The notes beneath the pieces were generated by a model. That model had not been told where the DNA came from, did no database searches, and saw only the letters and a list, made by a program, of their open reading frames with translations. From Amphiscolops sp. MND2022 (taxonomy: Eukaryota), in the NCBI GenBank assembly GCA_964187785.1, contig OZ076409.1, positions 71,612,001 to 71,676,000 on the forward strand: a stretch of DNA of 64,000 nucleotides. The letters run 5' to 3'. This document shows positions 1-64,000 of this stretch, in pieces (the first letter of the stretch is position 1; each line of letters begins with the position of its first letter). The position numbers and the translations under genes were made by a program.

Positions 1-359
1 CTTTGAAACAACACAATTCAGGTCAAGGCAATGAACTAACGAACTGCTATAAATACAGACCCTGGGGTATTGCTTTGTATGTGTTCGGGTTTAGTTCCAC
101 AAGTGAAAGTCAAAACTTTTTAAAAAGGAAGACACTGCAGATGCGAGTTACATCGGAGTTGGAAAGAAAAAAGACCCAACGCATTGTACTGAATTTGGAC
201 TGTTTACGAGCAGCTGTTTCCGGTAAATGTCTATCACAGAAACTGATTTTCAATTAGGAGCTGAACTTATGCCTGATATATTAACTGATTTTTCATGTTT
301 TTTCAGACTCCATTGCCCGAGTTGATAGCAGTCTAACTATGGTTTTGTGTATGAAATAG
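1..359 (+). CDS. Partial spliced gene; C-terminal part of an SLX1-type GIY-YIG nuclease-like domain (exon <1-222, intron 223-306, exon 307-359)
   Basis: The frame starting at 3 reads LKQHNSGQGNELTNCYKYRPWGIALYVFGF, matching the SLX1-type GIY-YIG pattern R-L-x-QHN-x-G...T...RPW...V-x-GF. Donor G|GTAAAT at 223 and acceptor TTTCAG at 306 join in frame to ...AVSDSIARVDSSLTMVLCMK* (TAG 357-359). The GIY/YIG motifs lie upstream of the window, and the expected catalytic Glu is not obvious. Confidence 0.6.
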
Positions 360-1337
360 ATGCCATACAAGCTGAAGTAAGTTTGTCCACCCACTTAATC
401 GTCGCAACACTGAGTTGTAGTTCATGTTTTTATTGTTTGCAGGAACGTGCCATTCATCCACTTCAATTATGATTCCACGCGATTCCCACGACTCTTCAGA
501 AATAAAACTGTAAAGAAAACTTATTGAACACGGTTGCCGTGTTCGTACGGGCTATCTTAACAATGTTGGTGGTACGTTTGACGTAATCAACCATTTTGTC
601 CGTTTTCTCTTTTTGATTGACAGTTCAAATATTCTATGTCCCGCTTTTCTTCGTTTCCCGTTTGTCCATTTCTCAGCTTTTTATGATTTTCCAAAAAAAA
701 ACAATTCTTGTAAAATAGACTGAACTTGCGCGGTCCTCTTGAGTAAGGTCCGAATTGCTTCGAAAATGATGTTTAGCTTATTTTGTTGTCATTACGTTTG
801 ACGTAATGAATATACCTTGTTGCAGATAGAATGCGCGAGTGGCGTGGGCAGGCTTCCAAATGCCATGCGTTTGGAAGTCTGCCCATGCATCTTGTTTTCC
901 CCTTCCTTAATCTTTTTGCGTCGAAAGATAATCTTCCTCCATCCTAAATCCGCAGTTTTTCAGATTTTTGAATCAAGATCACTTCTGTGAGCAGTCAGAA
1001 TGGAAAAAGCTCAAAACTTCGAGGTTAGAAGTATTTCCTACTTTTTGTTTTTGGATATGTTCATCACCAGTTACGACTGTTTGTCACCAGTTACCGCATT
1101 CAGGTTATGGAGTGACTGGTTTAATTTTGCACACGATTTTTGATGAACCATAGCCATTTCACTTTCGCTCGCTTGCCTGAGTTCCGTATTGAAACTTGAA
1201 ATTTACACACTTTTTCTCTCGCATCTGTTGATAAAGTGACTCTGGTTTTTCGGGAAAATTTTGATTGTTCTTTTTGAAGGATTTATTTTGATCTGAGATA
1301 GAATAATAAAAATTATCAAATTGCTGATTTGACATAG

Positions 1338-2735
1338 AATGCTCATGATGAAGTTACCCCTCCGAAACAGCCGCGGTCGACCAACAGTGATGTAGAAGAC
1401 CGAGATGTGAGTGTTTTACTACAGCTGTTTTATTTTAAATAAAAATTTGAGTGGAAATTTTACTCTAGATGATTTAGAACTTCGACTCGGAATTCAAGCG
1501 TGCATTAACTCATGCAGTGCGCGATAATGTCCGTGAATGCTTTTTGGAGATGCATGGTGGTTCAAAAAAAGATAATTTGCCAGTGGACGTTAACGTGGGA
1601 TCTTCTGAAAACAGCCATCCAGCAATTGTAAGAAAAATTAGATCACATAAGATGCTAACATATTTAACGATTTTCTATGTGGCCAAAATGTTATAGGACT
1701 TCCAAGATAGTCAAGGCTCTGCCACTTCCAGGGAGATACAGGTCGACCTGCACCAAGTAATCTCCCATGATTACCTGAGAAAATTCGCCAAGAAGAAGCC
1801 TTTCTTGAGAGGGCGAATTGTTGTGATAAAGCTCTTTGATAAAGCTCCTGTCATCTTTCAAAGACACGGGGCTCAGCGATACAAGTTCGAAGGACAATAC
1901 GACCGGCTTGTTGTAGTGGGCGACAGAAACTCTCACATGTGTTGTGTGATTATCTGTAAGTACGCTAGGGAGTCTAATAAGCTGTTCCAAGACTACACTT
2001 TGGCGTTAGGTAGTATGGTGGATATTGTGGAACCACAGTTTTTGAAGGCTTCGTTGGGCCAGGATGAAAACAATCCTATAATTACCACAACTAAACCTCT
2101 GCGCGCTGTCTCAATCGTCCCCTTACATCTACCTACATTAGAAGTTAGAGATGATCTTAACACGAGTGCGATGCTACATTTTGCAATTAAAGGTAAATCC
2201 AAATTTCGGAAGAATATTTATATGATGTTTTTGTGAATATTGATAAATTTCATATTGTTAAGGCAAAAGGCTAATCTTCGCGATGCCCCAAATTGTCGCT
2301 CCTACATGTAGTGGCATTCTTTGCGACAGATCAATTCGCTCCAGTTTGTGTGCATGCATGAACAAAGATGCCACTGAAAGTTGGGTCTTGAGCTTCATCC
2401 TTGTGCCGGAGGATGAAGATGACCCACATGCTGCTCTCTACCCCATTGACCGCCTTCAAAGTTTTAGAACAAGCACGTTTTTCCTCAGTCGAGAAGTGCT
2501 TGATAAACCCGCCAGCGTCCTGGATGAGGATGACATTCGTGCTTGCGTTGACAAGATACAGGATTACGTTAACGAAAATGGAGGGTGGTATATCGCGGGT
2601 TACCACAAATCTGGAACAAACAACTCCACATCTGCGGACAACAAAATTGTGAAAGAACTGAAAGACTTCAATATTACTTATCTAACACCACTGAAGTATC
2701 TTGATTTGAGCGCAATGCAATATAAACTTGATTGA
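1338..2735 (+). CDS. Multi-exon gene for an uncharacterised Cys-motif protein (exons 1338-1406, 1478-1627, 1697-2192, 2263-2735; start exon not located)
   Basis: Three ~70-nt GT-AG introns (1407-1477, 1628-1696, 2193-2262) splice in frame without stops: NAHDEVTPPKQ..DRD|NFDSEFKR..HPAI|DFQDSQG..HFAIKG|KRLIFAMPQ..YKLD*. This joins ORFs 1805-2236 and 2283-2735. Motifs include CSGILCDRS..CAC and YVNENGGWYIAGYH. Confidence 0.8.
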
Positions 2736-3683
2736 AGAACTTAAACAAGAGCCTTGCAAAACTATGCCTAAAACTTCTTTCTACGTTCGACGTGGAGAGA
2801 CTTGTTATGTTTAAATGACCTAAATATTACTGCACTTTTTGACAGATTACGTTCGACGTAATCTGTTTTAAGATATCACCTATTTTATTTAAACTTATCA
2901 CGTTGTCAATTCAATTCAACTGTCTGAGTCATTTTTGACAATCAGCAACGACCTCATACAGAAAGTTGGAATTTCAATAATGTTCGTTTAGTTGGAAAAA
3001 TCTCAAGTCCCATAGTTTTATCATACACCAGCAGAGCTAACAAAATTGCAGAGAGAATAAAAATGTTTTGGAAAAGTCTGCTAGATTACTTTTGTCCCAC
3101 AGTTGGGTCGCTGAACTCGCATCGAATATTATACGATACTATCAAAAGACACGCCAGCTTTGATTTTGACTTCAAAATAGAATTTTCATCTAAAACAAAC
3201 CGTTATGTATGACTCAGCGTGCAGCGCATGATTAGCGATAGCCTTTTAATTTAACATCTCTGTCAAAAGTACACGCTGTTGTCTTACATAGTACGTTTCT
3301 ATAGGATCTATTGATGTACTATTGTTTAAATGTTCCTTTATACAACATCGTTTTTGACAGCCAAAATGTTTCATGTGTTCAGAACTAAAAATCGTGTGAA
3401 ATTTCCTAAAAGGAATCTGTTCTCTCCACCTGTTTTTACATGAGGGGTTTTACCATATCCCAAAAAGATATTAGCAAGTTCTTTTGAACCAATGCCAAAG
3501 AAAGTTCCTGATGCAGTTGGCAAAAACAGCGATATCCTCACATAATTTTTAATGTCACAAGCTTTGTATTGTAACTAGTCCAATGCCACATACGGCGTCA
3601 ACGCCCACTGTCCGTAGGCATGCCGAGGCATGCCTTTCGACGACGCGCGCCGGAAACAATCAAACGGCGCCACCCGCTTCTGG

Positions 3684-6600
3684 GTGGGCGGGGGTAATTC
3701 CCCAACTAAAAAATCGGCCGGCGGGTAGGGTCCTGCCGGCCGTCCAAAATCAAAAATATACTAGTAGAAAACGGCCGGTCAAACGAGCTATTTTTTTATT
3801 TAACCGTTAGAATTTGGGTTTAGATTGCATGCGGCCATGAAATGGCCATACGAATCGAAGTTCCTGCTGACGTTTTGCGATTGAAACACTTTATAAAAAG
3901 TTATGGCCAATTTGTCAGTCACCTAGAAGGGCAAAATGAGGAAAATTTTAACAAAGTCGCTAATAACTCAAAATGTGTTATTTTTTGGACTTTGACTGTG
4001 AAACAAGCTTGGAACCTTCATTTCGTGGCTGTGGCATTGCACTGAACGCAAAAGATGTAAAGTTTTTACATTTTTTGAAAATTTGACATTTTTGAAATTT
4101 TTTTCACTACTATCAGTACCATATATGTCAAAAACACCTCAGAAAAAAAATTTTATTTGCTTTAACTTGGAAACCTTGGTATCCATGGTTTCTGTCGGAA
4201 CCTACTCGCAACCAAACAACCAACAGTTTGCATCCAATGTGAAAATAAAAAATTTTTCTGGGTCATAAGCGTTTCACAAGGATTTCTCAACTTAGTATTA
4301 ATTTACGAAATGGTCATCTTGAACACAATATTTTCATCGAGGCTTGTCGGCTATAGCCTTAATGTTCTAGAACGGTCCCACTGGCAACGTAGGAACCATT
4401 TATAGTAATAGAAAGTTTAAAAAATATATTTTCACCCTGTCTTCAGTCATTTTTCAGTCATTCGGAACTTAACTTAGAAAAATTTCGACCAAAATACCCA
4501 TTTTTTGACAGATCGAAAATTCAAATTCAACTTTTTAAGCAAAATTAGTAACTCTGACGTAACCAGTGGGACTCATGATACTCAAAAACACGATTGGGAC
4601 TGGTACCAATGGCTCCAATATCATATGAGCCGCGATAAGACGTTATTTTGAGCAATACGTCTCAATTGAGGGAAACATCTCGCAAGCCTGGGATCACAGT
4701 TAAAAGTGATTTCGTCAAAAATTTACTCTTTTTCGTCAATCACTATGTACACAGAGTGCGTAGGGTGAGTTTCAGCACTATAATGCGGTTTTTGAAGGAA
4801 TCGGTCTGCTCAAGGGGTGGTATGAGACATTTTTTTTGCATGTAGTACTATATTTCTCAAAACTTTTAGCCCAATATCTCGAAAAGCTCACTTCGCAAAT
4901 TACTTTCAGTTACTCTATTCGAAGCTTAGAATATATATGAACAGTGTGGTTGATCAGAAACTCTTGACTATTTTGTTTTTGGAAAAAAAACTGCCTTGCA
5001 TGTGTTACATTAGTGGCAGGAAAAATACCAGTAGCTCCAAAAATCACAATTTTGGACGGACAGACCTGCAATGATGCAAAGCAAAAACGTTTCAACAACT
5101 TCTGGCGCCACTTTTTTAACCCAAGAGGTTCGAAATTACTATTAACAATGCTGACATTCGCTATAAATAAGATCGAGGTCAATTTACTAACACTTAGGTT
5201 ATACATTTATATCTGAGAAACCATTCTTTGTCAGGTCGCAATTTTAAATTTAGTTTGGGAAGCAATACTTTTCACTCTGAAGCAAACCGTTGGGCCCAAA
5301 TTACTCAAAAACTACAAAAAGACTGTCACCATATGCCCTAATAGCATATGAGATTCGACCGTATGTTTTTAACACAAAAACTCTCATCCGAAGTAAACAT
5401 GTTGAAAGCCTTGAATCACCGTGAGAAATGATTTCATCAAAAAATATTCCTTTTCCGTCAATCTTTATCTACACAGAACACGTTGTGTCATTTTCAGCCG
5501 TGAAATGAGCTTCTACCGTAATATGGGTTGCTCAAGGTGTTGTATAAGACAAAAACTTCCTCTTTTCTACTATCTTCTTCAAATATTTCAACCCTTTGTC
5601 ACAAGAAGTTAATATTCAAAATCTCTTTGAAATGTTTCTTTAGGTTGGGGTGAAGTGTTAGAACAATAATTATGATCGAAGAATGATAGTATTGGTGTTT
5701 GGACCATGTCCGGATGAACAAATTGCAAAATCATGAAAAATTTCTTACCATTTTTGGTCATATTGTCAGTACTAAAAATGTTAGCTGAAAAAGAATTTTT
5801 TTGATGGCACCATTGGATTCCTCTCAAAAAGTTGGTTATATGACCTGTGTAATAACCCCGTATCTTTTCAATTTAAATATATTTAAAAAGCCAACTATTT
5901 TGACCAAAATACTAAAAATCATACCATTTCCTAAAAATTTTCAAATGCACCCCATTTGACGTATAAGAATAGCACAGAAAACTATCACATACCGATCGAC
6001 TCTACTTCCATTGTAGATTCCCAGAATTTTGTTTAGAACAATTTTTGACGGATGCAAAAAAATTTAAACCCTCCAAAAAAGGGCCAAAATTACACGAAAA
6101 AATTGACCTTAAAATTTTAAAATGTCGAAAAATCATCAAAACCACAGCTTCTTGGGGTTCTATCAACTCCACGTGGTCCACAGAGTATGTTAAAACAAGT
6201 TTTACCCGTATTTGAGCAATATGTGAAAAAGCCGACTTTTTTGGGAATGAAAAACATACCATTTCCTAAAAAATTTCAAACGCACCCCATTTGACGTATA
6301 AGAATAGCACAGAAAACTATCACATACCGATCGACTCTACTTCCATTGTAGGTTACCAGAATCTTGTTTAGAACAATTGTTGACGGATGCAAAAAAAAAT
6401 TTAAACCCTCCAAAAATGGGCCAAAATTACACGAAAAAATTGACCTTAAATTTTTAAAATGTCAAAAAATCATCAAAACCACAGCTTCTTGGGGTTCTAT
6501 CAACTCCACGTGGTCCACAGAGTATGCTAAAACAGGTTTTACATGTTTCTGAGCTATATGTGAAAAAACCGACATTTTGGGGAAGAAAAACATACCATTT

Positions 6601-8447
6601 CTTAAAAAATTTCAAATGCACGCCATTTGCCGTATGAGAATAGCACAGAAAACTATCACATACCGATCAACTCTACTTCTATTGTAGATTATCAGATTTT
6701 TGTTTAGAACAAATTTTTATGGATATAAAAAATTTTTAAACCCTCCAAAAATGAGCCAAAATAACACGAAAAAATGGACCCTAAATTTTTAAAATGTCAA
6801 AAAATTATCCAAACCACAGCTTCTTGGGGTTCTATCAGCTCCACGTGGTCCACAGAGTATGCTAAAACAGGTTTTGCCCGTTTTTGAGCAGTATATGAAA
6901 AAGCCGACATTTTTGGGGAAGAAAAACATACCATTTCCTAAATAATTTCAAATGCAGGCAATTTGCCGTATGAGAGTAGCACAGAAAACTATCACACACC
7001 GATCAACTCTACTTCTTTTGTAGATTATCAGAATTATGTTTAGAGTAAAGTTTTATGGATATGAAAAATTTTTATACCCTCCAAAAATGGGCCAAAATGA
7101 CACGAAAAAATTGACCTCAAATTTTTAAAATGTCAAAAAATTATCCAAACCACAGCGTCTTGGCGTTCTATCAACTCCAAATGACCTTCAGAGTATACCA
7201 AACCAGGTATTGCCAATCTTTTGAGCAATATTTAAAAACACCGACTATTTGGCAAGAACACCATAATATGTTCCATATAAGAAGTGAATCATTCCACATA
7301 TATACCCGGTCTAATATTTCCAAATTAGCGATAACATTTATACATGATGGTTTTTGAAAGTGAGCTTTATAAGAGGTTGAGATGTAATAATACGTAAATG
7401 GACCCTAAGTTTCATTGAAATCTCAATGGAATACGTCCAATCAACTTCAATCCTAACTATTATATAACAAAAAACACTTGAGTACATTCCATCTCCCCAT
7501 CGGGGGAGATGAGAATGTACTTTTCAAAAGCCAAAAACTTCGAATTTTAAATCTTTTGTAACATTGTATGTAACTGTTGAAACGATGAACGAATGAAAAT
7601 GCTTCTAGTACCTTCATCAATTTTTGCTTCAGCTCCTATTTCTGCAGAACAAAACCAAAAGACACACTTACAGCAGTTAAGTTCGATTGTATAACTCAGT
7701 GAGTAAAGGTATGACTGAGGAAGTTCACAAGTTGTTTCAAAAGTTTCCGGCCTTCCAAAATCATGAAACGTCCACACAACCAAGATAGCAAGTGAAAGAA
7801 TGCTGAATGCACCTTATTAGATGAGATAAATAATGTGTGGAACTTGCCATTATCTCAAGATGACGTTGATTTATGATCTTTTAAGGATAGTTCGATATGT
7901 GACCACAATAGTGGAAAACTTATTACTATTTGAAGAACACCGTGGAAAGCGTTCAGAAAGGACAGTATATTTGTTTCGAGCATGCATGCGTGTGTTCCTT
8001 TGGTGACGTTAGCTTAGTGTACATGACGGAGGTATTCGAGAGATTATGATAGAGTTTACTCACAAGTCTTTGTTTTTTTAAACTTTCTATGCCGTTGAGT
8101 ACATTCGTAAGGTACATCCATCCCCTTCTCTGGGAATGTACGTTTGCCAAATGACTGTCATCCAAAATTCGTAATCCGGACGAGTTTAACTACATAAACA
8201 TGTGATGAGCGTTTTCAATTCACAACCGAATAACATTTTTTTTCTCGAAAATGATGATGGTTTTGATTTTGATGTCTTCTACTTTTATCATCATGCAAAC
8301 GACCTTACCATGTCTCTCTTCTGTCGTCATTTGTACAACGCCACATAGCGTTCCGACGCCCACCGTCTGTGGGCATGCCGAGGCATGCCCTTCGACGACG
8401 TATGCCAAATGAGCCATACCCGCACTCTGGAGTGCGGTAGCGGCTAG
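3684..8447 (+). mobile_element. Non-autonomous Helitron-like unit, family A1 (4764 bp)
   Basis: Starts GTGGGCGGGGG with the 5' hairpins; internal ~336-bp tandem repeat; ends with the GGCATGCC hairpin, CCGCACTC-TG-GAGTGCGG hairpin and CTAG (8444-8447). Confidence 0.8.
5915..7270. repeat. ~336-bp tandem repeat (~4 copies; dimer of ~168-bp subunits) inside A1
   Basis: AGCACAGAAAACT recurs at 5971, 6306, 6642 and 6978; ATC(A/G)ACTC recurs at 5995, 6162 and 6330. Boundaries approximate. Confidence 0.9.
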
Positions 8448-10430
8448 GTGGGCGGGGGTAATTCCCCTTCAAAAAATTCGGCCGGCGGGTTGGGTCCTGC
8501 CGGACGTCAAATAGTGTGAAACATCCAGTAGGAAACGGCGACATAAATCAGCGATTTTAAAATTTAACCGTTAGAATTCGGACTTGGAGTGCATGCGGCC
8601 CCAAAATGCCCATACGAATCGAAGTTCCTGCTGACGTTAAGCGATAAAAACACTTTATAAAAAGTTATGGCCCATTTTACGTTCACTTAGAGAGGTAAAA
8701 TGAGGAAAATTTTAACAAAGTTGCTGATAACTCAAAATACATTAATTTTTGGACTTTGACTGTGAAACAAGCTTGGAACCTTCATTTCGTGGCTGTGGCA
8801 TTGCACTGAACACAAAAGATGTAAAGTTTTCACATTTTTTGAAAATTCAACATTTTTGATTTTTTTTTCACTACTATCAGTACACTATATGTCAAAAACA
8901 CCTCTGAAAAAATTTTTATTTGCTCAAATTTAGAAACCTCGGTATCCATGGTTTCCGTCAGTACCTACTCGCTGCAAAACGCTCAACAGTTTGCATCCAA
9001 TGTGAAAATAAAATTTTTTTGGAGGTCTTAGGTGTTTCACAAGGATTTCTCAACTTAGTATCAATTTACAAATTGGTCATTTTGAACACATTATTTCCAT
9101 CGAAGCTTGTCGGCTATAGCCTTAATGTTCTAGAACGGTCTCACTGGCAACGTAGGAACCGTTTATAGTAATAGAAAGTTTTTAAAAAAATTTTTCACCC
9201 GGTCTTCAGTCATTTTTCAGTCATTCGGAACTTAACTTAGAAAAATTTCGACCAAAATACCCATTTTTTGTCAGGTCGAAAAATCAAATTCAGCTTTTTA
9301 AGCAAATTTATTAACTCTGACGTAACCCATGGGGCCCATGATACTCAAAACAACGATTGACACTGGTATCAGTGGCTCCAATAACATTTGAGTCGCGATA
9401 AGACGTTACTTTGAGCAATACGTCTCAATTGAGGTAAAGATCTCGCAAGCCAGCGATCACTGTGAAATGTGATTTCATCAAAAATTTACTCATTTTTGTC
9501 AATCACTATGTGCACAGAATGCGTGGGGTGCGTTTCAGCACTATAATGAGGTTTTTGAAGGTATCGAGTTGCTCAAGGGGTGGTATGAGACATTTTTGTC
9601 CCATATACTACTGTATTTTCCAAAATTTTTAGCCCAATATCTGGAAATACAAACTTGACAAAATACTTTCAACTACTTTATTCAAAGGTTACATTATAGA
9701 TGAACACTGTGGTTGATCAGAAACTTTCATCTCTTTCGTTTTCCGAAATATTTCTTTTCGCATGTGTTACATTCGTAGCAGAAAAAAAATCGAAACTGAA
9801 AAATACGCAATTTTGCTAATATAGAATCGCAATGATTGTGCCTAAAAACTCTTTAAACACTTCTAACGCGACCTTACGCACCCAAAATGATCAAAAATGC
9901 TATTCACAATGGTGACATGTGCTCTTTCAACGATCCTGACTGAACAATTTTCGCAAATTATTCAAGTACCTGTTAACTGAATCTCGTGATAGCCTTTTAA
10001 GTTGGCCTTGTGTCAACTTGGGAAGGCTATCACATCAAAAAAGTTTCAACAAAAATACTTTTTGTTTATTGGAAATGACAGTCGATATATAATTTCGTGA
10101 TTCTATACTACCGTTAGTACCTTCCATTAAGTCACCTGACGATTGCATTCAGTCTTTGATAAATACCTATGAACTCGAAGTCATATTTATAAATTTTGTG
10201 CTAAAAATAAACATAAAAATTATCCAAATTATTTAAAATTGAGTCTTTACCGTTTTTGTTTTTCTTTTTCTACTGTTATTAGGCCCATCAACTTCCTACA
10301 GCCACGCTCTCTGTCATACCGTACAACGCCACATAGTGTTGCGACGTGCACAGTCTGTGGGCATGCCGAGGCATGCCCTTCGACGACGTATGCCGAATAC
10401 CGCGGGCCTACGCCCGCGCTCCCCGGCTAG
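8448..10430 (+). mobile_element. Non-autonomous unit, family B (1983 bp)
   Basis: GTG start; 5' ~1.2 kb homologous to family A; ends with the GGCATGCC hairpin, CGCGGGC-CTAC-GCCCGCG hairpin and CTAG. Confidence 0.8.
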
Positions 10431-12415
10431 GTGGGCGGGGGTAATTCCCCAACAAAAAAATCGGCCGGCGGGTTGGGTCCTGCCGGACGTCAAATAGTGT
10501 GAAACATCCAGTAGGAAACGGCGACATAAATCAGCGATTTTAAAATTTAACCGTTAGAATTCGGACTTGGAGTGCATGCGGCCCCAAAATGCCCATACGA
10601 ATCGAAGTTCCTGCTGACGTTAAGCGATAAAAACATTTTATAAAAAGTTATGGCTCATTTTACGTTCACCTATAAGGGTAAAATGATGAAAATTTTTACA
10701 AAGTCGCTGATAACTCAAAATACATTAATTTTTGGACTTTGACTGTGAAACAAGCTTAGAACCTTCATTTCGTGGCTGTGGCATTGCACTGAACACAAAA
10801 GATGTAAAGTTTTTACATTTTTTGGAAATTCGACATTTTTGATTTTTTCTCACTACTATCAGTACACTATATGTCAAAAACACCTCTGAAAAAAAATATT
10901 ATTTGCTTAAAATTGGAAACCTTGGTATCCATGGTTTCTGTCGGAACCTACTCGCTGCCAAACACCCAACAGTTTGCATCCAATGTGAAATTAAAATTTT
11001 TTTCGAGGTCTTAGGTGTTTCACAAGGATTTCTCAACTTAGTTTCAATTTACAAATTGGTCATATTGAACACAATATTTTCATCGGAGCTTGTCAGATAC
11101 CGCCCTAATGCTCACTAATGGGCCTACTCGCAACGTTGGAACCGTTTATAGTAATAGAAAGTTAAAAAAAATATTTTCACCCGGTCTTCAGTCATTTTTC
11201 AGTCATTCGGAACTTAACTTAGAAAAATTTCGACCAAAATACCAATTTTTTGTCAGGTCGAAAAATCAAATTCAGATTTTTAAGCAAAATTATTTACTCT
11301 GACGTAACTAGTGGGCCCCATGATACTCAAAAACACGATTGGGAACGGTACCAAGGGCTCCAATTTCATATGAGCCGCGATAAGACGTTATTTTGAGCAA
11401 CACGTCTCAATAGAGGTAAACATCTCGCAAGCCTGGGGTCACAGTGAAAAGTAATTTCATCAAGAATTTACTCATTTTTGTCAATCACTATGTGCACAGA
11501 GTGCGTAGGGTGCGTTTCAGCACTTTAATGAGGTTTTTGAAGGCATCGGTCTGCTCAAGGGGTGGTATGAGACATTTTTTTCCTGTATACTACTGTATTT
11601 TCCAAAACTTTTAGCCAATTATCTGGAAAAACTAACTTGACAAAATACTTTCAATTACTTTATTCAAAGGTTACAATATAGATGAACTCTGTGGTTGATC
11701 AGAAACTCTCAACTATTTTGTTTTCCGGAAAAAATCACTTCGCATCTGTTACATTTGTAGCATGAAAAAAAGCAGAATCTAAAAAATACGCAATTTTGTT
11801 AAGATAGAATCGCGTTGATTGTGCCTAAAAAGTTAATAAACACGTCTGACGCCACCATACAGACCCCAAATGATTGAACATGTCAATCAGAATGCTGACA
11901 TGTGTTCTATCTACGATCATGGTTGGACAATTTTTGCATTATTTTCAAGTACCTGTTAACTGAATCTTGTGATAGCCTTTTAAGTTGGCCTTGTGTCAAC
12001 TTTGGAAGGCTATCACATCAAAAAATTATCAACAAAAATGCTTTTTGTTTATACAATGTTGTTTTCGATAAACATTTTTGCGATTCTAAGCTACCGTTAG
12101 TACCTTCCATGAGGTCAGCTAACGATAGCATGCAGTCTCTGATAAAAAATTATGAACTCAATTACATTTTTCTAAAATTTTTCTTAGAGAAAAGTACAAA
12201 TAAATAAAAACAATATAAAATTCTAATCTCAAACAACTATAAATTGTTTGTTTTTCACCGTAATCAGTTTACCACCCATCACCCTATGTCACGGCACCGT
12301 CATTAGTACAACGCCACATAGTGTAGCGACGTGCACAGTCTGTGGGCATGCCGAGGCATGCCCTTCGACGACGTATGCCGAATACCGCGGGCCTACGCCC
12401 GCGCTCCCCGGCTAG
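10431..12415 (+). mobile_element. Non-autonomous unit, family B (1985 bp)
   Basis: Same termini as other B units; near-identical to 33721-35708. Confidence 0.8.
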
Positions 12416-15400
12416 GTGGGTGGGGGTAATTCCCCAACTAAAAAATCGGCCGGCGGGTAGGGTCCTGCCGGCCGTCCAAAATCAAAAATATACTAGTAGA
12501 AAACGGCCGGTCAAACGAGCTATTTTTTTATTTAACCGTTAGAATTTGGGTTTAGATTGCATGCGGCCATGAAATGGCCATACGAATCGAAGTTCCTGCT
12601 GACGTTTTGCGATTGAAACACTTTATAAAAAGTTATGGCCAATTTGTCAGTCACCTAGAAGGGCAAAATGAGGAAAATTTTAACAAAGTCGCTGATAACT
12701 CAAAATGTGTTATTTTTTGGACTTTGACTGTGAAACAAGCTTGGAACCTTCATTTCGTGGCTGTGGCATTGCACTGAACGCAAAAGATGTAAAGTTTTTA
12801 CATTTTTTGAAAATTTGACATTTTTGAAATTTTTTTCACTACTATCAGTACCATATATGTCAAAAACACCTCAGAAAAAAAATTTTATTTGCTTTAACTT
12901 GGAAACCTTGGTATCCATGGTTTCTGTCGGAACCTACTCGCAACCAAACAACCAACAGTTTGCATCCAATGTGAAAATAAAAAATTTTTCTGGGTCATAA
13001 GCGTTTCACAAGGATTTCTCAACTTAGTATTAATTTACAAAATGGTCATTTTGAACACAATATTTTCATCGAGGCTTGTCGGCTATAGCCTTAATGTTCT
13101 AGAACGGTCCCACTGGCAACGTAGGAACCATTTATAGTAATAGAAAGTTTAAAAAATATATTATCACCCTGTCTTCAGTCATTTTTCTGTCATTCGGAAC
13201 TTAACTTAGAAAAATTTCGACCAAAATACCCATTTTTTGACAGATCGAAAATTCAAATTCAACTTTTTAAGCAAAATTATTAACTCTGACGTAACCAGTG
13301 GGGCTCATGATACTCAAAAACACGATTGGGACTGGTACCAATGGCTCCAATATCATATGAGCCGCGATAAGACGTTATTTTGAGCAATACGTCTCAATTG
13401 AGGGAAACATCTCGCAAGCCTGGGATCACAGTTAAAAGTGATTTCGTCAAAAATTTACTCTTTTTCGTCAATCACTATGTACACAGAGTGCGTAGGGTGA
13501 GTTTCAGCACTATAATGCGGTTTTTGAAGGAATCGGTCTGCACAAGGGGTGGTATGAGACATTTTTTTGCATGTAGTACTATATTTCTCAAAACTTTTAG
13601 CCCATTATCTCGAAAAGCTCACTTCGCAAATTACTTTCAGTTACTCTATTCGAAGCTTAGAATATATATGAACACTGTGGTTGATCAGAAACTCTTGACT
13701 ATTTTGTTTTTGGAAAAAAACTGCCTTGCATGTGTTACATTAGTGGCAGGAAAAATACCAGTAGCTCCAAAAATCACAATTTTGGACGGACAGACCTGCA
13801 ATGATGCAAAGCAAAAACGTTTCAACAACTTCTGGCGCCACTTTTTTTACCCAAGAGGTTCGAAATTACTATTAACAATGCTGACATTCGCTATAAATAA
13901 GATCGAGGTCAATTTACTAACACTTAGGTTATACATTTATATCTGAGAAACCATTCTTTGTCAGGTCGCAATTTTAAATTTAGTTTGGGAAGCAATACTT
14001 TTCACTCTGAAGCAAACCGTTGGGCCCAAATTACTCAAAAACTACAAAAAGACTGTCACCATATGCCCTAATAGCATATGAGATTCGACCGTTCGTTTTT
14101 AACACAAAAACTCTCATCCGAAGTAAACATGTTGAAAGCCTTGAATCACCGTGAGAAATGATTTCATCAAAAAATATTCCTTTTTCGTCAATCTTTATCT
14201 ACACAGAACACGTTGTGTCATTTTCAGCCGTGAAATGAGCTTCTACCGTAATATGGGTTGCTCAAGGTGTTGTATAAGACAAAAACTTCCTCTTTTCTAC
14301 TATCTTCTTCAAATATTTCAACCCTTTGTCACAAGAAGTTAATATTCAAAATCTCTTTGAAATGTTTCTTTAGGTTGGGGTGAAGCGTTAGAACAATAAT
14401 TATGATCGAAGAATGATAGTATTGGTGTTTGGACCATGTCCGGATGAACAAATTGCAAAATCATGAAAAATTTCTTACCATTTTTGGTCATTTTGTCAGT
14501 ACTAAAAATGTTAGCTGAAAAAGAATTTTTTTGATGGCACCATTGGATTCCTCTCAAAAAGTTAGCTATATGAACTGTGTAATAACCCCGTATCTTTTCA
14601 ATTTAAATAATTTTAAAAAGCAAACTTTTTTGACTAAAATCCTAAAAATCATACCATTTCCTAAAAAATTTCAAATGCCCCCCATTTGACGTATAAGAAT
14701 AGCACAGAAAACTATCACATACCGATCGACTCTACTTCCATTGTAGATTACCAGAATTTTGTTTAGAACAATTTTTGACGGATGCAAAAAAAATTTAAAC
14801 CCTCCAAAAAAGGGCCAAAATTACACGAAAAAATTGACCTTAAAATTTTAAAATGTCGAAAAATCATCAAAACCACAGCTTCTTGGGGTTCTATCAACTC
14901 CACGTGGTCCACAGAGTATGTTAAAACAAGTTTTACCCGTATTTGAGCAATATGTGAAAAAGCCGACTTTTTTGGGAATGAAAAACATACCATTTCCTAA
15001 AAAATTTCAAACGCACCCCATTTGACGTATAAGAATAGCACAGAAAACTATCACATACCGATCGACTCTACTTCCATTGTAGGTTACCAGAATCTTGTTT
15101 AGAACAATTGTTGACGGATGCAAAAAAAATTAAACCCTCCAAAAATGGGCCAAAATTACACGAAAAAATTGACCTTAAATTTTTAAAATGTCAAAAAATC
15201 ATCAAAACCACAGCTTCTTGGGGTTCTATCAACTCCACGTGGTCCACAGAGTATGCTAAAACAGGTTTTACCTGTTTCTGAGCTATATGTGAAAAAACCG
15301 ACATTTTGGGGAAGAAAAACATACCATTTCCTAAAAAATTTCAAATGCACGCCATTTGCCGTATGAGAATAGCACAGAAAACTATCACATACCGATCAAC

Positions 15401-17176
15401 TCTACTTCTATTGTAGATTATCAGATTTTTGTTTAGAACAAATTTTTATGGATATAAAAAATTTTTAAACCCTCCAAAAATGAGCCAAAATAACACGAAA
15501 AAATGGACCCTAAATTTTTAAAATGTCAAAAAATTATCCAAACCACAGCTTCTTGGGGTTCTATCAGCTCCACGTGGTCCACAGAGTATGCTAAAACAGG
15601 TTTTGCCCGTTTTTGAGCAGTATATGAAAAAGCCGACATTTTTGGGGAAGAAAAACATACCATTTCCTAAATAATTTCAAATGCAGGCAATTTGCCGTAT
15701 GAGAGTAGCACAGAAAACTATCACACACCGATCAACTCTACTTCTTTTGTAGATTATCAGAATTATGTTTAGAGTAAAGTTTTATGGATATGAAAAATTT
15801 TTATACCCTCCAAAAATGGGCCAAAATGACACGAAAAAATTGACCTCAAATTTTTAAAATGTCAAAAAAATATCCAAACCACAGCGTCTTGGCGTTCTAT
15901 CAACTCCAAATGACCTTCAGAGTATACCAAACCAGGTATTGCCAATCTTTTGAGCAATATTTAAAAACACCGACTATTTGGCAAGAACACCATAATATGT
16001 TCCATATAAGAAGTGAATCATTCCACATATATACCCGGTCTAATATTTCCAAATTAGCGATAACATTTATACATGATGGTTTTTGAAAGTGAGCTTCATA
16101 AGAGGTTGAGATGTAATAATACGTAAATGGACCCTAAGTTTCATTGAAATCTCAATGGAATACGTCCAATCAACTTCAATCCTAACTATTATATATCAAA
16201 AAACACTTGAGTACATTCCATCTCCCCATCGGGGGAGATGAGAATGTACTTTTCAAAAGCCAAAAACTTCGAATTTTAAATCTTTTGTAACATTGTATGT
16301 AACTGTTGAAACGATGAACGAATGAAAATGCTTCTAGTACCTTCATCAATTTTTGCTTCAGCTCCTATTTCTGCAGAACAAAACCAAAAGACACACTTAC
16401 AGCAGTTAAGTTCGATTGTATAACTCAGTGAGTAAAGGTATGACTGAGGAAGTTCACAAGTTGTTTCAAAAGTTTCCGGCCTTCCAAAATCATGAAACGT
16501 CCACACAACCAAGATAGCAAGTGAAAGAATGCTGAATGCACCTTATTAGATGAGATAAATAATGTGTGGAACTTGCCATTATCTCAAGATGACGTTGATT
16601 TATGATCTTTTAAGGATAGTTCGATATGTGACCACAATAGTGGAAAACTTATTACTATTTGAAGAACACCGTGGAAAGCGTTCAGAAAGGACAGTATATT
16701 TGTTTCGAGCATGCATGCGTGTGTTCCTTTGGTGACGTTAGCTTAGTGTACATGACGGAGGTATTCGAGAGATTATGATAGAGTTTACTCACAAGTCTTT
16801 GTTTTTTTAAACTTTCTATGCCGTTGAGTACATTCGTAAGGTACATCCATCCCCTTCTCTGGGAATGTACGTTTGCCAAATGACTGTCATCCAAAATTCG
16901 TAATCCGGACGAGTTTAACTACATAAACATGTGATGAGCGTTTTCAATTCACAACCGAATAACATTTTTTTTCTCGAAAATGATGATGGTTTTGATTTTG
17001 ATGTCTTCTACTTTTATCATCATGCAAACGACCTTACCATGTCTCTCTTCTGTCGTCATTTGTACAACGCCACATAGCGTTCCGACGCCCACCGTCTGTG
17101 GGCATGCCGAGGCATGCCCTTCGACGACGTATGCCAAATGAGCCATACCCGCACTCTGGAGTGCGGTAGCGGCTAG
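12416..17176 (+). mobile_element. Non-autonomous unit, family A1 (4761 bp)
   Basis: Near-identical to 3684-8447; CTAG at 17173-17176. Confidence 0.8.
14645..16000. repeat. ~336-bp tandem repeat inside A1
   Basis: Copy of the 5915-7270 repeat; boundaries approximate. Confidence 0.9.
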
Positions 17177-19168
17177 GTGCGGGGGGGAAACCCCATCCCT
17201 TATCTTGGAGGATTCGGGTAGGGTCCTGAATCCGAGTTCAGTGCCGCCAGCTCTCAGTAGAAATCTGGGAAATTTTTTGCGATCTCGTGATCTAACCATA
17301 GGATTTTAAAGTTGGAGCGGCCCCCACCAGATTTTCCAAAGTTATTCGCCCCCCACCGGGTTCCAGCGTGATTGAAATATTCTGACGGGGTACACGGGCG
17401 ACCGTTAGGGGTCATTTTAGGGGTAAAATTTATATAATGTCGCATAACTTTTTTCCTGTTGGATTAAAACTTTGGGACCCTGCTAAAAGTTTCTTGACCG
17501 TGTTGCGGGGGCTCCGGAGGTCCAAACCAAATTTTTCTATCTTGAAGCTATCTCCAAGTACCCCCCCGCCCAAACCGTTATTTTTCCGGAAACGCAGGTT
17601 TTTGACCCGGAAGGAGTCGTCTGAGCGCGGGGTCGTTAGGTGATGTATTGGGGACGGCCTCGAGACGAAGCGGGGGATATATAGTTTGCCGACCCCAGTT
17701 TACCCCCCGCACGGGAAATGACCGTTATTTGAGCGGGAAAAATGCCCCCCTCCACTTTTTACCGCTATTTCCGGTGTGAAGGAGTGGGAGTAGCGCGTCG
17801 GGTGTTATATATCAAAAGTAGGTTTAGACAAGGACCTATCAGGAACATGTGGTTTGGGACCCCCTGGTCCAACCCGTTAGCGAGAAATGGGGCTTCCGCC
17901 TCCTTTTTTTACTGCTAAAACCGTAAAATGGGCATTGAGGGGTAAATATCTCGTGAACGCGTGGAGCTACGGTGTCCTTCACTACTACAAGGTTTCATAC
18001 CCATGATATGGTGCCTTCAGGGGGGCAAACAGATTTACGCTATCTATTACCGTTACGGACTTGGCCCCCCAGCCTAACCGCTATGTGACCGGAAATGTCA
18101 CTTTTTGGGCCCAAAGGGTCGATCCTAGCCGGGCAACGTTAGGTAACATATTGTAGTACTCATTGAGACGAGTTGGGGGATATAGTTTCAGTCACCCCCC
18201 GTTACCCCTTGAGACCGGAAATGACCGTTATGTGAGTAGAATTGCAATTTCTATACCTTTTGAAGGGCATTCAGATGCGGAAGGAGTGGTTATAGGTGCT
18301 TGGACACCATATGATGTAATGGAGGTCGTGAGGAGAGCATTCGGAAGTAACCGTTACGTTGACCCCAAAGTCCTCTTGGTACCGTTAACGAACGGAAATG
18401 GCCAAATTTTGTGTTTATAGGGTACAAATGTTTGGTATTTTATGGATAAAAGTACCTGGAAGGTGTTTTAAAGGCCTCCAGAAGTGAACATAGTCATGAA
18501 ACCTTGTGGGGGGTAACGGTATATAGCACCGGAAGTCCAAACCGTTGGTTACAGAATAGGTTTTTTGGTTTCAAAATGTCTTTAGGCGTAGTTTTGTGGG
18601 TTGAATTGTCATAATATCAACTAATACGGACTTTTTTCGGAAATAAAATTTTTTCACATTAGTTTCAGGGACCTCCAATGCTTCAGTCAACATAACCGTT
18701 ACATTTTGATAGCCTTTCAAGTTGGCCTGGTGTCAACTTGGAAGGGCTATCCTTCTAAAATCGTTAATCAAGAGTGTTTTCGGGTAGGTATATGTTGCAT
18801 TAGTACCAATTAGAGCTTCATCAAGAGTTTGCCAACGGCAAAAACGATGTCGTGATAATTCCGTTATAAGAATATTAGTTAACAAATTGTTTACTAAGTT
18901 GATTTTTTCAATGTAAAATGTGTCCTGATGCCACCAAATTGAATAAAATAATGAATGGTATTGACTAAAACTAAATAACAATGAAAAAGAATATCAACAT
19001 TTTAATAGGTCTCGTTATGGAAGCTGAAACCTCACGTTTTAACATAATTAACGTCAACGCCACATACTTTACATCAACGCCCACCGTCTGTGGGCATGCC
19101 GAGGCATGCCCTTCGACGACGTATACCAAACAACCTCCATATCTACACCCGATTGCGGTAGCAGCTAG
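17177..19168 (+). mobile_element. Non-autonomous unit, family C (1992 bp)
   Basis: Starts GTGCGGGGGG with hairpin GGATTCGGG-TAGGGT-CCTGAATCC. GC-richer body rich in CCGGAAAT/ACCGTTA motifs. Ends with the GGCATGCC hairpin and GCAGCTAG. Confidence 0.8.
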
Positions 19169-21141
19169 GTGCGGGGGGGTAACCCCAACAAATATATTGG
19201 AGGATTCGGGTAGGGTCCTGAATCCGATTTTAACTCTAATAGCTATCGATAGGAAATCTTGCAAAAATTTCGGGATCTCGTGATCTAACCATAGGATTTT
19301 AAAGTTGGAGCGGCCCCCACCAGATTTTCCAAAGTTATTCGCCCCCCACCGGGTTCCAGCGTGATTGAAATATTTTGACGGGGTACACGGGCGACCGTTA
19401 GGGGTCATTTTGGGGGTAAAATTTATAAAAGTTCGCATAACTTTTTTCCTGTTGGTTTAAAACTTTAGGACCCTGCTAAAAGTTTCTTGACCATGTTGCA
19501 AGGGCTCCGGAGGTCCAAACCAATTTTTTCTATCTTGAAGCTATCTCCAAGTACCCCCCCGCTCAAACCGTTATTTTTCCGGAAACGCCGGTTTTTGACC
19601 CGGAAGGAGTCGTCTGAGCGTGGGGTCGTTAGGTGATGTTTTGGGGACGGCCTCGAGACGAAGCGGGGGATATATAGTTTGCCGACCCCAATTTACCCTC
19701 CGGACGGGAAATGACCGTTATATGAGCGGTAAAAATGCCCCCCTCCACGTTTTACCGCTATTTCCGGTGTGAAGGAGTGGGAGTAGCGCGTCGGGTGCTA
19801 TATAACAAAAGTAGGTTTAGACAAGGACCTATCGGAAACATGTAGTTTGGGACCCCCTGGTCCAACCCGTTAGCGGAAAATGGGGCTTCCGCCTCCTTTT
19901 TTTACTGCTAAACCCGTAAAATGGGCATTGAGGGGTAAATATCTCGTGAACGCGTGGAGCAATCGTGTCCATCACTACTACTAGGTTTCATACCCATGAT
20001 ATGGTGCCTTCAGGGGGGCAAACAGATTTCCGCTATCTATCACCGTTACCGACTTGGCCCCCCAGCCTAACCGCTATGTGACCGGAAATGTCACTTTTTA
20101 AGCCCAAAGGGTCGGTCCCAGCCGGGGAACGTTAGGTAACTTATTGTAGTACTCAATGAGACGAGTTGGGGGATATAGTTTCAGTCACCCCCCGTTACCC
20201 CGTGGGACCGGAAATGACCGTTATGTGGGTAAAATTGCAATTTTTATACTTTTTCAAGTGTATTTAGGTGCGGAAGGAGTGGTAATAGGTGCTTGGACAC
20301 TATATGAGGTAAGGGAGGACGTGAGGCGAGCATTCGGAAATAACCGTTATGTTAACCCTAAAGTCCCCCTGGTACCGTAAACGACCGGAAATGGTCAAAT
20401 TTTGTGTCTATTGGGTTCAAATGTTTAGTATTTTGTAGATAAAAGTATCTATTAGGTGTTTCGACGGTCTGCAATAGTGAACATAGTCATGAAACCTTGT
20501 GGGGGGTAACGGGGTATATAGCACCGGAAGTCCAAACCGTTGGACACAGGATAGGTTTTTGGTTTGAAAATGTCTTTCGGCGTACTTTTGTCGACTATTA
20601 TGGACTATTATTAAAAATTAAAGTTTTTCCATATAGTTTCAGAGACTCCGAAACCTCAACCAACATAACCGTTACATTTTGATAGCCTTTCAAGTTGGCC
20701 TGGTGTCAACTTGGAAGCGCTATCCTTCTGAAATCGTTAATCAAGAGTGTTTTTGGGTAGGTATATATTGCATTAGTACCAATTAGAGCTTCATCAACAG
20801 TGTATCAACGACAAAAACTATGCCGTCATGATTCCGTTATTAGAATCATAGTGAGCAAAGTGTTGAAAAAAATGGTTTTTTCCATACAAAATGTGTCCTA
20901 AATACCAGGAAACCTATTTACCTAACAAATGGTATTAATTGGAATGTTTGTAACAGATTTATAAAAGTTCAAATTGAATATTACATTTCATTATGGAAGC
21001 TGAAACGTCATATTTTAGTTTAATTAACGTCAACGCCACACACTTTACATCAACGCACACCGTCTGTGGGCATGCCGAGGCATGCCCTTCGACGACGTAT
21101 GACAAATCCATATCAAACGACGCCCGTACATCCCGGGCTAG
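19169..21141 (+). mobile_element. Non-autonomous unit, family C (1973 bp)
   Basis: C-type body; variant 3' tail CGCCCGTACATCCCGGGCTAG. Confidence 0.8.
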
Positions 21142-22210
21142 GTGGTCAAGGGGGATGCCCATCAGAAAATATTGCGAGGCCGGGGAGGGTCCCGAGAGCC
21201 GAGCACATTCTATCAATTCCTACCTTCAGGATTGCGAAGTATTTTAACCGATCTCGAAATTCACCCGTAGGATTTGTCTGAAACTTTGCATGTGGCTTTA
21301 TCTCAAAAATTTAGGAATTTTTTTCTGCTGACGTTTTTCCAGGAAAATTCATTTTGTAGGGTTTTTTTGCGTTTTTTTGGTTTTTTTCATCTTTGTTCAT
21401 CTTTGATTAATCAATGACCGAATCAAAGGCCATTTTCACCATGAAGGAAAACCCGTAGCGGCAAAGTGCACTTTTATGAAAATCATCAATGGTTAACGGT
21501 CTTTCGAACGGTCCGAAAAAATTTCCCCCCGGGGGAAACCAAAGTGCCGAAAAGTGCCAAAATTATTTTTTTGACTGAATCACTTTGATCAAATTGATGA
21601 TTTGAGCAGCCGGAACGGTCCGCACGGTCTCGGACAATAAGGTCAAAAATTGTCAGCATCCAATGGGGGTTCCAAAAATGTAATTCGTTCACCTGTAGGA
21701 GACATCAGAAAAAAGTTGATTTTTTGGGGTATATGTCATTATGAGTGATTGGATGAGAAATAATTGTATCACTTTCAGTTGGATATGATGCAGCACAGGA
21801 AGCAGCTGCAGCAAACTTGAAACTAATTATGGGGCTGGGGTTTACCCTCTGTATCAAGCAAAGAAGCCCTAGGGCATAAGTTGTGCCAAAAAATGCCTCA
21901 AAGTGATGATTGGTTATTGCAAATCGATCAGCAAAATCTATTGTCACCGGTGTTCCGAGAGTTGCGCAGCACCTCGCAGGAACAACGGTGCTTGCTTAGA
22001 AAGCAAAAAACCACAAAATCCCTTGAGTTAAGTTGACGGCAGTCACCATAGACATTCACTCGTCAGGGTGATGATATTTATCGTTCAGTCCCAGAATAAC
22101 TTACAAAAAATTGCTAGCCTCAATATTTCTTTTTCATACTCCATTAGCAAAGGTTGCGCTGTTAAGTTTAGGCCTTTTACTAGCAGTGCTCTAAATCGCT
22201 CCATCGCTAG
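21142..22210 (+). mobile_element. Single-copy unit D (1069 bp); has 5' motifs but lacks the conserved 3' block
   Basis: Starts GTGGTCAAGGGG; GGGTCC at +45; GATCTCG..CCGTAGGATTT..GAAACTTTGCATG motif; ends GCTAG at 22210 with no GGCATGCC hairpin. Confidence 0.6.
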
Positions 22211-25200
22211 GTGGGCGGGGGTAATTCCCCAACAAAAAAATCGGCCGGCGGGTCGGGTCCTGCCGGCCGTCCAAAATCAAAATCCTCCTAGTAGAAAACG
22301 GCCGGTCAAACGAGCTATTTTTTTATTTAACCGTTAGAATTTGGGTTTAGATTGCATGCGGCCATGAAATGGCCATACGAATGGAAGTTCCTGCTGACGT
22401 TTTGCGATTGAAACACTTTATAAAAAGTTATGGCCAATTTGTCATTCACCTAGAAGGGCAAAATGAGGAAAATTTTAACAAAGTCGCTGATAACTCAAAA
22501 TGTAATAATTTTTGGACTTTGACAGTGAAACAAGCTTGGAACTGTCATTTCGTGGCTGTGGCATTGCACTGAACACAAAAGATGTAAAGTTTTCACATTT
22601 TTTGAAAATTCGACATTTTTGAATTTTTTTTCACTACTATCAGTACACTATATGTCAAAAACGCCTCTGAAAAAAATTTTTATTTGCTTAAAATTAGAAA
22701 CCTTGGTATCCATGGTTTCCGTCAGTACCTACTCGCTGCCAAACGCTCAACAGTTTGCATCCAATGTGAAAATATAATTTTTTTCGAGGTCATAGGTGTT
22801 TCACAAGGATTTCTCAACTTAGTATCTATTTACAAATTGGTCATTTTGAACACATTATTTTCATCGAAGCGTGTCAGATACCACCCTAATGCTCACGAAT
22901 GGGCCTACTGGCAACGTTGGAACCATTTTTAGCAATAGAAAGTATTAAAAAAATATTTTCACCCGGTCTTCAGTCATTTTTCAGACATTCGGTACTTAAC
23001 TTAGAAAAATTTCGCATCAAAAACCCATATTTGGTAGGGTCGAAATTTGAAATTCAGTTTTTTATGCAAAATTATTAACTCTGACGTAACCAGTGGAGCC
23101 CATGATACTCAAAAACACGATTGGGACTGGTATCAGTGGCTCCAATAACATATGAGCCGCGATAAGACGTTATTCAGAGCAAACGCTCTAAATCGAAGTA
23201 AACATCTCTGAAGCCTGGGATCACAGTGAAATGTGATATCACCAAAAGTTTACTCTTTTTTGTCAATCACTATGTACACAGAGTGCGTAGGGTGAGTTTC
23301 AGGACTATAATGAGGTTTTTGAAGTAATCGCGCTGCTCAAGGTGTGGTATGAGACTATTTTTTCCCATATACTACTACATTTCCATAAATTTGCAGTCCA
23401 TTGTCTTGGAAAGATAACTTCACAAAAACAATTTTTCTACTCTATTCAGTTATTAGAATAAAGTTGAACACTGTGGTTGATCAGAAATGCTCAATTCTTT
23501 TGGTTTTTAAAAAAATTCCTTCGCATTCGTTACATTTGTGGAAGGAAGGTTATCAGTAGCTCCAAAAAAACGAAATTTAGCACGAACAGACATGCAACGA
23601 TGCAAAGCAAAAACGTTTTTACAACTTCCGACGTCATTATTTTACCCAAGAAGTTCGAAAATATCATTCGCAATGCTGTCATTCGCTATATATACGATCG
23701 CGGTCAATTTACAAACATTTAGATTTCATTGTTCTGCTTGAAAACCAATTTTTGTCAGGTCGAAATTTTAAATTTTGCCTGGGGAGCAATACCCTTCACG
23801 CTGAAGTAAACAGTGGGGCCCAAGTTACTCAAAAACAAGAAAGAGACTGCTACAATATGTCCTAATAACATATGGACCACGATATTACGTTTTTCACACA
23901 AAAAACTCTCATCCGAAGTAAATATGTTGAAAGCTTTTAATCACCGTGAGAAGTGATTTCATCAAAAAATAACTCTTTTTTGTCAATCACTGTTTACACA
24001 GAATTTGTAAAGTTAGTTTGAGTCATGAAATGAGGCTTTACCGTAATATGGGTTGCTCAAGGTGTTATATAAGACAAAAACTTCCTCTTTTCTACTAGCT
24101 TCTTCAAATATTTCAACCCTTTGTCACAATAAGTTAATATTCAAAATCTCTTTGAAATGTATCTTTATGTTGGGGTGAAGTCTAAGAACAATAACTATGA
24201 TCGAAGAATGCTAGTACTGGTGTTTGAACCATGTCCGGATGAACAAATCACAAAATCATCAAAAAATTGTTCCCTTTTTTGGTTATTTTGGCAGTACTAA
24301 AAATGTTAGCCGATAAATAATTTTTTCGATGGCACCATTGGATTCCTCTCAAAAAGTTGGTTATATGACCTGTGTAATAACCCCGTATCTTTTCAATTTA
24401 AATATATTTAAAAAGCCAACTATTTTGACCAAAATCCTAAAAATCATACCATTTCCTAAAAATTTTCAAATGCACCCCATTTGACGTATAAGATAAGCAC
24501 AGAAAACTATCATATACCGATCAACTCTACTCCTATTGTAGATTATTAGAATTTTGTTTAGAATGAATTTTGATGAATATTAAAAAAATTTTGAACCCTC
24601 CAAAAATGGGCCAAAATTACACGAAAAAATTGACCTTAAAATACCAAAATGTCAAAAAATCATCAAAACCCAGGCTTCTTGGGGTTCTATCAACTCCGCG
24701 TGGTCCACAGAGTATGCTAAAACAGGTTTTACCCGTTTTTGAGCAATATGTGAAAAAACCGACATTTTTGGGAAAGAAAAACGTACCATTTCCTAAAAAA
24801 ATTCAAATGCACGTCATTTGCCGTATTAGAATAGCACAGAAAACTATCACATACCAATCAACTCTACTTTCATTGCAGATGAACAGAATTTTGTTTAGAA
24901 TAAATTTTACCGGATAATAAAAAAATTTGAATACTTCAAAAATGGGCCAAAAATACACGAAAAAATGGACCTTAAAAATTTAAAATGTCAAAAAATCATC
25001 AAAACAACAGCTTCTTGGGGTTCTATCAACTCCACGAGGTCCACAGAGTATGCTAAAACAGGTTTTACCCGTTTTTGAGCAATATGTGAAAAAGCCGACA
25101 TTTTTGGGAAAGAAAAACATACCATTTCCTAAAAAAATTCAAATGCACGCCATTTGCCGTATGAAAATAGCACAGAAAACTATCACATACCAATCAACTC

Positions 25201-26970
25201 TACTTTCATTGCAGATGAACAGAATTTTGTTTAGAATAAACTTTACCGGATAATAAAAAAATTTGATTCCTTCTAAAATGGGCCAAAATTACACGAAAAA
25301 ATGGACCTTAAAATTTTAAAATGTCAAAAAATCATCAAAACCACGGCTTCTTGGGGTTCTATCAACTCCACGTGGTCCACAGAGTATGCTTAACCCGGTT
25401 TTACCCATCTTTGAGCAAAATGTGAAAATACCGACATTTTTGGAAAAGAAAAACATGCCATTTTCTAATAAATTTCAAATGCACGCCATTTGCTGTATGA
25501 GAATAACACAGAAAGCTGTCACATACCGATCAACTCTACTTCCATTGTAGATTATCAGAAGTTTGTTTAGAATAAATTTTGAAGGATAATAAAAAAATTT
25601 GAATCCATCAAAAATGGGCCAAAATTACACGAAAAAATTGACCTTAAAATATCAAAATGTCAAAAAATCATCAAAACCACAATTTCTTGGCGTTCTATCA
25701 ACTCCATATGATACCAAACCAGGTACTGCCAATCGTTTGAGTTATAATAAAAAAACTTCTTTTTTGGCAAGAATTCCATACCATAAATAATAATCATGTT
25801 CCACATAAGAAGCGAATCATTTCAGATATATACCCTGTTCATTTTTTTAATATTACCGATTATTAATTTAATAGATGTTTTGAATGTGAGCTTCCTAAAA
25901 GGTTCAGGTGTGATGATACGTAAATAGAACCTTAGTTTCATCGAAATCTCAATTGAATATGTCCAATCTTAACCATCAGATAACAAGAAACACTTAAGTA
26001 CATTCCATCTCCCCATCGGGGGAGATGAGAATGTACTTTCGAGAAGCCAAATACGTCCAACATTCAAACTTTTGTAAGTTTGTATGTAACTCCTGAAACG
26101 AAGAAGGAATAAAATTGTTTCTGGTACATACATGAGTCTTTACTTCAGCTTCTATTTCTGCTGAACAAAACCATTCGACTCTTTTGCCGGAGTTAAGATC
26201 GATTGTATTACCCAGTGAACAAAGGCATGACTGAAAACGTTTACTACTTTGTTCATAATTTTCCGGCCTTCCGAAATGATGAAACGTCCACATAACTAAG
26301 ATAGCAAGTGAATGACTGCGAAATGCACCTTATTAGATGAGGTAAATAACGTGTAAAACTCTCCTTTATCCTAACATGAGGTTGAGTAATGATCATTTGA
26401 GAATAGTTTGATATGTGAATACAATAGTATAAAACAAGTACATTTTATATGAATAACGCCGTGGAAAGCGTTCAGAAAGGACAGTAGGCTTGTTTGGAAC
26501 ATGTATGTGTGGTGTCCCTTGGTGGCGTTCGCTTAGTGTATATGTCGAGGGGTATTCGAGTTGTTATGATAGAATTTACACACAAGTCTTTTGTTTTTTG
26601 GTTTTTTTAAAATGTCGTTAAGTACCTGCATTCTATCCCCTTCTCAGAGATGACGTGAAGTTACGTTTGCTAAATAAATGTCATCGAAAGATCACACTCC
26701 CGACGAAATTAACTATCTTAACACGTGTTTAGAATTTTAAATAAACAACCGTATAAGATTTTTTTATTTCATTGAGTTTGATGAAGTCTTTTGTTCTTCT
26801 CACTACTATTTCAACCGATACACATATCCGTTACCATATCACATGTCTCCATTAGTACAACGCCACATAGCGTTCCGACGCCCACAGTCTGTGGGCATGC
26901 CGAGGCATGCCCTTCGACGACGTATGGCAAATGGAGCCATGCCCGCCGTCTTTACGGCGGTAGCGGCTAG
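22211..26970 (+). mobile_element. Non-autonomous unit, family A2 (4760 bp)
   Basis: Colinear with but clearly diverged from A1; 3' hairpin CCGCCGT-CTTT-ACGGCGG then CTAG. Confidence 0.8.
24440..25790. repeat. ~336-bp tandem repeat inside A2
   Basis: Diverged homolog of the A1 internal repeat; boundaries approximate. Confidence 0.85.
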
Positions 26971-29900
26971 GTGGGCGGGGGTAATTCCCCAACAAAAAAA
27001 TCGGCCGGCGGGTCGGGTCCTGCCGGCCGTCCAAAATCAAAATTATACTAGTAGAAAACGGCCGGTCAAACGAGCTATTTTTTTATTTAACCGTTAGAAT
27101 TTGGGTTTAGATTGCATGCAGCCATGAAATGGCCATACGAATCGAAGTTCCTGCTGACGTTTTGCGATTGAAACACTTTATAAAAAGTTATGGCCAATTT
27201 GTCAGTCACCTAGAAGGGCAAAATGAGGAAAATTTTAACAAAGTCGCTGATATCTCAAAATGTGTTAATTTTTGGACTTTGACAGTGAAACAAGCTTGGA
27301 CCTGTCATTTCGTGGCTGTGGCATTGCACTGAACACAAAAGATGTAAAGTTTTCACATTTTTTGAAAATTCGACATTTTTGATTTTTTTTTCACTACTAT
27401 CAGTACACTATATGTCAAAAACGCCTCTGAAAAAAATTTTTATTTGCTTAAAATTAGAAACATTGGTATCCATGGTTTCCGTCAGTACCTACTCGCTGCC
27501 AAACGCTCAACAGTTTGCATCCAATGTGAAAATATATTTTTTTTCGAGGTCATAGGTGTTTCACAAGGATTTCTCAACTTAGTATCTATTTACAAATTGG
27601 TCATTTTGAACACATTATTTTCATCGAAGCGTGTCAGATACCACCCTAATGCTCACGAATGGGCCTACTGGCAACGTTGGAACCATTTTTAGTAATAGAA
27701 AGTATTAAAAAAATATTTTCACCCGGTCTTCAGTCATTTTTCAGACATTCGGTACTTAACTTAGAAAAATTTCGCATCAAAAACCCATATTTGGTAGGGT
27801 CGAAATTTGAAATTCAGTTTTTTATGCAAAATTATTAACTCTGACGTAACCAGTGGAGCCCATGATACTCAAAAACACGATTGGGACTGGTATCAGTGGC
27901 TCCAATAACATATGAGCCGCGATAAGACGTTATTCAGAGCAAACGCTCTAAATCGAAGTAAACATCTCTGAAGCCTGGGATCACAGTGAAATGTGATATC
28001 ACCAAAAGTTTACTCTTTTTTGCCAATCACTATGTACACAGAGTGCGTAGGGTGAGTTTCAGGACTATAATGAGGTTTTTGAAGTAATCGCGCTGCTCAA
28101 GGGGTGGTATGAGACTTTTTTTTCCCATATACTACTACATTTCCATAAATTTGCACTCCATTGTCTTGGAAAGATAACTTCACAAAAACAATTTTTCTAC
28201 TCTATTCAGTTATTAGAATAAAGTTGAACACTGTGGTTGATCAGAAATGCTCAATTCTTTTGGTTTTTAAAAAAATTCCTTCGCATTCGTTACATTTGTG
28301 GAAGGAAGGTTATCAGTAGCTCCAAAAAAAAACGAAATTTAGCACAAACAGACATGCAACGATGCAAAGCAAAAACGTTTTTACAACTTCCGACGTCATT
28401 ATTTTACCCAAGAAGTTCGAAAATATCATTCGCAATGCTGTCATTCGCTATATATACGATCGCGGTCAATTTACAAACATTTAGATTTCATTGTTATGCT
28501 TGAAAACCAATTTTTGTCAGGTCGAAATTTTAAATTTTGCCTGGGGAGCAATACCCTTCACGCTGAAGTAAACAGTGGGGCCCAAGTTACTCAAAAACAA
28601 GAAAGAGACTGCTACAATATGTCCTAATAACATATGGACCACGATAGTACGTTTTTCACACAAAAAACTCTCATCCGAAGTAAATATGTTGAAAGCTTTT
28701 AATCACCGTGAGAAGTGATTTCATCAAAAAATAACTCTTTTTTGTCAATCACTATTTACACAGAATTTGTAAAGTTAGTTTGAGTCATGAAATGAGGCTT
28801 TACCGTAATATGGGTTGCTCAAGGTGTTATATAAGACAAAAACTTCCTCTTTTCTACTAGCTTCTTCAAATATTTCAACCCTTTCTCACAATAAGTTAAT
28901 TTTCAAAATCTCTTTGAAATGTATCTTTATGTTGGGGTGAAGTCTAAGAACAATAACTATGATCGAAGAATGCTAGTACTGGTGTTTGAACCATGTCCGG
29001 ATGAACAAATCACAAAATCATCAAAAAATTGTTCCCTTTTTTGGTTATTTTGGCAGTACTAAAAATGTTAGCTGATAAATAATTTTTTCGATGGCACCAT
29101 TGGATTCCTCTCAAAAAGTTGGTTATATGACCTGTGTAATAACCCCGTATCTTTTCAATTTAAATATATTTAAAAAGCCAACTATTTTGACCAAAATCCT
29201 AAAAATCATACCATTTCCTAAAAATTTTCAAATGCACCCCATTTGACGTATAAGATAAGCACAGAAAACTATCATATACCGATCAACTCTACTCCCATTG
29301 TAGATTATTAGAATTTTGTTTAGAATGAATTTTGATGGATATTAAAAAAATTTTGAACCCTCCAAAAATGGGCCAAAATTACACGAAAAAATTGACCTTA
29401 AAATACCAAAATGTCAAAAAATCATCAAAACCACGGCTTCTTGGGGTTCTATCAACTCCGCGTGGTCCACAGAGTATGCTAAAACAGGTTTTACCCGTTT
29501 TTGAGCAATATGTGAAAAAGCCGACATTTTTGGGAAAGAAAAAAATACCATTTCCTAAAAAAATTCAAATGCACGTCATTTGCCGTATTAGAATAGCACA
29601 GAAAACTATCACATACCAATCAACTCTACTTTCATTGCAGATGAACAGAATTTTGTTTAGAATAAATTTTACCGGATAATAAAAAAAATTTGAATCCTTC
29701 AAAAATGGGCCAAAATTACACGAAAAATGGACCTTAAAAATTTAAAATGTCAAAAAATCATCAAAACAACAGCTTCTTGGGGTTCTATCAACTCCACGAG
29801 GTCCACAGAGTATGCTAAAACAGGTTTTACCCGTTTTTGAGCAATATGTGAAAAAGCCGACATTTTTGGGAAAGAAAAACATACCATTTCCTAAAAAAAT

Positions 29901-31732
29901 TCAAATGCACGCCATTTGCCGTATGAAAATAGCACAGAAAACTATCACATACCAATCAACTCTACTTTCATTGCAGATGAACAGAATTTTGTTTAGAATA
30001 AATTTTACCGGATAATAAAAAAATTTGATTCCTTCTAAAATGGGCCAAAATTACACGAAAAAATGGACCTTAAAATTTTAAAATGTCAAAAAATCATCAA
30101 AACCACGGCTTCTTGGGGTTCTATCAACTCCACGTGGTCCACAGAGTATGCCTAACCCGGTTTTACCCATCTTTGAGCAAAATGTGAAAATACCGACATT
30201 TTTGGAAAAGAAAAACATGCCATTTTCTAATAAATTTCAAATGCACGCCATTTGCTGTATGAGAATAACACAGAAAGCTGTCACATACCGATCAACTCTA
30301 CTTCCATTGTAGATTATCAGAAGTTTGTTTAGAATAAATTTTGAAGGATAATAAAAAAATTTGAATCCATCAAAAATGGGCCAAAATTACACGAAAAAAT
30401 TGACCTTAAAATATCAAAATGTCAAAAAATCATCAAAACCACAATTTCTTGGCGTTCTATCAACTCCATATGATACCAAACCAGGTACTGCCAATCGTTT
30501 GAGTTATAATAAAAAAACGTCTTTTTTGGCAAGAATTCCATACCATAAATAATAATCATGTTCCATATAAGAAGCGAATCATTTCAGATATATACCCTGT
30601 TCATTTTTTTAATATTACCGACTATTAATTTAATAGATGTTTTGAATGTGAGCTTCCTAAAAGGTTCAGGTGTGATGATACGTAAATAGAACCTTAGTTT
30701 CATCGAAATCTCAATTGAATATGTCCAATCTTAACCATCAGATAACAAGAAACACTTAAGTACATTCCATCTCCCCATCGGGGGAGATGAGAATGTACTT
30801 TCGAGAAGCCAAATACGTCCAACATTCAAACTTTTGTAACTTTGTATGTAACTCCTGAAACGAAGAAGGAATAAAATTGTTTCTGGTACATACATGAGTC
30901 TTTACTTCAGCTTCTATTTCTGCTGAACAAAACCATTCGACTCTTTTACCGGAGTTAAGATCGATTGTTTTACCCAGTGAACAAAGGCATGACTGAAAAC
31001 GTTTACTACTTTGTTCATACTTTTCCGGCCTTCCGAAATGATGAAACGTCCACATAACTAAGATAGCAAGTGAATGACTGCGAAATGCACCTTATTAGAT
31101 GAGGTAAATAACGTGTAAAACTCTCCTTTATCCTAACATGAGGTTGAGTAATGATCATTTGAGAATAGTTTGATATGTGAATACAATAGTATAAAACAAG
31201 TACATTTTATATGAATAACGCCGTGGAAAGCGTTCAGAAAGGACAGTAGGCTTGTTTGGAACATGTATGTGTGGTGTCCCTTGGTGGCGTTCGCTTAGTG
31301 TATATGTCGAGGGGTATTCGAGTTGTTATGATAGAATTTACACACAAGTCTTTTGTTTTTTGGTTTTTTTAAAATGTCGTTGAGTACCTGCATTCTATCC
31401 CCTTCTCAGAGATGACGTGAAGTTACGTTTGCTAAATAAATGTCATCGAAAGATCACACTCCCGACGAAATTAACTATCTTAACACGTGTTTAGAATTTT
31501 AAATAAACAACCGTATAAGATTTTTATATTTCATTGAGTTTGATGAAGTCTTTTGTTCTTCTCACTACTATTTCAACCAATAGACATATCCGTTACCATA
31601 TCACATGTCTCCATTAGTACAACGCCACATAGCGTTCCGACGCCCACAGTCTGTGGGCATGCCGAGGCATGCCCTTCGACGACGTATGGCAAATGGAGCC
31701 ATGCCCGCCGTCTTTACGGCGGTAGCGGCTAG
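26971..31732 (+). mobile_element. Non-autonomous unit, family A2 (4762 bp)
   Basis: Near-identical to 22211-26970; CTAG at 31729-31732. Confidence 0.8.
29200..30550. repeat. ~336-bp tandem repeat inside A2
   Basis: Copy of 24440-25790; boundaries approximate. Confidence 0.85.
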
Positions 31733-33720
31733 GTGGGCGGGGGTAATTCCCCAACAAAAATTACGGCCGGCGGGTTGGGTCCTGCCGGACGTTCAAATAG
31801 CGCGAAGCATCTAGTAGAAAACAAGGAGTCCTGAAACAGCGATTTTAAAATTGAACCGTTAGAATTTGGTTTTAGATTGCATGCGGCCCTGAAATCCCCA
31901 TACGAATGGAAGTTCCTGCTGGCGTTAAGCGATTGAAATAATATATAAAAAGTTATGGCCCATTTTTGGGTCACCGAGAAGGTCAAAATGAAGAAAATTT
32001 TAACTAAGTTGCTGATAACTCAAAATGTGTTAATTTTTGGACTTTGACTGTGAAACAAGCTTGGAACCTTCATTTCGTGGCTGTGGCATTGCACTGAACA
32101 CAAAAGATGTAAAGTTTTCACATTTTTTGAAAATTCGACATTTTTGAATTTTTTTTCACTACTATCAGTACACTATATGTCAAAAACACCTCTGAAAAAT
32201 TTTTTTATTTGCTTAAATTTAGAAACCTCGGTATCCATGGTTTCCGTCAGTACCTACTCGCTGCCAAACACTCAACAGTTTGCATCCAATGTGAAAATAA
32301 ATTTTTTTTCGAGGTCTTAGGTGTTTCACAAGGATTTCTCAACTTAGTATCAATTTACAAATTGGTCATTTTGAACACATTATTTTCATCGAAGCGTGTC
32401 ATATACCGCCCTAATGCTCACGAACGGGCCTACTGGCAACGTTGGAACCATTTATAGTAATAAAAAGTTTTAAAAAATTTTTTTCACCCCGTCTTCAGTC
32501 ATTTTACACACTTTCGGAACTTAACTTAGAAAAATTTCAACCAAAAACCCATTTTTTGTCAAGTCGAAAATTCAAATTCAGCTTTTTAAGCAAAATAAAT
32601 AAATCTGACATAACCAGTGGGGCCCATGAAACTCAAAACCACGATTGAGACTGGTATCAATGGCTCCAATAACATATGAATCGCGATAAGACGCTATTTT
32701 GAGCAAAACATCTCAATTGAGGTAAAGATCTCGCAAGCCAGCGATCACTGTGAAATGTGATTTCATCAAAAATTTACTCTTTTTTGTCAATCACTATGTG
32801 CACAGAATGCGTAGGGTGCGTTTCAGCACTATAATGAGGTTTTTGAAGGCATCGAGTTGCTCAAGGGGTGGTATGAGACATTTTTGTCCCATATACTACT
32901 GTAGTTTCCAAAATTTTTACCCCAATATCTGGAAATACAAACTTGACAAAATACTTTCAACTACTTTATTCCAAGGTTACAATATAGATGAACACTGTGG
33001 TTGATAAGAAACTTTCATCTCTTTCGTTTTCGGAAATATTTCCGTTCGCATGTGTTACATTCATAGCAGAAAAAAAATCGAAACTGAAAAATACGCTATT
33101 TTGCTGATATAGAATCGCAATGATTGTGCCTAAAAACTCTTTAAACACTTCTAACGCAACCTTACGCACCAAAAATGATCGAAAATGCTATTCACAATGG
33201 TGACATGTGCTCTTTCTACGATCCTGGCTGGACAAGGTTTGCATATTTTTCAAGTACCTGTCAGCTAAATCTTGTGATAGCCTTTTCAGTTGGCCTTGTG
33301 TCAACTTGGGAAGGCTATCACATCAAAAAACCATCAACAAAAATAATTTTTGTTTATTGGATCTTACAGTCGATACTTTTTTTCGTGATTCTATACTACC
33401 GTTAGTATATTTCATCATGTCACCTTACGATTGCATTCAGTCTTTGATAAAAACCTATGAACTCAAAGTCACATTTATATATTTTTTTGCCAGAAAATAA
33501 CATCAAAAATATATAAAATATATAAAATAGAGTCTTTAACATTTTTACGTTTCAAGTTTTTGCCGTTATTAGGCCAATCAACGTCCTAGAGCCACATCCT
33601 GCCACATACTGTACAACGCCACATAGTGTTGCGACGTGCACAGTCTGTGGGCATGCCGAGGCATGCCCTTCGACGACGTATGCCGAATACCGCGGGCCTA
33701 CGCCCGCGCTCCCCGGCTAG
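31733..33720 (+). mobile_element. Non-autonomous unit, family B (1988 bp)
   Basis: B termini; 5' subtype GTTCAAATAGCGCGAAGC; near-identical to 37692-39678 and 54428-56416. Confidence 0.8.
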
Positions 33721-35708
33721 GTGGGCGGGGGTAATTCCCCTTCAAAAATTTCGGCCGGCGGGTTGGGTCCTGCCGGACGTCAAATAGTGTGAAACATCCA
33801 GTAGGAAACGGCGACATAAATCAGCGATTTTAAAATTTAACCGTTAGAATTCGGACTTGGAGTGCATGCGGCCCCAAAATGCCCATACGAATCGAAGTTC
33901 CTGCTGACGTTAAGCGATAAAAACATTTTATAAAAAGTTATGGCCCATTTTACGTTCACCTATAAGGGTAAAATGAGGAAAATTTTTACAAAGTCGCTGA
34001 TAACTCAAAATACATTAATTTTTGGACTTTGACTGTGAAACAAGCTTAGGACCTTCATTTCGTGGCTGTGGCATTGCACTGATCACAAAAGATGTAAAGT
34101 TTTTACATTTTTTGAAAATTCGACATTTTTGATTTTTTTTTCACTACTATCAGTACACTATATGTCAAAAACACCTCTGAAAAAAATTATTATTTGCTTA
34201 AAATTGGAAACCTTGGTATCCATGGTTTCTGTCGGAACCTACTCGCTGCCAAACACCCAACAGTTTGCATCCAATGTGAAATTAAAATTTTTTTCGAGGT
34301 CTTAGGTGTTTCACAAGGATTTCTCAACTTAGTTTCAATTTACAAATTGGTCATATTGAACACAATATTTTCATCGAAGCTTGTCAGATACCGCCCTAAT
34401 GCTCACTAATGGGCCTACTCTTAACGTTGGAACCGTTTTTAGTAATAGAAAGTTTTAAAAAAAATATTTTCACCCGGTCTTCAGTCATTTTTCAGTCATT
34501 TGGAACTTAACTTAGAAAAATTTCGACCAAAATACCCATTTTTTGTCAGGTCGAAAAATCAAATTCAGATTTTTAAGCAAAATTATTTACTCTGACGTAA
34601 CTAGTGGGCCCCATGATACTCAAAAACACGATTGGGACCGGTACCAATGGCTCCAATTTCATATGAGCCGCGATAAGACGTTATTTTGAGCAACACGTCT
34701 CAATAGAGGTAAACATCTCGCAAGACTGGGGTCACAGTGAAAAATAATTTCATCAAGAATTTACTCATTTTTGTCAATCACTATGTGCACAGAGTGCGTA
34801 GGGTGCGTTTCAGCACTTTAATGAGGTTTTTGAAGGCATCGGTCTGCTCAAGGGGTGGTATGAGACATTTTTTTCCAGTATACTACTGTATTTTCCAAAA
34901 CTTTTAGCCAATTATCTGGAAAAACTAACTTGACAAAATACTTTCAATTACTTTATTCAAAGGTTACAATATAGATGAACCCTGTGGTTGATCAGAAACT
35001 CTCAACTATTTTGTTTTCCGGAAAAAATCACTTCGCATCTGTTACATTTGTAGCATGAAAAAAAGCTGAATCTAAAAAATACGCAATTTTGTTAAGATAG
35101 AATCGCGTTGATTGTGCCTAAAAAGTTAATAAACACGTCTGACGCCACCATACAGACCCAAAATGATTGAACATGTCAATCAGAATGCTGACATGTTTTC
35201 TATCTACGATCATGGTTGGACAATTTTTGCATTATTTTCAAGTACCTGTTAACTGAATCTTGTGATAGCCTTTTAAGTTGGCCTTGTGTCAACTTTGGAA
35301 GGCTATCACATCAAAAAATTATCAACAAAAATGCTTTTTGTTTAAAGAATGTTGTTTTCGATAAACATTTTTGCGATTCTAAGCTGCCGTTAGTACCTTC
35401 CATGAGGTCAGCTAACGATAGCATGCAGTCTCTGATAAAAAATTATGAACTCAATTACATTTTTCTAAAATTTTTCTTAGAGAAAAGTACAAATAAATAA
35501 AAACAATATAAAACTCTAATCTCAAACAACTATAAATTGTTTGTTTTTCACCGTAATCAGTTTACGACCCATCACCCTATGTCACGGCACCGTCATTAGT
35601 ACAACGCCACATAGTGTTGCGACGTGCACAGTCTGTGGGCATGCCGAGGCATGCCCTTCGACGACGTATGCCGAATACCGCGGGCCTACGCCCGCGCTCC
35701 CCGGCTAG
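33721..35708 (+). mobile_element. Non-autonomous unit, family B (1988 bp)
   Basis: Near-identical to 10431-12415; CTAG at 35705-35708. Confidence 0.8.
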
Positions 35709-37691
35709 GTGGGCGGGGGTAATTCCCCAACAAAAATTTCGGCCGGCGGGTTGGGTCCTGCCGGACGTCAAATAGTGTGAAACATCCAGTAGGAAACGGC
35801 GACATAAATCAGCGATTTTAAAATTTAACCGTTAGAATTCGGACTTGGAGTGCATGCGGCCCCAAAATGCCCATACGAATCGAAGTTCCTGCTGACGTTA
35901 AGCGATAAAAACACTTTATAAAAAGTTATGGCCCATTTTACGTTCACTTAGAGAGGTAAAATGAGGAAAATTCTAACAAAGTTGCTGATAACTCAAAATA
36001 CATTAATTTTTGGACTTTGACTGTGAAAGAAGCTTGGAACCTTCATTTCGTGGCTGTGGCATTGCACTGAACACAAAAGATGTAAAGTTTTTACATTTTT
36101 TGAAAATTCGACATTTTTGAAATTTTTTTCACTACTATCAGTACCCCATATGTCAAAAACGCCTCAGAAAAATATTTTTATTTGCTTTAACTTGGAAACC
36201 TTGGTATCCATGGTTTCTGTCGGAACCTACTCGCAGCCAAACACCCAACAGTTTGCATCCAATGTGAAAATAAAAATTTTTTCGGGGTCATAAGCGTTTC
36301 ACAAGGATTTCTCAACTTAGTATTAATTTACAAATTGGTCATTTTGAACACACTATTTTCATCGAGGCTTGTCGGCTATAGCCTTAATGTTCTAGAACGG
36401 TCCCACTGGCAACGTAGGAACCATTTATAGTAATAGAAAGTTTTAAAAAAATATTTTCACCCGGTCTTCAGTCATTTTTCAGTCATTCGGAACTTAACTT
36501 AGAAAAATTTCGACCAAAATACCCATTTTTTGTCAGGTCGAAAATTCAAAATCAGATTTTTAAGCAAAATTATTAACTCTGACGTAACCCATGGGGCCCA
36601 TGATACTCAAAACAACGATTGACACTGGTATCAATGGCTCCAATAACATATGAGTCGCGATAAGACGTTATTTTGAGCAATACGTCTCAATTGAGGTAAA
36701 GATCTCGCAAGCCAGCGATCACTGTAAAATGCGATTTCATCAAAAATTTACCCATATTTGTCAATCACTATGTGCAGAGAATGCGTAGGGTGCGTTTCAG
36801 CATTATAATGAGGTTTTTGAAGGCATCGAGTTGCTCAAGGGGTGGTATGAGACATTTTTGTCCCATATACTACTGTATTTTCCAAAATTTTTAGCCCAAT
36901 ATCTGGAAATACAAACTTGACAAAATACTTTCAACTACTTTATTCAAAGGTTACATTATAGATGAACACTGTGGTTGATCAGAAACTTTCATCTCTTTCG
37001 TTTTCCGAAATATTTCCCTTCGCATGTGTTATATTTGTAGCAGAAAAAAAATCGAAACTGAAAAATACGCTATTTTCGTAATATAGAATCGCAATGATTG
37101 TGCCTAAAAACTCTTTAAACACTTCTAACGCAACCTTACGCACCCAAAACGATCGAAAATGCTATTCACAATGGTGACATGTGCTCTTTCTACGATCCTG
37201 GCTGAACAAGGTTTGCATATTTTTCAAGTACCTGTCAGCTGAATCTTGTGATAGCCTTTTAAGTTGGCCTTGTGTCAACTTGGGAAGGCTATCACATCAA
37301 ACAACCATCAACAAAAATAGTTTTTGTTTATTGGATATTACAGTCGATACGTTTTTTCGTGATTCTATACTACCGTTAGTACATTCCATCAGGTCACCTT
37401 ACGATTGCATTCACTCTTTGATAAAAACATATGAACTCAAAGTCACATTTATATACTTTTGGCCCAACAAAATTATCAAAAACATCTAAAACATATAAAA
37501 TAAAGTCTTTCACATTTTTACGTTTCAAGTTTCAACCGTTATTAAGCCAATCAACGTCCTAGAGCCACATCCTGTCATACTGTACAACGCCACATAGTGT
37601 TGCGACGTTCACGGTCTGTGGGCATGCCGAGGCATGCCCTTCGACGACGTATGCCGAATACCGCGGGCCGACGCCCGCGCTCCCCGGCTAG
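35709..37691 (+). mobile_element. Non-autonomous unit, family B, mosaic (1983 bp)
   Basis: B termini (3' hairpin loop CGAC); internal segment resembles the A1 5' region. Confidence 0.8.
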
Positions 37692-39678
37692 GTGGGCGGG
37701 GGTAATTCCCCAACAAAAATTACGGCCGGCGGGTTGGGTCCTGCCGGACGTTCAAATAGCGCGAAGCATCTAGTAGAAAACAAGGAGTCCTGAAACAGCG
37801 ATTTTAAAATTGAACCGTTAGAATTTGGTTTTAGATTGCATGCGGCCCTAAAATCCCCATACGAATGGAAGTTCCTGCTGGCGTTAAGCGATTGAAATAA
37901 TATATAAAAAGTTATGGCCCATTTTTGGGTCACCGAGAAGGTCAAAATGAAGAAAATTTTAACTAAGTTGCTGATAACTCAAAATGTGTTAATTTTTGGA
38001 CTTTGACTGTGAAACAAGCTTGGAACCTTCATTTCGTGGCTGTGGCATTGCACTGAACACAAAAGATGTAAAGTTTTCACATTTTTTGAAAATTCGACAT
38101 TTTTGAATTTTTTTTCACTACTATCAGTACACTATATGTCAAAAACACCTCTGAAAAATTTTTTTATTTGCTTAAATTTAGAAACCTCGGTATCCATGGT
38201 TTCCGTCAGTACCTACTCGCTGCCAAGCACTCAACAGTTTGCATCCAATGTGAAAATAAAATTTTTTTCGACGTCTTAGGTGTTTCACAAGGATTTCTCA
38301 ACTTAGTATCAATTTACAAATTGGTCATTTTGAACACATTATTTTCATCGAAGCGTGTCATATACCGCCCTAATGCTCACGAACGGGCCTACTGGCAACG
38401 TTGGAACCATTTATAGTAATAAAAAGTTTTAAAAAAATTTTTTCACCCCGTCTTCAGTCATTTTACACACTTTCGGAACTTAACTTAGAAAAATTTCAAC
38501 CAAAAACCCATTTTTTGTCAAGTCGAAAATTCAAATTCAGCTTTTTAAGCAAAATAAATAAATCTGACATAACCAGTGGGGCCCATGAAACTCAAAACCA
38601 CGATTGAGACTGGTATCAATGGCTCCAATAACATATGAGTCGCGATAAGACGCTATTTTGAGCAAAACATCTCAATTGAGGTAAAGATCTCGCAAGCCAG
38701 CGATCACTGTGAAATGTGATTTCATCAAAAATTTACTCTTTTTTGTCAATCACTATGTGCACAGAATGCGTAGGGTGCGTTTCAGCACTATAATGAGGTT
38801 TTTGAAGGCATCGAGTTGCTCAAGGGGTGGTATGAGACATTTTTGTCCCATATACTACTGAAGTTTCCAAAATTTTTACCCCAATATCTGGAAATACAAA
38901 CTTGACAAAATACTTTCAACTACTTTATTCAAAGGTTACAATATAGATGAACACTGTGGTTGATAAGAAACTTTCATCTCTTTCGTTTTCGGAAATATTT
39001 CCGTTCGCATGTGTTACATTCATAGCAGAAAAAAAATCGAAACTGAAAAATACGCTATTTTGCTGATATAGAATCGCAATGATTGTGCCTAAAAACTCTT
39101 TAAACACTTCTAACGCAACCTTACGCACCCAAAATGATCGAAAATGCTATTCACAATAGTGACATGTGCTCTTTCTACGATCCTGGCTGGACAAGGTTTG
39201 CATATTTTTCAAGTACCTGTCAGCTAAATCTTGTGATAGCCTTTTCAGTTGGCCTTGTGTCAACTTGGGAAGGCTATCACATCAAAAAACCATCAACAAA
39301 AATAATTTTTTTTATTGGATCTTACAGTCGATACTTTTTTTCGTGATTCTATACTACCGTTAGTATATTTCATCAGGTCACCTTACGATTGCATTCAGTC
39401 TTTGATAAAAACCTATGAACTCAAAGTCACATTTATATATTTTTTTGCCAGAAAATAACATCAAAAATATCTAAAATATATAAAATAGAGTCTTTAACAA
39501 TTTTACGTTTCAAGTTTTTGCCGTTATTAGGCCAATCAACGTCCTAGAGCCACATCCTGCCACATACTGTACAACGCCACATAGTGTTGCGACGTGCACA
39601 GTCTGTGGGCATGCCGAGGCATGCCCTTGGACGACGTATGCCGAATACCGCGGGCCTACGCCCGCGCTCCCCGGCTAG
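37692..39678 (+). mobile_element. Non-autonomous unit, family B (1987 bp)
   Basis: Near-identical to 31733-33720; CTAG at 39675-39678. Confidence 0.8.
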
Positions 39679-42600
39679 GTGGGCGGGGGTAATTCCCCAA
39701 CTAAAAAATCGGCCGGCGGGTAGGGTCCTGCCGGCCGTCCAAAATCAAAAATATACTAGTAGAAAACGGCCGGTCAAACGAGCTATTTTTTTATTTAACC
39801 GTTAGAATTTGGGTTTAGATTGCATGCGGCCATGAAATGGCCATACGAATCGAAGTTCCTGCTGACGTTTTGCGATTGAAACACTTTATAAAAAGTTATG
39901 GCCAATTTGTCAGTCACCTAGAAGGGCAAAATGAGGAAAATTTTAACAAAGTCGCTGATAACTCAAAATGTGTTATTTTTTGGACTTTGACTGTGAAACA
40001 AGCTTGGAACCTTCATTTCGTGGCTGTGGCATTGCACTGAACGCAAAAGATGTAAAGTTTTTACATTTTTTGAAAATTTGACATTTTTGAAATTTTTTTC
40101 ACTACTATCAGTACCATATATGTCAAAAACACCTCAGAAAAAAAATTTTATTTGCTTTAACTTGGAAACCTTGGTATCCATGGTTTCTGTCGGAACCTAC
40201 TCGCAACCAAACAACCAACAGTTTGCATCCAATGTGAAAATAAAAAATTTTTCTGGGTCATAAGCGTTTCACAAGGATTTCTCAACTTAGTATTATTTTA
40301 CAAAATGGTCATTTTGAACACAATATTTTCATCGAGGCTTGTCGGCTATAGCCTTAATGTTCTAGAACGGTCCCACTGGCAACGTAGGAACCATTTATAG
40401 TAATAGAAAGTTTAAAAAATATATTATCACCCTGTCTTCAGTCATTTTTCTGTCATTCGGAACTTAACTTAGAAAAATTTCGACCAAAATACCCATTTTT
40501 TGACAGATCGAAAATTCAAATTCAACTTTTTAAGCAAAATTATTAACTCTGACGTAACCAGTGGGGCTCATGATACTCAAAAACACGATTGGGACTGGTA
40601 CCAATGGCTCCAATATCATATGAGCCGCGATAAGACGTTATTTTGAGCAATACGTCTCAATTGAGGGAAACATCTCGCAAGCCTGGGATCACAGTTAAAA
40701 GTGATTTCGTCAAAAATTTACTCTTTTTCGTCAATCACTATGTACACAGAGTGCGTAGGGTGAGTTTCAGCACTATAATGCGGTTTTTGAAGGAATCGGT
40801 CTGCTCAAGGGGTGGTATGAGACATTTTTTTTGCATGTAGTACTATATTTCTCAAAACTTTTAGCCCATTATCTCGAAAAGCTCACTTCGCAAATTACTT
40901 TCAGTTACTCTATTCGAAGCTTAGAATATATATGAACACTGTGGTTGATCAGAAACTCTTGACTATTTTGTTTTTGGAAAAAAACTGCCTTGCATGTGTT
41001 ACATTAGTGGCAGGAAAAATACCAGTAGCTCCAAAAATCACAATTTTGGACGGACAGACCTGCAATGATGCAAAGCAAAAACGTTTCAACAACTTCTGGC
41101 GCCACTTTTTTTACCCAAGAGGTTCGAAATTACTATTAACAATGCTGACATTCGCTATAAATAAGATCGAGGTCAATTTACTAACACTTAGGTTATACAT
41201 TTATATCTGAGAAACCATTCTTTGTCAGGTCGCAATTTTAAATTTAGTTTGGGAAGCAATACTTTTCACTCTGAAGCAAACCGTTGGGCCCAAATTACTC
41301 AAAAACTACAAAAAGACTGTCACCATATGCCCTAATAGCATATGAGATTCGACCGTTCGTTTTTAACACAAAAACTCTCATCCGAAGTAAACATGTTGAA
41401 AGCCTTGAATCACCGTGAGAAATGATTTCATCAAAAAATATTCCTTTTTCGTCAATCTTTATCTACACAGAACACGTTGTGTCATTTTCAGCCGTGAAAT
41501 GAGCTTCTACCGTAATATGGGTTGCTCAAGGTGTTGTATAAGACAAAAACTTCCTCTTTTCTACTATCTTCTTCAAATATTTCAACCCTTTGTCACAAGA
41601 AGTTAATATTCAAAATCTCTTTGAAATGTTTCTTTAGGTTGGGGTGAAGTGTTAGAACAATAATTATGATCGAAGAATGATAGTATTGGTGTTTGGACCA
41701 TGTCCGGATGAACAAATTGCAAAATCATGAAAAATTTCTTACCATTTTTGGTCATTTTGTCAGTACTAAAAATGTTAGCTGAAAAAGAATTTTTTTGATG
41801 GCACCATTGGATTCCTCTCAAAAAGTTAGCTATATGAACTGTGTAATAACCCCGTATCTTTTCAATTTAAATAATTTTAAAAAGCAAACTTTTTTGACTA
41901 AAATCCTAAAAATCATACCCTTTCCTAAAAAATTTCAAATGCCCCCCATTTGACGTATAAGAATAGCACAGAAAACTATCACATACCGATCGACTCTACT
42001 TTCATTGTAGATTACCAGAATTTTGTTTAGAACAATTTTTGACGGATGCAAAAAAAATTTAAACCCTCCAAAAAAGGGCCAAAATTACACGAAAAAATTG
42101 ACCTTAAAATTTTAAAATGTCGAAAAATCATCAAAACCACAGCTTCTTGGGGTTCTATCAACTCCACGTGGTCCACAGAGTATGTTAAAACAAGTTTTAC
42201 CCGTATTTGAGCAATATGTGAAAAAGCCGACTTTTTTGGGAATGAAAAACATACCATTTCCTAAAAAATTTCAAACGCACCCCATTTGACGTATAAGAAT
42301 AGCACAGAAAACTATCACATACCGATCGACTCTACTTCCATTGTAGGTTACCAGAATCTTGTTTAGAACAATTGTTGACGGATGCAAAAAAAAAATTAAA
42401 CCCTCCAAAAATGGGCCAAAATTACACGAAAAAATTGACCTTAAATTTTTAAAATGTCAAAAAATCATCAAAACCACAGCTTCTTGGGGTTCTATCAACT
42501 CCACGTGGTCCACAGAGTATGCTAAAACAGGTTTTACCTGTTTCTGAGCTATATGTGAAAAAACCGACATTTTGGGGAAGAAAAACATACCATTTCCTAA

Positions 42601-44441
42601 AAAATTTCAAATGCACGCCATTTGCCGTATGAGAATAGCACAGAAAACTATCACATACCGATCAACTCTACTTCTATTGTAGATTATCAGATTTTTGTTT
42701 AGAACAAATTTTTATGGATATAAAAAATTTTTAAACCCTCCAAAAATGAGCCAAAATAACACGAAAAAATGGACCCTAAATTTTTAAAATGTCAAAAAAT
42801 TATCCAAACCACAGCTTCTTGGGGTTCTATCAGCTCCACGTGGTCCACAGAGTATGCTAAAACAGGTTTTGCCCGTTTTTGAGCAGTATATGAAAAAGCC
42901 GACATTTTTGGGGAAGAAAAACATACCATTTCCTAAATAATTTCAAATGCAGGCAATTTGCCGTATGAGAGTAGCACAGAAAACTATCACACACCGATCA
43001 ACTCTACTTCTTTTGTAGATTATCAGAATTATGTTTAGAGTAAAGTTTTTTGGATATGAAAAATTTTTATACCCTCCAAAAATGGGCCAAAATGACACGA
43101 AAAAATTGACCTCAAATTTTTAAAATGTCAAAAAATTATCCAAACCACAGCGTCTTGGCGTTCTATCAACTCCAAATGACCTTCAGAGTATACCAAACCA
43201 GGTATTGCCAATCTTTTGAGCAATATTTAAAAACACCGACTATTTGGCAAGAACACCATAATATGTTCCATATAAGAAGTGAATCATTCCACATATATAC
43301 CCGGTCTAATATTTCCAAATTAGCGATAACATTTATACATGATGGTTTTTGAAAGTGAGCTTCATAAGAGGTTGAGATGTAATAATACGTAAATGGACCC
43401 TAAGTTTCATTGAAATCTCAATGGAATACGTCCAATCAACTTCAATCCTAACTATTATATAACAAAAAACACTTGAGTACATTCCATCTCCCCATCGGGG
43501 GAGATGAGAATGTACTTTTCAAAAGCCAAAAACTTCGAATTTTAAATCTTTTGTAACATTGTATGTAACTGTTGAAACGATGAACGAATAAAAATGCTTC
43601 TAGTACCTTCATCAATTTTTGCTTCAGCTCCTATTTCTGCAGAACAAAACCAAAAGACACACTTACAGCAGTTAAGTTCGATTGTATAACTCAGTGAATA
43701 AAGGTATGACTGAGGAAGTTCACAAGTTGTTTCAAAAGTTTCCGGCCTTCCAAAATCATGAAACGTCCACACAACCAAGATAGCAAGTGAAAGAATGCTG
43801 AATGCACCTTATTAGATGAGATAAATAATGTGTGGAACTTGCCATTATCTCAAGATGACGTTGATTTATGATCTTTTAAGGATAGTTCGATATGTGACCA
43901 CAATAGTGGAAAACTTATTACTATTTGAAGAACACCGTGGAAAGCGTTCAGAAAGGACAGTATATTTGTTTCGAGCATGCATGCGTGTGTTCCTTTGGTG
44001 ACGTTAGCTTAGTGTACATGACGGAGGTATTCGAGAGATTATGATAGAGTTTACTCACAAGTCTTTGTTTTTTAAACTTTCTATGCCGTTGAGTACATTC
44101 GTAAGGTACATCCATCCCCTTCTCTGGGAATGTACGTTTGCCAAATGACTGTCATCCAAAATTCGTAATCCGGACGAGTTTAACTACATAAACATGTGAT
44201 GAGCGTTTTCAATTCACAACCGAATAACATTTTTTTTCTCGAAAATGATGATGGTTTTGATTTTGATGTCTTCTACTTTTATCATCATGCAAACGACCTT
44301 ACCATGTCTCTCTTCTGTCGTCATTTGTACAACGCCACATAGCGTTCCGACGCCCACCGTCTGTGGGCATGCCGAGGCATGCCCTTCGACGACGTATGCC
44401 AAATGAGCCATACCCGCACTCTGGAGTGCGGTAGCGGCTAG
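39679..44441 (+). mobile_element. Non-autonomous unit, family A1 (4763 bp)
   Basis: Near-identical to 12416-17176; CTAG at 44438-44441. Confidence 0.8.
41908..43265. repeat. ~336-bp tandem repeat inside A1
   Basis: Copy of 5915-7270; boundaries approximate. Confidence 0.9.
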
Positions 44442-46431
44442 GTGGGCGGGGGTAATTCCCCAACAAAAATTACGGCCGGCGGGTTGGGTCCTGCCGGACG
44501 TTCAAATAGCGCGAAGCATCTAGTAGAAAACAAGGAGTCCTGAAACAGCGATTTTAAAATTGAACCGTTAGAATTTGGTTTTAGATTGCATGCGGCCCTA
44601 AAATCCCCATACGAATGGAAGTTCCTGCTGGCGTTAAGCGATTGAAATAATATATAAAAAGTTATGGCCCATTTTTGGGTCACCGAGAAGGTCAAAATGA
44701 GGAAATTTTTAACAAAGTCGCTGATAACTCAAAATGTGTTAATTTTTGGACATTGACTGTGAAACAAGCTTGGAACCTTCATTTCGTGGCTGTGGCATTG
44801 CACTGAACACAAAAGATGTAAAGTTTTTACATTTTTTGAAAATTCGACATTTTTGAAATTTTTTTCACTACTATCAGTACCCCATATGTCAAAAACGCCT
44901 CAGAAAAAAATTTTTATTTTCTTTAAATTGGAAACCTTGGTATCCATGGTTTCTGTCGGAACCGACTCGCAGCCAAACACCCAACAGTTTGCATCCAATG
45001 TGAAAATAAAAATTTTTTCGGGGTCATAAGCGTTTCACAAGGATTTCTCAACTTAGTATTAATTTACAAAATGGTCATTTTGAACACAATATTTTCATCG
45101 AGGCTTGTCGGCTATAGCCTTAATGTTCTAGAACGGTCCCACTGGCAACGTAGGAACCATTTATAGTAATAGAAAGTTTAAAAAATTTTTTTTCACCCGG
45201 TCTTCAGTCATTTTTCAGTCATTCGGAACTTAACTTAGAAAAATTTCGACCAAAATACCCATTTTTTGTCAAGTCGAAATTTCAAATTCAGATTTTTAAA
45301 CAAAATTTTTAACTCTGACGTAACCCATGGGGCCCATGAAACTCAAAACCACGATTGAGACTGGTACCAATGGCTCCAATAACATATGAGTCGCGATAAG
45401 ACGCTATTTTGAGCAAAACATCTCAATTGAGGTAAAGATCTCGCAAGCCAGCGATCACTGTGAAATGTGGTTTCATCAAAAATTTACTCTTTTTTGTCAA
45501 TCACTATGTGCACAGAATGCGTACGGTGCGTTTCAGCACTATAATGAGGTTTTTGAAGGCATCGAGTTGCTCAAGGGGTGGTATGAGACATTTTTGTCCC
45601 ATATACTACTGTAGTTTCCAAAATTTTTACCCCAATATCTGGAAATACAAACTTGACAAAATACTTTCAACTACTTTATTCAAAGGTTACATTATAGATG
45701 AACACTGTGGTTGATAAGAAACTTTCATCTCTTTCGTTTTCGGAAATATTTCCGTTCGCATGTGTTACATTCATAGCAGAAAAAAAAATCGAAACTGAAA
45801 AATACGCTATTTTGCTGATATAGAATCGCAATGATTGTGCCTAAAAACTCTTTAAACACTTCTAACGCAACCTTACGCACCCAAATTGATCGATAATGCT
45901 ATTCACAATGGTGACATGTGCTCTTTCTACGATCCTGGCTGGACAAGGTTTGCATATTTTTCAAGTACCTGTCAGCTAAATCTTGTGATAGCCTTTTCAG
46001 TTGGCCTTGTGTCAACTTGGGAAGGCTATCACATCAAAAAACCATCAACAAAAATATTTTTTGTTTTATGAATCTTACAGTCGATACTTTTTTTCGTGAT
46101 TCTATATCACCGTTAGTATATTTCATCAGGTCACCTTACGATTGCATTCAATCTTTGATAAAAACCTATGAACTCAAAGTCACATTTATATATTTTTTTG
46201 CCAGAAAATAACATCAAAAATATCTAAAATATATAAAATAGAGTCTTTAACATTTTTACGTTTCAAGTTTTTGCCGTTATTAGGCCAATCAACGTCCTAG
46301 AGCCACATCCTGCCACATACTGTACAACGCCACATAGTGTTGCGACGTGCACAGTCTGTGGGCATGCCGAGGCATGCCCTTCGACGACGTATGCCGAATA
46401 CCGCGGGCCTACGCCCGCGCTCCCCGGCTAG
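44442..46431 (+). mobile_element. Non-autonomous unit, family B, mosaic (1990 bp)
   Basis: 5' and 3' parts resemble 31733-33720; the middle (~44700-45330) resembles A1 and 35709-37691. Confidence 0.8.
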
Positions 46432-48423
46432 GTGCGGGGGGGAAACCCCTTCCTTTATCTTGGAGGATTCGGGTAGGGTCCTGAATCCGAGTTCAGTGCC
46501 GCCAGCTCTCAGTAGAAATCTGGGAAATTTTTTGCGATCTCGGGATCTAACCATAGGATTTTAAAGTTGGAGCGGCCCCCACCAGATTTTCCAAAGTTAT
46601 TCGCCCCCCACCGGGTTCCAGCGTGATTGAAATATTTTGTCGGGGTACACGGGCGACCGTTAGGGGTCATTTTAGGGGTAAAATTCATATTGGGCCACAT
46701 AACTTTTTTTCTGTTGATTTAAAACTTTAGGACCCTGCTAAAAGTTTCTTGACCATGTTGCAGGGGCCCCGGAGGTCCAAACCAAATTTTTCTATCTTGA
46801 AGCTATCTCCAAGTACCCCCCCGCCCAAACCGTTATTTTTCCGGAAACGCCGGTTTTTGACCCGGAAGGAGTCGTCTGAGCGCGGGGTCGTTAGGTGATG
46901 TTTTGGGGACGGCCTCGAGACGAAGCGGGGGATATATAGTTTGCCGATCCCAGTTTACCCCCCGCACGGGAAATGACCGTTATATGAGCGGGAAAAATGC
47001 CCCCCTCCACGTTTTACCGCTATTTCCGGTGTGAAGGAGTGGGAGTAGCGCGTCGGGTGTTATATAACAAAAGTAGGTTTAGACAAGGACCTATCGGAAA
47101 CATGTAGTTTGGGACCCCCTGGACCAACCCGTTAGCGAGAAATGGGGCTTCCGCCTCCTTTTTTTACTGCTAAAACCGTAAAATGGGCATTGAGGGGTAA
47201 ATATCTCGTGAACGCGTGGAGCAATCGTGTCCATCACTACTACAAGGTTTCATACCCATGATATGGTGCCTTCAGGGGGGCAAACAGATTTCCGCTATCT
47301 ATCACCGTTACCGACTTGGCCCCCCAGCCTAACCGCTATGTGACCGGAAATGTCACTTTTTGAGCCCAAAGGGTCGGTCCCAGCCGGGGAACGTTAGGTA
47401 ACTTATTGTAGTACTCAATAAGACGAGTTGGGGGATATAGTTTCAGTCACCCCCCGTTACCCCTTGGGACCGGAAATGACCGTTATGTGGGTAAAATTGC
47501 AATTTTTGTACTTTTTAAAGGACTTTTAGATGCGGAAGGAGTGGTAATAGGTGCTTGGACACTATATGATGTAAAAGAGGACGTGAGGCGAGCAATCGGA
47601 AATAACCGTTATGTTGACCCCTAAATCCCCCTGGTACCGTAAATGACCGAAAATGGTCTAATTTTGTGTTTATTGGGTACAAATGTTAGGTATTTTATTG
47701 ATTAAAGTACATGGAAGGTGTTTCAAAGGCCTCCAGAAGTGAACATCGTCATGAAACCTTGTGGGGGGTAACGGTATATAGCACCGGAAGTCCAAACCGT
47801 TGGTCACAGAATAGGTTTTTTGGTTTCAAAATGTCTTTAGTCGTAGTTTCGTGGGTTGAATCGTCATAATATCAACTATTACGGTTATTTTTCGGAAAAA
47901 AAAATTTTTCACATTAGTTTCAGGGACCTCTAATGCTTCAGTCAACATAACCGTTACTTTTTGATAGCCTTTCAAGTTGGCTTGGTGTCAACTTGGAAGG
48001 GCTATCCTTCTAAAATCGTTAATCAAGAGTGTTTTTGGGTAGGTATATGTTGCATTAGTACCAATTAGAGCTTCATCAACAGTTTGCCAACGGCAAAAAC
48101 GATGTCGTGATAATTCCGTTATAAGAATATTAATTACCAAATTGTTTACAAAGTTGATTTTTTTCATTTAAAAAGTGTCCTAATGCCACCAAATTGAGTA
48201 AAATAATAATGGTATTGACTAAAACTAAATAACATTGAAAAAGAAGATCAACATTTTTATTAGGTCTCATTATGGAAGCTGAAACCTCACGTTTTAACTT
48301 AATTAACGTCAACGCCACATACTTTACATCAACGCCCACCGTCTGTGGGCATGCCGAGGCATGCCCTTCGACGACGTATACCAAACAACCTCCATATCTA
48401 CACCCACCCGCGGTAGCAGCTAG
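46432..48423 (+). mobile_element. Non-autonomous unit, family C (1992 bp)
   Basis: C termini and body; CTAG at 48420-48423. Confidence 0.8.
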
Positions 48424-50416
48424 GTGCGGGGGGGTAACCCCTACAAAGATATTGGAGGATTCGGGTAGGGTCCTGAATCCGAGTTCAGTGCTGCCAGCTA
48501 TCGTTAGGGATTTGAGAAAATTTTGCCGATCTCGTGATCTAACCGTAGGATTTTAAAGTTGGAGCGGCCCCCACCAGATTTTCCAAAGTTATTCGCCCCC
48601 CACCGGGTTCCAGCGTGATTGAAATATTTTGACGGGGTACACGGGCGACCGTTAGGGGTCATTTTGGGGGTAAAATTTATATCCGGTTGCATAACTTTTT
48701 TCCTGTTGGTTTAAAACTTTGGGACCCTGCTAAAAGTTTCTTGACCGTGTTGCAGTGGCTCCGGAGGTCCAAACCAAATTTTTCTATCTTGAAGCTATCT
48801 CCAAGTACCCCCCCGCCCAAACCGTTATTTTTCCGGAAACGCAGGTTTTTGACCCGGAAGGAGCCGTCTGAGCGCGGGGTCGTTAGGTGATGTATTGGGG
48901 ACGGCCTTGAGACGAAGCGGGGGACATGTAGTTTGCCGACCCCAGTTTACCCCCCGGACGGGAAATGACCGTTATTTGAGCGGGAAAAATGCCCCCCTCC
49001 ACGTTTTACCGCTATTTCCGGTGTGAAGGAGTGGGAGTAGCGCATCGGGTGTTATATAACAAAAGTAGGTTTAGACAAGGACCTATCGGAAACATGTAGT
49101 TTGGGACCCCCTGGACCAACCCGTTAGCGGGAAATGGGGCTTCCGCCTCCTTTTTTTACTGCTAAAACCGTAAAATGGGCATTGAGGGGTAAATATCTCG
49201 TGAACGCGTGGAGCAATCGTGTCCATCACTACTACAAGGTTTCATACCCATGATATGGTGCCTTCAGGGGGGCAAACAGATTTCCGCTATCTATCACCGT
49301 TACCGACTTGGCCCCCCAGCCTAACCGCTATGTGACCGGAAATGTCACTTTTTGAGCCCAAAGGGTCGGTCCCAGCCGGGGAACGTTAGGTAACTTATTG
49401 TAGTACTCAATGAGACGAGTTGGGGGATATAGTTTCAGTCACCCCCCGTTACCCCATGGGACCGGAAATGACCGTTATGTGGGTAAAATTGCAATTTTTA
49501 TACTTTTTCAAGTGTATTTAGGTGCGGAAGGAGTGGTAATAGGTGCTTGGACACTATATGATGTAATGGAGGTCGTGAGGAGAGCATTCGGAAATAACCG
49601 TTATGTTGACCCCAAAGTCCCCCTGGTACCGTTAACGACCGGAAATGGCCAAATTTTGTGTCTATTGGGTACAAATGTTTGGTATTTTATGGATAAAAGT
49701 ACCTGGAAGGTGTTTTAAAGGCCTCCAGAAGTGAACATATTCATGAAACCTTGTGGGGGGTAACGGTATATAGCACCGGAAGTCCAAACCGTTGGTCACA
49801 GAATAGGTTTTTTGGTTTCAAAATGTCTTTAGGCATAGTTTTGTGGGTTGAATTGTCATAATATCAACTAATACGGACTTTTTTTGGAAATAAAATTTTT
49901 TCACATTAGTTTCAGGGACCTCCAATGCTTCAGTCAACATAACCGTTACATTTTGATAGCCTTTCTAGTTGACCTGGTGTCAACTTGGAAGGGCTATCCT
50001 TCTAAAATCGTTAATCAAGAGTGTTTTTGGGTAGGTATATGTTGCATTAGTACCAATTAGAGCTTCATCAACAGTTTGCCAACGGCAAAAACGATGTCGT
50101 GATAATTCCGTTATAAAAATATTAGTTAACAAATTGTTTTCAAAGTTGATTTTTTCCATTAAAAATGTGTCCTGATGCCACCAAATTGAATAAAATAATA
50201 AATGGTATTGACTAAAACTAAATAACAATGAAAAAGAAGATCAACATTTTTAAAAGGTCTCATTATGGAAGCTGAAACCTCACGTTTTAGTTTAATTAAC
50301 GTCAACGCCACATACTTTACATCAACGCCCACCGTCTGTGGGCATGCCGAGGCATGCCCTTCGACGACGTATACCAAACAACCTCCATATCTACACCCAC
50401 CCGCGGTAGCAGCTAG
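48424..50416 (+). mobile_element. Non-autonomous unit, family C (1993 bp)
   Basis: C termini and body; CTAG at 50413-50416. Confidence 0.8.
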
Positions 50417-52431
50417 GTGGTCGGGGTTTTCTCCCCACCTTTATTTGCGAGCGCGGGAGACGGGTCCTGTCGCGAGCCTTAGATACCAAAAATAGCCTAT
50501 CCGCGACCGGGTCAAAAAAATGCGATCTCGAAAACTAGCCGTACGATTTGGCTGAAATTTGGCACACGGCTTCCTATAACAATTCTAGGAAACATTTACT
50601 ACTGACGTTTTGCTGGCAAAAATCGAAAAGTGGGTCAAAATAACGGTTTTTGGGGTAAAAAGTAGCGTTTTTTTGAAAATTTTGCATTTCACAGCCAATT
50701 ACTCGGAAATGGTCGATCCAGCGCAGTAACGCCTTGCTGATTTATTGTTGGGCACGTCAAGAGGCGTACGTACACAAATTTTCGTCAAAATCGGACTGAA
50801 ACTTGGGGAGATATTAACGGTAGTTTGGGGGTTTCAAACCGCTATTTTACAGGAAATTGCACTTTTTGACCGGGAAGGAGTTGTCTGAGTGCGGGGTCGT
50901 CTGGTAATGTTTTGTAGAGCATCTGGGGACGTAGTGGGGGACATGTAATTTAATGACCCCGGTTAACCCCTCGGACGGGAAATGACCGTTATGTGGGTTT
51001 TAAATGTGGCCCCCGCCAATTTTCCCCGTTATTTCCGGTGTGAAGGAGTGGTAGTAGCGCGTCGGGTGCCTTATATCAAAAGTACGTTTAGACAAGGACC
51101 TATTGGAAACATGTGGTTTGAGACCCTTTGAACGGACCCGTTAGCCGCTAATGGGGTGACTGCCTCCTTTTTTTGGGGGTAATACCGTAAAACGGGCATT
51201 GAAGTGAAATTAACTCGTGAACGCGTGGAGCTATCGTGTCCTTCACTACTACAAGGTTTCATACCCATGATATGGTGCCTTCAGGGGGGCAACAGATTTC
51301 CGCTATCTATCACCGTTACGGACTTGGCCCCCCAGCCTAACCGCTATGTGACCGGAAATGTCACTTTTTGAGCCCAAAGTGTCGGTCCCAGCGTGGCAAC
51401 GTTAGGTAACATATTGTAGTACACATTGAGACGAGTCGGGGGATTTAGTTTCAGTCACACCCTGTTGGCCCGTTAGGTCGGAAATGACCGTTATGTAGTG
51501 AAAAATGGGATTTTTATAGTTTTTGAAGGCCATTTCGGGCAGGAAGGAGGGGTAATATGACTTTGGACACCATATGATGGAAGACGTGAAGTGTGACGAG
51601 CATTCCGGATTAACCGTTATGATGACCCGGAAGTCCCCCTGGCCCCGGAAATGACCAAAAAAATGTAACATTTTGTGTTTTTTGATTAAAAATGTTTGTT
51701 ATTTAACCGAATAAAGTACATGTTAGGTGTTTCAATTTCTTCCAGAGGTGAATATAGTCCAATTACATGGTGGGGGGTAACGGTATATTGCCCCGGAAGT
51801 CCAACCCGTTGGGTCTGAGTATGTTTTTCGGGTTTTAAAATGTGTCAAAACGTACTTTTGTGTAATAAATCTCTTTTGTAGGCTAATAAGGACCATTTTT
51901 GAAGAGTTTAAATTTTTTCATAGTAGTTTGTGGAACACCAAAAACTTAAATAACATAACCGTTATAATATGATAGCCTTTCAAGTTGGCCTTGTGTCAAC
52001 TTGGAAAGGCTATCCTTCAAGACTCATGCAACAAAGAAGTTTTTGGGTACATTTGTATTGCTTTAGTGTCAATTAGAGTATCAACAAGAGTATACCAAGC
52101 ACTAAAATTATGTCTAGTTTTCGTTATTAGGATATTAGTTTCCTTAATATTTGTCGGAAATGCTTTTTTTAATCTCTTTTAATGTGGTCTAAATACTCTG
52201 AAAACACTTTATCGAACCAATTTTCTTGGATGAACCTTAGTAACAATACTAAAAATCGTAGACAACCTTGCTTCGTTTAAATATTTGAAGCTGAAACCGC
52301 ACCTTACCGTTGCTCAAACTTCAACCCGACGCCCCATAGCATACATCAACGCCCATCGTCTGTGGGCATGCCGAGGCATGCCCTTCGACGACGTATGCCA
52401 AATACCTTTAACCCGACGCCCGCAGTCCTGG
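50417..52431 (+). mobile_element. Non-autonomous unit E, divergent relative of C (2015 bp)
   Basis: Unique 5' ~450 bp (GTGGTCGGGG.., GGGTCC at +45), C-like central body, GGCATGCC hairpin, ends CTGG (52428-52431). Confidence 0.75.
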
Positions 52432-54427
52432 GTGCGGGGGGGTAACCCCAACAAATATATTGGAGGATTCGGGTAGGGTCCTGAATCCGATTTTAACTCT
52501 AATAGCTATCGATAGGAAATCTTGCAAAAATTTCGGGATCTCGTGATCTAACCATAGGATTTTAAAGTTGGAGCGGCCCCCACAAGATTTTCCAAAGTTA
52601 TTCGCCCCCCACCGGGTTCCAGCGTGATTGAAATATTTTGTCGGGGTACACGGGCGACCGTTAGGGGTCATTTTGGGGGTAAAATTCATATTGGGCCACA
52701 TAACTTTTTTTCTGTTGATTTAAAACTTTAGGACCCTGCTAAAAGTTTCTTGACCATGTTGCAGGGGCCCCGGAGGTCCAAACCAAATTTTTCTATCTTG
52801 AAGCTATCTCCAAGTACCCCCCCGCTCAAACCGTTATTTTTCCGGAAACGCAGGTTTTTGACCCGGAAGGAGTCGTCTGAGCGCGGGGTCGTTAGGTGAT
52901 GTATTGGGGACGGCCTTGAGACGAAGTGGGGGACAAGTAGTTTGCCAACCTCAATTTACCCCCCGGACGGGAAATGACCGTTATATGAGCGTGAAAAATG
53001 CCCCCCTCCACGTTTTACCGCTATTTCCGGTGTGAAGGAGTGGGAGTAGCGCGTCGGGTGTTATATAACAAAAGTAGGTTTAGACAAGGACCTATCGGAA
53101 ACATGTAGTTTGGGACCCCCTGGACCAAGCCGTTAGCGGGAAATGGCGCTTCCGCCTCCTTTTTTTACTGCTAAAACCGTAAAATGGGCGTTGAGGGGTA
53201 AATATCTCGTGAACGCGTGGAGCAATCGTGTCCATCACTACTACAAGGTTTCATACCCATGATATGGTGCCTTCAGGGGGGCAAACAGATTTCCGCTATC
53301 TATCACCGTTACCGACTTGGCCCCCCAGCCTAACCGCTATGTGACCGGAAATGTCACTTTTTGAGCCCAAAGGGTCGGTCCCAGCCGGGGAACGTTAGTT
53401 AACTTATTGTAGTACTCAATGAGACGAGTTGGGGGATACAGTTTCAGTCACCCCCCGTTACCCCTTGGGACCGGAAATGACCGTTATGTGGGTAAAATTG
53501 CAATTTTTGTGCTTTTTCGAGGGCATTTAGGTGCGGAAGGAGTGGTAATAGGTGCTTGGACACTATATGATGATAGGGAGGACGTGAGGCGAGCATTCAA
53601 AAATAACCGTTATGTTGACCCCAAAGTCCCCCTGGTACCGGAAGTGACCCGTAACGGTCAAATTTTGTGTTTTTAGGGTACAAATGATTAGAATTTTATG
53701 GAAAAAAGTACCTGGTCGGTGTTTCAACGGCTTGCAGTAGTGAACATAGTCATGAAACCTTGTGGGGGGTAACGGTATATAGCACCGGAAGTCCAAACCG
53801 TTGGAGACAGGATAGGTATTTTGGTTTTAAAATGCCTATAAGCGTACTTTTGTGGGTTGAATCGTTTCAATATCGACTAATTTGGGTATTTTTTTGACAT
53901 TGAAGGTTTTTTCAATAGTTTCAGGGACCTCCAATGCTTCAATCAATATAACCGTTACCTTATGATAGCCTTTCAAGTTGGCCTGGTGTCAACTTGGAAG
54001 GGCTATCCTTCGAAAATCGTAATTCAAGTTTGTTTTTGAGTACGTTTTTATTACTTTAAAATCAATTAGAGCCTAATCATTAGTTTGCCAACGACAAAAA
54101 CTATGACGTGATGATACCGTTAGTAGAAGAATAGTTAACAATTTGTTGACAAAATTGATTTTTTGCATTTTAAATGTTTCCTAAATGCCAGGAAAACAAT
54201 TTATCTAATGAATGGTACTGATTGAACCCAAGTATCATTTGAAAAAAAGTTAAACATTGTTTTTTCGTTTCATTATGGAAGCTGAAACCTCACGTTTTAG
54301 GTCACTTAACGTCAACGCCACATACTTTACATCAACGCCCACCGTCCGTAGGCATGCCGAGGCATGCCTTTCGACGACGTATACCAGATTCCACCCACAC
54401 AACACCCTCGAGCGCGGTAGCAGCTAG
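52432..54427 (+). mobile_element. Non-autonomous unit, family C (1996 bp)
   Basis: C body; terminal hairpin variant AGGCATGCC-GA-GGCATGCCT as in U0; CTAG at 54424-54427. Confidence 0.8.
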
Positions 54428-56416
54428 GTGGGCGGGGGTAATTCCCCAACAAAAATTACGGCCGGCGGGTTGGGTCCTGCCGGACGTTCAAATAGCGCGA
54501 AGCATCTAGTAGAAAACAAGGAGTCCTGAAACAGCGATTTTAAAATTGAACCGTTAGAATTTGGTTTTAGATTGCATGCGGCCCTAAAATCCCCATACGA
54601 ATGGAAGTTCCTGCTGGCGTTAAGCAATTGAAATAATATATAAAAAGTTATGGCCCATTTTTGGGTCACCGAGAAGGTCAAAATGAAGAAAATTTTAACT
54701 AAGTTGCTGATAACTCAAAATGTGTTAATTTTTGGACTTTGACTGTGAAACAAGCTTGGAACCTTCATTTCGTGGCTGTGGCATTGCACTGAACACAAAA
54801 GATGTAAAGTTTTCACATTTTTTGAAAATTCGACATTTTTGAATTTTTTTTCACTACTATCAGTACACTATATGTCAAAAACACCTCTGAAAAATTTTTT
54901 TATTTGCTTAAATTTAGAAACCTCGGTATCCATGGTTTCCGTCAGTACCTACTCGCTGCCAAACACTCAACAGTTTGCATCCAATGTGAAAATAAAATTT
55001 TTTTCGAGGTCTTAGGTGTTTCACAAGGATTTCTCAACTTAGTATCAATTTACAAATTGGTCATTTTGAACACATTATTTTCATCGAAGCGTGTCATATA
55101 CCGCCCTAATGCTCACAAACGGGCCTACTGGCAACGTTGGAACCATTTATAGTAATAAAAAGTTTTAAAAAAATTTTTTCACCCCGTCTTCAGTCATTTT
55201 ACACACTTTCGGAACTTAACTTAGAAAAATTTCAACCAAAAACCCATTTTTTGTCAAGTCGAAAATTCAAATTCAGCTTTTTAAGCAAAATAAATAAATC
55301 TGACATAACCAGTGGGGCCCATGAAACTCAAAACCACGATTGAGACTGGTATCAATGGCTCCAATAACATATGAGTCGCGATAAGACGCTATTTTGAGCA
55401 AAACATCTCAATTGAGGTAAAGATCTCGCAAGCCAGCGATCACTGTGAAATGTGATTTCATCAAAAATTTACTCTTTTTTGTCAATCACTATGTGCACAG
55501 AATGCGTAGGGTGCGTTTCAGCACTATAATGAGGTTTTTGAAGGCATCGAGTTGCTCAAGGGGTGGTATGAGACATTTTTGTCCCATATACTACTGTAGT
55601 TTCCAAAATTTTTACCCCAAAATCTGGAAATACAAACTTGACAAAATACTTTCAACTACTTTATTCAAAGGTTACAATATAGATGAACACTGTGGTTGAT
55701 AAGAAACTTTCATCTCTTTCGTTTTCGGCAATATTTCCGTTCGCATGTGTTACATTCATAGCAGAAAAAAAAATCGAAACTGAAAAATACGCTATTTTGC
55801 TGATATAGAATCGCAATGATTGTGCCTAAAAACTCTTTAAACACTTCTAACGCAACCTTACGCACCCAAAATGATCGAAACTGCTTTTCACAATGGTGAC
55901 ATGTGCTCTTTCTACGATCCTGGCTGGACAAGGTTTGCATATTTTTCAAGTACCTGTCAGCTAAATCTTGTGATAGCCTTTTCAGTTGGCCTTGTGTCAA
56001 CTTGGGAAGGCTATCACATCAAAAAACCATCAACAAAAATAATTTTTGTTTATTGGATCTTACAGTCGATACTTTTTTTCGTGATTCTATACTACCGTTA
56101 GTATATTTCATCAGGTCACCTTACGATTGCATTCAGTCTTTGATAAAAACCTATGAACTCAAAGTCACATTTATATATTTTTTTGCCAGAAAATAACATC
56201 AAAAATATCTAAAATATATAAAATAGAGTCTTTAACATTTTTACGTTTCAAGTTTTTGCCGTTATTAGGCCAATCAACGTCCTAGAGCCACATCCTGCCA
56301 CATACTGTACAACGCCACATAGTGTTGCGACGTGCACAGTCTGTGGGCATGCCGAGGCATGCCCTTCGACGACGTATGCCGAATACCGCGGGCCTACGCC
56401 CGCGCTCCCCGGCTAG
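54428..56416 (+). mobile_element. Non-autonomous unit, family B (1989 bp)
   Basis: Near-identical to 31733-33720; CTAG at 56413-56416. Confidence 0.8.
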
Positions 56417-58602
56417 GTGGAGGTTATTATATATCAATTAAAGTGTTTTTTTCCGGAGTTTGTGGCTTTGGAAAAAACAAAAGGCGACAAATTGGGCACT
56501 CCAGGCTGAACCGTAAAGGCCGATTTTATACTGTAAAAAACGCCCATTCTAATTACGATCTCGAAACCCAGCCGTACGATTTGGCTGAAAATTTGCATGT
56601 GGCTCCTAATCAATAAGTAATGAAAAAGTGTAGGAGTGACTTTTCCTGAAAAAACTTTTTTTGTTGCACTTTTTGCGCAATTTTTGGCCGATTGTTGCGT
56701 TTTTTATGTCACTTTCGTCTTTTCAGGCAAAAAACTCAGGGATGCTTTGATCCTAGCGCATCAAGTGTTTCGACCAAAAAGTTGCAGCATGTTCTTTTAC
56801 GTATGCTGAGAAAATTTGGTTCCCATCGTATTACCCCCCACTGAGATAGAGGGGGACTTCCGGTGAATTTTAGCACCCTAAAAACGAGGACTTCCTAAAT
56901 TTCAGCATGAAGCGGTAGTTTTAGCGTGCTCATACCCTGCTGAAGTTTTGTTGGGCATATTGAGATAGTCATGATATCATGTGTTCAGTTCACCCCCCAT
57001 CACCCCCTGGACCGGAAATGAACTTTTTTGTGCACTATCATACCGGAAGTCTCCAATTTCACCGTTAGGCGGTCCTTGTACGAGCAACCACCAGGACATC
57101 AAAAGTGAAGTACCACCTGAGGTCAATGCAGTGACTACGTGTTGTCCAGTCATAGGTTCCGCTTTGACCGGAAATGGAGTCAAAACTCCCTTTTTTGTTG
57201 TTTTTTAACAATTTGACTAGTGTTTGTCCACTTTCAAGTCGCGTAAGTCAATTTAACCAGTGTGAGCATAAACTGTGTGTTCACTGCGTAGACGTAACTG
57301 ACTTTGACAGATACCGGAAGTAACCCCCCGTGACCGGAAGTTGTCATTTTTGACCGGAAATGGTCCAAAAACAGCGTAAAATCAAATTTCAGTGCTTTTT
57401 AAAGTTAACTTATTACTTTTTAAATCAGCGCGAGCTTGTATTCAGGTTCGTTTTTGTTACCAGTTTATTTTGCAACAAATATAAATCTGTAAAGTTTTCT
57501 CTATAATATCGTCGGATAGAGAAATAACGTGTTTTTGGGACTTGTTTCAAAAATATTAGACTCTATCTGTCATTTTTACCCAAAGTTATTCAACAGTACA
57601 ACCACAGTGGTTAGTCTCTGCCAAAATATATGCCTAGCAAAACTATTTGGCCCATTGGCCTCAGTTTGAGCTTTCCAGCTTTGCGTGGTCATAAGCTAAG
57701 GGACTTGAAAAATTTTCAAACTTTTTTAAAAAAAAATTTCTCACATTCATGTCTCCCAAATTAAAGAAACTTCCACACAACTACGATTGCAAGTGGATGC
57801 GTGTGGCAAGCCCTATAATTGAAGCGAAAAATGCCGCTTAGAACGTCTCTTTATCGTAACTTGACGTTAACGTATGGTGCTTTGAATGAGAGCTTGATAA
57901 GAGATCGAGAAGTCAAAGTGTGTAAATGGTACGTATGTCTCGTCGAAAACTCATCGGAAAACATGCAATGAACCCCCAATTGTCCTCAATTGCAGTTGCC
58001 TACTGCAACAACGTCTTTCAGGGACATTTTACCCATTTTTATAAGTGTCAAAATTATATTTAAATTCAGTTAGCATGAAACACTTGAGTACATTCTCATC
58101 TCTCCCCATCGGGTGAGATGAGAATGTTCTTGCTAAAAGCCAGATACTACGGCCCAATTTTGTTTTATTGCGACGTATTCTGTGCTTTAGCACATAGATA
58201 CTTTTATGTCGTCTCACTTTTTGTAAACACTCTGAGTTGTTGTTATAAATTTCTCGTCATTTCTTTACATGAACTTACAACCATAAAACGTTATCATCAA
58301 CGCCACATACATTTAGACGCCCACCATTCCGTAGGTATGTCGAGGCATACCTGTCGAGTACGTATGTCAAAACGCAAACGCGATAAAATGTGCTGAAATT
58401 CTGAAACAGTGAAACATTTTTGACTATTTGACATATGGTAGGTTTTTAAATGGAACTTACACATCACTGACATTCCACAACAAACCAGCTGACGCCCACA
58501 TACCAACATCAACGCCCACCGTCCGTGGGCATGCCGAGGCATGCCCTTCGACGACGTATGGCAATTCCCTTTATATCTACACCCAATTGCGGTAGCAGCT
58601 AG
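56417..58602 (+). mobile_element. Single-copy unit F (2186 bp) with a duplicated (relic plus intact) 3' block
   Basis: Starts GTGGAGG; GATCTCG..CCGTACGATTTGGCTGAAAATTTGCATG motif; ACCGGAA(A/G)T-rich body; degenerate terminal block at ~58298-58367 and intact block from ~58490 to CTAG at 58599-58602. Confidence 0.7.
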
Positions 58603-61600
58603 GTGGGCGGGGGTAATTCCCCAACAAAAAAATCGGCCGGCGGGTCGGGTCCTGCCGGCCGTCCAAAATCAAAATTATACTAGTAGAAAACGGCCGGTCA
58701 AACGAGCTATTTTTTTATTTAACCGTTAGAATTTGGGTTTAGATTGCATGCGGCCATGAAATGGCCATACGAATCGAAGTTCCTGCTGACGTTTTGCGAT
58801 TGAAACACTTTATAAAAAGTTATGGCCAATTTGTCATTCACCTAGAAGGGCAAAATGAGGAAAATTTTAACAAAGTCGCTGATAACTCAAAATGTAATAA
58901 TTTTTGGACTTTGACAGTGAAACAAGCTTGGACCTGTCATTTCGTGGCTGTGGCATTGCACTGAACACAAAAGATGTAAAGTTTTCACATTTTTTGAAAA
59001 TTCGACATTTTTGATTTATTTTTCACTACTATCAGTACACTATATGTCAAAAACGCCTCTGAAAAAAATTTTTATTTGCTTAAAATTAGAAACCTTGGTA
59101 TCCATGGTTTCCGTCAGTACCTACTCGCTGCCAAACGCTCAACAGTTTGCATCCAATGTGAAAATATATTTTTTTTCGAGGTCATAGGTGTTTCACAAGG
59201 ATTTCTCAACTTAGTATCTATTTACAAATTGGTCATTTTGAACACATTATTTTCATCGAAGCGTGTCAGATACCACCCTAATGCTCACGAATGGGCCTAC
59301 TGGCAACGTTGGAACCATTTTTAGTAATAGAAAGTATTAAAAAAATATTTTCACCCTGTCTTCAGTCATTTTTCAGACATTCGGTACTTAACTTAGAAAA
59401 ATTTCGCATCAAAAACCCATATTTGGTAGGGTCGAAATTTGAAATTCAGTTTTTTATGCAAAATTATTAACTCTGACGTAACCAGTGGAGCCCATGATAC
59501 TCAAAAACACGATTGGGACTGGTATCAGTGGCTCCAATAACATATGAGCCGCGATAAGACGTTATTCAGAGCAAACGCTCTAAATCGAAGTAAACATCTC
59601 TGAAGCCTGGGATCACAGTGAAATGTGATATCACCAAAAGTTTACTCTTTTTTGTCAATCACTATGTACACAGAGTGCGTAGGGTGAGTTTCAGGACTAT
59701 AATGAGGTTTTTGAAGTAATCGCGCTGCTCAAGGGGTGGTATGAGACTATTTTTCCCATATACTACTACATTTCCATAAATTTGCAGTCCATTGTCTTGG
59801 AAAGATAACTTCACAAAAACAATTTTTCTACTCTATTCAGTTATTAGAATAAAGTTGAACACTGTGGTTGATCAGAAATGCTCAATTCTTTTGGTTTTTA
59901 AAAAAATTCCTTCGCATTCGTTACATTTGTGGAAGGAAGGTTATCAGTAGCTCCAAAAAAAAAAACGAAATTTAGCACGAACAGACATGCAACGATGCAA
60001 AGCAAAAACGTTTTTACAACTTCCGACGTCATTATTTTACCCAAGAAGTTCGAAAATATCATTCGCAATGCTGTCATTCGCTATATATACGATCGCGGTC
60101 AATTTACAAACATTTAGATTTCATTGTTATGCTTGAAAACCAATTTTTGTCAGGTCGAAATTTTAAATTTTGCCTGGGGAGCAATACCCTTCACGCTGAA
60201 GTAAACAGTGGGGCCCAAGTTACTCAAAAACAAGAAAGAGACTGCTACAATATGTCCTAATAACATATGGACCACGATAGTACGTTTTTCACACAAAAAA
60301 CTCTCATCCGAAGTAAATATGTTGAAAGCTTTTAATCACCGTGAGAAGTGATTTCATCAGAAAATAACTCTTTTTTGTCAATCACTATTTACACAGAATT
60401 TGTAAAGTTAGTTTGAGTCATGAAATGAGGCTTTACCGTAATATGGGTTGCTCAAGGTGTTATATAAGACAAAAACTTCCTCTTTTCTACTAGCTTCTTC
60501 AAATATTTCAACCCTTTGTCACAATAAGTTAATATTCAAAATCTCTTTGAAATGTATCTTTATGTTGGGGTGAAGTCTAAGAACAAAAACTATGATCGAA
60601 GAATGCTAGTACTGGTGTTTGAACCATGTCCGGATGAACAAATCACAAAATCATCAAAAAATTGTTCCCTTTTTTGGTTATTTTGGCAGTACTAAAAATG
60701 TTAGCTGATAAATAATTTTTTCGATGGCACCATTGGATTCCTCTCAAAAAGTTGGTTATATGACCTGTGTAATAACCCCGTATCTTTTCAATTTAAATAT
60801 ATTTAAAAAGCCAACTATTTTGACCAAAATCCTAAAAATCATACCATTTCCTAAAAATTTTCAAATGCACCCCATTTGACGTATAAGATAAGCACAGAAA
60901 ACTATCATATACCGATCAACTCTACTCCTATTGTAGATTATTAGAATTTTGTTTAGAATGAATTTTGATGAATATTAAAAAAAATTTGAACCCTCCAAAA
61001 ATGGGCCAAAATTACACGAAAAAATTGACCTTAAAATACCAAAATGTCAAAAAATCATCAAAACCCAGGCTTCTTGGGGTTCTATCAACTCCGCGTGGTC
61101 CACAGAGTATGCTAAAACAGGTTTTACCCGTTTTTGAGCAATATGTGAAAAAGCCGACATTTTTGGGAAAGAAAAACATACCATTTCCTAAAAAAATTCA
61201 AATGCACGTCATTTGCCGTATTAGAATAGCACAGAAAACTATCACATACCAATCAACTCTACTTTCATTGCAGATGAACAGAATTTTGTTTAGAATAAAT
61301 TTTACCGGATAATAAAAAAAATTTGAATCCTTCAAAAATGGGCCAAAATTACACGAAAAATGGACCTTAAAAATTTAAAATGTCAAAAAATCATCAAAAC
61401 AACAGCTTCTTTGGGTTCTATCAACTCCACGAGGTCCACAGAGTATGCTAAAACAGGTTTTACCCGTTTTTGAGCAATATGTGAAAAAGCCGACATTTTT
61501 GGGAAAGAAAAACATACCATTTCCTAAAAAAATTCAAATGCACGCCATTTGCCGTATGAAAATAGCACAGAAAACTATCACATACCAATCAACTCTACTT

Positions 61601-63365
61601 TCATTGCAGATGAACAGAATTTTGTTTAGAATAAATTTTACCGGATAATAAAAAAATTTGATTCCTTCTAAAATGGGCCAAAATTACACGAAAAAATGGA
61701 CCTTAAAATTTTAAAATGTCAAAAAATCATCAAAACCACGGCTTCTTGGGGTTCTATCAACTCCACGTGGTCCACAGAGTATGCCTAACCCGGTTTTACC
61801 CATCTTTGAGCAAAATGTGAAAATACCGACATTTTTGGAAAAGAAAAACATGCCATTTTCTAATAAATTTCAAATGCACGCCATTTGCTGTATGAGAATA
61901 ACACAGAAAGCTGTCACATACCGATCAACTCTACTTCCATTGTAGATTATCAGAAGTTTGTTTAGAATAAATTTTGATGGATAATAAAAAAAATTGAATC
62001 CATCAAAAATGGGCCAAAATTACACGAAAAAATTGACCTTAAAATATCAAAATGTCAAAAAATCATCAAAACCACAGTTTCTTGGCGTTCTATCAACTCC
62101 ATATGATACCAAACCAGGTACCGCCAATCGTTTGAGTTATAATAAAAAAACGTCTTTTTTGGCAAGAATTCCATACCATAAATAATAATCATGTTCCATA
62201 TAAGAAGCGAATCATTTCAGATATATACCCTGTTCATTTTTTTAATATTACCGATTATTAATTTATTAGATGTTTTGAATGTGAGCTTCCTAAAAGGTTC
62301 AGGTGTGATGATACGTAAATAGAACCTTAGTTTCATCGAAATCTCAATTGAATATGTCCAATCTTAACCATCAGATAACAAGAAACACTTAAGTACATTC
62401 CATCTCCCCATCGGGGGAGATGAGAATGTACTTTCGAGAAGCCAAATACGTCCAACATTCAAACTTTTGTAACTTTGTATGTAACTCCTGAAACGAAGAA
62501 GGAATAAAATTGTTTCTGGTACATACATGAGTCTTTACTTCAGCTTCTATTTCTGCTGAACAAAACCATTCGACTCTTTTGCCGGAATTAGGATCAATTG
62601 TATTACCCAGTGAACAAAGGCATGACTGAAAACGCTTACTAATTTGTTCATAATTTTCCGGCCTTCCGAAATGATGAAACGTCCACATAACTAAGATAGC
62701 AAGTGAATGACTGCGAAATGCACCTTATTAGATGAGGTAAATAACGTGTAAGACTCTCCTTTATCCTAACATGAGGTTGAGTTATGATCATTTGAGAATA
62801 GTTTGATATGTGACTACAATAGTATAAAACAAGTACATTTTATATGAATAACGCCGTGGAAAGCGTTCAGAAAGGACAGTAGGCTTGTTTGGAACATGTA
62901 TGTGTGGTGTCCCTTGGTGGCGTTCGCTTAGTGTATATGTCGAGGGGTATTCGAGTTGTTATGATAGAATTTACAAACAAGTCTTTTGTTTTTTGGTTTT
63001 TTTAAAATGTCGTTAAGTACCTGCATTCTATCCCCTTCTCAGAGATGACGTGAAGTTACGTTTGCTAAATAAATGTCATCGAAAGATCACACTCCCGACG
63101 AAATTAACTATCTTAACACGTGTTTAGAATTTTAAATGAACAACCGTATAAGATTTTTATATTTCATTGAGTTTGATAAAGTCTTTTGTTCTTCTCACTA
63201 CTATTTCAACCAATACACATATCCGTTACCATATCACATGTCTCCATTAGTACAACGCCACATAGCGTTCCGACGCCCACAGTCTGTGGGCATTCCGAGG
63301 CATGCCCTTCGACGACGTATGGCAAATGGAGCCATGCCCGCCGTCTTTACGGCGGTAGCGGCTAG
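58603..63365 (+). mobile_element. Non-autonomous unit, family A2 (4763 bp)
   Basis: Near-identical to 22211-26970; CTAG at 63362-63365. Confidence 0.8.
60832..62185. repeat. ~336-bp tandem repeat inside A2
   Basis: Copy of 24440-25790; boundaries approximate. Confidence 0.85.
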
Positions 63366-64000
63366 GTGGGCGGGGAAATTTCACCCCGTTTGTATTCGGC
63401 CGACGGGTAGGGTCCTGGCGGCCGACGATCCGCCTTAAGCTAGCGGTATGTAGCAGAAATTGCAAAAAAAAGACCTAAAATTTAATCTAACCATTAGAAT
63501 TTGCTCAAAATTTGCATGCGGCCCTCAAATCCTAATGCAAGACGAAGTTCCTGCTGACGCTAAGCGTTCTATAAACTTTATAAAAAGTTATGGCCAATTT
63601 TTTGTTCAAAATTTCAACATTTTTGGGAAAATTCTAATTTTTCACTTAATATCTCAAAATGTAATAATTTTTGGACTTTGACTGTGAAACAAGCTTGGAA
63701 CCTTCATTTCGTGGCTGTGGCATTGCACTGAACACAAAAGATGTAAAGTTTTTACATTTTTCGAAAATTCGAGATTTTTGAAATTTTTTTCACTACTATC
63801 AGTACCTCATATGTCAAAAACACATCAGAAAAAAATTTTTATTTGCTTTAAATTGGAAACCTTGGTATCCATGGTTACTGTCGGAACCTACTCGCAGCCA
63901 AACACCCAACAGTTTGCATCCAATGTGAAAATAAAATTTTTTTTTGGGTCATAAGCGTTTCACATGGATTTTACAACTTAGTTTCAATTTACAAATTGGT
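63366..64000 (+). mobile_element. Partial unit G (new 5' variant of the A/B lineage; runs off the window)
   Basis: Starts GTGGGCGGGGAAATTTCACCCC; hairpin CGGCCGACGGG-TAGGGT-CCTGGCGGCCG; becomes A/B-like from ~63650. Confidence 0.7.

What the first reader, a model, noticed from the sequence alone, without database searches (positions are those of the whole stretch)
1..3683. Gene-bearing array member with a GIY-YIG-like nuclease domain: likely autonomous driver
Seen: this coding segment terminates in the same conserved 3' block and CTRG|GTG junction as the non-coding units, so it is itself an array unit. Its first exon has QHN-x-G...RPW...VFGF. Established: this is the pattern of SLX1-type GIY-YIG structure-specific nucleases, and Helentron-type RepHel proteins carry C-terminal nuclease fusions (typically AP-endonuclease). 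Inference: this is the C-terminus of a Rep-helicase-GIY-YIG protein or an adjacent nuclease gene that may help recognise or cut the hairpin-flanked junction. The catalytic Glu expected after the GF motif is not obvious (..RKTLQMRV..), so the domain may be divergent or inactive.
Basis: partly seen in the sequence, partly recalled or inferred. Interest (0 to 1): 0.8.

Follow-up and report, generated by a model that had tools for sequence, protein, structure and literature searches.

The report
Gene-carrying unit with nuclease-dead SLX1 domain
The first 3.7 kb of this window is the tail of a gene-carrying member of a head-to-tail array of mobile-looking DNA units, likely Helitron-type rolling-circle transposons, but its SLX1-like nuclease domain lacks both conserved catalytic residues and no transposase gene is in view, so it is not shown to drive the array.

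Summary
Observation confirmed; interpretation only partly supported. Bases 1-3683 end in the array's 3' hairpin block and a CTGG|GTG junction, one of 23 CTRG|GTG junctions. The QHN-x13-RPW-x7-GF motif is SLX1-type: it retrieves 17 of 17 GIY-YIG ORFs from giant-virus contigs, and a profile of 39 SLX1-type proteins ranks this exon first of 2309 window segments (E=0.002). But the conserved Glu position is Leu, and the codon at the conserved Arg ends in CT, so it cannot be Arg; relatives keep both. The domain is predicted inactive, so it should not cut the junction. No Rep or helicase is seen in the window, and no genome or reads were available for upstream DNA, so 'autonomous driver' is untested. 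Best reading: the 3' end of a large Helitron-like element. The 3' ends are Helitron1-like (hairpin, CTRR; one unit stops at a cryptic CTAG), but the 5' end is non-canonical (GTG plus two hairpins). A related junction occurs in a metagenome contig. Helitron arrays and GIY-YIG capture are in print; the termini and exact mixed joining are the unusual part.

The parts
1..222 (+). Gene 1, exon open at the window edge: C-terminal half of an SLX1-type GIY-YIG domain (QHN-x13-RPW-x7-GF at 9-92). The conserved-Arg codon ends in CT (bases 1-2); the conserved-Glu position is Leu (120-122).
223..306 (+). Predicted GT-AG intron of gene 1 (84 bp, 30% GC)
307..472 (+). End of gene 1. The frame stops at TAG 357-359. 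A further strong 66-bp intron (377-442) follows, flanked by a different open frame, so it is either a 3' UTR intron or a sign of a frame break between about 307 and 332 (unresolved).
573..804 (.). Two copies (573, 793) of the near-palindrome TACGTTYGACGT; two more at 2782 and 2848; none elsewhere in the window
842..888 (+). 22-bp hairpin between the genes; its three mismatches are G-T wobbles on the + strand
1000..2735 (+). Gene 2, an intact spliced ORF of about 400 aa: exons 1338-1406, 1478-1627, 1697-2192, 2263-2735, with introns of 71, 69 and 70 bp at 21-28% GC; first exon 1000-1023 tentative. No relative found. OB-fold plus Cys-cluster (RPA-like) by eye only.
   Evidence: negative or inconclusive searches
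3576..3645 (+). Conserved 3' block shared with the other units, with an 8-bp hairpin (3616-3635) that shows compensatory changes
3647..3683 (+). Unit-specific weak terminal hairpin (3647-3670, 6-bp stem; 70 of 200 shuffles fold as well) and the terminal CTGG
3684..3742 (+). 5' end of the next unit: GTG, a small hairpin (3691-3703) and an 11-bp hairpin around GGGTCC (3715-3742)
3684..64000 (+). Mixed head-to-tail array: 22 complete units (6 of 4760-4764 bp; 14 of 1973-2015 bp in two families that share about 6% of their length; one of 1069 bp; one of 2186 bp) and one cut unit, all in one orientation, none with a comparable spliced ORF
21142..22210 (+). Unit with a 5' terminus but no 3' block, ending at a CTAG and joined exactly to the next GTG (reads as premature termination)

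Best explanation
Bases 1-3683 are the 3' end of a large gene-carrying unit of the array, likely a Helitron-like rolling-circle transposon, whose SLX1-type GIY-YIG domain lacks both conserved catalytic residues and is therefore predicted not to cut DNA. Shown: shared 3' hairpin block, CTRG end, exact join to the next unit's GTG, the SLX1-type motif, the two changed positions, and an intact second spliced gene. Inferred mechanism: an HUH Rep-helicase nicks at G|GTG next to the 5' hairpins, peels off one strand, stops at CTRG after a hairpin, and makes a circle whose junction is CTRG|GTG; circles of any family then join the array at an existing junction, which gives exact mixed arrays, with recombination between units adding mosaics. 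Inferred position: gene 1 is most likely the tail of that Rep-helicase, or a small accessory gene, and gene 2 is likely an accessory single-strand DNA-binding protein. Whether this copy supplies the transposase is untested. My odds for the steps: array member 0.9; SLX1-derived 0.9; nuclease-dead 0.85; HUH rolling-circle class 0.7; gene 1 is a Rep-helicase tail 0.5; this copy is a working driver 0.2.
For: 23 junctions, all CTRG|GTG, with no target duplication or spacer. 22 of 23 have the 3' hairpin 60-70 nt upstream. In 13 aligned copies all 104 cells of its 8 pairs are paired, 5 by changes on both sides; 0 of 500 shuffles reach this (related sequences inflate the control). The 5' hairpin keeps its stem with different arm sequences in different families and in L019. 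One unit lacks the 3' block and ends at a CTAG, much as Helraiser truncates at CTAG-like tetramers without its hairpin and forms exact head-to-tail circle junctions (PMC4778049 passages). SLX1 link: 17 of 17 motif matches are GIY-YIG ORFs; 14 of 14 distinct ones pass the Pfam cut-off; best of 2309 segments, E=0.0021; 0 of 5000 shuffles. Arg kept in 39 of 39 and Glu in 37 of 37 aligned relatives, neither here; R41A/E82A impairs human SLX1 (PMC5344696 passages). Gene 1 stops about 90 codons into the window, with no SLX1 C-terminal domain, as a terminal domain would. A GIY-YIG domain in a Helitron-like family and RPA genes downstream of RepHel in HLE1 are in print (PMC11417382). Gene 2: 397 spliced stop-free codons against at most 227 in 32 other tiles and 199 in 40 shuffles.
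Against: No Rep or helicase is seen in the window and upstream DNA could not be had. The 5' end is GTG, not the TC of Helitron1, and the context is neither A|T nor T|T. L019 ends CGAG, not CTRR. The terminal hairpin of this unit is no better than shuffles and is weak in the B family. No RepHel-GIY-YIG fusion was retrieved (motif scans found 0). The profile score is modest (14.8 bits). If this subfamily has its Glu in another register, the dead-nuclease call rests on the Arg alone; the nearest Glu residues lie 5 and 22 after GF. The OB-fold reading of gene 2 got no support from any search or fold comparison.
Confidence: 0.55

Rival explanations
1. One reading: an intact autonomous element whose active GIY-YIG domain recognises or cuts the hairpin junction and drives the array.
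For: It is the only coding unit of 24; gene 2 is intact; the domain is SLX1-type; SLX1 cuts branched DNA (PMC5344696 passages).
Against: Arg and Glu positions are both changed. Gene 1 may carry a frame break after 307. The unit shares only about 70 bp with the others, so they are not deletion derivatives of the visible part. No transposase is in view.
Confidence: 0.1
2. A non-autonomous unit that has captured genes, or host DNA at the edge of the array that ends in an orphan 3' terminus; the GIY-YIG piece is a decayed captured SLX1-like fragment and the transposase is encoded elsewhere.
For: Bases 1-3570 are unique in the window. The domain is degenerate. Helitrons capture and transduce genes (PMC6431247 and PMC4778049 passages). 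A 3' block can occur inside a unit (58310-58365).
Against: The exon is far from true SLX1, which is well conserved even between fungi, algae and giant viruses, and has no SLX1 C-terminal domain. Gene 2 has no cellular relative in the searches run, as an ordinary host gene would. Both genes point towards the 3' terminus.
Confidence: 0.22
3. The units are moved by another enzyme class: a site-specific recombinase acting on hairpin ends (a cassette-like array), or a Penelope/Terminon-type retroelement that carries a GIY-YIG gene.
For: The crossover point G|GTG is invariant in 23 of 23 junctions and in L019, with hairpins at both ends. Terminons carry GIY-YIG-like genes and form head-to-tail arrays (PMC6431247 passages).
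Against: No Rfam family at the gathering threshold in the window, or at E<=1 in 1-10500, so no recognised hammerhead ribozyme. 5' ends are exact rather than truncated. The unit that ends at a cryptic CTAG without its 3' block fits a terminator better than a recombination site.
Confidence: 0.1
4. A passive satellite built by unequal crossing-over from old elements, or an assembly artefact.
For: Some units are 98-100% identical and others are mosaics, so recombination does act here.
Against: Families that share only terminal blocks are joined at the same base, in irregular order. The hairpins show compensatory changes. A diverged junction of the same kind exists in an independent contig (L019).
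Confidence: 0.03

Closest known systems
Canonical Helitrons (Helitron1/HLE1; Helraiser) and their tandem arrays in Myotis, Bombyx and Daphnia
   Same: 3' hairpin followed by CTRR; exact head-to-tail junctions; truncation at CTAG-like tetramers; tandem arrays and unrelated elements side by side; RPA genes downstream of the transposase (PMC4778049, PMC2884549, PMC4067079, PMC11417382; passages).
   Different: The 5' end is GTG with two hairpins, not TC; there is no A|T target; the best-conserved hairpin lies 60-70 nt from the end; unrelated families are joined exactly over at least 60 kb; RepHel is not seen.
Helitron2 / Helentron (HLE2), including HelenSM92 of Sphagnum with a GIY-YIG domain
   Same: Hairpins at both ends (PMC3627910 passages); a GIY-YIG domain carried with RepHel in one family (PMC11417382); a nuclease domain added to the transposase.
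   Different: No asymmetric inverted repeat of 8-15 bp that pairs a unit's own ends (best 7 bp in the tested families, not co-varying); no T ends or TT target; no AP-endonuclease seen; the domain here lacks its catalytic residues. Whether the Sphagnum domain is SLX1-type I could not see (figure not held).
SLX1 structure-specific endonuclease and its giant-virus homologues (PDB 7wme, 7cq2, 4xlg)
   Same: QHN-x13-RPW-x7-GF spacing and Phe nine residues after GF.
   Different: No Arg before QHN, no Glu after that Phe, no Gly-Gly-Ala, no following Trp-x-His-Pro, and no C-terminal SLX1 domain (PF21202 in most cellular hits).
RepHel proteins with a C-terminal SLX1-type GIY-YIG domain, noted in earlier reports of this scan (unchecked AI notes)
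   Same: An SLX1-type domain at the end of a reading frame in a Helitron-like element.
   Different: At least one of those notes describes an intact nuclease domain in frame with the helicase; here the helicase is not in view and the domain is degenerate. I could not retrieve such a protein to compare.
Replitrons
   Same: Orientation-specific insertion after RG in Chlamydomonas; HUH-type hairpin ends (PMC10288648 passages).
   Different: Replitrons have short terminal direct repeats and were described from plants, algae and protists; no Rep is seen here.

Membership tests
SLX1-type GIY-YIG nuclease | QHN...RPW...GF core motif with conserved spacing | tested here: met
SLX1-type GIY-YIG nuclease | Catalytic Arg three residues before QHN (human R41) | tested here: not met
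   The codon ends in CT, giving Thr, Pro, Ala or Ser; Arg in 39 of 39 long proteins and 17 of 17 viral ORFs. R41 placed from the primer in PMC5344696. The first base of the codon is outside the window.
SLX1-type GIY-YIG nuclease | Catalytic Glu after the Phe that follows GF (human E82; equating E82 with this Glu is recalled) | tested here: not met
   Leu at 120-122; Glu in 37 of 37 aligned proteins (2 of 39 lack the exact motif) and invariant in 14 of 14 viral ORFs
SLX1-type GIY-YIG nuclease | N-terminal GIY and YIG strands | not testable with these tools
   They lie before base 1; no genome, no runs listed
Cellular SLX1 orthologue | C-terminal SLX1 (RING-type) domain after the nuclease core | tested here: not met
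   The frame stops at 357-359, or by 472 in the alternative frame; no open spliced path to gene 2
Helitron1 / HLE1 | RepHel transposase (HUH Rep plus PIF1 helicase) | not testable with these tools
   None seen: the longest stop-free frames in the window are under 200 codons and no other tile has a spliced ORF over 227 codons; upstream DNA unavailable
Helitron1 / HLE1 | 3' end CTRR | tested here: met
   23 of 23 window junctions; L019 has CGAG
Helitron1 / HLE1 | Hairpin of 16-20 nt about 10 nt before the 3' end | tested here: inconclusive
   Clear in the A families, weak in this unit and in family B
Helitron1 / HLE1 | 5' end TC and insertion between A and T | tested here: not met
   All 23 unit starts read GTG directly after CTRG; no empty site was available to fix the exact cut base
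Helitron2 / Helentron (HLE2) | Asymmetric terminal inverted repeats of 8-15 bp | tested here: not met
   Best match 7 bp between a unit's first 16 nt and its own last 130 nt; several families 4-6 bp; no co-variation (8 representative units tested against their own ends)
Helitron2 / Helentron (HLE2) | Hairpins at both ends | tested here: met
Helitron2 / Helentron (HLE2) | T ends and TT target; AP-endonuclease domain in Helentrons | tested here: not met
   Junctions CTRG|GTG; no AP-endonuclease family hit in the exons scanned
RPA70-like single-strand DNA-binding accessory gene (gene 2) | OB folds with a Cys4 zinc ribbon | tested here: inconclusive
   A four-Cys cluster and strand pattern seen by eye; no Pfam, NCBIfam or PDB hit; models at pLDDT 37 and 41 and fold searches uninformative
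Penelope-like elements / Terminons | Reverse transcriptase and hammerhead ribozyme | tested here: inconclusive
   No Rfam hit; a reverse transcriptase could lie upstream

The most novel reading that the evidence does not exclude
A eukaryotic rolling-circle system that targets only its own origin: every unit, whatever its family or cargo, enters at the G|GTG junction and builds an integron-like mixed cassette array, with unit lengths held near 2.0 and 4.76 kb. The master element has turned an SLX1 nuclease into a catalytically dead module that binds branched or hairpin DNA, kept by selection beside an unrecognised single-strand-binding gene.
Probability: 0.15. Interest if true: 0.75.

Novelty: new variant of a known kind. 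Interest (0 to 1): 0.42.

Why it matters
If upstream DNA holds a Rep-helicase, this gives a Helitron-like family with unusual ends (GTG and two hairpins at 5', CTRG at 3') whose members join only end to end. That offers many natural junctions for working out how such elements choose their target. It would also add a nuclease-dead case to the little-described link between Helitron-like elements and SLX1-type domains, which suggests the nuclease is dispensable or has a binding role. As it stands the headline claim of an autonomous driver is unproven, and Helitron arrays as such are known.

Tried and rejected
No genome is held. No sequencing run was listed for 1-3683, which is no evidence either way, so no reads were laid. 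Exon 3-221 alone: no GIY-YIG hit in Pfam, NCBIfam, PHROGs, PDB sequences, the word-indexed database (11) or phage genomes (120). The search of 1.84 billion representatives gave 3 hits at E 6-8e-4, all repeat-rich proteins matched in several short stretches and rejected as chance. The Atlas gave a GIY-YIG cluster at rank 7, score 0.83, a lead only. The hhalign match (probability 89.7) is circular, because those sequences were picked with the window's motif. A search for long proteins with the domain gave 39 hits among 7996 scored candidates, none with a helicase or Helitron domain. Four motif scans for a closer subfamily found 0. Gene 2 was searched only as single exons: no relatives; L020 and L021 are short chance matches; single-sequence models had low confidence and fold searches gave best Z 4.7 and 4.9 and no Foldseek E<=0.001. 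The 3' block was not found in viral or prokaryote genome contigs; in metagenomes 2 loci matched, of which L018 (63% GC, 24-nt match only) was rejected as chance. An apparent frameshift in gene 2 vanished with the acceptor at 1477. A single gene joining exon 1 to gene 2 was rejected: 0 open spliced paths under my splice scores. A YIG-like tripeptide in frame +2 lies after QHN, the wrong order, and was rejected. A family search for PF08646 in 4 viral records gave no RPA sequences to compare. Literature: 'Helitron' with 'SLX1' gave 5 papers, 3 listed, none on this subject by their listings; 'SLX1-like' gave 0; 'Helitron' with 'GIY-YIG' gave 32, 20 listed, of which I read passages of 3. Subscription journals and Repbase were not searchable.
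Full report
Setting. No genome is held for this window and no sequencing run was listed, so nothing before base 1 could be read. The DNA looks eukaryotic: GT-AG introns of 66-84 bp and about 39% GC in 1-3683. The host is not known.

The array. A loose junction search gave 24 places. I dropped one (CTGA at 50885, inside a unit) and kept 23, which read CTAG|GTG (21) or CTGG|GTG (2) with no spacer. They bound 22 complete units: 6 of 4760-4764 bp, 14 of 1973-2015 bp, one of 1069 bp and one of 2186 bp. The 2-kb units fall into two families that share about 6% of their length. A hairpin lies 60-70 nt before 22 of the 23 junctions. In 13 aligned copies all 104 cells of its 8 pairs are paired, 5 by changes on both sides, and 0 of 500 shuffles reach this; relatedness inflates that control. 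After the junction, 22 of 23 units have a hairpin around GGGTCC whose arms differ between families but still pair in most. One unit (21142-22210) lacks the 3' block, ends at a CTAG and is still joined exactly to the next GTG. A metagenome contig, L019, holds a diverged junction of the same build, CGAG|GTG. The second hit of that scan, L018, is a 24-nt chance match.

Is 1-3683 a member? Its end is. It carries the 3' block (about 3576-3645, 78-90% identical to the others), with an A-T pair replacing G-C at the base of the hairpin, as in L019 and one family-B unit. It ends CTGG|GTG. The rest (1-3570) has no match elsewhere in the window, so the other units are not deletion products of the visible part. 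Its 5' end is out of view, so a host flank with an orphan terminus is not excluded.

The GIY-YIG domain. The exon alone is not recognised by Pfam, PDB or database searches. I therefore back-translated its motif, QHN-x13-RPW-x7-GF, and scanned viral contigs: 17 loci matched, and all 17 lie in ORFs with the full GIY-YIG pattern. All 14 distinct ORFs pass the Pfam PF01541 cut-off, and their profile finds solved SLX1 structures first. A profile of 39 long SLX1-type proteins (found with an alignment in which the window exon was 1 of 15 rows) ranks the exon first of 2309 window segments, E=0.0021 against 0.35 for the next, and 0 of 5000 shuffles reach its score. The domain is SLX1-derived but divergent.

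It lacks both conserved catalytic residues. Three residues before QHN, 39 of 39 long proteins and 17 of 17 viral ORFs have Arg; here that codon ends in CT (bases 1-2) and can only be Thr, Pro, Ala or Ser. Ten residues after GF, 37 of 37 aligned proteins have Glu; here it is Leu. Human SLX1 is impaired by R41A and E82A, and the published primer places R41 three residues before QHN (PMC5344696, passages); that E82 is this Glu is recalled. The frame stops at 357-359 after an 84-bp intron, with no SLX1 C-terminal domain. A further strong intron at 377-442 in another open frame may mean a frame break or a 3' UTR intron. A role in cutting the junction is therefore unlikely.

A second gene. Exons 1338-1406, 1478-1627, 1697-2192 and 2263-2735 splice without a stop over three AT-rich introns of 69-71 bp; with a tentative first exon at 1000-1023 the product is about 400 aa. 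A chain search gives 397 codons here, against at most 227 in 32 other tiles and 199 in 40 shuffles. No relative or fold was found; only single exons could be searched. By eye it has OB-fold-like strand patterns and a four-Cys cluster like RPA70; this is a recalled resemblance, not a result. An intact gene argues that the unit is young or under selection.

Mechanism. Shown: exact junctions, paired and co-varying hairpins, a CTRG end, one unit ended at a cryptic CTAG, and two genes pointing towards the 3' end. Inferred: HUH rolling-circle transposition. Helraiser ends in a hairpin and CTAG, forms exact head-to-tail circle junctions, and ends at CTAG-like tetramers when the hairpin is missing (PMC4778049, passages). 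Circles that rejoin at an existing junction would explain why unrelated families meet at one base. Mosaic identity along the short A units shows that recombination also acts. Not shown: any transposase, any circle, any empty site.

Comparison. Tandem Helitron arrays are reported in Daphnia, Myotis, Bombyx and fungi, and unrelated Helitrons directly next to one another in bat and maize (passages of PMC2884549, PMC2997563, PMC4067079, PMC5148889). A GIY-YIG domain in an HLE2 family of Sphagnum, and RPA downstream of RepHel in HLE1, are reported in PMC11417382 (passages, abstract, section 22 and a supplement search; the figure itself is not held). The units fail the 5'-TC and A|T test of Helitron1, and the inverted-repeat and TT tests of Helitron2 and Helentron (PMC3627910 passages). 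They work like Helitrons on my reading but are not filed in either group. Replitrons (PMC10288648 passages) and Terminons (PMC6431247 passages) fit less well. Four unchecked notes of this scan describe RepHel proteins ending in an SLX1-type domain; they raised my odds that gene 1 is such a tail, but I could not retrieve one to compare. I found no paper linking Helitrons and SLX1 in the library searched, which lacks most subscription journals.

Verdict. The unit is a real gene-bearing array member with an SLX1-derived domain that is predicted inactive; 'autonomous driver' is untested. New variant of a known kind; interest 0.42.

Noticed in passing
window 842-888: A 22-bp hairpin between the two genes; as RNA on the + strand z = -8.1, 0 of 200 shuffles fold as well, and all three mismatches are G-U wobbles on that strand only. 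It could be a small-RNA precursor or a processing signal.
   Followed up: partly
window 573, 793, 2782, 2848: The near-palindrome TACGTTYGACGT occurs four times, two after each gene, and nowhere else in 64 kb (0.01 expected).
   Followed up: partly
window 3684-63365: Unit lengths cluster at 1973-2015 bp in two families that share little sequence, and at 4760-4764 bp in subfamilies only 83% identical. Unexplained.
   Followed up: no
window 56417-58602: This unit lacks the GGGTCC 5' hairpin but has another hairpin at that place, and holds an internal degenerate copy of the 3' block at about 58310-58365 with compensatory changes.
   Followed up: partly
window 5915-7250 and five other long units: Each 4.76-kb unit holds about four copies of a 336-bp tandem repeat.
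   Followed up: no
window 8448-56416, short A units: Pairwise identity switches along the units, so they are mosaics of one another.
   Followed up: partly
window 2928-3209: A 94-codon open frame after gene 2, possibly a third decayed gene; no Pfam hit.
   Followed up: partly
L019:790-945: A junction of the same family in an independent metagenome contig, ending CGAG rather than CTRG.
   Followed up: yes
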